A DNA stretch of 64,000 nt, taken from the NCBI GenBank assembly GCA_963736465.1, contig CAVTOS010000001.1, forward strand, positions 84,472-148,471. Direction: 5' to 3'. Positions 1 through 64,000 of this stretch are shown one piece after another. Under the pieces are notes generated by a model, which was given only the letters and a program-made list of their open reading frames with translations, was not told the origin of the DNA and did no database searches. Positions within the stretch are counted from its first letter, which is position 1, and each line of letters begins with the position of its first letter. Made by a program: the position numbers and the translations under genes. Source of the stretch: an uncultured Acidobacteriota bacterium. GTDB lineage: Bacteria; Acidobacteriota; Terriglobia; Acidiferrales; UBA7541.

Positions 1-438
1 TTCGCGCAAGATCACAGCGAAACCATCCGAAAAGGCACCACGGCGATCGAGTGGCTCCACGAGTTCGATCCCATGGCCACTCAGGAACAACTCCGCGGCG
101 TCCTGGGTCAAATGCTTTTCAGCGGCGAAGAAGCCCTCAAGCCCACCGGCGCGCTTTCGGGCGGCGAAGCCGCGCGCCTGATCTTCTGCAAATTAATGCT
201 GCAAAAACCGAATGTGCTCGTTCTTGACGAGCCCACCAACCACCTCGACCTCGAATCCATCAACGCCCTGAATATTTCACTGCAAAAATATCTCGGCACG
301 GTCCTCTTCGTCACGCACGACCACGACGTGATCGACGAAGTGGCCACCCGCATCTGGCACTTCGAGGGCGGCCGCATCGAAGACTTCAAAGGCCCCTACT
401 CCGAATACCTCGTCTACGCTCAGGAGAAAGCTTCATAG
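1..438 (+). CDS. ABC-F family ATP-binding protein, C-terminal part (5' end lies outside the window)
   Basis: Frame 1 is open from base 1. The translation shows the ABC signature LSGGEAARL and Walker B LVLDEPTNHLD. Stop at 436-438. Confidence 0.8.
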   Translation, partial: FAQDHSETIRKGTTAIEWLHEFDPMATQEQLRGVLGQMLFSGEEALKPTGALSGGEAARLIFCKLMLQKPNVLVLDEPTNHLDLESINALNISLQKYLGTVLFVTHDHDVIDEVATRIWHFEGGRIEDFKGPYSEYLVYAQEKAS

Positions 439-584
439 CTATTACATGTGTCGTATAGCAACCTCGTCGATAAAAGTCGAAAATAAAATCCCCCAGCAAC
501 TTCAATTGGATTAAGCTCCCAGCCATCAATCCCGCTCCAGAATGCTGGTCGCGTGCCAGAAAAATCACGTTGAGTTCAAAAGAA

Positions 585-1460
585 ATGAGTCTCATGCGAA
601 ATTTTCGAGCAGTGCTGGCCGTCGCCTCGATCGCGGCCATTGCGTCCCTCTCGGCGTGCTTCCCGAGCCCTGGTGACATCTTCGGAGGCGGCGGTGGCGG
701 CTCGCCCGCGAGCGTCTCGGGCAAGTGGTCAATCCTCCTCACTTCGAACCACGGATCGAGCAACAACGTGGACGTCGAGGCCAACTTTTCGCAATCGACC
801 GGCGCGATCTCGGCTATGCAGTCTGTGATTCTCTCGAGTTCACCCTGCGATTTCGGCACCGATTTCATTCAAGGGACGGTCAAATCAAGCGGCATCAGCT
901 TCACGCTGGCCTTCGGCACCGGACATCCGACGACGTCGTTCTCTGGCTCGGTGAGCAACGACGGGCTCAGCATGGCTGGTAGCTACAAGATGCCGTCCGG
1001 AGATTGCGCCTCATCGGATTCGGGCACGTGGGCGGCGACGAAATTCGGAGATTCATCCGGCATTTACACAGGGCAAGTCACGTCTGATGTAACGAGTCGA
1101 GTGATTACCGTGCTCGCTGCGATTCAGGAAGATGCAAACAACAACCTCCAGGCAAATATCAGCCTCACCAACGGTGGTTGCTCGATGCTTAATCTGACGG
1201 GCATTGCCATCGGCAGCATTCTTGATTTGCAGAATGCCGATGGAACGATCGGTTTCGTTGCGCAGGCATCCGACCCGACGTATGCGACTCTTGGCACCAG
1301 CTACCAGATCGGCGGAACAAGCTGCGGCGCCGCGGACACTGGGAGCGGCACGCTATCCCAGGCGGTACCGAACGTCGTCAGGCGACCGAAGGCAAGCACC
1401 AAGATAAATCCATTGACGAATTCCCTCTTGAAAAAGACGCTAGAGAATCATCACAACTAG
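585..1460 (+). CDS. Putative lipoprotein, function unknown
   Basis: ORF 570..1460. The N-terminus MRNFRAVLAVASIAAIASLSAC has a lipobox (LSAC). Start is ambiguous (TTG 570, ATG 585 or ATG 594). A strong hairpin terminator follows. Confidence 0.55.
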   Translation: MSLMRNFRAVLAVASIAAIASLSACFPSPGDIFGGGGGGSPASVSGKWSILLTSNHGSSNNVDVEANFSQSTGAISAMQSVILSSSPCDFGTDFIQGTVKSSGISFTLAFGTGHPTTSFSGSVSNDGLSMAGSYKMPSGDCASSDSGTWAATKFGDSSGIYTGQVTSDVTSRVITVLAAIQEDANNNLQANISLTNGGCSMLNLTGIAIGSILDLQNADGTIGFVAQASDPTYATLGTSYQIGGTSCGAADTGSGTLSQAVPNVVRRPKASTKINPLTNSLLKKTLENHHN

Positions 1461-1489
1461 ACTTCGCTTCTAAAATCGCACCTAGGCAA

Positions 1490-1521
1490 AATGAAGGGAC
1501 TCGGCATCGAGTCCCTTCATT
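1490..1521 (+). terminator. Hairpin terminator after the lipoprotein gene
   Basis: Perfect 14-bp stem AATGAAGGGACTCG / CGAGTCCCTTCATT with a 4-nt loop GCAT, 30 nt after the stop codon. The downstream run is T-rich (TTCTATCAC) but weak. Confidence 0.55.
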
Positions 1522-1641
1522 TCTATCACTTCGTTTTCACTGACAAAATTCGTTGAATCGGGAATAAGACAGGCGCCGTACCGGTTCTAGTAGATGCACG
1601 GACGTTGACGACCGGCACGGTTGCGGTTCAGTGAGAAGACA

Positions 1642-2097
1642 ATGAGAGTAAACCCTTTCGACATCAAGACGCTGCTCTTAGCGAGGCACGCACAGCACGT
1701 GGCGCTGATTCACTTTCCGATTGCGCTGTTTATCGCGGCCGTGGCTTTCGACTTTGTCGCGCAGCGGAGGAAGAACCGGACGTTGGCCGCGGCGTCGTAT
1801 TTCAATTTGCTGCTGGCTGCGATTTCGACGCTGCCTGTAGTCGCATCGGGCCTCGCCGCATGGCAGTGGGCGCTCGAGGGACAAAAGTTAAAGGGAATCC
1901 TGTTGATGCATCTCGCTCTGGGATGCGTGTCGAGCGTTCTCATCTGGCTGGTATTGTTGATTCACTGGCGGGCGCGCCGGGGAAATCAGGAGTCTCTGCC
2001 AAAGTATCGGCTGGTGATCGAAGCGTTCGCGGTTCTGGTCATCGTGCTGACAGGCCACCTCGGCGGATTTCTTAGCGGCGTGAATGGAACGGGTTAG
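1642..2097 (+). CDS. Multi-pass membrane protein (DUF2231-like)
   Basis: ORF 1621..2097, with ATG at 1642 as the likely start. It has four hydrophobic segments. The family call is from memory of the HFPIAL motif only. Confidence 0.5.
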   Translation: MRVNPFDIKTLLLARHAQHVALIHFPIALFIAAVAFDFVAQRRKNRTLAAASYFNLLLAAISTLPVVASGLAAWQWALEGQKLKGILLMHLALGCVSSVLIWLVLLIHWRARRGNQESLPKYRLVIEAFAVLVIVLTGHLGGFLSGVNGTG

Positions 2098-2232
2098 CTG
2101 ATTGCTTTTGGAGTGATTTCCCGAGCTCGCATTTGTTCCCTTGTTTCGATCAACTTGCGGTGCGGGCTGAAGCCTACGCTACTGAAATCCCCACGATGGC
2201 CGATTGGCATGATCCCGCCAAGTTCCTACGCC

Positions 2233-2252
2233 GGGCACGGCATGCCGTGCCC
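2233..2252. repeat. Perfect 20-bp GC-rich palindrome (REP-like hairpin)
   Basis: GGGCACGGCATGCCGTGCCC reads identically on both strands. It lies in the intergenic region upstream of the radical SAM gene. Confidence 0.6.
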
Positions 2253-2372
2253 CTACTGAACCAATGCGCTATGAAACGACTGCAATCGAGGGGTGAGAAT
2301 TCTGTTCTTACTCGGAAACCGACGGATGGCGTAGACTCGACCTTGTCGGTCCCGAAATAAGGTAATCGAACG

Positions 2373-3437
2373 ATGACGGAGTCGAGCGCTCATTCTGCTT
2401 TGCAAACTCATATGGTCCGGCCTGCTGCGAGCGGAAAATTTGCGCTCGGGCTGGGACTTACCAACGAGTGCAATCTGGCTTGCTCATTCTGCTATCGCGA
2501 TCCGGCGCGGACAGACCGGCTTAGTCTGGAGCAAGTGCGATCTGTGATGGAAAACTTGCCGGTGCGGTCGGTGAATCTGGGCACCGGCGAAAACGGAATG
2601 CATCCGGAATTCCGCGCGATTCTGGCTTACCTCCGTTCTCTACCTGTGAAACTCACCATCACGTCGAATGGCCACAGCGCCGCGGTGCTTACGGATGATG
2701 AGCTTCGCGCCTTCCACGATATTGAGTTCTCGCTGGATTACCCGACTGAACGCGAGCAGGACACCCAGCGCGGCACCGGAAATTGGGCCTTGATTCATGA
2801 GCAGGCGGCACGCTGCGTCCGGCTGGGAATTCCCGTCACTTTTATTGCGGTGATGATGAAGTCGAACTACCTGCGACTGGCTGAAGTGGCGCGAACGGTG
2901 AAGCGTTACGAGTCGCCGCTGCGGTTGAATGTTTATCAGTCGGTGCGTTCGGATTTGTACGCGTTGAGTTACGAAGAATACTGGCGAGGTTTTCGAGCGT
3001 TGTTTGCGGAGACAGACGTGATCGCCATCGGCGAGCCTCTGGTTCGTGCGATGGCGGGCTTGCCTCCGAGAACTGGCGGATGCGGAGTGAGTACCGTGCG
3101 GATTACGCCTGGAGCCACCACGCAGCCTTGCGTATACTGGCCGGGCGCGGGGGAGCCGCTTTCGCTTCTGGCATCCATGGGATCGGCGGTTGTGGAAACT
3201 TCACCCTTTGTCGAGGCGCGCATTGTGCCGGACGCCTGCCGTTCGTGCGCTTATCTCGAAAGCTGTTACGGCGGATGTGCCGGGCGGCGACGTCTGCAGA
3301 ACGCGCTGAGTGAACCGGACTTCTACTGCCCTGTCGTCAGGGGACAAGTGGAAAAGTTGGAGGTCCGCATGGCCGCCGCGCGCGAACTTCCCAAGGGCGA
3401 AAGCGCGTGCACGACAATCGTGATTGCACGCGATTAG
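2373..3437 (+). CDS. Radical SAM protein with a C-terminal SPASM-like Cys-rich domain
   Basis: CxxxCxxC motif CNLACSFCY near the N-terminus. C-terminal cysteine clusters are GGCGVS...QPCVYWPG and CRSCAYLESCYGGCAGRR. Confidence 0.8.
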   Translation: MTESSAHSALQTHMVRPAASGKFALGLGLTNECNLACSFCYRDPARTDRLSLEQVRSVMENLPVRSVNLGTGENGMHPEFRAILAYLRSLPVKLTITSNGHSAAVLTDDELRAFHDIEFSLDYPTEREQDTQRGTGNWALIHEQAARCVRLGIPVTFIAVMMKSNYLRLAEVARTVKRYESPLRLNVYQSVRSDLYALSYEEYWRGFRALFAETDVIAIGEPLVRAMAGLPPRTGGCGVSTVRITPGATTQPCVYWPGAGEPLSLLASMGSAVVETSPFVEARIVPDACRSCAYLESCYGGCAGRRRLQNALSEPDFYCPVVRGQVEKLEVRMAAARELPKGESACTTIVIARD

Positions 3438-3507
3438 AATACGGGCGATGGTTGTTACAATGGCGAGCCAAATGAAATCGAGCCAACTTCAAGAGAGGAT
3501 TTCCTGA

Positions 3508-3972
3508 ATGCCGGAACAACCTTATGCGCGTTACGGACTGGCGATCGTTCGGCTGACGATTGGAGCGATGTTCGTGGGGGTGTTTTTCGAGAATTTAGGG
3601 AAAGGTCTCTACACGCCGAGCGGCTACGCCGGCTTGATCAACTATTACATCCAACACGATCACGCTCCGGCGATTTGGAAAGCGATTATGGCGTCGGCGG
3701 CGAGTCACTCGGCGACGGCGGCGCCGCTTCAGGGCATGACGGAGATTTCGCTGGGCGTGCTTCTGATCCTCGGCCTTTTCACACGCCCCGCTGGACTGGT
3801 CGCATGTGGATTACTCGCGAGCCTGTGGGTGTCGGAGTGGGGCACGTCGTGGATTTGGGAACTGCTCGTGCCTACGCTGGCTGCGCTGGGGATCGCGGTG
3901 GGAGGGGCGGGGCGGACGTGGGGGATTGATGCGTTTCTGGCACGGCGGCGCCCGTCGTCGCTTTGGTGGTGA
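3508..3972 (+). CDS. DoxX/DoxD-like membrane protein
   Basis: 154 aa with four hydrophobic segments. The N-terminal RLTIGAMFVGVFFENLGKG resembles the DoxX family. RBS AGAGAGGA lies upstream. Confidence 0.55.
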   Translation: MPEQPYARYGLAIVRLTIGAMFVGVFFENLGKGLYTPSGYAGLINYYIQHDHAPAIWKAIMASAASHSATAAPLQGMTEISLGVLLILGLFTRPAGLVACGLLASLWVSEWGTSWIWELLVPTLAALGIAVGGAGRTWGIDAFLARRRPSSLWW

Positions 3973-4020
3973 AGCAAATGGCACCGACGGGGCCAGCGGA
4001 GATTGCTTGCGGGAGATTGT

Positions 4021-4728
4021 TTGCGAGTTTCGGTCATTATTCCCACGCACAATGAGGCGCGCGCCATCGGTAAAGTGCTCGCGGACATTCCTGCTGATCT
4101 CGTGACCGAGGTCATTGTCGTCGACAGCAACTCGACCGACGGGACACCGGAGATTGCCGAGCGTGCGGGAGCTCGCGTGATATTTGAACAGCGTCGCGGA
4201 TACGGGCAGGCTTGCTTAACGGGTCTCGTCAACGCCGACTCGCCCGACGTGGTCGTGTTTCTCGACGGTGACTATAGCGATCGGCCGGCCGAACTTGCGC
4301 TTTTGCTCGCGCCGATCTCCGAAGGACGCGCGGATATTACGCTGGGCTCACGATTGGCGGGGCCGCGCATTCCGGGTGCGCTTCCCTGGCACTCCGCGTT
4401 TGGCAACCGGCTCGCGGCGGGGTTGATCTCGCTGCTGTTTCAACAGCGGATCACCGACCTCGGCCCGTTCCGCGCGGCGCGCGCAGATGTTCTGCAAGCG
4501 CTCGCACTCGAAGAGACGACTTATGGCTGGGCGGTGGAAATAATTTTGAAAGGCGCGCTGCAAGGATTCCGGATCGTAGAGGTGCCGGTGAGCTACTACC
4601 CGCGCATTGGAAAGTCGAAGATCAGCGGGACGATCGGAGGCACGCTCGGCGCGGCCTGGTTCATTTTCACTCGCATTTTGCGCTACTATTTTCGCCAGCG
4701 ACGAGTTGGAATGCCGCAGTCGGCGTGA
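4021..4728 (+). CDS. Family 2 glycosyltransferase (polyprenyl-phosphate sugar synthase-like)
   Basis: VSVIIPTHNE near the N-terminus, a DxD-type FLDGDYSD motif, and a C-terminal amphipathic/TM tail. ORF opens at TTG 4003; TTG 4021 has a GGGAG RBS 5 nt upstream. Confidence 0.8.
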   Translation: MRVSVIIPTHNEARAIGKVLADIPADLVTEVIVVDSNSTDGTPEIAERAGARVIFEQRRGYGQACLTGLVNADSPDVVVFLDGDYSDRPAELALLLAPISEGRADITLGSRLAGPRIPGALPWHSAFGNRLAAGLISLLFQQRITDLGPFRAARADVLQALALEETTYGWAVEIILKGALQGFRIVEVPVSYYPRIGKSKISGTIGGTLGAAWFIFTRILRYYFRQRRVGMPQSA

Positions 4729-4770
4729 AACCCGCGACAACAATTTCCTAATGAAACCTTTTCGCTTCTG

Positions 4771-5499
4771 ATGAAACCCCCCAGCCAGAGCACTGCCGTT
4801 TCACGCAGCGGCGACTGCACGCTTGTAATTATGGCGAAGGCGCCGAAGCCGGGCGTGGTGAAGACTCGGCTCGCGCAGAGCCTGCCTCTCGAGGCCGTCG
4901 TCGAGTTATATCGCTGCCTGCTGGACGATACGATGGCGCTGGCGCAGTCACTTGGCGATGTGGATGTCGCCATTATGTGCCCGGCGGCCGATGTGGACGA
5001 TTTATCGCGTGCAGTGGGTGACTCGATTCCGATCGTGGCGCAATCGGGCGATGGGCTTGCGGCGGGGCTTACGTCGGTGTTTGCACATTTCACGGCTGCT
5101 GGCCGCCGGCGCGTCGTTGCGTTCAACAGCGACAGCCCGCACCTGCCGGCGTCGGTACTGAAAAGCGCATTCCGAGCACTCGCTCAGAGCGACGTGGTTG
5201 TTGGTCCGACGCACGACGGAGGGTATTACCTTGTCGGCGCGACGGCGTCTCATCCGGGACTCTTCTCGGGCGATGGGCTGGGAACCACGAATGCATACGA
5301 CGCGCTACTTGGGCGCGTGCGGGAGCTGGGGCTTTCGGTGAGTCTCACCGATCCGTTCTACGACATTGACGTGGCCGGGGACCTGAGCCGCCTCGCCGGT
5401 GAACTGCAGCGCGCGCCCGCGAAAGCGCCGAGAACGGCGCAGTGGCTGATGGAATGGAGGAAGGCGATGCCGCCGGCGCAAAGCGGCGGAGAGCGATGA
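4771..5499 (+). CDS. DUF2064 / TIGR04282-like (CofC/MobA-fold) transferase
   Basis: Motifs VIMAKAPKPGVVKTRLA, FNSDSPHLP and GPTHDGGYYLVG are typical of DUF2064. Confidence 0.7.
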   Translation: MKPPSQSTAVSRSGDCTLVIMAKAPKPGVVKTRLAQSLPLEAVVELYRCLLDDTMALAQSLGDVDVAIMCPAADVDDLSRAVGDSIPIVAQSGDGLAAGLTSVFAHFTAAGRRRVVAFNSDSPHLPASVLKSAFRALAQSDVVVGPTHDGGYYLVGATASHPGLFSGDGLGTTNAYDALLGRVRELGLSVSLTDPFYDIDVAGDLSRLAGELQRAPAKAPRTAQWLMEWRKAMPPAQSGGER

Positions 5500-6776
5500 A
5501 GGTTGCGGCGTCGCACAGGCTCTACGGGCTTGGCGCCATCATGCTTACGGCGCTTTTAGCCTGCGCACGAATTGCTGGCGGAGTTGGAAGCCCTGCTTAC
5601 CTGATTACCCTAGCCATTGCCGGCATTGCTTACCTGCTTGCTATTCGAGAGTTTTTCTCCATGCCGAGATTCCCTCGGCGCGTCATCGTGATTGGTCTTG
5701 CGTTGGCTGCTCTGTGGCATCTTCCTTTTCTGTTGATGCCTGCGGGAGCCGACGATGACGTTCATCGCTATGTCTGGGATGGCCGCCTGCAGCGGCTTGG
5801 CTACAACCCTTACGTTGTGGTTCCGAATAATCCTGCGGTCAGCGCTTTGCACACGGACGAAACTCGCAATCTGAACAATCCAGAGGTGGCAAGCCCCTAT
5901 CCAGCGGGTGCTCAGCTTTTCTTTCGCGCTGTAACTGCGATTCACGAGTCGGCTTTTGCGTTCAAAGTTGCGTTTGTACTGTGCGAGTTGGCGATTGTTC
6001 CGCTGTTGCTTGCCGAGCTGCGCCGCCTCGGGCAGGCGGAACATTGGGTGCTGGCGTACGCCTGGAATCCACTGCTCGTCACGTGCGTGACCTCCAGCGG
6101 TCACGTTGACATCCTAGGAGTGCTACTGCTGCTTGTCTCAGCCGCAGCGCTCGAACGCCGTTGGCGAACTTTCGCGGCGGTCACATTTGGACTGGCTGTT
6201 GCCGTAAAGTTTCTCCCGATTGTGCTGGCGCCGCTTTACTGGCGTCGTGTGCGGGTGCGTGACGGGTTGCTGGCGGTGGTCATTGTTGGAGTGCTATATG
6301 TGCCGTTTCTGCGCGGTGGTTTGGTCCCAATGGGATCGATAGGAGTGTTTGTCGAGCGGTTTCGCTTCAATGACTCGGTGTTCGCTACGCTGGAGAGACT
6401 CATGAGTCCTCAGGTGGTGGCTGGTCTGGCAGTCGCGGTTGGGTTGGTAACTGCGGCGGTGTTGCGAAGAAGGCAAGATGAAAACTCTCCGCAGGCGTTT
6501 GCATGGCCGATGGCTGCATCGCTTTTGTGTGCTCCGGTGGTGTACCCCTGGTATCTTCTGTGGCTGCTGCCGTTCGTGCGATCGGTCTCGACGGTGCCGC
6601 TCATCATCTGGACGATCAGCATCCTGCCGACTTTTTACGTGTGGCATTTGCGCACGCTGGGCGGCCAGTGGGTAGTTCCTGGCTGGATTATGCTGCTGGA
6701 ATACGGAACCGTGGCATCGGCCGCCGCTATTCTCGAGTTTCGGCATCTCGGGCGATCAACGAATACGGCCGCCTGA
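5496..6776 (+). CDS. Polytopic membrane glycosyltransferase (GT-C fold, DUF2029/GT87-like)
   Basis: About 12 hydrophobic segments. ATG 5496 overlaps the upstream stop (ATGA), implying translational coupling. The ORF track start at 5442 is probably too far upstream. Confidence 0.6.
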   Translation: MKVAASHRLYGLGAIMLTALLACARIAGGVGSPAYLITLAIAGIAYLLAIREFFSMPRFPRRVIVIGLALAALWHLPFLLMPAGADDDVHRYVWDGRLQRLGYNPYVVVPNNPAVSALHTDETRNLNNPEVASPYPAGAQLFFRAVTAIHESAFAFKVAFVLCELAIVPLLLAELRRLGQAEHWVLAYAWNPLLVTCVTSSGHVDILGVLLLLVSAAALERRWRTFAAVTFGLAVAVKFLPIVLAPLYWRRVRVRDGLLAVVIVGVLYVPFLRGGLVPMGSIGVFVERFRFNDSVFATLERLMSPQVVAGLAVAVGLVTAAVLRRRQDENSPQAFAWPMAASLLCAPVVYPWYLLWLLPFVRSVSTVPLIIWTISILPTFYVWHLRTLGGQWVVPGWIMLLEYGTVASAAAILEFRHLGRSTNTAA

Positions 6777-6862
6777 GCTTGCGAGAGAGCACAATCACCG
6801 AGGTGTGCTATATAATGCGGCGTCGGCCAAGCAGGGTGTGATCTCACTGAGGAGCGACTTTC

Positions 6863-7600
6863 ATGAAGAATGTGCACCGCGTAGCGATCATCGGCCTTCT
6901 GGCTTTAGGGATGCTGGGCTTTTCATCAAGTTCCTGGGCGCAGGCGCGTCCGCCAAGTGTCGAACAGATGGCGAAGACCTTTGGTATCGATTCGTGGGGA
7001 CAGATCGAAGGGATTCGCTACACGTGGAGCATAGATTTGCCTGCGTTCAATCTGAAACTGGCTCACACATGGGAATGGGAGCCAAGGACCGGAAAGGTGA
7101 CCTTTGAAGGAAAGGATAAGGACGGCAAACCGGTGAAGGTTACGTACCTGCGGTCTGAGCTCAACAGCCAGCCTGCGAACGTGAAGGATGAAATCGACCC
7201 GGCTTTCATGAACGATCAATACTGGCTGGTGTTCCCTTTCCATGTGATTTGGGACACGAGCGCGGACGTGCAGGATAAGGGTAAGCAGAAGCTGCCGCTG
7301 GGAAAAGGTACCGGCGACCAGATCGTGGTGAAGTATTCTTCAGACGGTGGCTACACGCCCGGCGATACGTGGGAACTCTTTCTCGCTCCCGACCATCGGG
7401 TGGAAGATTTCATCTACCGCCGCGGCGGACCGAAGAAGCCGAGTCTTGTCATCACGACGTGGGCAGGCTACAAGAAGGCAGGGCCTCTGCTTGTCTCGAC
7501 GGAGCATCGCGGAACTGCCGACGGCAAGCCGGTACACATTTTCTTCTCGGACGTATCCGTCAAGCTAACTGGTTCAGACAACTGGATAAAGGCGCAATAG
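6863..7600 (+). CDS. Secreted protein of unknown function
   Basis: GAGGAG RBS. Signal peptide MKNVHRVAIIGLLALGMLGFSSSSWAQA. Confidence 0.6.
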   Translation: MKNVHRVAIIGLLALGMLGFSSSSWAQARPPSVEQMAKTFGIDSWGQIEGIRYTWSIDLPAFNLKLAHTWEWEPRTGKVTFEGKDKDGKPVKVTYLRSELNSQPANVKDEIDPAFMNDQYWLVFPFHVIWDTSADVQDKGKQKLPLGKGTGDQIVVKYSSDGGYTPGDTWELFLAPDHRVEDFIYRRGGPKKPSLVITTWAGYKKAGPLLVSTEHRGTADGKPVHIFFSDVSVKLTGSDNWIKAQ

Positions 7601-7709
7601 CACTGTTGGTTTCTTCCGCAAGTGGAGGATTCCGGCGAAGAGTGAGTCGCGGTCCACATCCACCGACGTCGAGAGCGTCGGCCGAAATGAGACTCGAGGA
7701 GAGAGAAAC

Positions 7710-8252
7710 ATGAAACCAGCAATTCGAATCAAAATGACAAAGTTCGGGATCGGCCTTGCATTGGCAATGTTGGCGTGCGGCGCGGCGCTGGCCCAGGATG
7801 TGTCGTACAACTCCATGCCGGGAGTGGACTTCTCGAAATTCCACACCTACAAATGGATCACGATTGAGGGTGCTTCGTATCCCAACCAGATTGTGGACGC
7901 GCAGATCAAAAGCTCCATTGATTCTCAGTTAGCCTCAAAAGGACTGACGAAGACGGATTCGGAGAAAGCCGATTTGTATATCGGCTATCAGGCCTCTATC
8001 AGCCAGCAAAAACAGTGGAATGCGTATGGCACGGGAGGCGGATTGCGGTGGGGCGGTGGAATGGCGTCGGCTCAAAGTTCGACGATTAATATCGGCACGC
8101 TGGTTGTTGACATGTATGACCCGTCGAACAAGCAGCTGGTCTGGACCGGGCGCGCGACGAAGACGCTCGATCCCAACGCGAACCAGGAAAAGAAACAGAA
8201 GAATCTCGATAAGGCCATGCAGAAGCTGTTCAAGAACTACCCGCCAAAGTAA
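7710..8252 (+). CDS. DUF4136-like lipoprotein
   Basis: GAGGAG RBS. Lipobox LALAMLACG. Size and the Y/W-rich pattern are typical of DUF4136. Confidence 0.55.
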   Translation: MKPAIRIKMTKFGIGLALAMLACGAALAQDVSYNSMPGVDFSKFHTYKWITIEGASYPNQIVDAQIKSSIDSQLASKGLTKTDSEKADLYIGYQASISQQKQWNAYGTGGGLRWGGGMASAQSSTINIGTLVVDMYDPSNKQLVWTGRATKTLDPNANQEKKQKNLDKAMQKLFKNYPPK

Positions 8253-8337
8253 GACAACCTTCGAGTCTGATAGCCGTGCTGAATCTGGCGGCGGTGATCG
8301 GAAACGCGACTACATCACCATTTGTGGTGAGTGAGAT

Positions 8338-8412
8338 TGGTAGGGGCGGTGGGGATCGAACCCACGACCTTCGGCTTAAAAGGCCGCTGCTCTACCACTG
8401 AGCTACGCCCCT
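8338..8412 (-). tRNA. tRNA-Lys (anticodon UUU), CCA encoded
   Basis: The reverse complement folds as a cloverleaf. Acceptor stem AGGGGCG/CGCCCCT, D stem GCTC/GAGC, anticodon loop CTTTTAA, T arm GTGGG-TTCGATC-CCCAC, then ACCA. There is one G-A mismatch at the top of the anticodon stem. Confidence 0.9.
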
Positions 8413-8413
8413 A
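8376..8413. repeat. attL direct repeat (38 bp, equals the tRNA-Lys 5' half)
   Basis: TTAAAAGGCCGCTGCTCTACCACTGAGCTACGCCCCTA is identical to 23209..23246. Confidence 0.85.
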
Positions 8414-8426
8414 AGTGGTAAACAAA

Positions 8427-9662
8427 TCAGCTAGGTAGGACTTGACGCGCTTCTAATTCTACCTCGTTTGTGTTCGAAATGTGTTCGACTTTCTGGCTGT
8501 GAAAGATTCCAAGCTTGCGGCCGGCTTCGCGCACGTCGCTCGGCGAAACGATGTTGTAGCGTTCGAACACAGAGCGCGTTTTATGTCCGCTGATCGCCAT
8601 CGCAATGCCCTCCGGGACGCCGGCCCGCACCATGTTGCGGACGCCGCTGCGCCGGAGATCGTGAAAGATTGCACCCTTGTAAGTCATCTTCGCCTTAGGT
8701 TTTGGATTCTTGCGGTCACTGCGCGGATCCGCGTAAACCATCTCGCCCGTCGCTGAATCCTGCTCGGATTCCATTCTGCCGAGTCCCGCCTTCACACAAG
8801 CAGAGTACCACGCTTTGCGGAATCCCTGAATCTGTGCGGCGCGTCCGTTATGCTCAACTCGGAAGCAAACGTACTCGCATTCCCGCTGACGCGTCGCGTA
8901 TTGCTTCTTGAGCGATTCGAGCAATTGCGGCGCGATCGGAACCTCGCGGCCTTCGTCGTTTTTTGTTTCGCCAGCTCGCAGCCGAATGATGCCAGATAGA
9001 AAGTCAATCTGGTTCCACCTCAGCCCGAGAATCTCGCCCTCGCGCATTCCCGTGAAGTATCCTAGCGCCAGCGGCAAGCGCAGATAGTTCGGCAGAGCCG
9101 CGGACAGCTTCTCGTAATCCTCCCGTTCAAAGAAACCCTGGCGCGGCGGCGCTTCCTTCACCATCGGAAAATAGGGAACGTCGCGGAGCTTGCCCTGCTT
9201 CTTCGCAAGGTTGAACATGCGCCGGAGCGCAGAAACGGATCGGTTAATCGTGCCAGCCGCAAGGCCGCGTTTCTGCTCGCCAGCTATAAACTTGCTGATT
9301 GAATCGACGTCGATTTCCGAGACTCGCCAACCCGAGAAAAAATCATCGAGCCGCACTACTTTGTCGAGGCGCGGCTTCCCTTCCCCGTCGCGGCGAAGCG
9401 ATTTGCGGCCGTTGATTTCGTAGTCCCGGTAGAAAGCATCGCGGAGATCCTCGTATCGAATATTGCGCGTGTCACGATGAATGCCCGTTCGCACTTCGGC
9501 GAGCTTGTCGCGCAACATCTTGACAGCTTTCTTCTCGTTCTCGGTGTCACAAGACTGCCGAATCTGCCGGCCGTGGTCATAGTAGGCCATCCACCAAATG
9601 CGGCCGCGCTGAAAAAGGTGACCGTCACCGCGCGCTCGCTTACCTTGCTTTTCGTTTTCCAT
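8427..9662 (-). CDS. int: Tyrosine recombinase / phage integrase
   Basis: C-terminal catalytic motifs HDLRRSGVRNMV and GHKTRSVFERYNIV, plus an N-terminal SAM-like domain. It ends 14 nt from the tRNA 5' end. Confidence 0.9.
   Translation of the reverse strand: MENEKQGKRARGDGHLFQRGRIWWMAYYDHGRQIRQSCDTENEKKAVKMLRDKLAEVRTGIHRDTRNIRYEDLRDAFYRDYEINGRKSLRRDGEGKPRLDKVVRLDDFFSGWRVSEIDVDSISKFIAGEQKRGLAAGTINRSVSALRRMFNLAKKQGKLRDVPYFPMVKEAPPRQGFFEREDYEKLSAALPNYLRLPLALGYFTGMREGEILGLRWNQIDFLSGIIRLRAGETKNDEGREVPIAPQLLESLKKQYATRQRECEYVCFRVEHNGRAAQIQGFRKAWYSACVKAGLGRMESEQDSATGEMVYADPRSDRKNPKPKAKMTYKGAIFHDLRRSGVRNMVRAGVPEGIAMAISGHKTRSVFERYNIVSPSDVREAGRKLGIFHSQKVEHISNTNEVELEARQVLPS
8468..8488. repeat. 21-bp repeat (tandem TGTGTTCGA half-sites), left arm
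   Basis: TTGTGTTCGAAATGTGTTCGA is identical to 23072..23092. It lies 54 bp inside attL, within the int 3' end. Confidence 0.6.
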
Positions 9663-9665
9663 GAT

Positions 9666-9920
9666 TCACCTCTGCCGTTTCGGTTTTGGCCCGCGCCGAA
9701 GAGTGCCCTTGAACTTCCTAGCCTTCTCTATCTCCGCGTTCGTCCAAAGTCGAAGTGTTGCGTTGCCTACGCCAATCAGCTTCGGTGCGTCGATCTCGCC
9801 GCGGGCGATCCAAGCTTGGAGCGTCTGCCGCGAGACGCCGATTCGGATGGCTGCTTGGGCTGTTGTGTAGGTTTTCGCGCTCACGATTTCGAATTTATCA
9901 AAGGCTTTACACGTTGTCAA
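9666..9920 (-). CDS. Helix-turn-helix DNA-binding protein (excisionase/regulator), directly upstream of int
   Basis: 84 aa. The HTH-like segment is YTTAQAAIRIGVSRQTLQAWIARGEI. Its stop lies 3 nt before the int start. Confidence 0.6.
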   Translation of the reverse strand: MTTCKAFDKFEIVSAKTYTTAQAAIRIGVSRQTLQAWIARGEIDAPKLIGVGNATLRLWTNAEIEKARKFKGTLRRGPKPKRQR

Positions 9921-9955
9921 GTATTATGATATGATGCTACGCAGAACGCCGGAGT

Positions 9956-10471
9956 TTGACGGTGCCAAAGCGTCGCAGACCTACGAAAACGAAGCGGGAT
10001 GCAGGCCGACATAGCGAGAATGAGTGGAATGCCCGCTTGAAGGCGCTCGGACTTGCGGAGCTAAAGCCGGGCTTCCTTCCGCGCCGGCGCAGGGCCAAAC
10101 CGATTCTAGACAGCGACGAGAACGAAATCGAAGTTGGCGCAGCGCTGAACCTGGATGGCTCTGCTGTAATTCGTCCCGAAGCGACAGAGATTCGCCCGAC
10201 AGTCCAGGAAGGCGCTTTCCTGAAGCTCGCCGAGTATCTCAATCTAACAAGCGTGGCTCGAACAGTCCTCGGTCTGCGTCTTCTCTGCGACGACGTCACC
10301 CGCGTCGATGTCCGCGAGTTTTTTCTTCGAGCGCATCCGGATAAAGTCTCGGAAGCGATGAGCGCCTGGCGCGAGTTCTCTCGCCGTATGCCCGAAATCC
10401 GAGCATTCCTGGAAGGTCATCGCCGCGATCGTGAAGTTCCCACAAAGCCTCGATACAAGCCCTACGACTAG
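9956..10471 (+). CDS. Hypothetical protein (element early region)
   Basis: ORF divergent from the xis-like gene. A GTG at 9962 preceded by GGAG is an alternative start. I recognise no family. Confidence 0.45.
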   Translation: MTVPKRRRPTKTKRDAGRHSENEWNARLKALGLAELKPGFLPRRRRAKPILDSDENEIEVGAALNLDGSAVIRPEATEIRPTVQEGAFLKLAEYLNLTSVARTVLGLRLLCDDVTRVDVREFFLRAHPDKVSEAMSAWREFSRRMPEIRAFLEGHRRDREVPTKPRYKPYD

Positions 10472-10542
10472 CTTTTAAACACCTTTAATTTCAGCCACTT
10501 CCCCGTCCTTGCGTTTTCCCCCTAAGAGGTAGGAGGACGCAA

Positions 10543-10713
10543 GTGGACAAATTGCCCATCGAGGTTCGAGCTGGAAGATTCGGCGCGGAGCGCCTTTTGA
10601 CTGCTGCTGCGCTAATCCTACGCCCGCAGGCACTCGCCCGCTTGCGGGCTGACTATTTGGTTTTGTGCGTGCGCCTGCTGCGAGAAATCGAGCGAAGAGC
10701 AAAACAGCAATGA
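10543..10713 (+). CDS. Possible small protein (56 aa), absent from the ORF track
   Basis: GTG start 6 nt after AGGAGG (10531-10536). The frame is open to TGA at 10711-10713. Confidence 0.3.
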   Translation: MDKLPIEVRAGRFGAERLLTAAALILRPQALARLRADYLVLCVRLLREIERRAKQQ

Positions 10714-10775
10714 AGGTTTCAAGACACCCCTAGCCGCCGGATGCAGCTAGAGGGAATTTCAAAGGAGATACAGGA

Positions 10776-11015
10776 ATGGACAGCACGAACCTAACACCCG
10801 AAGTCGCGGAAAGTCAAGTATCCCCGCTCGAAGTTCTCATCAGTGATCTGGGAGAGGTGCGCCGAAAGCTGTTGACTGCCGAGCGGCGCCGCAAGTCCGG
10901 CGTGCTGGCCGGCCAACTCCTCATCCTGGCTCGATCCTACCAAGAGGGCAAACGCCCAAGCCGCCGCAGCCTGAGGCGGTTCTTCCATTTCGTCGCTCGG
11001 GAGCAGGCTGCATGA
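10776..11015 (+). CDS. Hypothetical protein
   Basis: AAGGAG RBS. Its stop overlaps the next start (ATGA). Confidence 0.45.
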   Translation: MDSTNLTPEVAESQVSPLEVLISDLGEVRRKLLTAERRRKSGVLAGQLLILARSYQEGKRPSRRSLRRFFHFVAREQAA

Positions 11016-11206
11016 GCGCTACGCCTCAGTTGTTCGATGTGAAAGCGGCCTGCGAGTATTTGAAGTCCATCGGCGTCACGGCCGCAACGATCAATTCGAC
11101 GCGGACGATCTTCGGGCAAGTCCCGCACGTTCGGATCGGAAAACGATTTTACGTTAGCAGGGAGTCGCTCGAGCGCTGGATCGACCAGCGGCAGAGGCGC
11201 CGATGA
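11012..11206 (+). CDS. Excisionase-family (MerR-type) HTH DNA-binding protein
   Basis: 64 aa. The pattern VKAACEYLKSIGVTAATINS...RIGKRFYVSRESLERWI is typical of the small phage excisionase/AlpA-like HTH. Confidence 0.6.
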   Translation: MSATPQLFDVKAACEYLKSIGVTAATINSTRTIFGQVPHVRIGKRFYVSRESLERWIDQRQRRR

Positions 11207-11808
11207 TTCCCACAGAAACCATCGAAGCAATCCGCGCGCTCTGTCCGATTGAAGAAGTTATTTCCGAACAAGTGCGGATTAGGCGTTCTGGTGCTCAGCT
11301 TCTCGGACGCTGCCCGTTTCACGCTGACAAGACGCCATCGTTCTCAGTCAACCCCGCGAAGCAAGTCTTCCACTGTCACGGCTGCGGCGCCGGTGGCGAC
11401 GTATTCGAGTTTGTGCGACTCAGACTCCAGTGCGGGTTTCGCGATTCGGTTGCTCACTTGGCTGAGCGGGCCGGCATCAGCCTTGACGGATTCAGGCCGT
11501 CTCCAGAACTGCGCGAGCTCGTCGCAAGAAAGCGGGAAGAGGAAAGCGAACGGCAGTCTTTCGAGCGATTCGCGACGTCCTGGATCAACTTTGTGAGCCG
11601 GCAGTATTGGAAAAGAGCCAAGGCCGCAACTCAGGCAGAGAACGCGCTGCGCGCAGGAGGACTTACTCCCGATGAGCACGAACGGGCTTGGCAGGCTCTC
11701 GAGGACTATCGCCATATCGAGGCGCGTGTCGAGCGCGAAGGGCTTTGCGATTTGGAAGTGATACGAAGCGCATGGGCGAAAAGGGATCCGATGGCAAATG
11801 CAGCCTAG
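11203..11808 (+). CDS. CHC2 zinc-finger protein (DnaG-type primase N-terminal domain only)
   Basis: Motif CPFHADKTPSFSVNPAKQVFHCHGCGAGGDVFEFV. I see no TOPRIM domain. ATGA overlap with the upstream gene. Confidence 0.7.
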   Translation: MIPTETIEAIRALCPIEEVISEQVRIRRSGAQLLGRCPFHADKTPSFSVNPAKQVFHCHGCGAGGDVFEFVRLRLQCGFRDSVAHLAERAGISLDGFRPSPELRELVARKREEESERQSFERFATSWINFVSRQYWKRAKAATQAENALRAGGLTPDEHERAWQALEDYRHIEARVEREGLCDLEVIRSAWAKRDPMANAA

Positions 11809-12775
11809 CGCCCAGCCAGACCCAAAAATTGTGACGTGGGAAAGCATTCCTTCCGCTTCTGACGTTCCAGATCTGCCCGTCGAATGGTTGTGCGATCGCT
11901 TGATACCGCGCGGCGGAGTAACGCTGCTGGCCGGGGAGCCGTCCGCGTGCAAGACATGGCTCGCGCTGGCTCTCGCTAAGGCAGTTTCGGAGGGCGGCCA
12001 ATTTCTGGGACTACAGTGCGAGCGAGCGCCGGTCCTGTACCTTGACCGAGAAAATCCCGCAAGCGTTATCCGTGACCGGCTTGCCCGGATAGGCGTTGAC
12101 TTCACTGCTTCACATCGCCACGCGAATTTCAAGTATTGGGGCGGTTGGCAGGCAGAGCCGCCGCCCGGAATTGGAGATTTTCGTCTCGAAGAAATGTCTC
12201 TCCGCGGTCCGCTCATCATCCTTGACCCATTCGTTCGTTTTCACGGAAGGGATGAAAACTCGGCTAGTGAAATGGCCGGGGTTATGGCCGAGCTTCGCAA
12301 GCTCGCTTTCCGTGGCGCAAGCGTCTTGGCAATCCACCACAAGAGCAAAGCTGAGGCGAGCAAATATCGCGGCTCGTCCGACATCGCTGCCGGCGTGGAT
12401 GTGGGAATAGCACTTTCGAAAGACCAATCGAGCGGGATTCTTAAACTCGACGCATTCAAAAACCGAATGGGAACCGACTTCTCATATCACGTACGCGCTG
12501 ACTTTGACCCGCAAGTAGTCGTCTTCACTTTGACCGATCCGCCCGAAGATGACGCAACGGAAAATCTCAAGATCAAGCTGCTGAGCGCGATCGCTGAGCA
12601 TCCCGGTTCTACTCAGCAGCAGATCATCAGCGTGTCGGGTATCCCTTCGAATCGGGGTAGAGCGCTGCTCAAGCAATTCGAGGGGCAGTTATGGACAGCC
12701 AAGATGGGTCCGCACAATTCCCGACAGTATGTGCCGCTTGAGCGCCGTGACGCGGGATTGGTTCTTAGCAGCTAG
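11798..12775 (+). CDS. RecA-like AAA ATPase (AAA_25 / RepA-like replicative helicase candidate)
   Basis: Walker A-like GEPSACKTW and Walker B-like LIILDPF, with a C-terminal winged-helix-like tail. It overlaps the primase-finger gene by 11 nt. Confidence 0.65.
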   Translation: MQPSAQPDPKIVTWESIPSASDVPDLPVEWLCDRLIPRGGVTLLAGEPSACKTWLALALAKAVSEGGQFLGLQCERAPVLYLDRENPASVIRDRLARIGVDFTASHRHANFKYWGGWQAEPPPGIGDFRLEEMSLRGPLIILDPFVRFHGRDENSASEMAGVMAELRKLAFRGASVLAIHHKSKAEASKYRGSSDIAAGVDVGIALSKDQSSGILKLDAFKNRMGTDFSYHVRADFDPQVVVFTLTDPPEDDATENLKIKLLSAIAEHPGSTQQQIISVSGIPSNRGRALLKQFEGQLWTAKMGPHNSRQYVPLERRDAGLVLSS

Positions 12776-12912
12776 TTAGTTAGGGCTTATATAGCCCTTT
12801 AACAAACTAACAAACTGGACTCTCCCTGGCTTTTAGCACCGGGGAAAGAGAGGGGCTCGATCTAGCTGTTTAGTTTGTTACAGCACTAGGAGAGGTTAAC
12901 TAACCAACTGGA
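12773..12912. repeat. Cluster of TAAC(A/C)AAC-type direct and inverted repeats (candidate origin or operator region)
   Basis: TAACAAAC TAACAAAC TGGA at 12800-12819. Inverted copy GTTTAGTTTGTTA at 12868-12880. TAAC TAACCAAC TGGA at 12897-12912. TAGTTAGTTA at 12773-12782. Small hairpin AGGGCT-TATAT-AGCCCT at 12782-12798. Confidence 0.4.
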
Positions 12913-13162
12913 TTTTGGAGGGCGCTTGTTATGTCACCGAAGCGACTTTTGACTTTCGCCCCTTGCGACCGCAGCAGCGGAGAAGCAGCGGGAGTCAGCC
13001 TTGCTGCGAATTGACGCAACGGTTAAACAGGCGAAGCCATTTTGGGGGCTTCAGGTGGTAGCACAACGGTTTACCAAACCGAATGTCTGCCGTAACTGGC
13101 GTATATACAGCGCCTTAGCGGTACGTGTGCCTAAAAATGTGCATGAACTCTGGGCAAATACG

Positions 13163-13588
13163 ATGCAGCTAACCGTTGAGCAGAGTCGCAAAGCCTTGGC
13201 CGAGCATGGGTGCTACGTCACCGAAGCATGCGATCGATGCGGCAGGCTCTTGGGGGCCGTCCGATACACGATCCGAGGCACGCCTGGCGAATGGTGCTCG
13301 GAGCTTTGTCGTGATGGTGAAAAGGCGGTTGCTCTGAGGCAGAAAGGCGGCCGGCCGGCGAAGTATCGAGATGCGAAGCAGCGCTCGAAAGCAAACGCAC
13401 GATACCAGCGAGAGTTTCGTCACCGCCAGGATGTAAGAAAAACCCCCTCGCAGCCTACTGGAACGGAAAGAGTTGCGAACGCGATTTTAAGCTTTGGCTA
13501 TACCCCCACCAGTCCGACGATCGCGCCCGTCCCGCAGGGCTCCGCGCTAAAAGCGGCCTCGCAGAATCCGCTACGAATTGACGTATGA
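13163..13588 (+). CDS. Hypothetical Cys-rich (zinc-ribbon-like) basic protein
   Basis: ORF 13001..13588, with ATG 13163 as the likely start. Cysteines CDRCG...WCSELC. The C-terminal half is basic. Confidence 0.45.
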   Translation: MQLTVEQSRKALAEHGCYVTEACDRCGRLLGAVRYTIRGTPGEWCSELCRDGEKAVALRQKGGRPAKYRDAKQRSKANARYQREFRHRQDVRKTPSQPTGTERVANAILSFGYTPTSPTIAPVPQGSALKAASQNPLRIDV

Positions 13589-13785
13589 AGTGTCCAGCTT
13601 GCGCCGGTCCTCTGCGCGTGGTGGATTCTCGGCACCGGCCCGGCGTAGTGAGGCGCCGGCGCAAATGCCGAAGTTGTGGAAAGTGTGTCATCACGCTTGA
13701 AACCTTCGAACGAGTCTTCCGCTCGCTGGAACAGCTTCTGAATGTCACCAAGCCTGCACCATCTACTAATAGACGCAAAATTTGA
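13585..13785 (+). CDS. Stand-alone NrdR-type zinc-ribbon protein (no ATP-cone)
   Basis: MKCPACAGPLRVVDSRHRPGVVRRRRKCRSCGKCVITLETFE aligns motif for motif with host NrdR MKCPFCAHLDDKVVDSRE..RRRRECLKCSRRFTTYE (43980..44444). ATGA overlap with the upstream gene. Confidence 0.55.
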   Translation: MKCPACAGPLRVVDSRHRPGVVRRRRKCRSCGKCVITLETFERVFRSLEQLLNVTKPAPSTNRRKI

Positions 13786-13815
13786 CAGGTTCTGATTAAG
13801 CCGTACACTGCGGCC

Positions 13816-14235
13816 ATGAGCAGCGCGGTCGCAGAATCAGGCGTAGTCAGTCGCATGGCGAGCTGCGAAACACACGGCCTGGATTACCCGCAAACATTTT
13901 TCCCCCGCGTCGAGGGTCAAGATGGTTTCTGGACCGGGGCGTGTCCTGGCTGCGAGAGCGACGCGAAACTATCGCTGCGAGCAGATGAAATGCTCCGCGC
14001 ACACACGGCTGAAATAATCCGCGAGGCCCAGCAGGCCATCGGAAAGCGTGAGGCTGAAATTCAAAAGCGAACGGATAAGTCTCTCGCCGCAGATGTTGCT
14101 GAGTACAGAAAATTGCGACGTCCACTGTGGGAAGCCTACGAGCGCGACGTTGTTTGGAATCAGATCGTGTGCGAAGTCGAGGACCGGCTGAGAACAGAAT
14201 TTCTGAAAACTCAGGCAGTGCCGGCGGGAAGATAA
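13816..14235 (+). CDS. Hypothetical protein
   Basis: ORF in the co-directional element block. I recognise no family. Confidence 0.45.
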   Translation: MSSAVAESGVVSRMASCETHGLDYPQTFFPRVEGQDGFWTGACPGCESDAKLSLRADEMLRAHTAEIIREAQQAIGKREAEIQKRTDKSLAADVAEYRKLRRPLWEAYERDVVWNQIVCEVEDRLRTEFLKTQAVPAGR

Positions 14236-14238
14236 AGC

Positions 14239-14472
14239 ATGGAGTCGTATCTTGTGCGGTACCACGGTGAGTTGAACGGCAAGAAAAATCCGGATGTTGA
14301 TTATCAAGCGACGATCTTGCTCTCAACGCGAACCGGCGACACGAACACCGGCAAGATCACATCGACTCCGGGTTACGATGCGATCTGGGAGGTGCTCAGC
14401 AACAACAGGCTGTTACCTCCGAACACGTTGGTAGTTGACGGCATCACGTTTCTCAGCAGCACGACGTATTGA
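14239..14472 (+). CDS. Hypothetical protein
   Basis: Starts 3 nt after the previous stop. I recognise no family. Confidence 0.45.
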   Translation: MESYLVRYHGELNGKKNPDVDYQATILLSTRTGDTNTGKITSTPGYDAIWEVLSNNRLLPPNTLVVDGITFLSSTTY

Positions 14473-14505
14473 CGTGGCGTAGTTTTCAAAAAGGAGCGTA
14501 GAGGC

Positions 14506-14775
14506 ATGACACAATTTTCAGCGTGGAGAGTTCGTTTTCACTTGGAGTTGACCGTAGGCAAAGGAGTCACAAGTGGTCCCTACACGACATTCATCGGAAT
14601 CTCGGGCGGAAGCCGAGGGGATGCGCATAGTGCCGCCGTGACAAGCTCGCTGGCCACGGCGATCGCAAATAATCTATCGAGCATTCTGACGGCCGAGGGG
14701 GCTGGAACTGGCGGTGGTGGAACGGTTGTGATTGATAGCTACGATCACGGCAGCGTTCCGGACATCTGGACTTAG
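14506..14775 (+). CDS. Hypothetical protein
   Basis: AAGGAG RBS upstream. I recognise no family. Confidence 0.45.
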   Translation: MTQFSAWRVRFHLELTVGKGVTSGPYTTFIGISGGSRGDAHSAAVTSSLATAIANNLSSILTAEGAGTGGGGTVVIDSYDHGSVPDIWT

Positions 14776-14783
14776 GGGGAATC

Positions 14784-15830
14784 ATGCCACGAATCGAAGA
14801 TATGCCGTTCCAGGACGAAGTTGCTTCGAGCCTGCTGAGTCCAGCAGAGCAGGAACAAGAGCAAGCATCGCCAGAAGCAGAGGCGAGCGAGTACTCCTTC
14901 GCTGCCACCGACTTATTGGACGAAGCAATTCGAGAACAGGGCGACGATCGCTTCGTGCTAGGTGACGAGGAGTCGGACCGCCTGCGCTCGGAACGCGGCG
15001 AGCAGGAACCACGCGAACAATCGCAAGCACAAGAGCGTCCGGAACGCGAACAGCGGCCAGAGGGCCAGGAGCAGGCACAGCAGGCGGCAGAGCCGACACC
15101 CGAAGAGATTCAAGCCGGCGTCGAGCGCTTAGAAAATGACGTAAAACAATACGGATTGAACGAGCCAGCCGACGCGCGGCAATTTGCCGATGAATTTTGC
15201 GGAGCCTTCGGAACGGATGTTTACAAAGCGGGCGTGGACGTTGGCGCGCTCGGCAGCGTCATGGCGAAAACGGCGCTCTCGGCATTGCACGTTTGCGCGC
15301 TCACAGGCGGTGACATGTCGAAGGTGGGCGAGATACCCCCGCAAAACGCGCAAGCGTTCACTCACGAGCTTTTGAAGGGGATGGGCGTCGATCCGCGCAC
15401 CATGAACGTGGACGCGTCGCTTCTAGCCCGGACGACGCTCGGCGGGATGATGAACTTTGTCAGGACATTTTACAGCTACGGCGGGAAAGTCACGGACCTG
15501 GCGAAGCTCAATGAGCCCCAAGCAGCGGAATTTTATATGAAGAATTTCATGCAAGCGCTGGGCATCGAAGGGCAAGTCAGTCGCGAAGCGGCACTCAAGT
15601 TTGCCGATGCCTGTTCACGGCAAATGCTCAGAGTCATGGGAAAACTTCGCGAGGTCAACGAACAGCGAGCGGCCAATCAGGACCGTCAGCCGCGAGGGAG
15701 ATCACGCGGGCAGCGAGTACCGACGCAATTCCGCGAGGGAATCAGGGGCGCAAAGGCTCCGCGCTTTCAAAGCAACCAAGATATTTTTGACCCTGGCGTG
15801 GTGGCAGCGGCGACAACGCAAAGACTATGA
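14784..15830 (+). CDS. Hypothetical protein with a very acidic E/Q-rich N-terminal third
   Basis: 348 aa. The N-terminal 110 aa are rich in E/Q/R (EQEQEQ, EQEPREQSQAQERPEREQRPEGQEQAQQ). A scaffold-like role would be speculation. Confidence 0.5.
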   Translation: MPRIEDMPFQDEVASSLLSPAEQEQEQASPEAEASEYSFAATDLLDEAIREQGDDRFVLGDEESDRLRSERGEQEPREQSQAQERPEREQRPEGQEQAQQAAEPTPEEIQAGVERLENDVKQYGLNEPADARQFADEFCGAFGTDVYKAGVDVGALGSVMAKTALSALHVCALTGGDMSKVGEIPPQNAQAFTHELLKGMGVDPRTMNVDASLLARTTLGGMMNFVRTFYSYGGKVTDLAKLNEPQAAEFYMKNFMQALGIEGQVSREAALKFADACSRQMLRVMGKLREVNEQRAANQDRQPRGRSRGQRVPTQFREGIRGAKAPRFQSNQDIFDPGVVAAATTQRL

Positions 15831-16015
15831 GCGAGACGCAAAACAGAGCTTTCTACGGCGAGAGCGGCCGCCCTTCGCTCTATGAAGTGATTGCGAATCT
15901 TCGCGCGCTCACTGGCAGCGAGGCTTGCGCCAGAGAATTGATTGACGCAGCGGACGAAGTGGAACGGGTTTGTGTGGGCGCTTCTTTGACTCCAATGCCT
16001 GAGTGGGTGTGCTGA
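15827..16015 (+). CDS. Hypothetical small protein
   Basis: ATGA overlap with the upstream gene and TGATG overlap with the downstream gene. Confidence 0.4.
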   Translation: MSETQNRAFYGESGRPSLYEVIANLRALTGSEACARELIDAADEVERVCVGASLTPMPEWVC

Positions 16016-17694
16016 TGGCTGACTTTTTCGGTGACGCAAGTCCGGACCAACTCGCGAGCTCCGGCACTGCGCTCGATCTTCTCAGGCAGAAATTCCCCGG
16101 AATGTTCGGGGCAGCGGGCGCACCAGCTCCGCCAGTGCCAGCGATGTTCAATTCAGCCGCGCCAACTCCGAACACAGCGGCACCAGTAGACCCAAGCTCG
16201 ATTCCCGCACCAGATGTGGGGGAGCCTCCGTCGAGCGCAATGGCTAACTTGCCGTGGATGCGAAGTACTCAGCCACAGCTACAGCGACCGCCGATCTCGA
16301 CGCAAACGGGACAGTGGGCGCCGGGAACGAACAAGGCGCAGAAATTAGAAGTGCTCTTGCGGAACGGTTTGCAAGGCGCGATAGCAGGATATGGCGCGTC
16401 CGCTCAAGCCGTAGTGCAAAGCGGGGGGCGACGCAGCGGCGGGGCAGGACTCGGCCTGGCGGCGGGATACGAAGCTCCGATACAGCAGGCCGCACAGCAA
16501 CAAGCCTTTCAGCGCGGCGGCCTCGAGAATCAGCTTCTGAGCACCCAGGTTCAATATGCTCCGCAGATTCAGACGCTGGGCGCATTGGAAAAGGTTTCGA
16601 CCATCAACAAGAATCAGTCAGATGCAGTTCTGAATGCGCCGAAGGCCGACGCCGAGCGATACAAGCCCGTTGGTGACGTGATTTATGACATGAAGGCGCA
16701 AGGCGGACCTGCTCCGATTCAAGGCGGGGCGGCAGGGCAATTTGTTCCGGCGACCGCGGCGATGGCGGCACTCGCAGGCATTCCCGTAGGCTCGATGATT
16801 CGCACCGATTCAGCGAACAAGCTCCAGACTCTTGCGAACAACGCCCCACCGTCGAACGCGGACCAGATCAATGCGCTGCACAGAGCCATTTTCCAAACCG
16901 TGTTTCCGGGCCAAGACTTACCGGACGCTCTGACGTTCAAGCCGGGCATGACGATGGAGGATTACAAGCGCATAGATTCCGGGTTAAACAAATTGCAAAC
17001 GGCGCAAGGAACGCAAGCGCAGCGCGACACGGCTAACGCCATGCGCCAGCAAACATTCCAGCTCGCGCAGAACGCGCAAGCCGACCGCGAGGAAAAGCAA
17101 GGCTTACAGTGGGCCATCTGGCAGGAACCTAGCGGCAGAACGGTTGCGGGGCCGTTGTCACTCGCGAAACAGAGCGGCGCACAGAATCCCGCGTCACTCG
17201 ACACGCGGGACGTGCAAGGCGTGATGGACTCTCGGCAGGCAGTCAATCTGATAAACAAGCAAGGCAAGGACGCCGCGAGCATGGGTGTCCTGCAACTCAT
17301 CAATGGCTTGGACAAGGATGGCAAGCTCGGCATTGCGACATCGCGCCTGAATAGTTTCCTTGCGGGTAAGGTGGGCGCCGAGCCTGGCGATGATCCGCGC
17401 ATCATGTCTCTGCTCGATAAGAGTCAGCTCCTGATGACGCTTTCCATGAAGGCCCACTTCGGGGCGAGCGGCGGACGCAGCCCGCAGATGCTTGAACACT
17501 TTCTGAGCATGGCCAACGCAAAAACGATGAACGCGAACACGCTTCGCGCAGGCGTGCAAGCGGTAGGGGATTACATGGGCGACCGCGCCATGCTTCCGAG
17601 CGTGAAGATGCAGGCTCCGAACGGGCAGGTTAGCGACATACCGGGAGATCAGGTTGAGCATTACAAAACGATGGGGGCAAAGGTACTGCCATAA
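16015..17694 (+). CDS. Large hypothetical protein (A/Q/P/G-rich)
   Basis: ORF 16003..17694. ATG 16015 overlaps the previous stop by 1 nt. I recognise no family. Confidence 0.55.
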   Translation: MADFFGDASPDQLASSGTALDLLRQKFPGMFGAAGAPAPPVPAMFNSAAPTPNTAAPVDPSSIPAPDVGEPPSSAMANLPWMRSTQPQLQRPPISTQTGQWAPGTNKAQKLEVLLRNGLQGAIAGYGASAQAVVQSGGRRSGGAGLGLAAGYEAPIQQAAQQQAFQRGGLENQLLSTQVQYAPQIQTLGALEKVSTINKNQSDAVLNAPKADAERYKPVGDVIYDMKAQGGPAPIQGGAAGQFVPATAAMAALAGIPVGSMIRTDSANKLQTLANNAPPSNADQINALHRAIFQTVFPGQDLPDALTFKPGMTMEDYKRIDSGLNKLQTAQGTQAQRDTANAMRQQTFQLAQNAQADREEKQGLQWAIWQEPSGRTVAGPLSLAKQSGAQNPASLDTRDVQGVMDSRQAVNLINKQGKDAASMGVLQLINGLDKDGKLGIATSRLNSFLAGKVGAEPGDDPRIMSLLDKSQLLMTLSMKAHFGASGGRSPQMLEHFLSMANAKTMNANTLRAGVQAVGDYMGDRAMLPSVKMQAPNGQVSDIPGDQVEHYKTMGAKVLP

Positions 17695-19169
17695 TGCCTC
17701 AACAGGCCACAGCCACAGCCGATTGGTTCACTCAGAACGCCCCGGCGAAGCGACCGCTAGTAGCGCCAGCACAGCAGGCACAGCAGCAACCGCCAGCGCA
17801 GCCGCAGGCTCAAGCGCCAAGCGGGGGAGATTGGTTCTCCGCTAATTCTCCAAGCGCCGTCAATGTTCCCGTGCAGCCGCAGCAAGATTCCTTCTGGCGG
17901 CAGGTCTATGACAGCAGTTCGATCGGGGCGCTGCAAAAGCTAACCGGACAACTCTCCGATTGGGCGAAACAAAAAGCGACTGCGGCGCAGACGGAGAGTG
18001 AGGCGAATGTCGCAACTGGCCGCGCGCAGCCGTCATCGTTCGCGTCCGAAGTATTTTCTCCGCGCGGAGGCTATGACCTGCTTTCGCATGCGGCGGGACT
18101 TGTCAGCGGATTCTTGGAGCCGAAGAACGTCGCAATCACGGCGGGAGTTGCCGCAGCGAACACCAATCCGTTTACTGGTATTCCCGTGGATGCCGCGCTT
18201 GTCGCACATGGCGGCTATGGGATGGCGAAGAATGCTCCAGCAGCTCTCAAGGGCGACCCGGACGCGGTGCAAAATTTCTTTCTTAGCGGAGCGGAAGCGG
18301 CAGGCGGCGCGGCGGGAACGGTGGGACAAGTGAGAGGCTTACGCGCTACAACTCCGAGGGCAGCAGCGAGCCCGGAAGCAGCGACGCCAGCAACACCAGA
18401 GCAAGCGGCTGCGACCGGCGCGGCTCCGTCGCAAGCGCTCGCTCCAGCGGCTGAAGCTCCGGCTCAGACGGCAGGGATGCCGTCGCAGATTGCCCGGACT
18501 CTGGGCATCACAGATCCGCCAGCGAATCAGCTTTTGACGAAAGCGATCAAGCCTATGGCGTCAAATACCGGATGGGATAGCGCGATTCGAAAAGCGGCGC
18601 CGGACATGAAAGCGGTTGAAGCCGATCTCGGGCATCCAATCTCGGGTGTAGATGATGCTCTTGAAGCCGTGAGCCTCGCGAAAAAAGGGATATGGAGTCA
18701 GTACGCGGCAAAGCTCCAGGCAGCGAAAGAGGCTTTTCCGAATGCTCCCAGCATGAGCACGATCGACGGAAACGAGATTGCGGACGCGATGACGAACAGC
18801 ATAGACAAGCGGACGCAGCTACAAAGACCCGATCTAGTGGAGCGCATTCAGAAAGTGGCCGACACGTACCGCCGTCCGATGGGATTGGACGAGGCGGAAG
18901 ATTTTCTGCAATCGACTAACAACGACTTGCACAACTACTACGCCAAAAACAAAGTTGGGCGGCAGGTTGCTCAAGGCGACCCGGAAATGGGGAGCACGGT
19001 TGCGGAAGGCGACCAGCTCAGGGATTCGCTCTATTCCACACTCGACAATTTGACCGGGCCAGGTGCGGCAGATTTGAAAGCCCGATACGGCGCGCTCTCA
19101 AATGTTGAAAACGAATTGCTCCGACGCAAGAACGTCTCCGCGCGGCAGCTGAGGGAACGCAGAGTCTAG
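17694..19169 (+). CDS. Large hypothetical protein with a repeated DWF(T/S)xN(A/S)P motif
   Basis: TAATG overlap with the upstream gene. The N-terminus has ADWFTQNAP and GDWFSANSP around a Q/P/A-rich linker. Confidence 0.55.
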   Translation: MPQQATATADWFTQNAPAKRPLVAPAQQAQQQPPAQPQAQAPSGGDWFSANSPSAVNVPVQPQQDSFWRQVYDSSSIGALQKLTGQLSDWAKQKATAAQTESEANVATGRAQPSSFASEVFSPRGGYDLLSHAAGLVSGFLEPKNVAITAGVAAANTNPFTGIPVDAALVAHGGYGMAKNAPAALKGDPDAVQNFFLSGAEAAGGAAGTVGQVRGLRATTPRAAASPEAATPATPEQAAATGAAPSQALAPAAEAPAQTAGMPSQIARTLGITDPPANQLLTKAIKPMASNTGWDSAIRKAAPDMKAVEADLGHPISGVDDALEAVSLAKKGIWSQYAAKLQAAKEAFPNAPSMSTIDGNEIADAMTNSIDKRTQLQRPDLVERIQKVADTYRRPMGLDEAEDFLQSTNNDLHNYYAKNKVGRQVAQGDPEMGSTVAEGDQLRDSLYSTLDNLTGPGAADLKARYGALSNVENELLRRKNVSARQLRERRV

Positions 19170-19183
19170 CGGCGGCAAAGTGG

Positions 19184-19522
19184 TTGAAAACTCGCGGGAC
19201 AACAGACGCCATGATCTCGCGCGCATTCCAAGCGCTCGGGTCACAAGGTGCGCCAGCAGCGGCGCCCGAAGGACCGGCGCCCACAATTCCAGCGGCAACC
19301 GGGGCAGGGGCGGGATTCGCGACCCCAGGCGAGACGCAAGAAAAAAATCCCGGACCTAGTTCGTCGCTCCTGAATTATGACCCTGTGCAAGGCAGGCAGG
19401 CTTTCCGCGATCCCGTCGTGCAAGACGCGCTCAACAAGCTCAATCCCGGCGTTGCCGATGCCGTGATAAGGAAGTACGGGGTTGCGGACACGCGGAAATA
19501 TTTCAAGGGCCGCAATGCGTAG
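19184..19522 (+). CDS. Hypothetical protein
   Basis: ORF with a TTG start. ATG 19211 is an alternative start. Confidence 0.4.
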   Translation: MKTRGTTDAMISRAFQALGSQGAPAAAPEGPAPTIPAATGAGAGFATPGETQEKNPGPSSSLLNYDPVQGRQAFRDPVVQDALNKLNPGVADAVIRKYGVADTRKYFKGRNA

Positions 19523-19539
19523 AGGCAATTCTGCTTTTT

Positions 19540-20058
19540 ATGGCGACAGCGGAACGGTGTTCAGTGGACCCGCGAGGGACGATCTCAAGACTGGTAACAA
19601 TGTGGATTTTTCGCAACGGCACGCTGGCAGCGACATGGCCGGCCAGGACGACGCCGAACAAGTTGTTAAGGGGGCGCGGCGGTCTAGCCCGCGGTCAGTT
19701 CAAGACGATCCGGTCAAGAGCAAGCGGCTGGACGACGAAATTCGCGCGCGCGATGGCCGGGTACGACACGACCCCGCTCGAAGATGCGCCGACTTAAGCA
19801 AGAGACATCCCGAGGACGACGTACGCGGGGCAAGCGGAGAATACGATTAAGACTCTGCGGCAGGTCACGCCGAACTTTTGGCGATTGCATGACCCGGAAG
19901 AGCTAGCGAAGCTGAAGCAAGAATTGATCGCGAGCGCGATGAATGAGGACGGCCAGAAGCGGCCGCAGCCGCAACCGTGGTTAAAGTCACAGCGCCAGCG
20001 AGACGATGAGTTTTGGAACTCCGAGGAACCTAAACGAGTAATGCCCCGGAAGCTCTGA
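19540..20058 (+). pseudogene. Possible gene interrupted by an in-frame TAA (or two short genes)
   Basis: By eye, frame 1 has the highest third-position GC from 19540 to 20058. It contains TAA at 19795-19797. The overlapping frame-0 ORF 19515..19850 is the alternative reading. Confidence 0.3.
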
Positions 20059-20076
20059 AAAAGGGAGAAACACGCA

Positions 20077-20505
20077 ATGAACAAATCAACGAATGCAGGA
20101 AGGCACGCAACGGGCGGCAAGCTCGCCCGGCCCGGCAGTATTCGCAGCGGGCAGTCCGTGAGCGCAAGGCCGATCACGGCAAGCAGGAATCCACAGCGGC
20201 CCGTTGCACCGGTTCGCTCAGATGCAGAGACGTCGAGTAACCTCGAGAGAATTATTTCCAGGCCGGAAAATCAACTGTCCAATCCCTATGGCGTCGTAAG
20301 GGTTCCGGCGCCGGCGAATCAAACGAACCAGAGGACACAGGTGGCGGGGCTGCCGGCAAAGGGAATCTACGGAAGTGGACACGGCGGGTATAACGTCACG
20401 AATGTTGGCTGCGGGAACACGCAAACCACAAAAGAGGCGCTTGCGGCAACCGGCGACACTCTGCCGGGAGGCTACAACTCAATCAACACGAAGCAGCGGA
20501 GCTAA
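20077..20505 (+). CDS. Hypothetical protein
   Basis: GGGAGA RBS. 142 aa. I recognise no family. Confidence 0.5.
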   Translation: MNKSTNAGRHATGGKLARPGSIRSGQSVSARPITASRNPQRPVAPVRSDAETSSNLERIISRPENQLSNPYGVVRVPAPANQTNQRTQVAGLPAKGIYGSGHGGYNVTNVGCGNTQTTKEALAATGDTLPGGYNSINTKQRS

Positions 20506-20519
20506 TCGCCAACTCCGCG

Positions 20520-20786
20520 ATGGACCGCACGCCAGGCGAACTGGCGGCGCTTTTGGAGCCATGGCTTAGAGATGGCTCGGGATGGGACAGGTTCAGTTAT
20601 GAAGGCTGGCCTTCATTCCGTAAACTGTCAGCCGCACACTACCTTCTGCGGGCGGCCGAGAGCCTCGCAGACGAAGCGGATCTGGATTGCAGGCTGTCCT
20701 TGATCGCTCTCGCTAGAAAACTATGCGCCGAAGTACACGACGGCTGGCGTTTGCCCAACAGACCCACAAGCGGCTGGACTAATTAA
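20520..20786 (+). CDS. Hypothetical protein
   Basis: ORF in the co-directional block. Its stop is 2 nt before the next start. Confidence 0.45.
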   Translation: MDRTPGELAALLEPWLRDGSGWDRFSYEGWPSFRKLSAAHYLLRAAESLADEADLDCRLSLIALARKLCAEVHDGWRLPNRPTSGWTN

Positions 20787-20788
20787 AC

Positions 20789-21160
20789 ATGGCGATTAAG
20801 AAAAAGCCCGGTGGCGTCACCGGCAAAGGCTTTCAGCCGGGAGTCTCGGGAAACCCGAAAGGCAGAGCCCGGAGCAGAGAGCTCACGATGCAAGTGAAGG
20901 AAGCCCTCGCGGAAGAAAATCCGATGCTGAAAAAAACTCTCAACGAGCGGCTCATCGAGCAATGCAGCCGCAGGGCGCTCCAGGGAAGCGTGAAGCATCT
21001 TGAATTGCTCTGGGCTTACGGATTCGGCCGGCCGAAACAATCGCTGGACCTGACGGCGCAAGTCCTGACTCCTGAGCAGTACGTTGAACACATTGAGGAA
21101 GCGCTGGCCGTGTTGCCAGTCGAGGACGATGAGCAACCTAGCGCTCTCAGAGTTAACTAA
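20789..21160 (+). CDS. DUF5681-like protein, candidate small terminase subunit
   Basis: The N-terminal GKGFQPGVSGNPKGRARS matches the F-x-PG-x-SGNP-x-GR motif of DUF5681. It sits immediately upstream of the TerL fragment. Confidence 0.5.
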   Translation: MAIKKKPGGVTGKGFQPGVSGNPKGRARSRELTMQVKEALAEENPMLKKTLNERLIEQCSRRALQGSVKHLELLWAYGFGRPKQSLDLTAQVLTPEQYVEHIEEALAVLPVEDDEQPSALRVN

Positions 21161-21864
21161 GCGCGTCCGCAAAATAGGGCGCGACGGCCTTCGAAAACTT
21201 GACCCCGACAAGCTCGCCCGCATTGACGAGGTTCTGACTCGCGCCAAGGATGATGCGATCGATGGGATCTGCAGGCAGGAAAAAGCCTCTTTCGATTGTG
21301 GGCCGCTCTATTGGCTGACGCGGCTTACCAAAACAGAAAATCCGCAGCATGAAGAGCAAGGCCTTACCATTCCTCGCAGGATTTCCCCGCAAAGGCTACT
21401 TTGTCCCGCTGTTCGAGGCATTCCTAGCGCGGTTCCCGCAGCTCTATGTCCCGAAATCAAGAACGATGATGACGAGCTGGGCGGCAGCGGGCTTCGCAAC
21501 GTGGGCGGCACAATGGAAGCGAGAAGAAACGGTGATCCAGACCATGAACGAGGACAAGGCGCTCCATCTGATCGATTACGCCAGCCAACTGCTCAGATAC
21601 CAAGACCCGGGACTTTCGCGCCTGCACCCGATTGAGAAGCAAAACGCTTTCTCGATCGTCTGGAAGAACGGGGGAGCCGTCGATGCGGTTCCAGGCGGAG
21701 CAAATGCGATTCGCAGCTTTCACCCTTCGCTCTTCATTCAAGACGAAGCAGCTCACATCCCAGAAGGCGAGGAAAGCCTGAACGCTGTCATACCGTCTCA
21801 AGCACGCATCATTTCGATCTCAACCGCTGCTCCTGGTTGGTTTGGCGATGCTTGTGGACTGTGA
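21129..21864 (+). pseudogene. Large terminase subunit, ATPase domain only, frameshifted and 3'-truncated
   Basis: Frame 0 gives ...GPLYWLTRLTKTENPQH. Around 21350 the sense continues in frame +1 (PFLAGFPRKGYFVPLFEAF...VPKSRTMMTSW...LFIQDEAAHIP). It stops at 21864 without a nuclease domain. Confidence 0.5.
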
Positions 21865-22022
21865 GCGCTTCCCGCGCCGCGTCCTGCAGGTCGCGAGCTG
21901 GCGCGCGCGTATGACGATGTTCTCGCGCAACACGCGTTGCCAGTCGCAGATGCCGCGCAGGATGGCCCTAGAAATCAAATAGAATCAAAGTCAGCCATCG
22001 AAGCGATGGGATGCGGTAGAAT

Positions 22023-22044
22023 CCTCACAAGTGAGGTTATTTTA
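22023..22044 (+). terminator. Small hairpin with a T-rich tail between convergent genes
   Basis: CCTCAC-AA-GTGAGG followed by TTATTTTA. The loop is very tight, so support is weak. Confidence 0.3.
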
Positions 22045-22314
22045 TGATTGTTTCGGAACAGCAGGTGGCGCAACGAAACCAACCGAAGACGCAGCCGACG
22101 CTCCAAGAAGTTTTTTCATACCTTCTTCCGTCAGCGCTTGGAAATTGGCCATTACCATCGCAAGCGCAGCTTGATCAGATGCGGTCTTTTCGGCCGGAGC
22201 TAATGCAAAATATCCCTTTCCAAACATCTCCCGACCAACCTGCATCGCAACCGAAGCGTAAATCGAAGCGACGGTCAACCGCAGCAAAGTAGTATCGAAG
22301 TTTTCATCCGGCAT
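22042..22314 (-). CDS. Hypothetical small protein (element right-end cargo)
   Basis: 90-aa ORF on the strand opposite to the rest of the element. Confidence 0.4.
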   Translation of the reverse strand: MPDENFDTTLLRLTVASIYASVAMQVGREMFGKGYFALAPAEKTASDQAALAMVMANFQALTEEGMKKLLGASAASSVGFVAPPAVPKQS

Positions 22315-22357
22315 TTGTTCCCCCCTGGGGCGGCCATTATAGACCCTGTAGCATGGC

Positions 22358-22972
22358 TTACTTCTTCTGTACTATGGCGCGCTGCCGGGGCGGCTCGTCT
22401 TTGGGTTTCTTCGACGGCACTTTGAACCATGCTATTACGGCGCCCACAATGCCGAGAACACTGCCCAGTGCCGTACAAAAGAAAAACTGACGCCGCGTCA
22501 AACCATCAAGTCTGCGGACACTCAAATGCTGTTCGGAAGCAAAGGACCGAGCCTCTGCCAGACCACGAACTACCACAATGTATTCACCCTGCTCCTTCGG
22601 TAACAAGAACCAGCTTTCTGAATCCCGGACTTGGCGTTCCTTGGTTCCCTGCACCTCGACCTCGGCCGGAGTCTCGATGCTAAACCTCAAGAGTTTGGCG
22701 GCCCCAGCCTTGTGGCGAACATTAATCGTCAGCCGAACCGTCTCAAGTTCGTATGCAGTGGGTGGGCAATTGACGCTGATTTCTGGTACATAGGCTGCGA
22801 TTCCGGGTAGATTATTAGAGAACCGGCTTGGAAATAGTACATTTCTCAAAAATTCTGCGGAACTAAAGTAAAAGAGGCTGCCAACGCTGAGTGCCAAGAG
22901 CACTAGAAAAGGAGATGCACGAACAGCTTTTTTGAAAACGGAAGAGTCCATCTTAGCCGCCTTTAGAGGCAC
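22358..22972 (-). CDS. Bitopic/two-TM membrane protein of unknown function (element right-end cargo)
   Basis: N-terminal TM (PFLVLLALSVGSLFYF) and C-terminal TM (FFFCTALGSVLGIVGAVIAWF), followed by a basic tail. Confidence 0.5.
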   Translation of the reverse strand: MPLKAAKMDSSVFKKAVRASPFLVLLALSVGSLFYFSSAEFLRNVLFPSRFSNNLPGIAAYVPEISVNCPPTAYELETVRLTINVRHKAGAAKLLRFSIETPAEVEVQGTKERQVRDSESWFLLPKEQGEYIVVVRGLAEARSFASEQHLSVRRLDGLTRRQFFFCTALGSVLGIVGAVIAWFKVPSKKPKDEPPRQRAIVQKK

Positions 22973-23071
22973 AACTTTGATACACCCACTCGCCCAAAGT
23001 CAGCAGGATTTTCTCGCAGCGCTCCATTCCCGGCGAAATCGCTTTTTTAGGTGGACCAAAATAGTGCACAA

Positions 23072-23092
23072 TTGTGTTCGAAATGTGTTCGA
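23072..23092. repeat. 21-bp repeat (tandem TGTGTTCGA half-sites), right arm
   Basis: Identical to 8468..8488, in the same orientation, 116 bp inside attR. Confidence 0.6.
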
Positions 23093-23208
23093 ATGAGCCG
23101 AAAACAGACCAAAATACCCGCACGGAACCACACGGAGCAAAACGCTATCACATTGAGAAAACAGGCGTTTACTGATTCTGCGGAGTTTGTGCTTTTCGAG
23201 GAAACCGA

Positions 23209-23246
23209 TTAAAAGGCCGCTGCTCTACCACTGAGCTACGCCCCTA
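23209..23246. repeat. attR direct repeat (orphan tRNA-Lys 5' half)
   Basis: Identical to 8376..8413. The sequence diverges exactly after the anticodon loop, so no 3' half is present. Confidence 0.85.
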
Positions 23247-23650
23247 GCTGGCTGATAACACTGGTATTTTTCTGAACCTGACTGCTGGGTTCAGGCGTTT
23301 GGGCAGTTGTGGGTCCAGTTGCCTGTTGCGGTGCGGCGACCGGCTTCGTCTCCGACAATGCCACGACGTCGCGAAGTCCCGAAGGCCCCAAGTGCGCATA
23401 CCGTTTCGTCATCATCAAGCTCTTGCGACCGAGAAACTCCGCGATCTCCTCAAGCTTGGCAGCTTCTTGCCTGAGACGGCTTGCAGCAGCATGCCGCAAA
23501 TCATGCCAGCGGAACGCTTCAAGCTTAGCATGCCCTTCAGCGACCGTTCAAACCAAGTCCTCGGGCCGCGAAGGGGCTCGCCAGTGCCTTGGCCTTGAGA
23601 ACCGCTACGATAGCAGGCAGAATATCCGGAAGAGGAAAAGCCGGTCAATT
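23236..23650 (-). pseudogene. Remnant of a second, different tyrosine integrase (C-terminal part, frameshifted)
   Basis: ORF 23236..23499 begins ...(FRW HDL)RHAAASRL and contains GRKSLMMTKRYAHL. The upstream sense AEGHAKLEAFRWHDLRH and PLPDILPAIVAVLKAK lie in other frames with stops. The N-terminal two thirds are absent. Confidence 0.7.
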
Positions 23651-23912
23651 GTATTGTGTTCAAGGCAGAGCGGCATACGCTGCAAAAGTTGAAGGTCAGA
23701 ACCGGAAATTCAGGGTTTTCGCAAACTCAGAATCGGAGCACCAGCGGCAGGATCAACATGGTTTCATCAAAGCCTGACGATCACATCCTTGCGCCGCAAC
23801 TCTTCACGTGGATGGTTTTTTTGACTCTGTGCGCCGGCTCAGCTGTCTGCGTGCAAGCCCAGGATGCGCGATCCAACAACGCAGAGGAATCTTGGACCGC
23901 GACCACGGCGGG

Positions 23913-24275
23913 TCAGTCCGCGGCTTCGTTTTTCGCCGTGATTCCGCGGCCGCGCTTCCGCTTCCAGAGGTAATCCTTACGCAGTTTCTGCTGGTGCTTC
24001 TTCACCTGCGCTTCAATTTCGGAGAACGCGATTTTCGCGCAGGCCAGCACATCGGCACCCGTTCCCGAAGCGTGCAGGGTGCCGGTCGGCAGCCGTAGAT
24101 TCATCGAACAGGTGTATTCAATTTTGCGCGGCGCCTTTTCAATCAGCCAGTGAAGCTCGACCAAATCAGGGTCGTATCGCTTTAACAGCCGGTTTAACTT
24201 TTCGATGTGATGCGCTGCTTCGCCATCGATTACCTTGCGATGTTCTGGTTCGATATTGCTGTAGAAAAGTTTCAT
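23913..24275 (-). CDS. hpf: Ribosome hibernation promoting factor (short HPF/RaiA type)
   Basis: MKLFYSN...EKLNRLLKRYDPDLVELHW...TCSMNLRLPTGTLHASG is typical of the sigma-54 modulation/S30EA family. GAGGG RBS before ATG 24275. Confidence 0.8.
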   Translation of the reverse strand: MKLFYSNIEPEHRKVIDGEAAHHIEKLNRLLKRYDPDLVELHWLIEKAPRKIEYTCSMNLRLPTGTLHASGTGADVLACAKIAFSEIEAQVKKHQQKLRKDYLWKRKRGRGITAKNEAAD

Positions 24276-24432
24276 TGGAGCACCCTCTTTCGAGTTGGCT
24301 CGCCAGGGGAAGGGGCATTCGCATGGAGGCAACTTCAGCATAGCGCCGCTCGTGGCGCGATTCAATACTGCGTGCACTTTATTGACACGCGTGCATTCGC
24401 GTCATAGTCTGCCATGCGCGCATCAGCATCCG

Positions 24433-25368
24433 ATGGACTCCCATAAGAAAGCCGCGACCGGCGCACCATCGCACCGCATTCGTGTGGGTCTGGCAGGCTG
24501 GTCGTACGACGACTGGAACGGAATCGTTTATCCATCACCGCATCCCCGCGATTTCCACGAAGTCACTTTCCTCGCGCAGTATTTCGATACGATTGAAATC
24601 AACACTTCCTTTTACCAGCCGCTGAAGCCGCAACTCGCCGCGCACTGGATCGGCCTCGCGGCGGACAATCCGCGCTTTGTGTTCACCGCCAAAATGTGGC
24701 AGAAATTCACGCATGAAACCGGCGCCACGGCGGAAGATGAAAAGCTGGTGCGCGCCGGATTCGATCCGCTATTCGACGCGGGTAAGCTCGGTGCCATCCT
24801 GCTGCAGTTCCCTTTTTCATTCCACCATACTTCCGAAACGCTGGTTCGCCTGAAGCATGTGCTTCAAACCTTCCGCGAATATCCGCTGGTCGTCGAGGTT
24901 CGCCATTCGTCCTGGGTGCGACCGGAATTCTACGAACTGCTGCACGAACGCGGCGTCGGCTTCTGCAATATCGATCAGCCCGTGATCGGCAAATCTCTAA
25001 AACCGACGGAGCGAACCACCTCGCCGGTTGGCTATTTCCGGCTGCACGGCCGCCGATACGACACGTGGTTCACCGACGACCCGGAAGTTCCCAGCTTCGA
25101 GCGCTACAACTATCTCTATTCCGAGCAAGAACTGGAGCCTTGGGCCAAGCGCGTCGAGCACGTCGCAAAACACGCCGAGAATACTTTCGTGATTGGTAAC
25201 AACCACTACATAGGAAAAGCCGCCGTCAACGCCCTGCAGCTGATTCACCTGCTTCGAAAAGAAAAGATAAAAGTCCCCGAACCGCTCCGGCAGCATTACC
25301 CACAACTAGATTCAATCGCCAGCGAGCCTCCAAAGCAGCCGTTGCTGTTCCCCCTCGCCCCTCAGTAA
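24433..25368 (+). CDS. DUF72 family protein
   Basis: RVGLAGWSYDDWNGIVYP and FDTIEINTSFY are hallmark DUF72 motifs. I chose ATG 24433 over the long ORF-track start. Confidence 0.8.
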   Translation: MDSHKKAATGAPSHRIRVGLAGWSYDDWNGIVYPSPHPRDFHEVTFLAQYFDTIEINTSFYQPLKPQLAAHWIGLAADNPRFVFTAKMWQKFTHETGATAEDEKLVRAGFDPLFDAGKLGAILLQFPFSFHHTSETLVRLKHVLQTFREYPLVVEVRHSSWVRPEFYELLHERGVGFCNIDQPVIGKSLKPTERTTSPVGYFRLHGRRYDTWFTDDPEVPSFERYNYLYSEQELEPWAKRVEHVAKHAENTFVIGNNHYIGKAAVNALQLIHLLRKEKIKVPEPLRQHYPQLDSIASEPPKQPLLFPLAPQ

Positions 25369-25420
25369 ACCGCGCCACAAAAAGCATTCAACGCAATATC
25401 AGCTGGCGTCGCTTTCAGTG

Positions 25421-25448
25421 GCACAGGCACTCCTGCCTGTGCGCTTTT
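25421..25448 (+). terminator. Rho-independent terminator of the DUF72 gene
   Basis: 9-bp stem GCACAGGCA / TGCCTGTGC with loop CTCC, then GCTTTT. Confidence 0.7.
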
Positions 25449-25539
25449 GCCATGGCAAATGCGCCGCGAACTTGGCTATCACACGCTATCGCACCAGTGA
25501 ACGCAGGTGAACGCAAACAGACACACGTCCACGAATATA

Positions 25540-25560
25540 AAATTCAGCATCTCTGAATTT
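25540..25560 (-). terminator. AT-rich hairpin downstream of the zinc-ribbon gene
   Basis: AAATTCAG-CATCT-CTGAATTT, 30 nt past the stop at 25591. The stem is weak. Confidence 0.3.
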
Positions 25561-25590
25561 AATTTGATCGCTTTGAGTACTTCTCAGAAT

Positions 25591-26064
25591 CTACTTCTTG
25601 AAGAGGTCCTCGAAGGCTTTCCGCGCATCATTAGGGCGCCCTGCGACAGGCGCAGCCGGAGTGCTGGTGGCATATGTAACCGGCGACGTATCCTTCTCCA
25701 CCGTCATGCGAAACTCAAAAAACGTGCAGTCATTCTTCGCCAGCTTGTTCGCGATTCGCTCGGGAATCGGCTGCGTGCACTCAAACTGAGCCGCCGTATC
25801 AAAATGCACGCACTGCTTGCAGGAATGCATCGCCGCCTGGCAGCGCGGACATTCCCCGCTCTGATCGAATCCCGGCGCGAGAACCGCCCCGCAACTCGAG
25901 CAGCGCGCCCTCATCACAGTGCCCACCATTCGCGGCGTTCGCGGCCCCAACATGTCCTGCTTCGGGCGCGGCTGTTGCTGCTCTGCGGGCCGGTCGGCGC
26001 GGTCGCGCTTCTTTTCGCGGGCTTCCGCGTCGCTGTAACCCCTCTGCCTATACTTCCGCTCCAT
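25591..26064 (-). CDS. Zinc-ribbon protein of unknown function
   Basis: GGGAGGA RBS 5 nt before ATG 26064. Cysteine pairs CSSCG...CPRC and CKQC...C. The antisense 220-aa ORF is R-rich junk. Confidence 0.55.
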   Translation of the reverse strand: MERKYRQRGYSDAEAREKKRDRADRPAEQQQPRPKQDMLGPRTPRMVGTVMRARCSSCGAVLAPGFDQSGECPRCQAAMHSCKQCVHFDTAAQFECTQPIPERIANKLAKNDCTFFEFRMTVEKDTSPVTYATSTPAAPVAGRPNDARKAFEDLFKK

Positions 26065-26165
26065 GAAGGTCCTCCCGGGGGATGTCTGATGATACCCCCA
26101 ATGCTCCTGCCCGAATTCCCTTTCACGCAAGACGTGTGGAAAGGTAATCGTTTTCTACAATGGCC

Positions 26166-27671
26166 TTAATTCTTGCCTGACCCGGATCGCCTCGCCCAAA
26201 ACTTGCACAAGCCTTCCGCGGGCAGATCCGGCTGAAGCAACGCTGCCGGCTGGCCAAAATGCGTGAGCGTAGCTTCGGCTGCGAGATATCCGCTGCGCAC
26301 CGCGCCTTCCATCGTCGAGGGCCAGCCCGTTTGAGTCCAATCCCCAGCTAGAAAGAAATTGGAGATCGGCGTCGTTTGCGCCGGCCGCCAGCGGTCCACA
26401 CCGGGCTCTGGCGAAAAAGTCGCGTTCACTTCTTTGATCACCGTGGCCTTCAGCACATACGCTTCGCGCGTGGCAGGCAGCACATCCACCAGTTCGCGGC
26501 GGCAAAGCTCGATAATTTCCGCTCGTGAGCTCGGAACCAGATCGTAAGAAGCGCTGATCACCAGCTGCAAATACTGCCCTTCCTCGCCGCGGCGCCTTTC
26601 GACATGGACCTCTCCCCCGGGCGTTCCTTCGTTATGCCCGGTTGGACGCGCCTTCGAGCCATTCGTTTCGGCTCCGATCGAAAGCAGCGTCCGATTGAAA
26701 ATCCACTGCGTCGTATGGTCGAGTAGCGTCAGAAACGGCTCCGTCATCACCGTGCGATCGAACCAGAAATGCACGCTTGTAATCGGTGACGTTTTGATGT
26801 GCCGCAATCCTTCGAGCGGCGCTCCCGGTTCCGCCATCTCTCTTGGCGTCAGAGTGAGCAGAACGTCGTGCGGCACCGCTGCGATGCACGCATCCGCTTC
26901 CATCTCCGTGCCATCTTCGAGAATCGCACCAGCGAAGCGGTCGCCTTGCACGCACAGGCGGCGTACTCCGCAGCGCAACCGCACTTCGCCTCCGCGCCTC
27001 GCAATGGCCTCCCGGCAGCCCTCGTACAGTTCCGCCAGTGGCACCGAAGGAATTCCAACTCGATATCCGCGCGCGTTGCTCAGAAAGCCCTTCCAGAAAA
27101 CTTCAATTCCATACTTCGCATCCGTGCGCGCCAGTTCTTCATCGAGCGCGCTTACCAGCACCACGCGCCAGAATCGCTCGATCGCTCCCTGCGTCTGCCG
27201 CATCGAGCGCAGCCATTCGAGCATCGTCGAGCCATCCGCGCGCGGCGGATTCCCTCCTGCGCGAGCGATGGCTAACATCGCTTCTGCAATCGAACGCTTG
27301 TCCGCCAGCGTCAGCGCGTCGAACAACAAAAACGATGGCGCCATGTGCAGCGGCGGCGGCAGCGGCGATGCCTGAATTTCCGAACGCCTTCCTTCGCGAT
27401 CGACGAAATACAGCCGGTCGTAAAACCGGATCTTCTCGCTCGCTCCCACACGCCGGTAAAAATCCGCCAAGTTCGTGCAGCAGCCCAGCGTCACGTGCTG
27501 GCAATTGTCCACTTCGCTGCCGTCGGGCAGCGTGTAAGACGTAGCCCGCCCGCCGAGGTGGGGACGCTTCTCGAGCAGTTGAACGCGAAAGCCTGCGTCA
27601 GCCAGCGCGATGGCGGAGGACAGGCCCGCCAGGCCGCCGCCGATTACCAGGACGCTTTGCGAGGGCATCAC
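26166..27671 (-). CDS. hpnE: Hydroxysqualene dehydroxylase (FAD-dependent amine oxidase family)
   Basis: N-terminal Rossmann motif VIGGGLAGLSSAIALADAGFRVQLLEKRPHLGGRA. It lies directly after the squalene synthase-like genes in a hopanoid cluster. Confidence 0.8.
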   Translation of the reverse strand: MMPSQSVLVIGGGLAGLSSAIALADAGFRVQLLEKRPHLGGRATSYTLPDGSEVDNCQHVTLGCCTNLADFYRRVGASEKIRFYDRLYFVDREGRRSEIQASPLPPPLHMAPSFLLFDALTLADKRSIAEAMLAIARAGGNPPRADGSTMLEWLRSMRQTQGAIERFWRVVLVSALDEELARTDAKYGIEVFWKGFLSNARGYRVGIPSVPLAELYEGCREAIARRGGEVRLRCGVRRLCVQGDRFAGAILEDGTEMEADACIAAVPHDVLLTLTPREMAEPGAPLEGLRHIKTSPITSVHFWFDRTVMTEPFLTLLDHTTQWIFNRTLLSIGAETNGSKARPTGHNEGTPGGEVHVERRRGEEGQYLQLVISASYDLVPSSRAEIIELCRRELVDVLPATREAYVLKATVIKEVNATFSPEPGVDRWRPAQTTPISNFFLAGDWTQTGWPSTMEGAVRSGYLAAEATLTHFGQPAALLQPDLPAEGLCKFWARRSGSGKN

Positions 27672-29535
27672 CCTTCCACCAACCGGCCTTCTTTACCGCG
27701 AGGCCTGCTGCGAGGAGATATTGAACTTTTTCCGCGCTCGACAGCGAAACGCGCGAAGTGAACACGTCGAAGTGGCGTTCTTCCATCCGCGCCAGCAAAG
27801 TGCTGTACGTGCGCGCGAGCGCCCACAAAGTGGCGCGGCTGTCAGAATCGATTTGGCCGACGAGCGCGACGCCTTCTTCATAGAAGCGCCAGGCGCGCTC
27901 CGCTTCGAATTCGAGCAGCGCTTGCACACATTGCGTGAGCGGGCCTTGCAAATCGGCCTTGGTGCAGCCGAACCGCTCGAGATCTTCCTGCGGCAGATAG
28001 ACGCGGCCCATTTCGAGGTCGGCTTTCACATCGCGAATAATATTTGTTAGCTGAAATGCGAGGCCCAACCGTTCCGCAAGATCGGGATCGCGTGGATCGC
28101 GAAACCCAAAAACGTGCAGGCAGGTGAGTCCCACGGTTCCCGCCACACGGTAGCAATACTCAGAAAGCTGGTCGAATGTCGCGTAGCTGGCGACCGTTAA
28201 ATCCATTTCCGCACCCAAAATCAAGTCGTGGAAGTAGCGCGTAGGAATATTGAATCGCGCAATCGAATCGGCCAGGGCGGACAGAATCGCGTGGCCGCTC
28301 GTCTCGCCGGCGATGGCTTCATCGAGCATCCCGCGCCACCGCGCCAGCCCGCGCCGTTTCGCTTCAAGGTCGCCCGGCTCATCCGAAACATTGTCGATCA
28401 GCCGCATGAACGCATAGAGCGCAAACAACGCGTTTCGTTTGTCGCGCGGTAGCCCAAAAAATGCGAGATAGAAACTACTATGCGCACCTCGCGCAATCCG
28501 GTTGCATTCAGCGTAAGAATCACTAACTGTGATCGCGCCGTTTCCTGCCACACCTGAGCCTGTCCCGGATGATTCGCGTCGCATCCGCTGCGTTCCCTCG
28601 CAGGCGGCGGCTCGCTCGTCTCGATCCTTCGACGTCGCGCGGCCAGCCAGTGCGCGCGTGAGCAAACGGAGCTGCGTCCATTTCGTTAGCGCAGGCCGAT
28701 AGTTGAGCGTGTCGTATCCCGACGACTCGATCGCATCGAGGATCGCTAAGCCGCCGCGGCTGAACATTTCGATGTCAACGCGAATGGGACCTTCGACGCT
28801 ATCGACCAACGGCATTCCCGCTGCGAATAACTCTCGTGTGCGCGTAATCAAGTCTTTCATCAGGGATACATAGCGCTCGCTGAATCGACGCTCGACAATA
28901 TCCGCTTCCGTCAGCCCGTGCTCCGCGAGCGCTTCCAGCGGAATATAGACGCGTCCTTTTTCAAGGTCGCGCGAGACGTCTTGCCAGAAATTCGCTAGCT
29001 GTAACGCCGTGCAGGTGTAATCGGAGAGCTTCTGCCGCTCGGAGTCGCGATAGTCGCAGAGATACAGCACCAGACGGCCCACCGGGTTCGCCGAATACAC
29101 GCAGTAATCGAGCACGCTGTCCCAGGTGGCGTAGCGCTGCACGCGCTGGTCTTGTCGAAACGCCCGGAGCAGGTCGCTGAACGGCTTCTGCGGAATATCC
29201 TTGGCACGAATCGTTTCACGCATCGCAATCAGCACCGGATGCGACGGGCCGCGCTCGATCGAATAACACAACGCCAACTCTTCTTCCCATGCATCGAGCA
29301 GATCGAGAGCGCGTTGGTGATCCGGAATCTCGTCGCCGAGATCGTCCGACCAGCGGCAGTAAGCATACAGATTGTAAAAATGCGGGTGCAATCGCTTCGG
29401 CAGCAACCACGAGACCACGTTGAAATTCTCGTAGTGATGCGTGGCCAGCCAGCGCGTGTAGCGCTCGGCTTCGGTGGCGCTGCAGCCTTCAGCAGGGAGA
29501 TGGCGCGCGATTTCGAGTTCTGGTGTAGCTAACAC
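27598..29535 (-). CDS. Fused HpnC-HpnD (hydroxysqualene synthase + presqualene diphosphate synthase), two trans-IPPS head-to-head domains
   Basis: Two squalene/phytoene synthase domains in one 645-aa ORF: YAYCRWSDDLGDE...FWQDVSRD, then YAFMRLIDNVSDE...NIIRDVKAD. GTG start. The 3' end overlaps hpnE by 74 nt. Confidence 0.8.
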   Translation of the reverse strand: MLATPELEIARHLPAEGCSATEAERYTRWLATHHYENFNVVSWLLPKRLHPHFYNLYAYCRWSDDLGDEIPDHQRALDLLDAWEEELALCYSIERGPSHPVLIAMRETIRAKDIPQKPFSDLLRAFRQDQRVQRYATWDSVLDYCVYSANPVGRLVLYLCDYRDSERQKLSDYTCTALQLANFWQDVSRDLEKGRVYIPLEALAEHGLTEADIVERRFSERYVSLMKDLITRTRELFAAGMPLVDSVEGPIRVDIEMFSRGGLAILDAIESSGYDTLNYRPALTKWTQLRLLTRALAGRATSKDRDERAAACEGTQRMRRESSGTGSGVAGNGAITVSDSYAECNRIARGAHSSFYLAFFGLPRDKRNALFALYAFMRLIDNVSDEPGDLEAKRRGLARWRGMLDEAIAGETSGHAILSALADSIARFNIPTRYFHDLILGAEMDLTVASYATFDQLSEYCYRVAGTVGLTCLHVFGFRDPRDPDLAERLGLAFQLTNIIRDVKADLEMGRVYLPQEDLERFGCTKADLQGPLTQCVQALLEFEAERAWRFYEEGVALVGQIDSDSRATLWALARTYSTLLARMEERHFDVFTSRVSLSSAEKVQYLLAAGLAVKKAGWWKGDALAKRPGNRRRPGGPVLRHRAG

Positions 29536-29675
29536 GGTAGCTGACGCAGAGAGGTGCTTGCTTGCCTTTCGCTTGTACGTACTGATTCAGAACGAACTCG
29601 CTCTGTTCCCCGTTTTCGAACCAACCAGAGCGCTTGCGGATAAAAATTCGGGCCGCGGTGGCGCGGCAAAATCGC

Positions 29676-30734
29676 TTAAGGAATGATAGCAGTCTTCAAC
29701 TGGCCGTTGCGGTGCTTCATGTGCTCGAACACGGCCGGCAACTCCGCGAGCGGCACTTCCCCGGTGATGAAATCGCTGGCGCGAACTTCCCCGCGCGCGA
29801 TCGTTTCCAGAGCTTCACGCATGAATTGCGGCGTGTGATGGAATGTCGATTTGATGGTGATTTCCGAATAGTGAAGAGCGGCTGGATCGAACTCCACGTG
29901 CGAGCCTCGCGGACAGCCGCCGAAGAGATTTACGGTGCCGCCTTTGCGAGCCATCTGCACAGCCCACTGCCAGGTGGTCGCCGTTCCGACTGCTTCAATT
30001 ACAGCGTCCGCGCCGCGGCAGCCATCGCTCATTTCGCGGACGAGCCTCACCGGATTTTCAATTTCGCTGATATCGAATGCCGCCACCGCGCCCAGGCGTT
30101 CCGCCGCGCGAGTCTGCGATTTTCGCTTGCCCAGCGCAATTACGCCCACCCCGCGCGAGGAAAGCACGCGAACAAATTTCAACCCAATCGGGCCGCAACC
30201 GATCACGACGGCCGTATCACCGCTGCGGATGCCTGTTTCGTGAATGCCCCGCAAGACGCAGGCCAGCGGCTCAGCCATGGCCGCATCCACAAACGAGACG
30301 CCCTCGGGAATCTCGAGCATGTTCTGCCGAACGATTCTGCCGGGGATGCGGATGTATTCGGCATACGCGCCGTTGTTGAAGAGAAGATCTTCGCAGAGAT
30401 TTGGCTGGCCCTTGCGGCAGAAGAAGCACGTGTTGCAGGGCGCCGAATTCGCGGGCAGCACGCGCATGCCTTTGTGAACGCCGCCGTTTACCGAGCGGCC
30501 CTGCTCTTCGATCACGCCTGCCAACTCATGACCAAAAAGCGCGGGCGGCTTGATCATCCGGGCGTGGAAGCCCTGTTTCCAGACTTTCAGATCCGTGCCG
30601 CATGTCAGCGCCACTTCCACACGTACCAGCACTTCGTCATCGGCAACGCGAGGAATATCCACGCGTTCGATCTTTAGGTCTTCCCGGCCGTAGAGCACGG
30701 CCGCGTTCATATGTCCGTTTCTCTCTCGTCTCAT
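29676..30734 (-). CDS. Zinc-dependent medium-chain dehydrogenase/reductase (sorbitol/threonine dehydrogenase-like)
   Basis: Catalytic Zn ligands CGTD...GHELAG and structural Zn cluster CNTCFFCRKGQPNLC. Rossmann motif VIGCGPIG. Confidence 0.8.
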   Translation of the reverse strand: MRRERNGHMNAAVLYGREDLKIERVDIPRVADDEVLVRVEVALTCGTDLKVWKQGFHARMIKPPALFGHELAGVIEEQGRSVNGGVHKGMRVLPANSAPCNTCFFCRKGQPNLCEDLLFNNGAYAEYIRIPGRIVRQNMLEIPEGVSFVDAAMAEPLACVLRGIHETGIRSGDTAVVIGCGPIGLKFVRVLSSRGVGVIALGKRKSQTRAAERLGAVAAFDISEIENPVRLVREMSDGCRGADAVIEAVGTATTWQWAVQMARKGGTVNLFGGCPRGSHVEFDPAALHYSEITIKSTFHHTPQFMREALETIARGEVRASDFITGEVPLAELPAVFEHMKHRNGQLKTAIIP

Positions 30735-31837
30735 TGGTGCGTGATCACTACTTTTAGCGTACCATCCACGGGCCTTGCCGCCAACTCCAGCGCGTCCGCG
30801 ATGCGCTCGAGCGGAAACCGGTGGGAGATCATCTCCCGTATCGGCAAGCGCCGCTCGAACACGAGCGCCGCAGACTCTTCCTGATCGTCTGCCGAAGCGC
30901 TGTAACTTCCCAGGATTTCTTTTTCTTCCACCCCAACGGCAGCGGCAGGAAATTCCAATCGCGTCACCGGGTCGTTATGAGCAAACAATAGCACGCGCCC
31001 GCCTGGCCGTGCGATAGCCAGCGCTTCAGAGACTAATGACGGGTTGGGCACCGCCACCAGGACGGCGTCCGCCCCTCGTCCGGAAGTGCGGCGGCGCATC
31101 TCGTCCAGCAAATTGGCGCTTTTGGGATCGAACGATTCCGCAGCTCCAAAGCGCAGGCTCGCGGCGCGGCGGCCGGGCATCGGGTCGCTCGTGAAAACCT
31201 CAGCGCCTTCATACTTTGCGAGAAGCATCAGCAGCATTCCGATGGGCCCTTGACCGATCACCAGCACAGTTTCGCCGGGCGCGACACGCGCTTTGCGAAC
31301 CGCTTTGAGGCAAGTATTCACAGGCTCGATGAAGGTGGCGTCTTCGAAGATGACGTCGGGAGGCAGCGCGATCATTCCGCGTTCGACGACCCACGGCATC
31401 GCGCGTACGTATTCCGCGAACCCGCCGCCGTTAGGATCGAAGCCGGCTGTGAGACCGGTTTTCTTGTATCCCGCGCACTGCGAGAACAGCTTGCGCTCGC
31501 AGTAGAAGCACGCGCCGCATGGAACATGATGAAAGCTCATCACGCGGTCGCCGGATTTGAATTTCTTCACGCCCGCGCCCACTTTCACCACGGTACCCGC
31601 AAGTTCGTGGCCCAGAATTTGCGGCGGCACGACGTAGCCGTGCTCGATTTTCTTGATGTCCGTGCCACAAATCCCGCACGCGGCGACGCGGAAGAGCACT
31701 TCGCCTTCGCCAATTTCCGGGACGGGGACGGATTCTACGACCACGCGTCCTTTGCCGCGATAGACGCCCGCGCGCATGTGGCCGAGGGAGCCGATTGGCC
31801 TGTGTGCGGGGTCGATTTGGGTGGTTGTGTGGCTCAT
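30731..31837 (-). CDS. Zinc-dependent medium-chain dehydrogenase/reductase (second paralog)
   Basis: CGICGTD...GHELAG, CGACFYCERKLFSQC and VIGQGPIG. ATGA overlap with the downstream MDR gene. Confidence 0.8.
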   Translation of the reverse strand: MSHTTTQIDPAHRPIGSLGHMRAGVYRGKGRVVVESVPVPEIGEGEVLFRVAACGICGTDIKKIEHGYVVPPQILGHELAGTVVKVGAGVKKFKSGDRVMSFHHVPCGACFYCERKLFSQCAGYKKTGLTAGFDPNGGGFAEYVRAMPWVVERGMIALPPDVIFEDATFIEPVNTCLKAVRKARVAPGETVLVIGQGPIGMLLMLLAKYEGAEVFTSDPMPGRRAASLRFGAAESFDPKSANLLDEMRRRTSGRGADAVLVAVPNPSLVSEALAIARPGGRVLLFAHNDPVTRLEFPAAAVGVEEKEILGSYSASADDQEESAALVFERRLPIREMISHRFPLERIADALELAARPVDGTLKVVITHQ

Positions 31838-31851
31838 TTTCCGGTCATCAA

Positions 31852-31966
31852 AATCGCATTTTATTTGCGATTAGAAATTTTTAGGTCCTTTTATTTCAGC
31901 TACTTGACCTCAATTCTAATTCCAGATTTGCGATTAGAAATTTGGCATTGGCCTGCTCTAATCGCA
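31852..31966. promoter_or_regulatory. AT-rich leader with four TGCGATT(A) half-sites upstream of the MDR-MDR-hpnCD-hpnE genes
   Basis: ATTTGCGATTAGAAATTT occurs at 31863-31880 and 31926-31943 (18/18). AATCGCA at 31852-31858 and 31960-31966 is the inverted half-site. The first pair forms AATCGCA-N7-TGCGATT. Confidence 0.45.
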
Positions 31967-31989
31967 ACAATTGTCTCTCGCACCGTTGC

Positions 31990-32751
31990 TCAAACCGACA
32001 GAGCGGCGGCCTTCGCGTTTTCGCTCAGGGGAGGGTTTGTTGCCGAAAGCACAAACGAATCAAGCACCCTCGCCAAGTTTGCGGCCGCCCTCTCGCTATC
32101 GTTTGCTAGCCTAAGCAACCCTCCCACCTTCGAAGGGTGTTTCGCAAGTTGACCGATCACTTTGGGAATACTGACCGCTCCCTGTTCATTGAAAACACGA
32201 CTGAAATCCAACGGCAAATTCGAATCAACCGTGTCACTTACCGACCGAATAGCAATACCGGGGACGCAGCGATCAGCGGCCGCACTCAGAACCCAAAAGC
32301 TCTCCATATCCACAGCGTCCGCATGACTACCAAGCTTTCGCTTCTCTTCAGAATCAGCGACCACGTGATCTGAGGTCAGAAATCGGTCGACCAATTTCGC
32401 TCCCGCAGCAGCAGCGGTCGCAAGCAAATCTGGGTGACCCGGATGCGACTTCGCTCCATTGCCGTCCGTGACGTTCCGGGCCACAAGAGTTTTTGCAAGA
32501 GAATGCTCCGGCCGCAAAGCTCCCGACAAACCGGATACTATGCAGACGTCTGGTAGTTCTTCAAAAGCGATCCCTGCGGCTCGCTGCGCGGCGAACCGGC
32601 CTGCACCAGTGAGGAACACTCGGACGTAGGCTTCTCCAATCTGCTCTCGATAGGAATGGTCCCATTGATCCGTGGTCACGCGCTTGAAACCACGCATCCT
32701 TCGCCAAGGGGCGAATTCGTTTTCGAGGGCGAATGTGACCAGTATCTTCAT
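31990..32751 (-). CDS. hpnG: Hopanoid-associated phosphorylase (adenosylhopane nucleosidase, PNP_UDP_1 family)
   Basis: Nucleoside phosphorylase fold motifs (SGLSGAL, AVDMES), with cluster context between hpnA and the squalene genes. Confidence 0.75.
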   Translation of the reverse strand: MKILVTFALENEFAPWRRMRGFKRVTTDQWDHSYREQIGEAYVRVFLTGAGRFAAQRAAGIAFEELPDVCIVSGLSGALRPEHSLAKTLVARNVTDGNGAKSHPGHPDLLATAAAAGAKLVDRFLTSDHVVADSEEKRKLGSHADAVDMESFWVLSAAADRCVPGIAIRSVSDTVDSNLPLDFSRVFNEQGAVSIPKVIGQLAKHPSKVGGLLRLANDSERAAANLARVLDSFVLSATNPPLSENAKAAALSV

Positions 32752-32826
32752 CGTGGTTCGATCTGTCTATGCGCCAACTTCCTAAACCTGCCGGTCTGAA
32801 GACCGGTGCTACAGGACTGCTAAACT

Positions 32827-33879
32827 CTACGCCGCGGCGGCGTGTACCGTCGGTACGCTCGCCGCTTTGCCGCGGATGTAGCCGTGGGCTTCGTACCAGC
32901 GGACGGCGCGCTCGAGAGCGGCTTCGACTGACGTTGGGTGGTAGCCCAATTCCCTTTCGGCTTTGTCGCTCTCGACGAACATGCGATGGCGCGACATTTT
33001 CACGCCTTCGACTGGAATTTGCGGTTCGCGTCCGCGGAGGCGCGCGAAAAATTCGTCCGCGTAGCCGGCGGCGAGCGCGACGGCATGCGGCAAGCGCACG
33101 CGGGGAGCGGGGCGCCCGACGATGGCCGCGAGCATGTCCAAGATCTGTTTTAGAGTGAGATTGCGCGAGCCGAGAATGTAACGTTCGCCAATGCGGCCTT
33201 TTTCGGCTGCGAGTAGATGACCGGCGGCGACGTCTTCGACGGCCACTACGTTCAAACCCGTATCTACGTATGCGGGCATCTTGCCGTTCAGAAAGTCAAG
33301 GATGATTTTCCCGGTGGGCGTCGGCTTCCAATCGCAAGGGCCAATCGGTGCGGTGGGATTGACGATGACCACCGGCACGCCCTCTTGTGCGGCGCGAATC
33401 GCTTCCTGCTCGGCCATGAATTTCGAGCGTTTATAATGGCCGATCATTTCGCCCAGCTCGGATTGAGTTGCCTCGTTGGGCAGGGCGCCGTGGCGCGGAA
33501 CCGCGATCGTTGCAACGGTGCTGGTGTAAACGATCCGTTCGACTCCGGCGCGCTGTGCCGCTTCGAGCAGCTTGCGCGTGCCTTCCACGTTGCTTTCGTA
33601 GATTTCTTCGGGATGAGCCGACCAGAGCCGGTAATCAGCGGCGACGTGGAAGACGCGACGGACGCCGCGCATGGCGCGTTCGATCGAAGCTGCGTCGCGC
33701 AAATCGCCTTCGGCGCGTTCGATCGGGAGGTCTGCAAGAATGTCCGCATTGCTGGTCGTTTTATCTGTCACCTTGCCGGCGACTCGGCAGAAGATACGGA
33801 CTTCGTGTCCCTGGTTAACGAGCAACCGGGCGACGTGGCTTCCCACGAACCCTGTGGCTCCGGTAACGAGCGTGGTCAT
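32827..33879 (-). CDS. hpnA: Hopanoid-associated NAD-dependent sugar epimerase/dehydratase family protein
   Basis: MTTLVTGATGFVGSHV Rossmann motif and SDR YxxxK (YKRSK). ATGA overlap with hpnH. Confidence 0.75.
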   Translation of the reverse strand: MTTLVTGATGFVGSHVARLLVNQGHEVRIFCRVAGKVTDKTTSNADILADLPIERAEGDLRDAASIERAMRGVRRVFHVAADYRLWSAHPEEIYESNVEGTRKLLEAAQRAGVERIVYTSTVATIAVPRHGALPNEATQSELGEMIGHYKRSKFMAEQEAIRAAQEGVPVVIVNPTAPIGPCDWKPTPTGKIILDFLNGKMPAYVDTGLNVVAVEDVAAGHLLAAEKGRIGERYILGSRNLTLKQILDMLAAIVGRPAPRVRLPHAVALAAGYADEFFARLRGREPQIPVEGVKMSRHRMFVESDKAERELGYHPTSVEAALERAVRWYEAHGYIRGKAASVPTVHAAAA

Positions 33880-35048
33880 AAAATGCGGAAAACTTCGTCT
33901 CCCTGCTGTGCAGGCGCCACGGGAATCACGCGCTTCGGAACGTTTCCGTTGCCGGAGCCGTTACCGTGGCCATTCGAATGGCCATTGCCATGGCCGTTAG
34001 CTTTTTTCTCGCGTTCGGTGGGTTCACCGAGAAGGCCGCCCATTTTGCCGGAGACGGTCCAGCTGAGCATCTTCCAGGTGTCACCGAGCTTCTTGTTGCC
34101 GCCGAGTACTGCGGACGCCTCGTATCCCGCGTGAACCATGCAATCTTCGCAGCGGGGATCGCGGCCGCGGCCGTATTTCTCCCAGGGCGTCTGTTCGATG
34201 AAGTCTTTGAAATTGTCGTGATGCGCGTCCGTCATCAGGTAGCAAGGGCCTTTCCAGCCGCGCGGGTTGTACGTGGGGTTGCCCCAGGCCGTGCACATCA
34301 ACTCGCGCTCGCCTCGGAGATATTCCATGTAGATGGGCGACGTGACGATGTTGTAGCGCTCGAGCAGCTTGTAGGCCTGGCGGAATTTGTCGCGGATTTC
34401 ATCGCGAGACATGAAAATTTCCTTGGTCATCACCGCAGCGTAGGAATAGGCCGGCGAAAGCATGTGGCCATCGACGCCAAGCGTTTGCAAATACGCGAAA
34501 AGATCGGCGATCTCTTCGATGTCTGTCTCTTTGTAAATTGTGGTGTTGGAAGTGACGAGAAATCCGGCAGCTTTGGCTGCCTTGATGCCTTCGATTGCTT
34601 CGCGGAATACGCCATCGCGCTCGACGCAGATATCGTGAGTCTTTTCGAGGCCGTCGAGGTGAACGTTGAAGAACAGGCGCGACGTTGGCGTGAAGTCGCT
34701 GAGGTGCTTGCGAATGAACATACCGTTGGTGCAAAGGTAGATGTGCTTTTTGCGGGCAAGAATTTCGTTGGTCAGGCGGCCAATTTCGGGGTAAATCATC
34801 GGCTCGCCGCCGCAGATAGAAACGATCGGAGCGCCGCAATCGTCAACAGCCTTCAGGCACTGCTCGACCGTGAGCATCTCGTTGATTGTGGACTTGTATT
34901 CGCGAATGCGGCCGCAGCCAGTGCAAGTAAGATTGCAGGCGTGGAGCGGCTCGAGCATCATCACCAGCGGAAACTTCTGCGCCCCAGTGATGCTCTTGCG
35001 AGCGAGATAACCCGTCATGCTCGCAGTGAGGCTGAAAGGAACTCTCAT
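33876..35048 (-). CDS. hpnH: Adenosylhopane synthase (radical SAM)
   Basis: LEPLHACNLTCTGCGRIREY CxxxCxxC motif and overall HpnH-like sequence. ATGA overlap with shc. It has an unusual NGH/GNG repeat tail. Confidence 0.85.
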   Translation of the reverse strand: MRVPFSLTASMTGYLARKSITGAQKFPLVMMLEPLHACNLTCTGCGRIREYKSTINEMLTVEQCLKAVDDCGAPIVSICGGEPMIYPEIGRLTNEILARKKHIYLCTNGMFIRKHLSDFTPTSRLFFNVHLDGLEKTHDICVERDGVFREAIEGIKAAKAAGFLVTSNTTIYKETDIEEIADLFAYLQTLGVDGHMLSPAYSYAAVMTKEIFMSRDEIRDKFRQAYKLLERYNIVTSPIYMEYLRGERELMCTAWGNPTYNPRGWKGPCYLMTDAHHDNFKDFIEQTPWEKYGRGRDPRCEDCMVHAGYEASAVLGGNKKLGDTWKMLSWTVSGKMGGLLGEPTEREKKANGHGNGHSNGHGNGSGNGNVPKRVIPVAPAQQGDEVFRIL

Positions 35049-37087
35049 CCATTACCCCCGTCTTTAATTAGATGCTTTATTTCCTCGGCGGGAATCTGCA
35101 AAGCGAAAGATTTGCGCCGGCCTTTGCGCATGTTGTCGAAGCGCGCGAGCGCGTAGAGCGGAAACGAATTTCGGTAGAGGTGATATTTCAAATAGAAGAC
35201 GCACGGAAAACCAGTGCCGGTGAATTCCACTTCATCCCAAGAGCCGTCTTCATTTTGATTCTCGGTGAGCCACGCGGCAGCGCGTTCGGAAGCCGGATTG
35301 TTGGGGCCAACCGTTGCAAGCAGGCCGATCAGAGCCCACGCTGTTTGCGATGCGGTGCTCTTGCCTTTGCCTTTCAGCGCTGGATCGTAATAGGAAAGAA
35401 TGGATTCGCCGAAGCCGCCGTCGGGATTCTGCACCGAGCGAAACCAATTCGCGGCGCGTTGACAATCCGGATCGGACGACAGCCCGACCGTTTCAAGGGC
35501 GCGCAAGACGCCGCTCGTTCCGTAGAGATAGTTCACGCCCCAGCGGCCATACCAAGAGCCGTCTGGTGTTTGATCGTGCTTGATGAAATCACGCGCGCGA
35601 TCCACGACAGGATGATTCGCGGACCAACCAAACTGCCCGAGACATTCGAGGACGCGCGCCGTAACGTCGGCAGTGGAAGGATCGAGCATCGCGTTGTGGT
35701 CGGCAAACGGAATGTGATTCAGGAACTGGAGATTGTTCTCGTGGTCGAATGCGCCCCAGCCGCCGTCGCTATTCTGCATGCTGACGAGCCAGGCAAGACC
35801 GCGGCGGATCGCGCCGCGCAGCGGAGCTGAATCGGGATCGGCGACGCGACCAAGCGCCATCAGGACGAACGCGGTGTCGTCCACATCGGGATAGAAATCA
35901 TTTTGAAACTCGAATGCCCAGCCGCCCGGCGCAGCCCTTTTATTTTTAACCTGCCAATCGCCAGGGCCGAGAATCTGATTCTTGAGCACCCAACGCTCCG
36001 CAGCAACCAACGCGGGATGTGACGGATCGAGCCCCGCTTCTTCAAGCGAAACCATCGCGATGGCCGTATCCCAGACCGGCGAAATGCAGGGCTGAACGCG
36101 AATCGTGCGGCCTCTCTCGTCTTCGACTTCGTAGCGCTCGAGAAACTTGATTTCGCGGTGAAGCAGCGGATCGTCCACATCGCGCGATTCTGCGAGCAGC
36201 GCGAAAATCGAATTCATCATGGCTGGGTAGATGGTTCCCAGGCCTTCGCTGCGTTCAAGGCGGTCCATCATCCATTTTCGCGCGCGAGCCAGGCACAACT
36301 TTCGAAAAGGCTTCCACGAAGAACGCTCGTAGAGCTTCAAGCCTCGTTCGAGCGCGAGAAAGGCATTGCGCCAGGTAAAGACGCTCTTATCCCAGGCAAA
36401 CGACGCCGGTCTCTGCCCCGGAACTTTGAATAGATCGGTGACTGTGACGTCCGCCGGCAGCGGCCATTTCGGCTTGTTGGCGTAAACGATCGCGAGAGGA
36501 ACGACGATTCCGCGCGTCCACGATGACATTTCGTAGAGATTCAGCGGGAACCAATCCGGCAAAAGCATCATCTCCGGAGGAATCGAGGGGACCATGTCCC
36601 AGCTAATGGCGCCGACCATCGCGAGATAGAACCGAACGTAGGAATTCGTGGCTTCGAGGCCGCCAAGGTCCAGTACTTTTTGCTTCGCGCGCTGCATGTG
36701 CGGCGCATTTGCGGGATCGCCAGCCAGACGAAGCGCGACATAAGCCTTCACCGTGGCATTCAGCTCGGAAGGGCCACCGTAGAAGATGTACCAGCCGCCG
36801 TCTTCAAGTTGCCGTTCGCGGATATAGCGCGCCAGCTTGGCGGTTTTCTCGGATTTAAGCTGACCCAGGATATGCAGGTAGAGAATATAATCGGATTCGA
36901 GCGTAGTATCCGCTTCGAGCTCGCCCCACCAGTAGCCTTCCTGAGCCTGCGCGGATAACATCCAGTCGCGGCTGCGGGAAATGGCCTGTTCGACGAGAGA
37001 TTCGAGGTTGCGGGTTTGAACAACCGCTGTGGCCTGGCTCGCTCCGCTGTGGGAAGTCTCTATACGCAGTCTTGCTTCCGGTGTCAT
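35045..37087 (-). CDS. shc: Squalene-hopene cyclase
   Basis: DVDDTAFV catalytic motif and multiple QW repeats (e.g. QNPDGGFGE, QNSDGGWGAF, QLEDGGWY). ATG 37087 has a GAGGGA RBS; the ORF-track start at 37243 is probably too long. Confidence 0.9.
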   Translation of the reverse strand: MTPEARLRIETSHSGASQATAVVQTRNLESLVEQAISRSRDWMLSAQAQEGYWWGELEADTTLESDYILYLHILGQLKSEKTAKLARYIRERQLEDGGWYIFYGGPSELNATVKAYVALRLAGDPANAPHMQRAKQKVLDLGGLEATNSYVRFYLAMVGAISWDMVPSIPPEMMLLPDWFPLNLYEMSSWTRGIVVPLAIVYANKPKWPLPADVTVTDLFKVPGQRPASFAWDKSVFTWRNAFLALERGLKLYERSSWKPFRKLCLARARKWMMDRLERSEGLGTIYPAMMNSIFALLAESRDVDDPLLHREIKFLERYEVEDERGRTIRVQPCISPVWDTAIAMVSLEEAGLDPSHPALVAAERWVLKNQILGPGDWQVKNKRAAPGGWAFEFQNDFYPDVDDTAFVLMALGRVADPDSAPLRGAIRRGLAWLVSMQNSDGGWGAFDHENNLQFLNHIPFADHNAMLDPSTADVTARVLECLGQFGWSANHPVVDRARDFIKHDQTPDGSWYGRWGVNYLYGTSGVLRALETVGLSSDPDCQRAANWFRSVQNPDGGFGESILSYYDPALKGKGKSTASQTAWALIGLLATVGPNNPASERAAAWLTENQNEDGSWDEVEFTGTGFPCVFYLKYHLYRNSFPLYALARFDNMRKGRRKSFALQIPAEEIKHLIKDGGNG

Positions 37088-37438
37088 CAATCCCTCAGAT
37101 ATATTTTCGGTCCTTATCGGCCCATTTGGAAATTGCAGCTGCAGCCAGGCACCGCCGCTTTCACCTAAAATGGACGGCCAAGCCCCTTTGTCGCACTGCT
37201 TACTTCGCTGCCCTGCGGAGGGCATCAGAACCGGGCGTCCCATTGCTTGCCCGTCCTGACCGCCGCGTCCGCTTACCCGGCTTCCCCACTAGCCAGTCTA
37301 TGGGACGTTTTGTGAGCTGAAAAACGCTCGGTAAAAACCCTTTGGCCTCACTACACAGCATCAACTGTTCCGTAACACTAACATTATGTTCGGCTTTGGC
37401 TCGCCGGTCAACTGAATTTCCATGTCGCGTGTCCAAAC

Positions 37439-38083
37439 TTATGATGCTGGCAGCCGGGAAATGATGCCTGACAAAAATTGCCCCAATTCGGGCGGCAGGG
37501 GCGATCCGATTGGTTGAAGAAATCGCGGTTTGGCCATGGCTGCGAGAGATTGAAATCGTGCGTCTGAGTCATCAAACGGCGAACGGAACACGAAGGCGTC
37601 GGCTCGCAGGAGATTTTCGCGAGCAGAAACCTTGAAATCCGGATTCGCGGGATCCAGCACCATAAGGAACAGCGAAGGCTTCCAGAATCTCATTAAGGCG
37701 TCGCTTTCGATTGAGGCGTGGCCAGCGTTTGCCAACTCGGCCGCCAGTGATGGAAGCGCATTTTGCAGGCGATGCTCTTTCGTTTCGATCCATAGGGCCC
37801 GGTGGGCTCCGGCAGCCAGGAAGCGAGAGCTGTCCGAGTTACCGCTGCGGCTGGTTTCCTCGCGAATTGCGTAGGAGTGCTCTTCCGGCGGGCAATTGCA
37901 CGCGGGACCTCTCACCGGGCAGCCCGATTCGGCGTAAGGAGTGATCTTGACGGCTGTCCAATGCCGATTCGGGAAAGCTTGGATGATGTCGGCGACTAAC
38001 GCGGTCTTCCCGACTTTACGGCATTGGCCTCCTACGGCCAACAGGAAGCCGCGACATGGGGGTGGGGTGCGACTCGCGGTCAT
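37439..38083 (-). CDS. Hypothetical protein with a degenerate P-loop (MobB-like?)
   Basis: VGGQCRKVGKTALVADII resembles a Walker A segment but lacks the canonical first Gly spacing. It sits between lpxD and shc. Confidence 0.4.
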   Translation of the reverse strand: MTASRTPPPCRGFLLAVGGQCRKVGKTALVADIIQAFPNRHWTAVKITPYAESGCPVRGPACNCPPEEHSYAIREETSRSGNSDSSRFLAAGAHRALWIETKEHRLQNALPSLAAELANAGHASIESDALMRFWKPSLFLMVLDPANPDFKVSARENLLRADAFVFRSPFDDSDARFQSLAAMAKPRFLQPIGSPLPPELGQFLSGIISRLPAS

Positions 38084-38128
38084 TATCGTGATCTTGTCGA
38101 TCTGGTTTTGCTGATCATCGTTTCGCGA

Positions 38129-39172
38129 TCATCGATCCGTCTTGGAGAATATCTGTTTCGCTGGCGGCGCTGTTTCCAATTTGCGGATGCGCTCGGCCAA
38201 CTCCGGCAGGCGGGCGAACCAGGCGTACTGTTCCTTAAACTTCTCGAGCGGGCGAGCTGGAGTGCCCCAGACGGTTTGACCCCTGCGGATTGTCTTGCCC
38301 GTCGGAATCCCGGCTTGGGCGCCGGCGATCGCGCCATCTTCGAGTTTGCAGTGATCGGCGATGCCGACTTGTCCGCCGATTATGGCGCGCTTCCCTATCG
38401 AGGTGCTGCCAGAAATTCCCGTTTGCGCCGCGATGACCGTGTGCTCGCCGATGTGGACGTTGTGCGCCACTTGCACGAGATTATCTATTTTTACTCCGGC
38501 GGCGATTTGAGTGGTTTCGAGAGAGCCGCGATCAATGGTGGTGTTCGCGCCGATTTCCACGTCGTCGGCGATTTCGATTCGGCCGACTTGCGGGAATTTC
38601 CAGTAGCGGCCTTCGCCGAAGACGTAGCCGAAGCCGTCACTGCCGATGACGGCGCCGGAATGGACTTCCACGCGATCGCCGAGGCGCGCGCCGGCGTAGA
38701 GCGTGACGCGCGGATGCAAAATGCAATTCGCGCCGATGCGCGAGGCGCGGCCTATGAATGCGTGCGCGCCTATTGCGGTGCCCGCGCGGATCTCGACTTG
38801 TTCTTCGATCACGGCGTATGGACCGATGGAAACATTTTCGGCGATCTTGGCCGTCGGAGACACGATCGCGGTCGAATGAATGCCGGATTTTGGCGTAACG
38901 CGCGGTAAGAGCCATGTTGCTGCTTTCGCGAAGGCGAATTTCGGATCGGCGACTTCGAGGATTGTCTTGCCAGCTGCGCGAGCGTTCGGAGGAGCCAGCA
39001 CGCATTTCGCAGCTGATTTCTCGACGCGTGCAGCAAATTTGGGCGCGTCGAGGTAGATAAGGTCGGTGGCTGTTGCGCTTTCAGGCGCGGCGACGCCTGT
39101 GAGCGCGAGGCTTCCGTCACCTTGCAATTTCGCGCCAAGATATTTCGCGAGTTCAGCGGCTGTGTGATTCAT
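38129..39172 (-). CDS. lpxD: UDP-3-O-acylglucosamine N-acyltransferase
   Basis: N-terminal LpxD domain ([13 protein letters not shown]...) followed by long hexapeptide (LbH) repeats. I chose ATG 39172 so the gene does not overlap its upstream neighbour. Confidence 0.85.
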
Positions 39173-39243
39173 GTGAACCTCTTTCGATGTCCTGATTTGC
39201 GAAGAATTGTCGCACGCCGATCGTTTCAATAAGGTTCGCGAAG

Positions 39244-40149
39244 CTAAAACGGATATATCGCCGGCTCTCCCGGCGGACGCGTCTTCCAGCGCTTGTGAAC
39301 CCAGAGCCACTGATCCGGATGCTCGCGCACCCAGGCTTCAAGCACGGCCATGAAGCGAGCGGTGTTCTCGCGGACGTCGGCATTTTCATCGCCGGTGCGC
39401 ACAAGCTCGAGAGCGCGCGCGAACTGCAGGCGATATTTCTTTTCGCCTGCGTCCCACGCCAAAAAACCGGGAATCACGGCGGCGTCCGTGCGCACAGCGA
39501 TTCTCGCGATTCCTGACGTGGTGCATGCCGGCCGGCCGAAGAAATCCACGAAAACGCCTTCATCGAGCGACGTGTTCGTGTCGGCCAGAATGCCCACCGT
39601 GCCGCCTTCGCCGAGCACTTTCAGAATAGCGCGCGCGGAGCGATTTTTTTCGATCGGCTGATTGCCTGAAAGGCAGCGATAGCGATTGATGAGCGCGTCC
39701 ACGCGAGAATTGGCGACGGGCCGCACGAGGAAATGCAGCGGGTGGCCGTAGAGCGCGTGTGCGAAGGGCGCGAGCTCCCAGGCGCTCATGTGGCCGGTGA
39801 GAAAGAGGACGCCTTTGCCGCGGCGCTGGGCGCATTCGAAATTTTTGGCGCCGTCGATGGTCACGATCTGTGAAATATTCGCGGCCGTGTATTTCGGAAA
39901 TTGCGAGAACTCCCCGGCCATCCAGCCGATCTGGCAAATCATTCCGCGGATGATCCGTTCGCGCTCTGCTTCACTCATCTCCGGAAATGCGAGCTGAAGA
40001 TTGAACATTGCCGCGCGCCTCAGCGGGGTGCGCACTTGGTATGCGAGCTCGGCAAACGCGGCGCCCACTTGCCGCGCAGCGCTGCGTGGCAGGAGGCCAA
40101 GCGCTTTGAGTCCAATCCACGCGGCCGCGTATTCGAGCCATTCTCGCAT
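39244..40149 (-). CDS. Lipid A biosynthesis lauroyl/late acyltransferase family protein (LpxL/HtrB-like)
   Basis: Size, N-terminal anchor and a GHMSAWE (HX4E-type) motif are characteristic of the lysophospholipid/lipid A acyltransferase family. Confidence 0.7.
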
Positions 40150-40264
40150 CGCGCGTCATTATGCAAGAGGCTCTAGAGCCGATGCCAGCGATGTGTGATG
40201 AAAGAGTGTTTGCCCGGATGTTAGACTCGGCGGGCCTACGAGAACGAAGCACGATGAACATACA

Positions 40265-41938
40265 ATGAGCGAACACCCGCTATCCCGGCAGCGCGCCAAT
40301 TTCGTTGCCTATGCCAGCGCTGGATTGATCGTGGTCGTGTGCCTGTTCAGCCATTTGGGCGCGATTGGATTGGTGGGGCCGGACGAGCCGCGCTATGCGT
40401 GGATTGCGCGGACGATGGCGACGAGCGGTGATTGGGTGACGCCGCGTCTTTACGGTCAGCCGTGGTTTGAGAAGCCGGTCCTCTATTACTGGGCGGCTGC
40501 GCTGGGATTCCTGGCTCACTTGCCGTCCGAATGGGCGGCGCGACTGCCGTCCGCTTTTGCGGCGCTTGTGGCAGCCGTTGCGATCGGGTGGCTTGGTTGG
40601 AAATTCTACGGGAAGGAGTATGGGCCGTTCGCGTCGCTTTTCTTAGTTGCGCCGCTTATTTTTTCGACGAGCGTTGCCGCGATTGGTTTCGCTCGCGCGG
40701 CAGGGCCGGACATGTTGTTCAGCGCGTCGCTTACCGTCGGCATGGCAAGCGGCGCGATTGTGCTATCTCGACGCGGTGCTTTGCGTTCCGAAAATGGCAA
40801 CCAGGCATGCACTGGCCCTCCTGATCATTTTGCGCTGGTCGTCTTCGGCGGGTCGCTCGGGCTTGCAGTTCTCGCAAAAGGCCCGGCGGGAGTTGTACTC
40901 GCCGCAGGCGCGATCGGAATCTGGGCGCTCGCCACCTCACGATGGCGCGATGCTCTGCGGCTGACTTACCCGCTTGCCATCGCGGTCTTCTGCCTCGTCG
41001 CTCTCCCGTGGTACGTGCTTTGCGCGTTGCGGAATCCAGATTTTCTTCACATTTTCATTTTTCAGCATAATTTCGAACGCTACCTCACTCCCATGTTTCA
41101 GCATCGCCAGCCGTTTTGGTACTTCGTTCCGATTCTTCTGCTCGGGCTGCTTCCCTGGGCGGCCTGCCTTTGGCCGGCCTTCGAAGAGGGACTGCAACTC
41201 TGGCGGCAAAAATCCTGGAGCAGGTCGCCGGGATTCTTCTTCGCAGGCTGGGCTATTTCCCCTTTCCTGTTTTTTAGTTTTTCACAATCAAAACTGCCCG
41301 GATACATCCTTCCCGCGATTCCACCGCTCTGCCTCCTGATTGCGGTTGGATTGCAACGCCGGGTCTTGGCACTGAAACCCCAGGCCTCGTTCGTCGCATC
41401 TGCATGGTGTGTCCTAGCGGTCGGGATCACATGGATTGTGATGGCGCTCTCGGCGGTTCACTGGATAGATCATCTCCCTACTGCAGCACGCGATATTTCT
41501 GGAAAAATGATTCTGCACATCTCAATCATCGCGGCCGCGGGCGGGATCGTGATCATCGTGTTCGCTCTTCTTCGCAACCGTGGCGACCTGCTGCTTTCAT
41601 TTTTTATGGCTGCGCTTTGTGTTGAACTAGCCGGCGCACGTGTCCTGCCCGGGCTCGATCCGTTTATCTCGGCAAGATTTCACGGCGATCTGCTTCGCAA
41701 TCACCGCTACCCGGATCGCGTCTTCACATTTCATCTCGCGCGTTCCTGGCAGTATGGGCTGAACTTCTACTTGGGGCACGAAGTCACAGAATGGTCGCCG
41801 GATGATGCGGATGCGGCGCTCGTGCTAACCACACCCCAAGGCCTCGACGAGATCAGAAAAACGGGACGGGTGCAGGGAGCGCTGGACGAACCTTACGAAG
41901 GAATTTTGTACGTTCCAGTGCTGCCCGCCCCACGCTAA
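40265..41938 (+). CDS. GT39/GT83-type (ArnT/PMT-like) membrane glycosyltransferase
   Basis: GPDEPRYAWIARTMATSGDWVTP and FEKPVLYYW motifs. It has more than 10 TM segments. Confidence 0.75.
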   Translation: MSEHPLSRQRANFVAYASAGLIVVVCLFSHLGAIGLVGPDEPRYAWIARTMATSGDWVTPRLYGQPWFEKPVLYYWAAALGFLAHLPSEWAARLPSAFAALVAAVAIGWLGWKFYGKEYGPFASLFLVAPLIFSTSVAAIGFARAAGPDMLFSASLTVGMASGAIVLSRRGALRSENGNQACTGPPDHFALVVFGGSLGLAVLAKGPAGVVLAAGAIGIWALATSRWRDALRLTYPLAIAVFCLVALPWYVLCALRNPDFLHIFIFQHNFERYLTPMFQHRQPFWYFVPILLLGLLPWAACLWPAFEEGLQLWRQKSWSRSPGFFFAGWAISPFLFFSFSQSKLPGYILPAIPPLCLLIAVGLQRRVLALKPQASFVASAWCVLAVGITWIVMALSAVHWIDHLPTAARDISGKMILHISIIAAAGGIVIIVFALLRNRGDLLLSFFMAALCVELAGARVLPGLDPFISARFHGDLLRNHRYPDRVFTFHLARSWQYGLNFYLGHEVTEWSPDDADAALVLTTPQGLDEIRKTGRVQGALDEPYEGILYVPVLPAPR

Positions 41939-42873
41939 GGATTCGTTCGCGAAACCGGCGGCAAATTCTGCAGGAAGAAATTCACAATTTGATTTTCGTA
42001 CGTGTGGCGGTCGTCGTCGGTCATCTCGGAATAGCTCAGTCGGTCGCGCACGAGTTGTTTCGGCTCCGGCGCTCGCGTGAAGATCTGCAGAGTCTCTTGA
42101 GCAAGCTGCGGACGATCGTCGGATTGAATGAACAGCTTAGGAATGCCCTGGGTTTTGGCCAGATGCAGCGAAACCGCCTGCTGCGAACGATAGCGATAAT
42201 TTATCAATCGGAATCCCCAGTCGGAAAAGCGGCTCACGTAGGGAATCACAGCGAGACCGGAACGCTTCACCTCAATTTGCACCATGTCGCGCGGGTCATC
42301 CCAGGGGTCGTCAACGACGAACGCGGCAACTCGAGGATCGGAGGCGGCCACTTCGAGCGCGACAAAGCCGCCCAAGTTTACGCCCCACAAGCCGAATTTC
42401 TTCGGATCTACGTCGTCGCGCGTGGAAAGCGCCTGAACCGCCGCTTCCAGCTCTGCGGTTTCGCGATAGCCAAGCGTCGTAATACCCGGAGTCGAACCGT
42501 GCCCCAGAAAATCGAACACAAAAACGTTGAACTGATGATCCTGCAGCGCCGATACCAGCGTGAGCACGTCGGTGCGCTGCGACAAATACCCATGGCAGAC
42601 GACAATCGTGGGCGCACCGCGCAACCCCGGGAAGAACCATCCCTCCCGCTCCGGCTGGCCAGTGATGGGGAAAGAAAACGGGACGGGATGCCCCATCATC
42701 ACATTCAGGTCGTCGGACGAGGCGGCGGAATGGGTGGGCTTAAGGATTTGGTAGAGAAGAAATCCGGACACGGTGGCGATCGATACAAAACCAAAGAGGA
42801 TTATCGCCAGCAGCGCAGAAACGACTTTGGCGGGGCGCGTTGTGGGATAGCGTAGCTCTGAGAGGACGGCCAT
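41935..42873 (-). CDS. Membrane-anchored alpha/beta hydrolase
   Basis: N-terminal TM and a GxxxG nucleophile-elbow-like WGVNLGG. The BAAT/DLH-like layout is recalled from memory. Confidence 0.6.
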   Translation of the reverse strand: MAVLSELRYPTTRPAKVVSALLAIILFGFVSIATVSGFLLYQILKPTHSAASSDDLNVMMGHPVPFSFPITGQPEREGWFFPGLRGAPTIVVCHGYLSQRTDVLTLVSALQDHQFNVFVFDFLGHGSTPGITTLGYRETAELEAAVQALSTRDDVDPKKFGLWGVNLGGFVALEVAASDPRVAAFVVDDPWDDPRDMVQIEVKRSGLAVIPYVSRFSDWGFRLINYRYRSQQAVSLHLAKTQGIPKLFIQSDDRPQLAQETLQIFTRAPEPKQLVRDRLSYSEMTDDDRHTYENQIVNFFLQNLPPVSRTNP

Positions 42874-43037
42874 CCGTTGAGCGCGAGCGCGCGATTTCGC
42901 GCCTCGACAAACGGAATGTTAGCACAATTCTCTGACTATCCCTGTTCGACACTTGTTCGCGTTTCTATCCGGGACACGCGTTTGGGTTCTTTCACTCGCC
43001 ACGGCTATAATGACTTACGGGAGCGGCTCCGGCCTAC

Positions 43038-43970
43038 ATGCAGATTGTTGACCTCCGGCAGGTCCATTCGAAAACCCTCGACGTGTTGTTTCAGGAGGAA
43101 GCACGCCACTGGCGCGACGAACTGCATTGGGACTATCGCCCCTCGATCGATCTGATTCGCAAATTCATCGATTCCCGCTCGCTGAATGGTTTCCTCGCAC
43201 TCGATAACGGACGTCCTGCCGGCTACGGTTTCTATGTGCTCGAGGATCACAAAGGGCTGATCGGCGGCCTTTTTGTCTCTTCCGATTACGCCCAATCCGC
43301 GATTCCAAAAGAAATTCTCACCGAGATGCTGGCGGCGCTTCGTGCCACGCCGCGCCTGGAACGTATCGAGGCGCAGTTGATGCCCTTCGGAATCGAATTC
43401 GATCCGGCGTTCCTTTCAAAGGAGATGCATCTCCATACGCGGCAATTCATGCTTCTGCGACTTGCGGATGCGAAGGTGAGCGAAAAGCCGCTCTCGCCCG
43501 CATTTCGCATGGAGCCGTGGAGCGACCGCGCGTTCGATTCCGCAGCGAAATTAATTCAGCTTTCCTACGCGAATCACGTCGACGGCGATATCAACGATCA
43601 ATACCGCTCCGAAGCGGGCGGAATGAAATTCCTTCGCAACATCGTGATTCTGCCGGGATGCGGTCAGTTTTTGCCGGAAGCTTCATTCCTCGTGCGTCCC
43701 GCCACGGGAGATCGACTCGTCGGCATGGTTCTTACTTCGACGGTGAAGGAACGCGTGGGGCATACGACGCAAGTGTGCGTCCTGCCCGGCTACCAGGGCC
43801 ATCGCATCGGACGCTCCCTAATGGAAGCTTCGATCCACGCGCTAATACGCCGCAAGTACGAGTGGCTGTCGCTTACGGTGACGGCGGTGAATACTTCCGC
43901 GGTGCAGCTCTACGAGCATCTGGGCTTCAAAACGATCAAGAAATTCGCAGCAGGCGTCTGGCAGGCGTGA
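43038..43970 (+). CDS. GNAT family N-acetyltransferase
   Basis: C-terminal acetyl-CoA binding motif VLPGYQGHRIGRSLM...AVQLYEHLGF. Confidence 0.65.
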   Translation: MQIVDLRQVHSKTLDVLFQEEARHWRDELHWDYRPSIDLIRKFIDSRSLNGFLALDNGRPAGYGFYVLEDHKGLIGGLFVSSDYAQSAIPKEILTEMLAALRATPRLERIEAQLMPFGIEFDPAFLSKEMHLHTRQFMLLRLADAKVSEKPLSPAFRMEPWSDRAFDSAAKLIQLSYANHVDGDINDQYRSEAGGMKFLRNIVILPGCGQFLPEASFLVRPATGDRLVGMVLTSTVKERVGHTTQVCVLPGYQGHRIGRSLMEASIHALIRRKYEWLSLTVTAVNTSAVQLYEHLGFKTIKKFAAGVWQA

Positions 43971-43979
43971 GGAATTAAA

Positions 43980-44444
43980 TTACTTCTTCGCGCGATCCTT
44001 CAGCAGCCCCTTCAGCTCGTCCATAAATTCCTTCACATCCTTGAAGTCGAGATACACGGACGCGAATCGCACATAAGCGACTTTGTCGAGTTTCTTCAAA
44101 CTTTTCATCAGTAGTTCGCCAATTTCTGACGTAGTGCGTTCGCGCTCCGGCGCCTCGCTCACATACGCTTCAGCCTCGTCTACAATCGTCTCGAGCTTCC
44201 CCACCGGCACCGGACGCTTCTCGCACGCCTTCAGCAATCCCTGCAAAATTTTCTGGCGGTCAAATTTCTCGCGACGGCCGTCCTTCTTGATGACCATGTA
44301 AGGAATTTCATCAATGCGCTCGTAGGTAGTGAACCGGCGGCTGCACTTCAAGCACTCGCGGCGGCGGCGAATCAGGTCGCCAGTCCGCGCCTCGCGCGAA
44401 TCCACCACCTTGTCATCCAGATGCGCGCAGAAAGGGCACTTCAC
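43980..44444 (-). CDS. nrdR: Transcriptional repressor NrdR
   Basis: MKCPFCAHLDDKVVDSRE...RRRRECLKCSRRFTTYE zinc ribbon plus an ATP-cone (KKDGRREKFDRQKI...). Confidence 0.9.
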   Translation of the reverse strand: MKCPFCAHLDDKVVDSREARTGDLIRRRRECLKCSRRFTTYERIDEIPYMVIKKDGRREKFDRQKILQGLLKACEKRPVPVGKLETIVDEAEAYVSEAPERERTTSEIGELLMKSLKKLDKVAYVRFASVYLDFKDVKEFMDELKGLLKDRAKK

Positions 44445-45712
44445 CGCGAACTCTCTTCCGAACGCGCAGCCTGCGGCTCTGTGCCATCCATCAGACCGGC
44501 TTCGCTCGAGCGTTCCTGTTCCTTCACCATCCGCCGCAAATCTCCCGTAGACCAGCCTTCACTCAGCATCAGTGGAATACCCGCCAAACAAACAGTCGCA
44601 AACGCAATCAGCCACACAACCATCGAAGCCGCCACAGCCGGCTCATGTTCTACTCCAAAAATCAGGGTCAGCACAAGAATCGTGCTGGCTTGCGCTCCGC
44701 CACCCACGCCCGGCAATTGCGCCACCGAGCCCACCATAGCGAAGGCTAAGACGAGCAGTGCGTCAGTAAAGTGGAGTGTTGCCAGTTTGCCGCCAAACGC
44801 GCGCATCACCCATAGATACACAAAGGCAACCAGGATCCAGTGCACAGTCGTGTACAAAATCAGCAAGAAAAGATCATTCCATGTACGAATCGCCTGCAGC
44901 CCCTCGCTGAATCCTTCGACCAGCACAACTACCTTCTCGCGCCATCCCGTGCGCCATCTCGCGTTCCGCAGAAAATTTGTGAGCAATCGCGCGCCCTGAA
45001 ATCGGAAGTAGACCAGCACCGCGACGGTCGCAACCAGCCCATAGACCAGGGCCCGCCCCACCGAGCGCGCGAAAACCAGTAGGTGCGCGGTGCGCTCGTT
45101 CACCAGTCCACCCTGTTGGAAAAGAGCCAGGGCAACAGCAGCCAGCACCGCCGTGGCGGCAATATCCGAAATCCGCTCCAGAAAGAAAACGCCAAACATT
45201 CCCACCACCGGCAGCGAATCCTTCTTGGCAATCAGCACCGGGCGAATGGGTTCCCCGGGGCGTCCCAGCAAAAAAAGGCAGGTGAACCCCATCAGCGTCG
45301 CTTTATACACATTCCAGAAATGCGTATGGCCCAGGATGCGGGAAAACTGCATCCAGCGCAGCGCTCGAATCGCGTAGCAGACGTAAATCGCCACCATCGC
45401 CAGCAGCAAAAGAGAAATATTTGCGTTACGAACCGACTCGGCTACCATGCGCCAATCGAAGTTTTTCAAAGCGCCGGAATGCCCGAGTTCGTAAACAATG
45501 AAGGCGAGAACAACTGCCACGATGAGAAAGGTGAGGTACTTGCGCCACTGGGAAGGCATTCGCGGCAAAAAGCTAACAGTTACATTCGGAAAGTTCAAGA
45601 CGGGCGTTCCCTGCAGTTTCTTCTGCATGGACGCGGCTTGTGTTCCCTCGTGCAGGGCAGCTAAGATGCATCGCGATGGTGTGGAACTTTTCGACCCCAT
45701 TTTGCGTTTCAT
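44441..45712 (-). CDS. UPF0104 (LPG-synthase-TM / HpnL-like flippase-like) membrane protein
   Basis: About 8 TM segments. ATGA overlap with nrdR. The start is uncertain because several in-frame Met precede the first TM. Confidence 0.6.
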   Translation of the reverse strand: MKRKMGSKSSTPSRCILAALHEGTQAASMQKKLQGTPVLNFPNVTVSFLPRMPSQWRKYLTFLIVAVVLAFIVYELGHSGALKNFDWRMVAESVRNANISLLLLAMVAIYVCYAIRALRWMQFSRILGHTHFWNVYKATLMGFTCLFLLGRPGEPIRPVLIAKKDSLPVVGMFGVFFLERISDIAATAVLAAVALALFQQGGLVNERTAHLLVFARSVGRALVYGLVATVAVLVYFRFQGARLLTNFLRNARWRTGWREKVVVLVEGFSEGLQAIRTWNDLFLLILYTTVHWILVAFVYLWVMRAFGGKLATLHFTDALLVLAFAMVGSVAQLPGVGGGAQASTILVLTLIFGVEHEPAVAASMVVWLIAFATVCLAGIPLMLSEGWSTGDLRRMVKEQERSSEAGLMDGTEPQAARSEESSR

Positions 45713-45756
45713 GACTGAGGCCCGAAAGGTGACGCAACGCGCGAGGCTGAGGAAGA

Positions 45757-46326
45757 TTGGAGCCCGACGCTCAACTGGTGCAGCAATGTCTCCGGGGCGA
45801 AGGGCCGGCCTGGGAGGAACTCGTGCGCAGGCACACCAGGCGCGTGTACAACATATGCTATCGCTTTACAGGAAACGCAACCGACGCGCAGGATTTGAGC
45901 CAGGAAGTTTTCCTGCGCATCTATCGGACGCTCGCGAGTTATCGTCCGGCGTATGGAGCGTTTCCCACATGGCTCACCAGCGTGACGCGCAATCTGCTGG
46001 TGGATCATTACCGGCGCACGCGCCACGACCGCGTGACGGATTCGATCGACGACGCGATGCCCGTGCTCGAGGCAAAGCACTCGCAGGCGCGAACGCCCGA
46101 TCGGCTCGCCGAAGCATCCGAGTTGAGCGCGCAATTGCAGCGCGGACTCGCCCGGCTTTCGCCCGAATTGCGCGAGGCGGTGATCTTGCGCGATTTGCAG
46201 GGCCTGGAATACAACGAGATTCAAGCAGTGCTGGAAGTGCCGGAAGGCACCGTAAAATCGAGAATCAACCGCGGCCGCATCGAGCTGGCGCGCGTGCTGG
46301 AAGAGATGGGCGTGCGGCCGTCATGA
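45757..46326 (+). CDS. ECF (sigma-70 family group IV) RNA polymerase sigma factor
   Basis: Region 2 (RVYNICYRFTGNATDAQDLSQEVFLRIY) and region 4 (LREAVILRDLQGLEYNEIQAVLEVPEGTVKSRINRGR). Confidence 0.85.
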   Translation: MEPDAQLVQQCLRGEGPAWEELVRRHTRRVYNICYRFTGNATDAQDLSQEVFLRIYRTLASYRPAYGAFPTWLTSVTRNLLVDHYRRTRHDRVTDSIDDAMPVLEAKHSQARTPDRLAEASELSAQLQRGLARLSPELREAVILRDLQGLEYNEIQAVLEVPEGTVKSRINRGRIELARVLEEMGVRPS

Positions 46327-46347
46327 TTTCGCCGGCACGGTTTGTAG

Positions 46348-46367
46348 GTCGCGGTTTCAACCGCGAC
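46348..46367. repeat. GC-rich hairpin between the sigma and anti-sigma genes
   Basis: GTCGCGG-TTTCAA-CCGCGAC with no T tract. Confidence 0.4.
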
Positions 46368-46443
46368 GCTTGGCTTGTAACTGGCAGCGCGGTTGACGTC
46401 AGAGCATGGCTTCAGCCGCTGAGGGGCAGTCGGGAAGCATAAA

Positions 46444-47142
46444 ATGGACTGGAACTGCAAAATTTCGGATGAGCGGCTGAGCGAATATCTCGACGGCAAG
46501 CTTTCGCCGGCAGATGCCTCCGCGTTTGCGGTGCACACCGCTGGCTGCGCGGATTGCGCTCAATTAATCGCCCGCGTCGGCGCGTTGGTCGGCCGGATGC
46601 ATCAGCTCTCTGAAATCGAAGAGCCTCCGCAGCTCATCCAGAATATTCTCGACGCAACCATCGGCCCGCGCACTCAAAAAGAAGGCTGGAAGAAGTGGTT
46701 TTCCTGGGTGCCGATCCTCTGGCAGCCGCGATTCGCGATGGGCATCATTACCGTTGCCGCCTCACTCATGATAGTGATTCATTCCGTCGGCATCACGCCG
46801 GCTAAGATAAAGCGCGCCGACTTGAGCCCTGCGAACCTCTTCCGTTCGGCCAATCGCCAGGTGCATCTCACCTACGCGCGCAGCGCAAAATTCGTGAACG
46901 ACTTGCGCGTCGTCTACGAAATTCAATCGCGGCTGCAGCCCGGTCCCGAGCCCTCGCCCAATTCAGCGCCTGTACCAGAGCAAAAGCAAGCGCAACCGGA
47001 TCCTTCCACGCCACAGCAAAAGTCAGATAAGAATCCGCCGCGCGACCGCACCCAGGTTCACGGCGGCAGCATGTTCGCAGTCCTGATGCCTGCGACCTTT
47101 CCCGTTTCTACCATGGCAACGCTTACCAGGAGCTCTCGATGA
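46444..47142 (+). CDS. Anti-sigma factor (zf-HC2 type) with one TM segment
   Basis: The N-terminal H...C..C motif (AVHTAGCADCAQ) is typical of the zf-HC2 family. A TM segment lies mid-protein. Position is after the ECF sigma gene. Confidence 0.65.
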   Translation: MDWNCKISDERLSEYLDGKLSPADASAFAVHTAGCADCAQLIARVGALVGRMHQLSEIEEPPQLIQNILDATIGPRTQKEGWKKWFSWVPILWQPRFAMGIITVAASLMIVIHSVGITPAKIKRADLSPANLFRSANRQVHLTYARSAKFVNDLRVVYEIQSRLQPGPEPSPNSAPVPEQKQAQPDPSTPQQKSDKNPPRDRTQVHGGSMFAVLMPATFPVSTMATLTRSSR

Positions 47143-47759
47143 CCTGCGCCGTCCACGCCGACCGCGAAGCCACCGGCTATTGCCGCAATTGCGGCAAAGC
47201 GCTTTGTCCGGAATGCACGCGCGAAGTGCGCGGCGCCCTCTATTGCGAGGACTGCCTCTCGAATCTACTCGCAGGTCAGCTCGGCCCAGGAGGCCCCGGC
47301 GCAGCGGCAGGCGGCCCGCGCTCAGACGTAAATCCAGGCCTCGCAGCCACGCTCGGCTTCATTCCCGGCCTCGGCGCGGTCTACAACGGCGAATACGTCA
47401 AAGCGCTGATTCAAGTTCTCATCTTCGGCGGCCTCATCGCCGGCCTCAATAGCGACATGCCCGGCGGATACCTCGCATTCCTCGGCATCGCCCTCGGCTG
47501 TTTCTACTGCTACATGCCGATTGATTCTTACCGCGTCGCGAAAGCCCGCCAACTCGGTCAGGCAGCCGAGCCCGGTACCATCGTCGATGCAAAAAGCGGG
47601 CGGCCCATTGGCGCATTCGTCTTAATTCTATTGGGCGTGCTTTTCCTTCTCTCAAATTTCGGCCTGCTACAGACCGACTGGTTCGAGAAAGCCTGGCCTA
47701 TCGGCCTGATTGCGCTGGGCGGCTGGCTCATCTGGGATCGCACGCACAGAAACGCTTAG
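47139..47759 (+). CDS. B-box zinc-finger membrane protein with a LiaF/DUF5668-like TM tail
   Basis: CAVHADREATGYCRNCGKALCPECTREVRGALYCEDC. The TM2-like segment is GFIPGLGAVYNGEY. ATGA overlap with the anti-sigma gene. Confidence 0.6.
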   Translation: MTCAVHADREATGYCRNCGKALCPECTREVRGALYCEDCLSNLLAGQLGPGGPGAAAGGPRSDVNPGLAATLGFIPGLGAVYNGEYVKALIQVLIFGGLIAGLNSDMPGGYLAFLGIALGCFYCYMPIDSYRVAKARQLGQAAEPGTIVDAKSGRPIGAFVLILLGVLFLLSNFGLLQTDWFEKAWPIGLIALGGWLIWDRTHRNA

Positions 47760-47769
47760 GAGCGCCCGC

Positions 47770-47985
47770 ATGCCGGACGAACTCAAAACACGCTGCACCT
47801 GCCCCAACTGCCGCATTCGCGGATTGATGGGGCCCGTGATGCTGATCACCATCGGCGTGCTTTTTCTCATCCGCGAGTACACGCGCTTTAGCATCGGCGA
47901 ACTCTGGCCGGTTCTGCTGATCGTCGCCGGCATCGTTCTCGTCGCGCAAGCCATGGCCTCTCGCGAAGGGCACATCGGTTCGTGA
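47770..47985 (+). CDS. Small two-TM membrane protein with an N-terminal CxCxxC
   Basis: MPDELKTRCTCPNCRIRG followed by two hydrophobic helices. I chose ATG 47770 inside ORF 47710..47985. Confidence 0.45.
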   Translation: MPDELKTRCTCPNCRIRGLMGPVMLITIGVLFLIREYTRFSIGELWPVLLIVAGIVLVAQAMASREGHIGS

Positions 47986-47992
47986 GGAGCGC

Positions 47993-49366
47993 GTGAGCAA
48001 CGGAGAACTGCCCCAGCAACCGCAGCGAAGCTCCATCTTTGCCGGCTTGCTTCTGATTCTGCTCGGCGTTCTCTTCCTTCTGCACCGTTACATTCCGGAA
48101 CTCGGCATCGGTCATCTGATCGCTCGTTACTGGCCGCTGTTGCTCATCATCTGGGGCATTGCGAAGCTAGTGGACCATCTTTCCGCGCAACGTACGGGTC
48201 ACGCCCGGCCTCCGGTCCTCTCGGGCGGCGAAGCCGCGCTGCTGGTGCTCCTTGTTATCGTTCTCAGCTGGATCTGGGTGGTGGACTACATTCACATGAA
48301 GCATCCGCAGCTCGAAATGGATGGCATCGGCCTTTTCTCGCATCGGCACTCCGACACCGAGGTGATTCCTTCGCAATCCATCCCCGCTGGCGCGCAGGTT
48401 ACCGTACAAACAGGCCATGGCGATCTCACCATCCACGCCAGCGACGTAAACGAAATCCGCGTGGAAGTAAACAAATCAGGCTCTGCGCCCAGTGAATCCT
48501 CGGCGCGCGAACGAATGCGGGAAGTTCGAGTTGTCATCGAGCATACCGGTGGCGGATATCTCGTTCATCCCGTGAATCAGGACCGGGCCAGCGGCAATGT
48601 TTCGGTCGATCTTGATGTCGCTTTGCCTAAGAACGTCTCGCTCACCGCCACGAGCGCGCGTGGCGATATCAACATTTCCGGAATCGGCGGTGCGATCAAC
48701 GCCACCACGCAAAACGGCGATATCGAAATTCACGATGCCGGTTCTGACGTGAGCGTCCAGCTACAGAAAGGAGACGTGCGGATATCCGATGTTCCGGGCA
48801 CCGTGCGTATCAGCGGCAAAGGCAGCCAGGTTGAAGTCTCCGATGTTGACGGCGATGCCTTGATCGAAGGGGATTTCTTCGGGCCGATTCGCGTCCGCAA
48901 CGTGAAAAAAACCACGCACTACGCATCGCAGCGCAGCGATCTCACGCTTCTGCACCTCACCGGCCAGCTCGAACTCGATTCCGGCGATATCGAAATTTCC
49001 GATGTCGCCGGTTCCGCGAAAATCGCTACACACAATCAGGATATTGACGTGGAAAACGTTGCCGGCAAGCTCGACATCTCAAACTCGCACGGCGACATCA
49101 AAGTCCGCTACTCGGATCCTCCGCGCGAGGATCTAAACGTGGTGAATGAGTCGGGAGAAATTGATCTTACGCTCCCGTCAAACTCCAGCTTCCAGATCGC
49201 GGCTTCCTCGCGCTCCGGTGACGTGCAGAGCGACTTTGAAGACGCGTCGCTCAAACTCGCGAACGAAAGCGATGCCGGACGGCTCAACGGAGCCGTTGGC
49301 TCGCACGGCCCGCATATTTCCCTCACCACGAGCTACGGCACAATCTACCTGCGCAAATCCTCGTAA
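47993..49366 (+). CDS. DUF4097 ('toastrack') beta-repeat protein with an N-terminal LiaF-like TM region
   Basis: Repeated GDI-x-I/V strands (GDINISG, GDIEIHD, GDVRISD, GDIEISD, GDIKVRY). Confidence 0.65.
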   Translation: MSNGELPQQPQRSSIFAGLLLILLGVLFLLHRYIPELGIGHLIARYWPLLLIIWGIAKLVDHLSAQRTGHARPPVLSGGEAALLVLLVIVLSWIWVVDYIHMKHPQLEMDGIGLFSHRHSDTEVIPSQSIPAGAQVTVQTGHGDLTIHASDVNEIRVEVNKSGSAPSESSARERMREVRVVIEHTGGGYLVHPVNQDRASGNVSVDLDVALPKNVSLTATSARGDINISGIGGAINATTQNGDIEIHDAGSDVSVQLQKGDVRISDVPGTVRISGKGSQVEVSDVDGDALIEGDFFGPIRVRNVKKTTHYASQRSDLTLLHLTGQLELDSGDIEISDVAGSAKIATHNQDIDVENVAGKLDISNSHGDIKVRYSDPPREDLNVVNESGEIDLTLPSNSSFQIAASSRSGDVQSDFEDASLKLANESDAGRLNGAVGSHGPHISLTTSYGTIYLRKSS

Positions 49367-49384
49367 GATCTCGGCGTTCAGCGT

Positions 49385-50686
49385 TCACACTGTGCCCGAT
49401 CCGCGTAACCGCTCAAGCGTCGCGAAAAATTCCGGGAACGAAACGCCCACGCATTCCGAGTCGCGTATCACCGTGTCGCCTTCCGCACCAAGTGCCGCCA
49501 CCGAAAGCGCCATGGCGATGCGGTGATCCCCTTGCGGATCCACTTTCGCCCCGCGCAATTTTCCAGCCGAGCGGCCGGCCACTCGTAGCCCATCCGCAAA
49601 CTCTTCCACGTTTGCGCCCATCTGCCGCAACCCCGCGGCGAGCGTCGCAATCCGGTCGCTTTCCTTTATGCGCAGCTCTGCTGCGTCATGAATTTCAATT
49701 CCCTTCTCCGTATAAGCGCCGAGCGTCGCAAGCATCGGCAATTCGTCGATCATTTCGGCCACTTGCGCCCCGGCTATGCTCCCGCCTGAAAGCTGCGAAG
49801 ATCTCACCGATAGATCTCCCATCAGCTCGCCATCCCGCAATTGCACCGAAGCAAGATTAATTTGCGCGCCGATGGAAATCAGAAAATCGAGCACTTTCGC
49901 TCGCGTGGGATTCAGCCCCACGTTGTGGAGCATCAGGGAAGAATCGGGAAGAATCAGCGCCGCGCAGGCGAGAAATACTCCACCGGAGAGATCGCCCGGA
50001 ACCGTCAGCTGCCGAGCCATGAGCTTCGGCCGCGGCTGAACTCGAATCGAATCCTTCACAGTCTCGACCGTCGCACCAAACTCGCGCAGTGCAAGTTCGG
50101 TATGGTCGCGCGTGCGCACAGATTCGTGCACCGCAGTCACGCCCTCGGCGTACAAACCCGCGAGCAATATCGCAGACTTCACCTGAGCGCTGGGTACCGG
50201 AAGCGCGTAATCGATTGCGCGCAAATTTCCGCCGCGGATTTCAAGCGGCGCCAGGTCTCCGTCGCGCCCGCGAATCTCGGCGCCCATTTGCCGCAGCGGC
50301 TCAGCCACGCGCCGCATCGGACGTTTTCGCAGCGAGTCATCGCCCGTGATTGTTGATGTAAATTTCTGTCCGGCCAAGACCCCGGAAAGCATTCTCATCG
50401 TGCTGCCGGAGTTTTCCGCATCGAGCGCGCGTTTCGGCGGCTTCAACCCCTCAAGGCCCCTGCCCGTGATTCGAATCCGTTCACGAGTCAACTCAATTTC
50501 AACGCCCAGCTTTCGCAGGCATTCAAGCGTGCTTCGGCAATCAGCCGCAGTCGCGTAATTGAATATTTCGCTGTGTCCTTCGGCGAGTGCGGCCAAAATC
50601 GCATACCGATGCGAAATAGACTTGTCGCCCGGCAACTCAACAACGCCGCTAACGTTTCCACCAGGCGAAATGGTTTTCCTACTCAC
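49385..50686 (-). CDS. aroA: 3-phosphoshikimate 1-carboxyvinyltransferase (EPSP synthase)
   Basis: LPGDKSISHR, NSGSTMR and DHRIAMA motifs. Confidence 0.9.
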   Translation of the reverse strand: MSRKTISPGGNVSGVVELPGDKSISHRYAILAALAEGHSEIFNYATAADCRSTLECLRKLGVEIELTRERIRITGRGLEGLKPPKRALDAENSGSTMRMLSGVLAGQKFTSTITGDDSLRKRPMRRVAEPLRQMGAEIRGRDGDLAPLEIRGGNLRAIDYALPVPSAQVKSAILLAGLYAEGVTAVHESVRTRDHTELALREFGATVETVKDSIRVQPRPKLMARQLTVPGDLSGGVFLACAALILPDSSLMLHNVGLNPTRAKVLDFLISIGAQINLASVQLRDGELMGDLSVRSSQLSGGSIAGAQVAEMIDELPMLATLGAYTEKGIEIHDAAELRIKESDRIATLAAGLRQMGANVEEFADGLRVAGRSAGKLRGAKVDPQGDHRIAMALSVAALGAEGDTVIRDSECVGVSFPEFFATLERLRGSGTV

Positions 50687-51106
50687 CGCGCGATTCTAGC
50701 ACGCGGCTTTCGCGCCTCGTCCCGAAGAGCCCAGCTCCCCAATATGCTTCGCAGACAATCCGATGGCAGGTCGGAATCGAGACGCAAACAACCGTTTGCA
50801 TACCATTTAGCATCTTGCTACCGTCGCCCTTGGGCCATGAAATTGCATATGCGAACTGACAGGGAGAAGGCGCTGGCGGCGAATATGAGCTCCAACGAGC
50901 TCCCGATCAGTGTCGCGCACAAGTCTAATAGGAACATTGCTCAATTCAGAAATTCAACTAACTCCCGCAGAATGAGTGCTTACGTAATTTCTAATGGACA
51001 CAAAACGGGCATTTGCGCAAAACGCCTCTCAGCGGTCCCTCTGACGAGTGGCACGCAAGTTCCCTCGTTTGCTTCTGGATTTACCTCCGCGTATCATCAG
51101 GATTCC

Positions 51107-52909
51107 ATGCTCATGAGGTTTAGAAGGTTTTGGATAGTGGTTATCGCTGTCCTGTTTGTCTGTTCACTTCCTCTTTACGCCGGAGATTCTCCCGAAATCA
51201 TGCCGCTGAGCCAGATTAAGCCGGGCATGAAAGGCGTCGCTTACACGATTTTCGAGGGCGATCAGATCGAAAAAATGGACCTCGTTGTCCTCGGCACGCT
51301 GCGCAATGCACTCGGTCCGAAGCAGGACGTGATTCTCGTGAAGCTGGTCGGCGAGAAAGTCGAGCGTACTGGCGTCGTCGCCGGGATGAGCGGAAGTCCA
51401 GTCTATTTCGACGGGAAGCTCGCCGGAGCGCTTTCGCTGAAGCTCGGCATTTTTACGAAGGAAGCGATCGGTGGCGTCACTCCGATTGAAAATATGCTGG
51501 ACGTGGAAAAAGCTGCGGCCACTCCCGCGAGCCCCATGCCCGGCGCGACCCCTGCAAACCCAGCCTCGATCGCCGATGCGCGCATTCCGCTACCCGAAAA
51601 CTACGCTCATCAGACTAGCGCCGGCGCGGGACAATTCCTCGTTCCGATTGAAACGCCGCTGATTTCCACCGGCCTGTATCCTGAAACGCTGGCGCAATTC
51701 GGAAAACAGCTTTCTGCCTGGGGCATGACGGCGATGGCCGGCGGCACAGCAGCTCCATCGCCTGACGATGCCAATCTGAAACCCGGCGACATGGTCGGCA
51801 TGGAGCTTGTACGCGGAGATCTTTCGATCGCCCCTGGGTGCACGGTAACCCTGGTGCAAGGCGACCGGATTTTCGCCTGCGGGCATCCGATTTTCGGGTT
51901 TGGCGCCGTGGCACTGCCGCTCACGCGCGGGCATGTGCTGCTCACGCTTGCTTCGTCGATGGCCTCCACGAAAATCATGTCTACCGGCGGCTTGATTGGC
52001 ACCCTCACGCAGGATCGCCTCACGGCTGTGATGGGCAAGCTTGGCTCTGGTCCGGCGATGATTCCGATGGACGTGCAACTCGCTACTCCATCTGGCGAGA
52101 AGAATTTTCATTTCGAAGTGATTGAAAGCCCGCAATTGACACCGCTGCTCGTGGCCATGGCCACCTTCAACGGAATCGTTTCCAGCCCGGCCTATAGCGA
52201 AGGTTCGACACTTTCGCTCGAAGGTTCGATCGACATCAAAGGACACACGCCGGTGCGCCTCGAAGACCTCTTCGCGCCTACCGACGCGCCGGTTCCGACG
52301 GGAGTCTTCGTAGCAACTTCCGTGCAGGGCGCTTTCGCCCGCGTCTACTCGAATCCTTACGAGCTTCCCCATCTCTCACACATTCAGATTCGCGTCACCA
52401 CGATGCCGGAGCGCCGCGTCGCCACCATCGACAATGCCTGGATCGAAAAGAGCGAAGTGCGGCCCGGCGAAACCGTGAATGTGAAAGTGCAGCTGCGGCC
52501 CTATCGCGGCGCCTCGTTCATCAAGGAAATTCCGGTGACGATTCCCGAGCAAGCGGCGCACGGCAATCTACAGCTTGTGGTGAGCGATGCGGAAACCCTT
52601 AATCGCAACGTGCAGATGCTCTCCGGCAACTCGCAGACACAGCTTCCCGGTCTCGAAGAACTGATTAATCTGATCAATCGAGAACGCCAGAATGACAGGC
52701 TCTACGCCACGTTGTTCCAGTCCACACCCACGCTTCTCGTCGAAGACAAGGAAATGCCCAATGCGCCTGCCTCCGCCATCAACGTGCTCGACCAGCGGCA
52801 GAGTTTCGGAGGCGCGCGGTTGCTCGGTCAATCGAAAGCCGGCGAGTGGTCCGTCGAGATGCACCAGGTGATCGCCGGTGAGCGCTCGTTGACGATCACA
52901 GTGAAGTGA
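51107..52909 (+). CDS. Peptidase S55 (SpoIVB-like) domain protein, secreted
   Basis: GVVAGMSGSPVYFDGKLAGAL matches the SpoIVB catalytic Ser region. Signal/TM segment FWIVVIAVLFVCSLPLYA. The long ORF-track start (50573) overlaps aroA antisense. Confidence 0.6.
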   Translation: MLMRFRRFWIVVIAVLFVCSLPLYAGDSPEIMPLSQIKPGMKGVAYTIFEGDQIEKMDLVVLGTLRNALGPKQDVILVKLVGEKVERTGVVAGMSGSPVYFDGKLAGALSLKLGIFTKEAIGGVTPIENMLDVEKAAATPASPMPGATPANPASIADARIPLPENYAHQTSAGAGQFLVPIETPLISTGLYPETLAQFGKQLSAWGMTAMAGGTAAPSPDDANLKPGDMVGMELVRGDLSIAPGCTVTLVQGDRIFACGHPIFGFGAVALPLTRGHVLLTLASSMASTKIMSTGGLIGTLTQDRLTAVMGKLGSGPAMIPMDVQLATPSGEKNFHFEVIESPQLTPLLVAMATFNGIVSSPAYSEGSTLSLEGSIDIKGHTPVRLEDLFAPTDAPVPTGVFVATSVQGAFARVYSNPYELPHLSHIQIRVTTMPERRVATIDNAWIEKSEVRPGETVNVKVQLRPYRGASFIKEIPVTIPEQAAHGNLQLVVSDAETLNRNVQMLSGNSQTQLPGLEELINLINRERQNDRLYATLFQSTPTLLVEDKEMPNAPASAINVLDQRQSFGGARLLGQSKAGEWSVEMHQVIAGERSLTITVK

Positions 52910-52935
52910 TTTCCGGGGCAAAAGGAGATGTTGTT

Positions 52936-55236
52936 TTGAAAATACGGCGAACGATTCTGGTGTGCGCGCTGGCCGTTGGACTGAATTCGGTGGCCGCGAT
53001 TCCGGCTCAGGCCGAGCACACGCGCACCTGGCGTCAATCTGATTCCGGCGAATTCGAAAAAGGCACCGCGAAAGGCGTCGCGATTCGCAGTGATGGCAAG
53101 CTGATGCCTGCGCCGCGCTTCGCCTCGTTCTCCGATCCCAACCTTGCCTATCTCTGGACGCTTCGCCTCGATTCCAAGGGCCGCTTGTACGCCGCGGGCG
53201 GCTCCGACGCAAAAGTGCTGCGCTTCGACGACGCGGGAAAACCGGCCACGGTTTTCGAATCTCCCGAACTGGCGGCGCAGACCATCGTTTTCGATTCGCA
53301 CGACAATCTTTTCGTAGGGACCTCGCCCGACGGCAAAGTCTACAAAGTGACGCCCGACGGCCAGAAAAGCGTTTTCTTCGAGCCCAAGACAAAATATATC
53401 TGGGCGCTCGCAATCGATTCGAATGGCTCGTTGTTTGTCGCGACCGGCGATTCCGGGCAGATTTTCGTCGTGGGACCTGACGGTAAAGGTAAACTTTTTT
53501 ATCAGAGTGACGAACGGCACGCTCGCTCGCTGGCCTTTGATGCGAAAGGCAATCTGCTAGTCGGCACCGATCCCAATGGGCTTATCTTGCGGATCGAAGT
53601 CGCTCACAAAAGCGGCGCCCCTTTGCCCGACGCAGGCGCTTCGTTCGTGCTTTACGAAACCAGCAAAAAAGAAGTCACCGCGCTTTTGACGGACGCGGAC
53701 GGAAATCTCTACGCGAGCGCCATCGGGGAAAAAAATCGTCCCGTGACCCCTGGTATTCCAGCCGTCATTTTGCCTGCACCTTCACAACCCCAGCAAATTG
53801 CTAATCCGCAACAATCCGGCATCTCCATCGCCCAGATTCAAGCACAAGCACAAACCACAGCGCCGTTTTCATTTTTCCCGTCCACCTCGGGCGGCTCTGA
53901 AGTCATAAAGATTGCTTCCGACGGCTCGCCCGAATCTCTTTGGACGTCGCGCGAAGAACTCGCTTTTTCCATGGCTCTTTCGCCCGCGGGGAAAATTCTG
54001 CTAGGCACAGGGAACAAAGGCGCCATCATCGAATTGGACAGCCAGAATATGTATTCGACCGTCGCGAAAACAGCTTCCGCGCAGGTAACAAGCCTCGTAG
54101 CCGGAGCCGGAGGCAAGATTTTTGTGGCCACGGCAAATCCCGGAAAAATATTTACGATGGGGCCGGGATTTGAATCCGATGGAAGTTTTGAGTCCGATAC
54201 ATTCGACGCCAAAATTTTCTCGCACTGGGGCCGGCTCACCTGGTGGGGCGACAACGGAGCGACCGCCGGAAAAGTTGCCTTCTACGTTCGCTCGGGAAAC
54301 ACTTCGAGCCCCGAGAAAAACTGGAGCGCGTGGTCGGGCCCCTACAAGAATGCCTCCGGAGAAACCATCAGCTGCCCGCCCGCGCGTTTCGCTCAGTGGA
54401 AGGCCGTGTTTCTCGACACCGATCACGGTGGCACGCCGAATGTTTCCTGGGTGAGTCTGGCCTACCAGCCGAAGAATGTTGCCCCCGAGATTGACGACGT
54501 AGCGATTCAGGATCCTGGCGTTCGTGTTCAGGGTTTTGCACCGCAACTCTCAGGTCCGGCAAGTCCGATTCCCGCTCAGGTGAAAATGCCTCAGCGACAG
54601 GGCACTGTGAATTTCGCTTCCCCGCCGCAGTTGCAACAGAAGATCGACGTGCCGCCACAGGGATTTCAGGATAAGGGATATCAAAGCGTGCTATGGAGCG
54701 CGCACGACGACAATGATGACGATCTGATTTTTTCGGTGTACTACCGCGGCGAAGGCGAGCAGAACTGGCGCTTGCTCAAAGACAAAATCACGCAGCGATT
54801 TTATTCCTGGGATACCACGACGATGCCCGACGGCGCTTACTACTTGAAGATTGTTGGCTCGGATTCGCCGTCAAATCCTCCCGACCAGGCGCTCTCGACC
54901 GAACGCGAAGCCGATCGCTTCGAAGTCGCGAATACGCCACCGCGCATCGAAAATCTTCACGCGCAATCGAACTCGCCTACTGCGACCGTGACCTTCGAAG
55001 CGGTTGGCTCATCCGCAGCGATCGAACACGCGCAGTACAGCGTGGATGCGGGCGATTGGCTGATCGTGTTTCCCACCGGGCTTCTCTCCGACTCGCCGAA
55101 GGAAACTTACCAGATTCAGCTGAGCGGCCTCAATCCCGGCGAACACACGATCGCGGTGCAAGTCTCGGATCGCTTCGCCAACACCACCGCGGCGAAGATC
55201 ACCTTCTCAGCGAGCGGTCACTCGAGCAAGCAGTAG
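52936..55236 (+). CDS. Secreted beta-propeller repeat protein, unknown function
   Basis: AAGGAG RBS before TTG 52936. Signal peptide KIRRTILVCALAVGLNSVAAIPAQA. Repeats are D(S/A)xG(x)L(Y/F)(A/V)(A/G)(T/G) (DSKGRLYAAG, DSHDNLFVGT, DSNGSLFVAT, DAKGNLLVGT, DADGNLYASA). Confidence 0.55.
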   Translation: MKIRRTILVCALAVGLNSVAAIPAQAEHTRTWRQSDSGEFEKGTAKGVAIRSDGKLMPAPRFASFSDPNLAYLWTLRLDSKGRLYAAGGSDAKVLRFDDAGKPATVFESPELAAQTIVFDSHDNLFVGTSPDGKVYKVTPDGQKSVFFEPKTKYIWALAIDSNGSLFVATGDSGQIFVVGPDGKGKLFYQSDERHARSLAFDAKGNLLVGTDPNGLILRIEVAHKSGAPLPDAGASFVLYETSKKEVTALLTDADGNLYASAIGEKNRPVTPGIPAVILPAPSQPQQIANPQQSGISIAQIQAQAQTTAPFSFFPSTSGGSEVIKIASDGSPESLWTSREELAFSMALSPAGKILLGTGNKGAIIELDSQNMYSTVAKTASAQVTSLVAGAGGKIFVATANPGKIFTMGPGFESDGSFESDTFDAKIFSHWGRLTWWGDNGATAGKVAFYVRSGNTSSPEKNWSAWSGPYKNASGETISCPPARFAQWKAVFLDTDHGGTPNVSWVSLAYQPKNVAPEIDDVAIQDPGVRVQGFAPQLSGPASPIPAQVKMPQRQGTVNFASPPQLQQKIDVPPQGFQDKGYQSVLWSAHDDNDDDLIFSVYYRGEGEQNWRLLKDKITQRFYSWDTTTMPDGAYYLKIVGSDSPSNPPDQALSTEREADRFEVANTPPRIENLHAQSNSPTATVTFEAVGSSAAIEHAQYSVDAGDWLIVFPTGLLSDSPKETYQIQLSGLNPGEHTIAVQVSDRFANTTAAKITFSASGHSSKQ

Positions 55237-55262
55237 CGTACCCTAAAAAGCTAACGGACAAA

Positions 55263-55733
55263 TTAATTGTCCCAGGTGCGGAATCGCTGCAGCGGTTCGA
55301 ACTGTTCCACCGAAGCGCCCACTCCCGTCCATCCGCGCTCGTCCGAGTACTGTTCGACGTGGACGACCCGCGCGCTGCATCGCACCGGTTCAGGACTTCG
55401 CCCCGTCAATTCGCGCGGTAGCGTGAAATAAAGTTCCATCGCCTGCCCGATTTTAACTTTCTGCGCCGTCTTGAAATAGATTCCGCGCTCGGACAAATTC
55501 ACCGTTTCGCCCTCCTGCATATCGAGCACGCGAACAGGTTTCGAGGTTGCCACTGCGCGGTTCATCAAGCTGCTCGCAGGAGAAACAGGCGCTGCGGCGT
55601 AACTGCTTGGCGCCGCGTTTTTCAAGATCGTCGAGCCCGCCGCCACCGACAGCGATTCGCTTGCGAGCGGGCGAATCCGGATTGGAATCGAGAAAGTCTT
55701 GCGGGGTGCGATACGGCGTTCGCTGCTGGACAT
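55263..55733 (-). CDS. PilZ domain protein
   Basis: RRIAPR (RxxxR) and VNLSERGIYF (N/DxSxxG) motifs. Confidence 0.6.
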   Translation of the reverse strand: MSSSERRIAPRKTFSIPIRIRPLASESLSVAAGSTILKNAAPSSYAAAPVSPASSLMNRAVATSKPVRVLDMQEGETVNLSERGIYFKTAQKVKIGQAMELYFTLPRELTGRSPEPVRCSARVVHVEQYSDERGWTGVGASVEQFEPLQRFRTWDN

Positions 55734-55919
55734 AGTGCCTCCTGGGCGTGGCGATTAGAGTTGTAAGAGGAAAAACTTCCAGAAGGGGTTCGCCGAGAAT
55801 CGCACTGCGCTACAAGCGAGTCAAGGATTTTAATGTTTTCGCCGACAAAAATCTCGCACCTAGCTGCAGCGCTGCATTTGGCACCGAAAAAAATGTGCCA
55901 TAATGAACGTGCTCGTACC

Positions 55920-56888
55920 ATGGCGACACAAACTCAAATCCTAGCTCCAGATATCGAAGCGATCCGCGCCGCTCATCGCCGAATTTCGCCTCGGATCCAT
56001 CGCACTCCGGTCCTGACGTCCGCATCGCTCGATGAAATCGCCGGCGCGCGCCTCTATTTCAAGTGCGAAAACCTGCAAAAGACCGGCTCGTTCAAAATAC
56101 GTGGCGCAACCAACGCGGTCTTCTCCCTCACCGACCAAGAAGCGCGCAACGGAGTAGTGGCGCCCTCATCGGGCAATCACGCAGCCGCTCTGTCGCTCGC
56201 AGCACGCTGGCGCGGAATTCCAGCGTTCATCATCATGCCGTCGAATGCGCCCATCACAAAAAAAAGAGCCGTCGAAAGCTACGGCGGCCAAATCACGGAA
56301 TGCGAGCCCAATCTCGCATCGCGCGAAGCGACCGCCGCACGCGTGATGAAAGAAACCGGAGCACATCTCGTGCATCCCTACAATGATGTGCGCGTGATGG
56401 CCGGACAAGGAACCGCTGCGCTCGAGCTGCTCGAAGAAATTCCCGATCTCGATGTAATCTCCACGCCCGTCAGCGGCGGAGGCCTCCTGAGTGGCACGGC
56501 CATTGCAGCAAAAGCGATCCGCCCTCAAATTCGCGTCGCAGCCGGCGAACCCAGCAATGCCGACGACGCGTACCGTTCGCTCGCGTCAGGCCGCATCGAA
56601 GCGGGCTCGCCCAACGAAACGATTGCCGACGGCCTGCGCGCAGTTCTGTCGCCGCTCACGTTTTCCGTGCTACGCGAGCACGTAGACCAGATCTGCCCGC
56701 TTACCGAAGAAGAAATTATTTCGGCGATGCTTCTGCTTTGGGAACGGATGAAACTGGTAGTCGAACCATCGGGCGCAGTGGCAGCGGGCCCCGCACTTTT
56801 CCGCAAGCTCGGCGCAGAGGGCAAGAAGGTGGGAATTATTCTGTCCGGCGGAAATCTCGATTTAACGAAGCTGCCGTTTTCTCTTTAG
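55920..56888 (+). CDS. PLP-dependent threonine/serine dehydratase family (serine racemase-like)
   Basis: FKCENLQKTGSFKIRGA PLP-lysine motif and SGNHAAA. I chose ATG 55920. Confidence 0.8.
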   Translation: MATQTQILAPDIEAIRAAHRRISPRIHRTPVLTSASLDEIAGARLYFKCENLQKTGSFKIRGATNAVFSLTDQEARNGVVAPSSGNHAAALSLAARWRGIPAFIIMPSNAPITKKRAVESYGGQITECEPNLASREATAARVMKETGAHLVHPYNDVRVMAGQGTAALELLEEIPDLDVISTPVSGGGLLSGTAIAAKAIRPQIRVAAGEPSNADDAYRSLASGRIEAGSPNETIADGLRAVLSPLTFSVLREHVDQICPLTEEEIISAMLLLWERMKLVVEPSGAVAAGPALFRKLGAEGKKVGIILSGGNLDLTKLPFSL

Positions 56889-56903
56889 CTATACGTCCCG
56901 GCG

Positions 56904-57395
56904 CTAGAAATCATCCGGCGGGCGCCAATCTGCCGGCGGGAACGCAATACCCCAGAAATTCGGCTCCGTGGTATCAAATTCCAGCGGCGTGTGAAATCCT
57001 TCGGGCATCTCGCGAGGCACGCGCGCTACTTTGCATCCCACCCGTCGTTTTGTAAGCGAGTGCTCAAGAACCAGCTGCGTATCGAGTGCCAGGCTGCGCG
57101 GCATCGCAATCAGCGCTCCATGATCATTCACGCTGAGAGTCACAACTTCAAACGTGGAATTTATGCTGCCCAGCGCAACATGGATGCTCACGGGCACTCG
57201 CAGCAACACTCGCTGGCTGCGCCGCCGCTCCTCGCCCGCCACAGCGTGCCGCGCTCCCGCGGCGCCCGACGATTGCGCGATCGCTCCCTGAACCGGCTTC
57301 GCAGTCGCCGGACCAGGTTTGGCAGGCAGCGTGACAGGCTTCACCTGCGGCGTTCCCGGCTTCCCAGGCGCTGATTTCAGGTTTTCAATTTTCAA
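56904..57395 (-). CDS. PilZ domain protein
   Basis: RRRSQR and LSVNDHGALI motifs. TTG start overlapping the upstream stop (TTGA). Confidence 0.55.
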   Translation of the reverse strand: MKIENLKSAPGKPGTPQVKPVTLPAKPGPATAKPVQGAIAQSSGAAGARHAVAGEERRRSQRVLLRVPVSIHVALGSINSTFEVVTLSVNDHGALIAMPRSLALDTQLVLEHSLTKRRVGCKVARVPREMPEGFHTPLEFDTTEPNFWGIAFPPADWRPPDDF

Positions 57396-57727
57396 AGCTC
57401 AACACCCCAGAACTCTAAATCGGCCGCAACGAACTCTACCCCCAGGTCCCAACCGTCCGGCCGCTGCATTCCCTTCCAGACCACCAGCGCTTCCGATCTT
57501 TGTTGCGTGGCGAGATTCGTGACGCGAATTCTCTGTTGCAAGTCGAGTTCCTTTGGACTCACCAACAGGCACCCATAAGTGCTGACGACTCGCGTAAAGC
57601 CTGTTTCAAAATGGAGCGTTCCGCTGCGCCCATTCCATTCCACAGCTATCGGTACGCGCGAATTCATGCGCGGTCCGCGTCGCTTGCGCCGGCTTCTGAT
57701 ATCCCGCGGTAGATCGAGTAGTGACAT
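57392..57727 (-). CDS. PilZ domain protein
   Basis: RRKRRGPR and RVVSTYGCLL motifs. Confidence 0.55.
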   Translation of the reverse strand: MSLLDLPRDIRSRRKRRGPRMNSRVPIAVEWNGRSGTLHFETGFTRVVSTYGCLLVSPKELDLQQRIRVTNLATQQRSEALVVWKGMQRPDGWDLGVEFVAADLEFWGVEL

Positions 57728-58019
57728 CCTGAAGTGCTCCCCGTGGGCTGGTTACAAAACACGGGGCGAAATCCCACATTCCGAACCGTTCTGCGGTCGA
57801 AAACGCATCGTAAAGAGCCGTTTCAACCGGGTCAATGGTACGCAACGACAGGCGAAACTGTACCGAGGGGCAAGGGAGTACAGCTCTCGATTTTCGCGGA
57901 TGACCGTACGGAGCAGATTTCTATTTACGCAGGAGACTCAGATGAAGACTGCATACGGCACAATTTGTTTCCCGTTTTTGCGCGGCTTCCCGATCTGGCC
58001 CAAGAGCAAATGGCCAGTG

Positions 58020-58739
58020 TCATCCCGCCGCGGCCTGATCCAGATACCACACCACACCTCGAGCCGGACGAATCCTGCCCGCGGGATACTTGCTCGGCAC
58101 GTTTGGGGGCTCACTTCGAAGGGCGGCCAGAATTTCGCGCTTGTTTTCGCCAGCCACCAGGAAAAATGTGTTGAGTCCCTGATTCAAGACTACAGGAGTC
58201 AGGGTCAGCCGCTGCGGCGGCTCGGCGGGCGCTGTGACAGCCACTACCCAGCGCCTCTGTTCATCGAGCGCCGGCGAACCCGGGAATAGAGAAGCCGTGT
58301 GTCCCTCGACTCCGAGACCGAGCAATTGAACATCAAGCGCCGGCGCGCTCTCGCCGAAGAATTTTCGCAGTTCCACCTCGTAGGCTTCAGCTGCTTTTTC
58401 CGTCGAAGGGAAATTCGTGAGCATGGGATGCACATTTTCTTTCGGAATCGGAACGTTCGCGATGAGCGTTTCCCGGGCCATGCGGTAGTTGCTGAGAAGA
58501 TCGTCTTCGGGAACAAACCTCTCGTCACCAAAAAATAAGTGCACGCGATCCCAAGGGGTCTGCGTTTTATATTTTTCTGCCCACAGAGCGTAAAGCTTAG
58601 CGGGCGTATGGCCGCCGCAAAGAGCGATTGAGATGCGGCCTCGCTTCGCCACTGCGTCATTCAGGATGAGCAGAATCTCAGCGAGCGCTGCTTCGCTCAT
58701 TTCTCCGATAGTGGGGAAAATCCGGCTCTCGAAAAACAT
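58020..58739 (-). CDS. pgl: 6-phosphogluconolactonase
   Basis: ALCGGHTP, FFGDERFVP and the SOL/DevB family layout. Confidence 0.85.
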   Translation of the reverse strand: MFFESRIFPTIGEMSEAALAEILLILNDAVAKRGRISIALCGGHTPAKLYALWAEKYKTQTPWDRVHLFFGDERFVPEDDLLSNYRMARETLIANVPIPKENVHPMLTNFPSTEKAAEAYEVELRKFFGESAPALDVQLLGLGVEGHTASLFPGSPALDEQRRWVVAVTAPAEPPQRLTLTPVVLNQGLNTFFLVAGENKREILAALRSEPPNVPSKYPAGRIRPARGVVWYLDQAAAG

Positions 58740-58743
58740 CGCT

Positions 58744-59658
58744 TTATTTTGTGCCCGCGGTTTTCACGGCGTGCCCGCCAAATTCGTGGCGCATCATGGC
58801 AAGCAGCTTATTGGCGAATGGCTCGGGGTCCTGCGAACGAAAACGCATGTCGAGCGCGCCGGAAATCACCGGCACCGGAACGCCCAGCTCTACGCCTTCG
58901 ATTACGGTCCAGCGGCCTTCGCCCGAATCGGTAACGTAGCCTTCAATCCCAGCGAGCGTGGGATTTTTCGACAGCGCATCCACCGTGAGATCGAGCAGCC
59001 AGGAACGAATCACGCTGCCGAATTGCCAGATTTTGCCGATCTGCAATAGATCGAGCGAAAATTCCTTCTTGTGCCGCAGCAGGTCCAGGCCTTCCGCGTA
59101 TGCCTGCATGATTCCGTACTCGATTCCGTTGTGAACCATCTTCACAAAGTGCCCCGAGCCCGCAGGGCCTACGCGGCCCCATCCCTTATCGGGACCGGGC
59201 GCGAGCGTCTCAAAAATTGGCGAGAGACGCTTTACCACGTCCGCATCGCCCCCCACCATCATGCTATAGCCTTCCGTGAGTCCCCACACACCGCCGCTCG
59301 TGCCGCAATCCACGAAATTGATTTTCTTCGGCGCCAGAGCGGCCGCCCGGCGGACGGAATCTTTGTAGTAGGAATTGCCGCCATCGATAATCGTGTCGCC
59401 AGGAGCGAGATGCGGCACGAGCGCCGCAATGGTTTGATCGACGGGATCTCCCGCCGGCACCATCAGCCAGATAGCGCGCGGGGCTTTTAGCTGCGAAATA
59501 ATATTGTCGAGCGAATTCGCGCTGATCGCGCCTTTCTCGGCCAGCTTTTGAACCACCGCCGGATCACGATCGAAACCGATCACGCGGTGGCCGCCGCGAA
59601 TCAGGCGTTCCGACATGAATCCGCCCATCTTTCCCAAACCGATCATTCCGAGTTCCAT
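58744..59658 (-). CDS. gnd: 6-phosphogluconate dehydrogenase, short (about 300 aa) decarboxylating type
   Basis: MIGLGKMGG Rossmann motif, GGNSYY, and GSGHFVKMVHNGIEYG. Confidence 0.85.
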   Translation of the reverse strand: MELGMIGLGKMGGFMSERLIRGGHRVIGFDRDPAVVQKLAEKGAISANSLDNIISQLKAPRAIWLMVPAGDPVDQTIAALVPHLAPGDTIIDGGNSYYKDSVRRAAALAPKKINFVDCGTSGGVWGLTEGYSMMVGGDADVVKRLSPIFETLAPGPDKGWGRVGPAGSGHFVKMVHNGIEYGIMQAYAEGLDLLRHKKEFSLDLLQIGKIWQFGSVIRSWLLDLTVDALSKNPTLAGIEGYVTDSGEGRWTVIEGVELGVPVPVISGALDMRFRSQDPEPFANKLLAMMRHEFGGHAVKTAGTK

Positions 59659-59673
59659 CGCGATTCCTCCTGG

Positions 59674-60294
59674 CTAATTTTTGTCGGCGGTGACGCCGAG
59701 CTTGGCAAGGTCTTGTTTGAGCTGTTCGAGATTCTTTACGGCGATCGTTTGCAGGCCCAGCTCGCGAGCGCATTCCAGATTGAGTTCGCGATCATCGATC
59801 ATCACGCAGGCGGAAGGTTTGCGTTGCGTGATTTCCATCACGCGCCGGTAGATTTGGATATCCGGTTTGCGAACGCCGAGATAACACGAGCTGAAAAACG
59901 CCTCGAAATAATCCTTCAGCTTGAATTGCGCGATGCGGTATTCGTTGATTTCGCGTGACTCATTATTGAGCGCGGCCATGATGTATTTGCGCTGAGCTGC
60001 AATCCTGCCGCAAAACTCGAGAGCCTCGGGAAATGGCTGCGATTGCGAGAACATGAAAGCCTTGAAATCCTCAGGTTTGAAGTCTCTCGGCCGGTAGAAC
60101 ACGGTGCGCTGTACGTATTGATCGAGCGTGGCCTGCCCGGTCTCAAAGGCGTTGAGCATCAGCTCGTGACGATCGGAGAAATCGTCCCAGTCGAGATGAA
60201 ATTTCTCGGCCGCTCTTTTCCGCGCTTCGCGATCCCAACCGTTCGTGAGAATCACGCCGCCATTGTCCCAGAACAGCGCTTCCATCTTACCCAT
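59674..60294 (-). CDS. HAD-superfamily hydrolase
   Basis: Starts ALFWDNGGV (DxG variant of HAD motif I) and has a C-terminal MIDDRELN motif. Confidence 0.65.
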   Translation of the reverse strand: MGKMEALFWDNGGVILTNGWDREARKRAAEKFHLDWDDFSDRHELMLNAFETGQATLDQYVQRTVFYRPRDFKPEDFKAFMFSQSQPFPEALEFCGRIAAQRKYIMAALNNESREINEYRIAQFKLKDYFEAFFSSCYLGVRKPDIQIYRRVMEITQRKPSACVMIDDRELNLECARELGLQTIAVKNLEQLKQDLAKLGVTADKN

Positions 60295-60462
60295 GCCGCC
60301 TCATCCGCGTAATTGTCCGCCTTCTCGCAATTCTTGGCATCCGAAAGCGGAGGCTTCCATCTGGCCCCAGCGCCACGGCCTCCATTATCCTTATCCTGCG
60401 GCGATTGCTAAAGAACAAAAGGATGTCGCGGCTGGCGCCGGGAATATGATGAACTAGCGAGT

Positions 60463-61056
60463 ATGCCGGAACGTTACAGAGCGAAGAAATTCGAAGTGTT
60501 CACGATCGGGCATTCGACGCATCCAATCTCGGAGTTCGTCGAGATCTTGAAAACGAATGGCGTCAAACGCGTAATCGACATCCGCACGATCCCACGCTCG
60601 CGGCACAATCCCCAGTTTAATGGCGAGGCGCTAGCCGAATCACTGCACGCAGCGGGAATCGGTTACACACACATCAAAAAGCTTGGCGGGCTGCGACATC
60701 CCGCGAAGGACTCGATCAATCTGGGTTGGCGCAATTCCGGGTTCCGCGGATTCGCGGACTACATGCAAACGCCGGAATTTGAAGCGGCGCTCGAACGCGC
60801 CATCAAGCTCGCCAAAACAAAACCGTCCGCACTGATGTGCGCCGAAGCGGTCCCTTGGCGCTGTCATCGTTCGCTGGTCGCTGACGCGCTCTCGGTGCGA
60901 AAAATTTCTGTGCTGCACATCTCGAGCGCGACGCGTGCGTCGGCCCACAAAATCACGCCGTTTGCACTCGTTCGCGGATCACGCATCACATATCCCAACG
61001 AAAAGATTCGCCGTGGTCGAAAAAAACGCGGACCAGGATCGGACTTGAGTGAATGA
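60463..61056 (+). CDS. DUF488 family protein
   Basis: FTIGHSTH, VIDIRTIPRSRHNPQF and LMCAEAVPWRCHRSLVAD are typical DUF488 motifs. Confidence 0.7.
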   Translation: MPERYRAKKFEVFTIGHSTHPISEFVEILKTNGVKRVIDIRTIPRSRHNPQFNGEALAESLHAAGIGYTHIKKLGGLRHPAKDSINLGWRNSGFRGFADYMQTPEFEAALERAIKLAKTKPSALMCAEAVPWRCHRSLVADALSVRKISVLHISSATRASAHKITPFALVRGSRITYPNEKIRRGRKKRGPGSDLSE

Positions 61057-61058
61057 GG

Positions 61059-62705
61059 CTAGTGTACAGGGGGCGCGGCAGCATCGTGAGCGCTCGGGCG
61101 CTTCATGATGAAAGCCAGCGGAGTGAGGCACGCAACGAGAACCGCTAGAACTGAAATTACGTCTTTGTACGCCAGGGCGGTTGCTTGCTCTTGAAGCAGT
61201 TGCGCGATCCTCGCATACGCCTGACGCGATGCCTCCGACACGCTGAGCCCCTGGGAATGCAACGTCGCGGTCATTCCGTCCAACATATTGCGGAACATCG
61301 GGTTGCCTTGATTCAAGTGCCCCGCCATGTACGATTGCCGTTGCTGCGTCGTACGCGTTATGAACGTGGCGAGGAGAGCGATTCCGATACTGCCGCCAAT
61401 GTTGCGGATAAAGTTGATCATGCTCGAGATCTGATTGCTTTTCGTCTGCGGCACGCCGACGTACGAGAGTGTGTTCGATGGAATGAATATGAAAGCGAGC
61501 CCGAAAGTCTGATACACGCGCAGCATGGCAGCTGTCCTGAAGTCCATTCCCAGGCTGATATGCGTCGCCATGTAATAGAGCGAGAGCGCTGTGGCTGCGA
61601 ATCCGCAGGACATCATGATTCGCGCATCGCCTTTTGAAACCAGCATCCCCGCTATCGGCATCGTCAGCATCATTATGAAACCGCCGCCTGCTAGAGCTTC
61701 GCCGGCACTCGTTGCCGAATACCCGAGCAATAGCTGCAGAAATTGCGGGATCAGCACAGTGGTGCCGTAGAGAACCATACCGAGAATGAACATGAAAAAA
61801 CTCGCCGCCGCGAAATTCCTGTTTTTGAGCAGCTTGAGTTCGACAATCGGATTTGGATGGCGCCATTCCCATATCACCCAGGCGACCAGGAGCGCGATGG
61901 CGAGAATCAGTAGCGCAGTAATCCAGTGGGATCCAAACCAGTCTGCTTCCTGACCTTTATCGAGCACGATTTGCAGGAACCCGATGCCGACCGCGATCAG
62001 GCCCAGCCCGATGTAATCGACGTGCAGGCCTTTCTGGCGGATCTTTTCTTCGCGCAGATAGGGAGGATCTTCCACCAGGCGATGCGTCAGATAAAGCGAA
62101 AGCACGCTGATTGGGACGTTGATGTAGAAAATCCAGCGCCAGCTGTAGTTGTCGGTGATCCAGCCGCCCAGCGTCGGCCCAATCGCCGGAGCCACCACCA
62201 CCGCCATGCCGTACATCGCGAACGCCATGCCTCTTTTCGACGCCGGAAAAGTATCCGCCAGAATTGCCTGCTCGCTCGGTTGAAGGCCGCCGCCGCCGGC
62301 TCCCTGGAGAACTCGAAAAATGATCAGTGTCCCGAGAGTGGGTGCAAGGCCACAGAAAAAGCTGCTGGTGGCGAAGAGTGCGACGCAGGACATGTAAAAA
62401 CGCTTACGCCCGATTCGAGTGGCGAGCCATGCGCTGATCGGAAGCACGATTGCGTTGGAGACAAGGTAGCTGGTAAGCACCCACGTCGATTCGTCCGAGC
62501 TTGCGCCCAGACTTCCTGCGATGTGCGGCAGAGCCACGTTGGCGATCGAGGTGTCGAGCACCTCCATAAACGTGGCGAGGGTCACCGTAAGCGCGATGAG
62601 CCACGGATTGTGGGCTGGGCGCCAGGCCTCTCGCGGCGCTGGAAGCGCTATGGATGCGGCCACCGATTCCTCTTGTGCCAGCACGGCATCTGCAATAATA
62701 TACAT
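61059..62705 (-). CDS. MFS transporter, DHA2 (EmrB/QacA, 14-TM) drug-efflux family
   Basis: FMEVLDTSIANVALP and GRKRFY motifs, with 14 predicted hydrophobic segments. Confidence 0.85.
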   Translation of the reverse strand: MYIIADAVLAQEESVAASIALPAPREAWRPAHNPWLIALTVTLATFMEVLDTSIANVALPHIAGSLGASSDESTWVLTSYLVSNAIVLPISAWLATRIGRKRFYMSCVALFATSSFFCGLAPTLGTLIIFRVLQGAGGGGLQPSEQAILADTFPASKRGMAFAMYGMAVVVAPAIGPTLGGWITDNYSWRWIFYINVPISVLSLYLTHRLVEDPPYLREEKIRQKGLHVDYIGLGLIAVGIGFLQIVLDKGQEADWFGSHWITALLILAIALLVAWVIWEWRHPNPIVELKLLKNRNFAAASFFMFILGMVLYGTTVLIPQFLQLLLGYSATSAGEALAGGGFIMMLTMPIAGMLVSKGDARIMMSCGFAATALSLYYMATHISLGMDFRTAAMLRVYQTFGLAFIFIPSNTLSYVGVPQTKSNQISSMINFIRNIGGSIGIALLATFITRTTQQRQSYMAGHLNQGNPMFRNMLDGMTATLHSQGLSVSEASRQAYARIAQLLQEQATALAYKDVISVLAVLVACLTPLAFIMKRPSAHDAAAPPVH

Positions 62706-62783
62706 GCATGTATGTATGTTGTAAAGACACGCTCGGCCGCGTTCTTACGCCCATGTTCGTCACACTCATGTCCAGGAGAAATA

Positions 62784-63416
62784 ATGATGTCCGCCACCAC
62801 TTCCAAGCAGCAGGCTCGAACTGACGCTACACGCAAGCGCCTTATTGCGGCGGCGGAGCGAATCTTTGCGCGCGAAGGGTTTGAAGCGGCACGGCTTGAA
62901 GATATCGCCGCCCAAGCCGGCTACACGCGCGGCGCGTTTTACGCGAACTTTGAAGATAAGGAAGATATTTTTTTCGCGTTGCTCGAGCAGTATGTCGCCG
63001 AGCGGGTCGAAGAAGTAAACGCCCTGGTTCAGCGCTACAAGGATCCGGAGGATCGTTTACAGGCTCTCCGCTCTCACTATGCGCGAATCGCGGAAGACCG
63101 GCGCGTGGCGCTTCTCTCGCTTGAATTCAAGCTTTTCGCGATACGTCATTCCGAAGCTCATGCCCGGCTCAGAGCCCGCCTGCAGAGCATGCGTTTGTGT
63201 GGTGGTGATTTCTTGCGGCGAATTACTAAAGGGCTGCGCCGCACTCCTCGATTCCCTGCCGAAGCAGCGGTCACCGGCCTTGGCGCGCTTTCCAATGCGC
63301 TGTTGCTCGAACATCTATTCGACCCGAAGACGCTGCCGGCTCAGGAGATGAGGAATTTGCTGGGCGTGTTTTTCGATGCCGTGCTCGGCACTCCAGCGCG
63401 TCATCACCGAAATTGA
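62784..63416 (+). CDS. TetR family transcriptional regulator
   Basis: AGGAGA RBS. The N-terminal HTH is RKRLIAAAERIFAREGFEAARLEDIAAQAGYTRGAFYANF. It is divergent from the MFS gene. The ORF-track start 61926 is an antisense artefact. Confidence 0.85.
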   Translation: MMSATTSKQQARTDATRKRLIAAAERIFAREGFEAARLEDIAAQAGYTRGAFYANFEDKEDIFFALLEQYVAERVEEVNALVQRYKDPEDRLQALRSHYARIAEDRRVALLSLEFKLFAIRHSEAHARLRARLQSMRLCGGDFLRRITKGLRRTPRFPAEAAVTGLGALSNALLLEHLFDPKTLPAQEMRNLLGVFFDAVLGTPARHHRN

Positions 63417-63429
63417 TCCTGACGCGGAG

Positions 63430-64000
63430 TTACTCCTTCGTTTTCCGGTCGCGTAACAAATACCGCTGAATTTTTCCGGTGACCGTCTTAGGAAGCTCTG
63501 CGACGAAATGAAATTCACGCGGGCATTTGTAATGCACCAAGCGGGCGCGCACAGACTGTTGAATGCCGTTCGCAATATCTGGATGCGCTTGTAGCCCTGC
63601 TACCAGCACAATGTAAGCGATCGGCTTCACGAGTCCCGCCCCATCCGCAACGCCGACGACAGCTGCCTCGGCAACCCGCTCATCACCAAGCAGCGCATTT
63701 TCCACTTCGATCGGCGAAACCCACATCCCCGACACTTTCATCATGTCGTCGCTGCGCCCGCTGTAATGATAGTAGCCGTCCGAATCGCAAAAGAATTTGT
63801 CCCCCGTCGCCACCCAACCATCCGCCGCCTTCACTCCCTCCGTATACTCCGGCTTCTGCCAGTATTCGGCGAACGCACTCTCGCCCCTCACGAACAAATT
63901 TCCGACTTCGCCAGCTCCGCACGCGTGGCCACCATCGTCCGCGATTCGCACCTCATAATTAGGAACAGGCATCCCGCACGTGCCCGCTCGCGCGTCCCCC
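63430..64000 (-). CDS. Benzoate-CoA ligase-like AMP-dependent synthetase, C-terminal part (5' end outside the window)
   Basis: GDKFFCDSDGYYHYSGRSDDMMKVSGMWVSPIEVE and ELPKTVTGKIQR motifs. The frame stays open to the window edge. Confidence 0.8.
   Translation of the reverse strand, partial: GDARAGTCGMPVPNYEVRIADDGGHACGAGEVGNLFVRGESAFAEYWQKPEYTEGVKAADGWVATGDKFFCDSDGYYHYSGRSDDMMKVSGMWVSPIEVENALLGDERVAEAAVVGVADGAGLVKPIAYIVLVAGLQAHPDIANGIQQSVRARLVHYKCPREFHFVAELPKTVTGKIQRYLLRDRKTKE

What the first reader, a model, noticed from the sequence alone, without database searches (positions are those of the whole stretch)
29676..31837. Two translationally coupled zinc polyol-type dehydrogenases inside the hopanoid cluster: candidates for the unassigned ribosylhopane to bacteriohopanetetrol reductase
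The minus-strand gene order is shc-hpnH-hpnA-hpnG-[MDR]-[MDR]-hpnCD-hpnE. HpnH makes adenosylhopane and HpnG removes adenine to give ribosylhopane. To my knowledge the NAD(P)H-dependent reduction of the open-chain ribosyl aldehyde to bacteriohopanetetrol has no assigned enzyme. Both inserted genes are sorbitol/threonine-dehydrogenase-like MDRs with intact catalytic and structural zinc ligands, so they are polyol/aldehyde oxidoreductases. They sit immediately downstream of hpnG and share an ATGA overlap. Their own AT-rich leader carries repeated operator-like sites. HpnA, an SDR, is an alternative candidate. The link is by position only.
Basis: partly seen in the sequence, partly recalled or inferred. 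Interest (0 to 1): 0.72.

Follow-up and report, generated by a model that had tools for sequence, protein, structure and literature searches.

The report
Paired zinc dehydrogenases in hopanoid cluster
Two neighbouring zinc-dependent sugar-alcohol-type dehydrogenase genes are kept together inside the hopanoid (bacterial "sterol") gene cluster across Acidobacteria; the link was already noted in 2017, their function is still unknown, and they are plausible but unproven candidates for the missing enzyme that makes bacteriohopanetetrol.

Summary
Two paralogous (30% identical) Zn-dependent MDR genes lie at 30731-31837 and 29676-30734 (minus strand) between hpnG and a fused hpnCD. They have intact zinc ligands, an ATGA stop/start overlap and a 38%-GC leader carrying three copies of an 11-mer.

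They match "ug1" (~370 aa) and "ug2" (~350 aa), the function-unknown Zn-ADHs that Sinninghe Damsté et al. (2017) described beside hpnA-hpnG and hpnC. The association itself is therefore published.

My survey of about 175 related loci shows a strictly conserved pair. MDR2 directly follows MDR1 in 78/78 genome loci, and 65% have an NTGA overlap. Predicted cofactor preferences are opposite and conserved: MDR1 NAD, MDR2 NADP. The pair sits in hpn clusters in about 90% of loci, including Armatimonadota and a low-GC lineage.

The linkage is as tight to hpnCDE as to hpnG/hpnH. The same pair, with the same conserved residues, occurs in Vicinamibacteria, which are reported to lack shc/hpnH/hpnG. BHT producers such as C. 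thermophilum lack it.

The ribosylhopane-reductase idea is therefore only partly supported. It is best recast as a lineage-specific candidate, MDR2 rather than MDR1, and needs biochemical testing.

The parts
30731..31837 (-). MDR1 (= 'ug1'): 368-aa Zn-dependent medium-chain dehydrogenase with a predicted NAD(H)-type cofactor pocket (Asp218). Residues 1-17 form a disordered N-terminal tail.
   Evidence: Pfam and NCBIfam. Ligands and D/E218 conserved in 95/95 orthologues. AF2 pLDDT 88 with the tail below 50. Foldseek TM about 0.8 to Tdh, ketose reductase and 4ej6. The ATG plus AGCCA at the start is conserved even where the leader diverges.
29676..30734 (-). MDR2 (= 'ug2'): 352-aa Zn-dependent medium-chain dehydrogenase, 30% identical to MDR1, with a predicted NADP(H)-type pocket (Gly202-Lys203-Arg204).
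   Evidence: G202 in 75/89, K/R203 in 78/89 and R204 in 81/89 orthologues. These residues align with A-R-S of the NADP(H) ketose reductase 1e3j and with S-T-R of 4ej6/4ejm.
30731..30734 (-). ATGA stop/start overlap of MDR1 and MDR2 (translational coupling).
   Evidence: Sequence. The same NTGA overlap occurs in 107/165 orthologous pairs, including distant lineages.
31838..31989 (-). AT-rich (38% GC) leader between hpnG and MDR1. It carries three copies of TTGCGATTAGA/TCTAATCGCAA: an 18-nt direct repeat at 31863-31880 and 31926-31943, and an inverted copy at 31957-31967. These are operator-like sites.
   Evidence: The motif cores are conserved in the close relatives L002 and L001, and partly in L005, while the flanks vary. 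They are absent in more distant relatives, where hpnG abuts MDR1.
29652..29667 (-). Terminator-like GC hairpin followed by a T-run, directly after the MDR2 stop. With the leader, it suggests that MDR1-MDR2 is a separate bicistronic unit in this organism.
   Evidence: Consensus scan only.
31990..32751 (-). HpnG-like PNP_UDP_1 nucleosidase/phosphorylase (adenosylhopane -> ribosylhopane).
   Evidence: PF01048; TIGR03468 at 108 bits, below the cutoff of 187.
32827..33879 (-). HpnA (extended SDR, hopanoid-associated).
   Evidence: TIGR03466 at 479 bits.
33876..35048 (-). HpnH radical-SAM adenosylhopane synthase.
   Evidence: TIGR03470 at 436 bits.
35045..37243 (-). Squalene-hopene cyclase.
   Evidence: TIGR01507 at 782 bits.
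27598..29535 (-). Fused HpnC-HpnD (hydroxysqualene synthase plus presqualene diphosphate synthase).
   Evidence: TIGR03464 covers residues 31-296 and TIGR03465 covers 349-610. The same fusion is described for subdivision-2 Acidobacteria.
26166..27671 (-). HpnE hydroxysqualene dehydroxylase.
   Evidence: TIGR03467 at 450 bits.

Best explanation
These genes are the acidobacterial 'ug1/ug2' genes. They form an ancient, co-inherited and usually translationally coupled pair of paralogous Zn-dependent polyol/ketose-type MDR oxidoreductases. The pair acts as one two-step redox module, or as a hetero-oligomer, and belongs functionally to the squalene/hopanoid gene cluster.

Most likely the module works on the ribose-derived polyhydroxylated C5 side chain of C35 hopanoids.
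- MDR2 has the NADP-type pocket and would be the NADPH-dependent reductase. It would turn the open-chain carbonyl of ribosylhopane into bacteriohopanetetrol.
- MDR1 has the NAD-type pocket and would be a NAD+-dependent dehydrogenase. It would re-oxidise a side-chain hydroxyl for further tailoring, such as a keto intermediate or epimerisation. This would be an aldose -> polyol -> ketose couple.

Shown here: enzyme class, intact active sites, opposite cofactor signatures, obligate pairing, and conserved synteny with hpn genes.

Inferred: that the synteny is functional, the identity of the substrate, the direction of each reaction, and any physical complex.
For: Enzyme class and intact, invariant zinc sites.

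Obligate pairing:
- MDR2 lies directly downstream of MDR1 in 78/78 genome loci with downstream DNA (read; one search's tally of 70/78 drops eight loci where the tblastn hits abut with a 0-nt gap) and in 66/69 metagenome loci.
- The NTGA overlap occurs in 107/165 pairs.
- The MDR1 and MDR2 trees are each monophyletic and roughly congruent.

Opposite cofactor signatures are conserved across the families: D/E218 in 95/95 MDR1; G-K/R-R in about 85% of MDR2, aligned to the NADP-binding A-R-S of 1e3j.

Synteny with hpn genes:
- It persists through rearrangements and down to 41-50% identity. Arrangements seen include hpnA-hpnG-MDR1-MDR2-hpnC..., hpnA-MDR1-MDR2-hpnC-shc, and shc-hpnH-hpnA-hpnG-MDR1-MDR2 without hpnCD.
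- The same linkage appears in a 47%-identical lineage (hpnA-hpnG-MDR1-MDR2), in a 39%-GC lineage (MDR1-MDR2-hpnC-hpnD with hpnH nearby) and in Armatimonadota.
- hpnG abuts or overlaps MDR1 in several lineages (L014, L015, L020). One metagenomic fragment reads as an HpnG-MDR1 fusion (P0357).

Chemistry: the nearest outgroup of MDR1 includes MDRs fused to a sugar-phosphate nucleotidyltransferase (P0259). That is the TarI/TarJ-type architecture that makes CDP-ribitol from ribulose-5-phosphate (architecture comparison from my own knowledge). BHT is formally a 5-substituted ribitol.

The reduction step remains unassigned in the literature. The Damsté group itself listed ug1/ug2 as hopanoid-associated genes of unknown function.
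Against: All linkage evidence is positional. Most of it comes from one phylum, so shared ancestry inflates the counts.

The pair is at least as tightly linked to hpnC/D/E as to hpnG/hpnH. In Armatimonadota and in L113 only hpnCDE is nearby.

Orthologous pairs occur with no hpn gene within 10 kb:
- Vicinamibacteria: WYL-QueF-Pro_dh-MDR1-MDR2.
- A marine lineage, L087 and L107.
- These pairs keep most family-specific conserved residues: 51/77 for MDR1 and 70/91 for MDR2, with conservative differences.

Subdivision 6 (Vicinamibacteria) is reported to have hpnCDE but no shc/hpnH/hpnG and to make no hopanoids.

BHT is made by organisms without these genes: C. thermophilum lacks ug2, and alphaproteobacterial clusters hold no such candidate.

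The closest characterised relatives (ketose reductase/sorbitol DH, Tdh, galactitol-1-P DH, IolM) act on secondary alcohols and ketones, not aldehydes.

There is no membrane-binding feature; the N-terminal tail is simply disordered.
Confidence: 0.35

Rival explanations
1. The pair is a stand-alone polyol/ketose or amino-alcohol catabolic (or NADH/NADPH-balancing) couple acting on a soluble substrate, for example pentose -> pentitol -> pentulose. Its place in the hopanoid cluster would then be an ancestral accident, retained mainly by descent within Acidobacteriota or carried along when the cluster was transferred.
For: - The pair occurs as a self-contained two-gene unit in unrelated contexts: QueF-Pro_dh-MDR1-MDR2 next to nucleoside phosphorylases and a nucleoside transporter in Vicinamibacteria; DUF2950|pair|TPR in a marine lineage; YjbQ|pair; heparinase/enolase|pair-methyltransferase-PEMT; and a threonine-aldolase-like gene just upstream in Armatimonadota.
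- Non-hpn pairs keep the family-specific residues.
- In this window the pair has its own AT-rich leader with operator-like sites and a terminator-like hairpin, which suggests separate regulation.
- The closest relatives are soluble sugar/polyol and threonine dehydrogenases.
- Subdivision 6 makes no hopanoids.
Against: - Gene order normally decays fast without selection. Here the pair stays inside hpn clusters down to about 41-50% protein identity, through several different rearrangements, and in at least three deep lineages.
- In many lineages hpnG and MDR1, and MDR2 and hpnC, abut or overlap, which implies co-transcription.
- No sugar transporter, kinase or sugar-responsive regulator accompanies the pair in the hpn-linked loci.
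Confidence: 0.3
2. The pair serves the HpnC/HpnD/HpnE squalene branch rather than side-chain formation. It might act on an alcohol or carbonyl intermediate or side product of that route, such as hydroxysqualene or farnesol/farnesal-type compounds, or supply reducing power to it.
For: - hpnC is the commonest immediate downstream neighbour: 60/66 genome loci and 41/45 metagenome loci.
- In Armatimonadota, L113 and several Terriglobales-type loci only hpnCDE is adjacent.
- In L090 MDR1-MDR2-hpnC-hpnD overlap start to stop.
- hpnCD-linked lineages are basal in the MDR1 tree.
- The phylogenetic profile fits: subdivision 6 has hpnCDE and the pair but no shc/hpnH/hpnG.
Against: - The three-enzyme HpnCDE route is complete without an NAD(P)-dependent step, by established biochemistry (Pan et al. 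2015, as cited).
- Most HpnCDE-bearing bacteria lack the pair. Only about a dozen 50%-identity clusters score as family members.
- Polyol-type MDRs are poor matches for long hydrophobic substrates.
- In Vicinamibacteria the pair is not next to hpnCDE.
- Several loci keep the pair with shc-hpnH-hpnA-hpnG and no hpnCD (L026, L037-L039, L047).
Confidence: 0.15
3. Ribosylhopane is reduced by HpnA or by an unlinked housekeeping aldo-keto or aldehyde reductase. The MDR pair is hopanoid-related but only tailors BHT afterwards, for example by oxidation/reduction epimerisation of a side-chain hydroxyl to give BHT stereoisomers, or by forming a keto group for amination.
For: - A conserved NAD-type plus NADP-type couple is the classic layout for epimerisation by oxidation and re-reduction (the layout comparison is from my own knowledge).
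- HpnA is adjacent in nearly all loci and was proposed for the reduction by Damsté et al..
- BHT is made widely without the pair.
- Relatives of these enzymes act on secondary alcohols.
Against: - HpnA is reported to be dispensable for BHT in B. cenocepacia and is absent from some BHT producers.
- No unusual BHT isomer or keto/amino derivative is documented for Acidobacteria in the papers read. Rohmer degradation, as used there, erases such detail.
- The subdivision-6 distribution problem applies here as well.
Confidence: 0.15

Closest known systems
ug1 / ug2 of Acidobacteria (Sinninghe Damsté et al. 2017, Front Microbiol 8:968, PMC5462960)
   Same: - Same sizes: Zn-dependent ADH of about 370 aa and Zn-binding ADH of about 350 aa.
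- Same positions: hpnA-hpnG-ug1 and ug2-hpnC-hpnD-hpnE.
- Same phylum.
- The hpnC-hpnD fusion typical of subdivision 2 is also present here.
   Different: Nothing distinguishes the genes themselves; this is the same gene pair. This analysis adds several points:
- The strict pairing and translational coupling.
- The opposite cofactor signatures.
- The spread of the pair to Armatimonadota and other lineages.
- Its occurrence outside hpn clusters.

The paper left the function 'not established' and proposed HpnA for the ribosylhopane reduction.
NADP(H)-dependent ketose reductase / sorbitol dehydrogenase (PDB 1e3j; human SDH 1pl6)
   Same: - MDR fold, catalytic Cys-His-Glu zinc site and structural zinc.
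- MDR2 shares the small-residue-plus-Arg/Lys NADP pocket.
- It is the best or second-best PDB sequence hit for both proteins, and Foldseek TM is about 0.82.
   Different: - Only 25-30% identity.
- There is no equivalog-level family match.
- A Lys replaces the usual His after the CG(T/S)D motif in both proteins.
- The substrate is unknown.
- These enzymes act at C2 of free hexitols, whereas the proposed substrate is a lipid-linked pentose.
L-threonine 3-dehydrogenase (TIGR00692; PDB 2dfv, 2dq4)
   Same: It is a top structural and sequence neighbour with the same zinc architecture. MDR1 is NAD-type, like Tdh.
   Different: - Scores of 146/132 bits are far below the 458-bit cutoff.
- There is no kbl partner.
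- The proteins come as a pair of paralogues.
scyllo-inosose 3-dehydrogenase IolM (NF041097)
   Same: It is the best-scoring NCBIfam model for both proteins.
   Different: Scores of 169/154 bits fall far short of the 450-bit cutoff, and no inositol catabolic genes are nearby.
Xylose reductase / xylitol dehydrogenase couple and TarJ ribulose-5-phosphate reductase (functional analogies, from my own knowledge)
   Same: - The couple pairs an NADPH-dependent reduction of a pentose carbonyl to a pentitol with a NAD+-dependent Zn-MDR polyol dehydrogenase.
- TarJ is a Zn-MDR that makes a 5-substituted ribitol.
- A nucleotidyltransferase-MDR fusion (P0259) is among the nearest outgroups.
   Different: - These are analogies only.
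- Xylose reductase is an aldo-keto reductase, not an MDR.
- No activity data exist for the present proteins.

Membership tests
Zn-dependent medium-chain dehydrogenase/reductase (MDR), polyol-DH/Tdh-like branch | GroES-like ADH_N domain plus a Rossmann ADH_zinc_N domain with GxGxxG | tested here: met
   PF08240 and PF00107 match both proteins. The AF2 model of MDR1 has TM 0.8-0.86 to MDR structures.
Zn-dependent medium-chain dehydrogenase/reductase (MDR), polyol-DH/Tdh-like branch | Catalytic zinc ligands (Cys, His, Glu/Glu) and four-Cys structural zinc site | tested here: met
   Present in both proteins. Invariant or >=97% conserved across 95 and 89 orthologues.
ug1/ug2 hopanoid-cluster Zn-ADHs of Acidobacteria (Damsté 2017) | Zn-ADH of about 370 aa directly after hpnA-hpnG, and Zn-ADH of about 350 aa directly before hpnC | tested here: met
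   Sizes are 368 aa and 352 aa, with the order hpnA-hpnG-MDR1-MDR2-hpnCD. Definition taken. The sequence identity to the published loci was not checked directly.
L-threonine 3-dehydrogenase (TIGR00692) | Score at or above the curated equivalog cutoff (458 bits) | tested here: not met
   146 and 132 bits.
scyllo-inosose 3-dehydrogenase IolM (NF041097) | Score at or above the curated cutoff (450 bits), with an iol gene context | tested here: not met
   169 and 154 bits; no iol genes in the window.
Sorbitol / L-iditol 2-dehydrogenase (the automatic JGI name, K00008) | Close similarity to characterised SDH, and activity on hexitols | tested here: inconclusive
   Identity to 1pl6/1e3j is only 25-30%. 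The name comes from automatic annotation. Activity is not testable here.
Ribosylhopane reductase (activity known from cell-free work, no sequence family) | NADPH-dependent reduction (the cofactor requirement is from my own knowledge of Bodlenner et al. 2015) | tested here: inconclusive
   MDR2 has an NADP-type pocket and MDR1 an NAD-type pocket. This is a sequence inference only.
Ribosylhopane reductase (activity known from cell-free work, no sequence family) | Co-occurrence with hpnH/hpnG in BHT producers and absence from non-producers | tested here: not met
   The link is strong in Terriglobia. However:
- The pair is present in Vicinamibacteria, a class reported to lack shc/hpnH/hpnG.
- It is absent from C. 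thermophilum.
- It is absent from alphaproteobacterial hpn clusters.

Whole-genome profiles were not computed here.
Ribosylhopane reductase (activity known from cell-free work, no sequence family) | Catalytic conversion of ribosylhopane to bacteriohopanetetrol | not testable with these tools
   Needs an enzyme assay or genetics.
Heteromeric MDR complex | Physical association of the two subunits | not testable with these tools
   The evidence is indirect only: obligate adjacency, start/stop overlap and congruent trees. The apparent MDR1-MDR2 fusion P0210 looks like a frameshift artefact.

The most novel reading that the evidence does not exclude
MDR2 is the long-sought NADPH-dependent ribosylhopane reductase, at least in Acidobacteriota and allied lineages. 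It works with MDR1 as a co-translated NADP/NAD redox couple that converts the ribosyl side chain aldose -> polyol (BHT) -> keto-polyol. The same module processes ribose released by nucleoside phosphorylases in lineages without hopanoids. That would explain why the pair lies near a PNP_UDP_1-family enzyme in both contexts: HpnG here, and a purine nucleoside phosphorylase in Vicinamibacteria.
Probability: 0.2. Interest if true: 0.75.

Novelty: new member of a known kind. Interest (0 to 1): 0.5.

Why it matters
The reduction of ribosylhopane to bacteriohopanetetrol is the one core step of C35 hopanoid biosynthesis with no assigned enzyme. BHT and its isomers are widely used geochemical biomarkers.

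A conserved, cluster-embedded pair of polyol-type oxidoreductases gives two concrete proteins to express and assay. The cofactor prediction says which one to try first: MDR2 with NADPH.

The survey also limits the claim. The pair cannot be the universal enzyme. It may instead belong to the squalene branch or to a general pentose/polyol route. Experiments should therefore include those substrates, and genome-based predictions of BHT production should not yet rely on these genes.

Tried and rejected
1. An exact-sequence look-up of the window's MDR1 found no record, so the source contig could not be identified. The nearest relatives are 'Ca. Acidiferrales' MAGs.

2. Gene-fusion ('Rosetta stone') evidence is weak.
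- P0357 (HpnG C-terminus plus MDR1) is a single 249-aa fragment, and hpnG already abuts MDR1 in some genomes, so it may be a lost stop or a sequencing error.
- P0210 (MDR1+MDR2, 609 aa) lacks similarity across the junction and looks like a frameshift.
- P0505 (Pro_dh+MDR1) is likewise unverified.
- Other N-terminally extended fragments (P0323, P0262 and others) showed no HpnG similarity.

3. The AF2 model of MDR2 was poor (pLDDT 51, shallow alignment) and was not used. The MDR1 model and Foldseek returned only generic MDR neighbours and gave no substrate clue.

4. The leader motif was searched for elsewhere in the window as a possible regulon marker. It was not found. Among 95 loci it occurs exactly only in L002, plus one unrelated hit.

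5. Liu et al. 2014 and Bodlenner et al. 2015 could not be read. The NADPH requirement is therefore cited from memory.

6. Single MDR1-like genes without a partner (cyanobacterial L089; L103, L108, L127) were treated as paralogues or secondary losses and were not interpreted further.


Full report
**1. What is there**

The minus strand of the window carries these genes:

| Coordinates | Gene |
|---|---|
| 35045-37243 | shc |
| 33876-35048 | hpnH |
| 32827-33879 | hpnA |
| 31990-32751 | HpnG-like PNP_UDP_1 gene (TIGR03468 108 bits, below its cutoff of 187) |
| 30731-31837 | MDR1, 368 aa |
| 29676-30734 | MDR2, 352 aa |
| 27598-29535 | fused hpnC-hpnD |
| 26166-27671 | hpnE |

Both MDRs have ADH_N plus ADH_zinc_N domains. 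Neither reaches the cutoff of any NCBIfam equivalog. The best hits are IolM (169/154 bits against 450) and Tdh (146/132 against 458). The two proteins are 30% identical paralogues.

Zinc ligands:
- MDR1: catalytic C57, H77, E78, E171; structural C107, C110, C113, C121.
- MDR2: catalytic C45, H69, E70, E155; structural C100, C103, C106, C114.

The genes overlap by ATGA.

The hpnG-MDR1 spacer is 152 nt long and 38% GC, against 58% for the window. It contains an 18-nt perfect direct repeat and a third, inverted copy of the 11-mer TTGCGATTAGA. No other copies exist in 64 kb, and none of 100 shuffles reaches that number. The motif cores are conserved in the closest relatives (L002, L001, partly L005) while the flanking bases vary.

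A terminator-like hairpin follows MDR2. In this organism the pair therefore looks like its own bicistronic unit inside the cluster.

**2. Already in the literature**

Sinninghe Damsté et al. 2017 (PMC5462960) described two clusters for subdivision 1/3 Acidobacteria:
- 'cluster C', hpnA-hpnG-ug1;
- 'cluster A', ug2-hpnC-hpnD-hpnE.

Their Table S1 lists ug1 as 'Zn-dependent alcohol dehydrogenase (ca. 370 AA)' and ug2 as 'Zn-binding alcohol dehydrogenase (ca. 350 AA)', both with function 'not established'. They also noted hpnC-hpnD fusions in subdivision 2. MDR1 and MDR2 match ug1 and ug2 in size, position, phylum and the hpnC-hpnD fusion.

For the ribosylhopane-to-BHT step they proposed HpnA, not ug1 or ug2. 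I found no paper that assigns this step or links it to these genes. A 2025 Geobiology paper and a 2026 review still call the enzyme unknown or the step non-enzymatic.

**3. Survey of relatives**

*How narrow the family is.* Close homologues (>=80% identity) are abundant in 'Ca. Acidiferrales'/Acidobacteriota metagenome bins. In a library of 1.84 billion representatives, only about a dozen full-length 50%-identity clusters score 270-360 bits. Below that lies a plateau of generic MDRs at <=235 bits. The family is therefore narrow.

*Genome and metagenome loci.* A scan of GTDB species genomes returned 80 loci with 49-90% identity, essentially all Acidobacteriota. A JGI metagenome scan seeded with distant members returned 80 more. 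I mapped the window's Hpn proteins onto them with tblastn:

| Measure | Genome loci | Metagenome loci |
|---|---|---|
| MDR2 orthologue directly follows MDR1 | 78/78 (read) | 66/69 |
| At least one hpn gene present (both flanks available) | 70/72 | 35/40 |
| hpnA/G/H/shc within 1.5 kb upstream | 74/78 | 50/62 |
| hpnC/D/E/shc within 1.5 kb downstream | 60/66 | 41/45 |

One search's script printed 70/78 for the first row. That figure is an artefact of its gap filter, which excluded the eight loci where the two tblastn hits abut with a 0-nt gap.

*Rearrangements.* The pair survives several different arrangements:
- hpnA-MDR1-MDR2-hpnC-shc;
- shc-hpnH-hpnA-hpnG-MDR1-MDR2 without hpnCD;
- MDR1-MDR2-hpnCDE with hpnA/shc several kb away on the other strand.

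*Distant representatives (41-49% identity)*:

| Lineage or locus | Context |
|---|---|
| L084 | hpnA-hpnG-MDR1-MDR2 |
| L090 (39% GC) | MDR1-MDR2-hpnC-hpnD with overlapping stops and starts, hpnH alongside |
| L093 (Armatimonadota) | threonine-aldolase-like gene, MDR1-MDR2, 89-aa ORF, hpnC-hpnD-hpnE; no shc or hpnH within 10 kb |
| L085, L095 (marine) | stand-alone pair |
| L087 | stand-alone pair |
| L089 (cyanobacterial) | single MDR, probably a paralogue |

*Tree.* A neighbour-joining tree shows MDR1 and MDR2 each monophyletic against generic MDRs. The two trees are roughly congruent, and the hpnCD-linked lineages branch near the base.

**4. The exceptions matter**

In Vicinamibacteria (L054, L058, L096, and probably L081, L126, L164) the orthologous pair (about 54%/51% identity) lies in a WYL-regulator, QueF, Pro_dh, MDR1, MDR2 arrangement. 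Divergently upstream are a pyrimidine-nucleoside phosphorylase, a nucleoside transporter and a PNP_UDP_1 purine nucleoside phosphorylase. No hpn gene lies within 10 kb.

Damsté et al. report that subdivision 6 (this class), both in culture and in metagenomes, has hpnC/D/E but no shc, hpnH or hpnG, and makes no hopanoids. I could not check the individual genomes.

The columns that are >=97% conserved in hpn-linked proteins are mostly retained in the non-hpn pairs (51/77 for MDR1, 70/91 for MDR2). The differences are conservative and come mainly from the marine group. The chemistry is therefore probably the same everywhere.

The converse also holds. C. thermophilum makes BHT and BHT cyclitol ether but lacks ug2. 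A study of 48 Alphaproteobacteria found no candidate genes near hpn clusters beyond hpnA, B, L and M.

**5. Clues to mechanism**

*Cofactor.* MDR1 orthologues carry Asp or Glu at the end of the second Rossmann strand in 95/95 sequences. By established MDR structure-function rules this is the NAD(H) signature.

MDR2 orthologues carry Gly (75/89) followed by Lys/Arg (78/89) and Arg (81/89) at the same place. This aligns with A-R-S of the NADP(H)-dependent whitefly ketose reductase 1e3j, and with S-T-R of 4ej6/4ejm, its best PDB hit.

The pair is therefore a conserved NAD/NADP couple.

*Coupling.* An in-frame start overlapping the MDR1 stop by 4 nt is available in 107/165 pairs, and by 1 nt in 13 more. 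This points to translational coupling and roughly equimolar synthesis. That would fit a complex or two consecutive steps, but is inference only.

*Fold.* The AF2 model of MDR1 is confident (pLDDT 88) apart from a disordered 17-residue N-terminal tail. It is an ordinary MDR: TM about 0.8 to Tdh, E. coli ECK1772 (5vm2), 4ej6, ketose reductase and AibC. No membrane-binding element is apparent.

*Outgroup.* Among the nearest outgroups is an MDR fused to a sugar-phosphate nucleotidyltransferase (P0259). From my own knowledge this resembles the TarI/TarJ architecture for CDP-ribitol synthesis. BHT is chemically a 5-substituted ribitol.

**6. Interpretation**

A functional tie between the pair and the squalene/hopanoid cluster is likely. 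Synteny is conserved to about 41-50% identity, through rearrangements, and in at least three deep lineages.

Which step the pair serves is open. The side-chain reading is chemically attractive:
- the enzymes are polyol-type;
- MDR2 has an NADP-type pocket, matching the NADPH-dependent activity known from cell-free work;
- hpnG is adjacent or overlapping.

I rank this first, with MDR2 rather than MDR1 as the reductase candidate and MDR1 as a NAD+-dependent partner that re-oxidises a hydroxyl. I give the side-chain role about 0.35, and about 0.2 for 'MDR2 is the ribosylhopane reductase'.

Three things keep the rivals alive: the equal or tighter linkage to hpnCDE, the occurrence of the pair in a class said to lack hopanoids, and its absence from other BHT producers. 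The rivals are:
- a soluble pentose/polyol or amino-alcohol couple retained in the cluster by descent (0.3);
- a role in the squalene branch (0.15);
- post-BHT tailoring such as epimerisation (0.15, partly overlapping the first).

One lead could reconcile the contexts. In both, a PNP_UDP_1-family enzyme that releases a ribosyl moiety is nearby: HpnG here, and a purine nucleoside phosphorylase in Vicinamibacteria. That evidence is weak, because the Vicinamibacteria genes are in a divergent neighbouring operon.

**7. Verdict**

- The gene association is already published.
- The functional hypothesis is apparently unpublished, is testable, and is now sharpened: try MDR2 with NADPH first; test the pair together; include squalene-branch and pentose substrates.
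- The pair cannot be the universal BHT-forming enzyme.

Noticed in passing
window 27598-29535 (-): [quoted passage not shown] Damsté et al. reported this fusion as typical of uncultured subdivision-2 Acidobacteria. In more distant relatives the two halves are separate genes. The annotated hpnE ORF overlaps the fusion's 3' end by 74 nt, so the hpnE start is uncertain.
   Followed up: partly
window 38129-41938: Lipid A genes lie immediately beyond shc: lpxD (38129-39310) and an lpxL-type acyltransferase (39244-40149). A divergent ArnT/PMT-like glycosyltransferase is at 40265-41938. PMT_2-type glycosyltransferases also lie near the MDR pair in Armatimonadota (L093), a marine lineage (L095) and L103. 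This could be chance or an envelope-lipid theme.
   Followed up: partly
window 37439-38083 (-): A 214-aa ORF directly upstream of shc has no Pfam or NCBIfam match. It is conserved at the same position (46-66% identity) in several related loci (L001, L002, L005, L009, L021, L029, L041, L044, L161). It may be an uncharacterised hopanoid-cluster gene.
   Followed up: partly
window 31857-31967; L002 9901-9974: The operator-like 11-mer TTGCGATTAGA has two direct copies and one inverted copy, and contains a TTCTAAT/ATTAGAA palindrome. It is conserved only in the closest relatives. No regulator gene was identified, and the motif occurs nowhere else in the window.
   Followed up: partly
L096 3588-12110; L054, L058, L081: In Vicinamibacteria the MDR pair is the tail of a conserved WYL-regulator, QueF, Pro_dh, MDR1, MDR2 arrangement. 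It faces a divergent operon of pyrimidine-nucleoside phosphorylase, nucleoside transporter and PNP_UDP_1 phosphorylase. One database protein (P0505, 630 aa) reads as a Pro_dh-MDR1 fusion.
   Followed up: partly
P0259 (602 aa), P0357 (249 aa), P0210 (609 aa): Fusion-like database entries:
- P0259: a sugar-phosphate nucleotidyltransferase fused to an MDR 38% identical to MDR1 (TarI/TarJ-like).
- P0357: an HpnG C-terminus fused to an MDR1-like N-terminus.
- P0210: an MDR1(117-333)-MDR2 read-through that looks like a frameshift.
   Followed up: partly
window 44441-45712 (-): A 423-aa LPG_synthase_TM / flippase-like membrane protein, in the same Pfam family (PF03706) as the AglD/lysyl-PG-synthase-like protein to which the hopanoid-associated HpnL has been compared. 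It matched only the generic TIGR00374 model; no HpnL model appeared among its NCBIfam hits.
   Followed up: no
L093 8946-9977 and 7377-8003: In the Armatimonadota locus a threonine-aldolase-type PLP enzyme (Beta_elim_lyase, 321 bits) sits directly upstream of MDR1. A fatty-acid-hydroxylase/sterol-desaturase-family gene lies 2 kb upstream. Neither is seen in the acidobacterial loci.
   Followed up: no
L107 9989-13803: In one metagenomic lineage the pair is followed by a SAM methyltransferase and a PEMT/ICMT-like membrane methyltransferase instead of hpn genes. A heparinase II/III gene and an enolase-superfamily gene lie upstream on the opposite strand.
   Followed up: no
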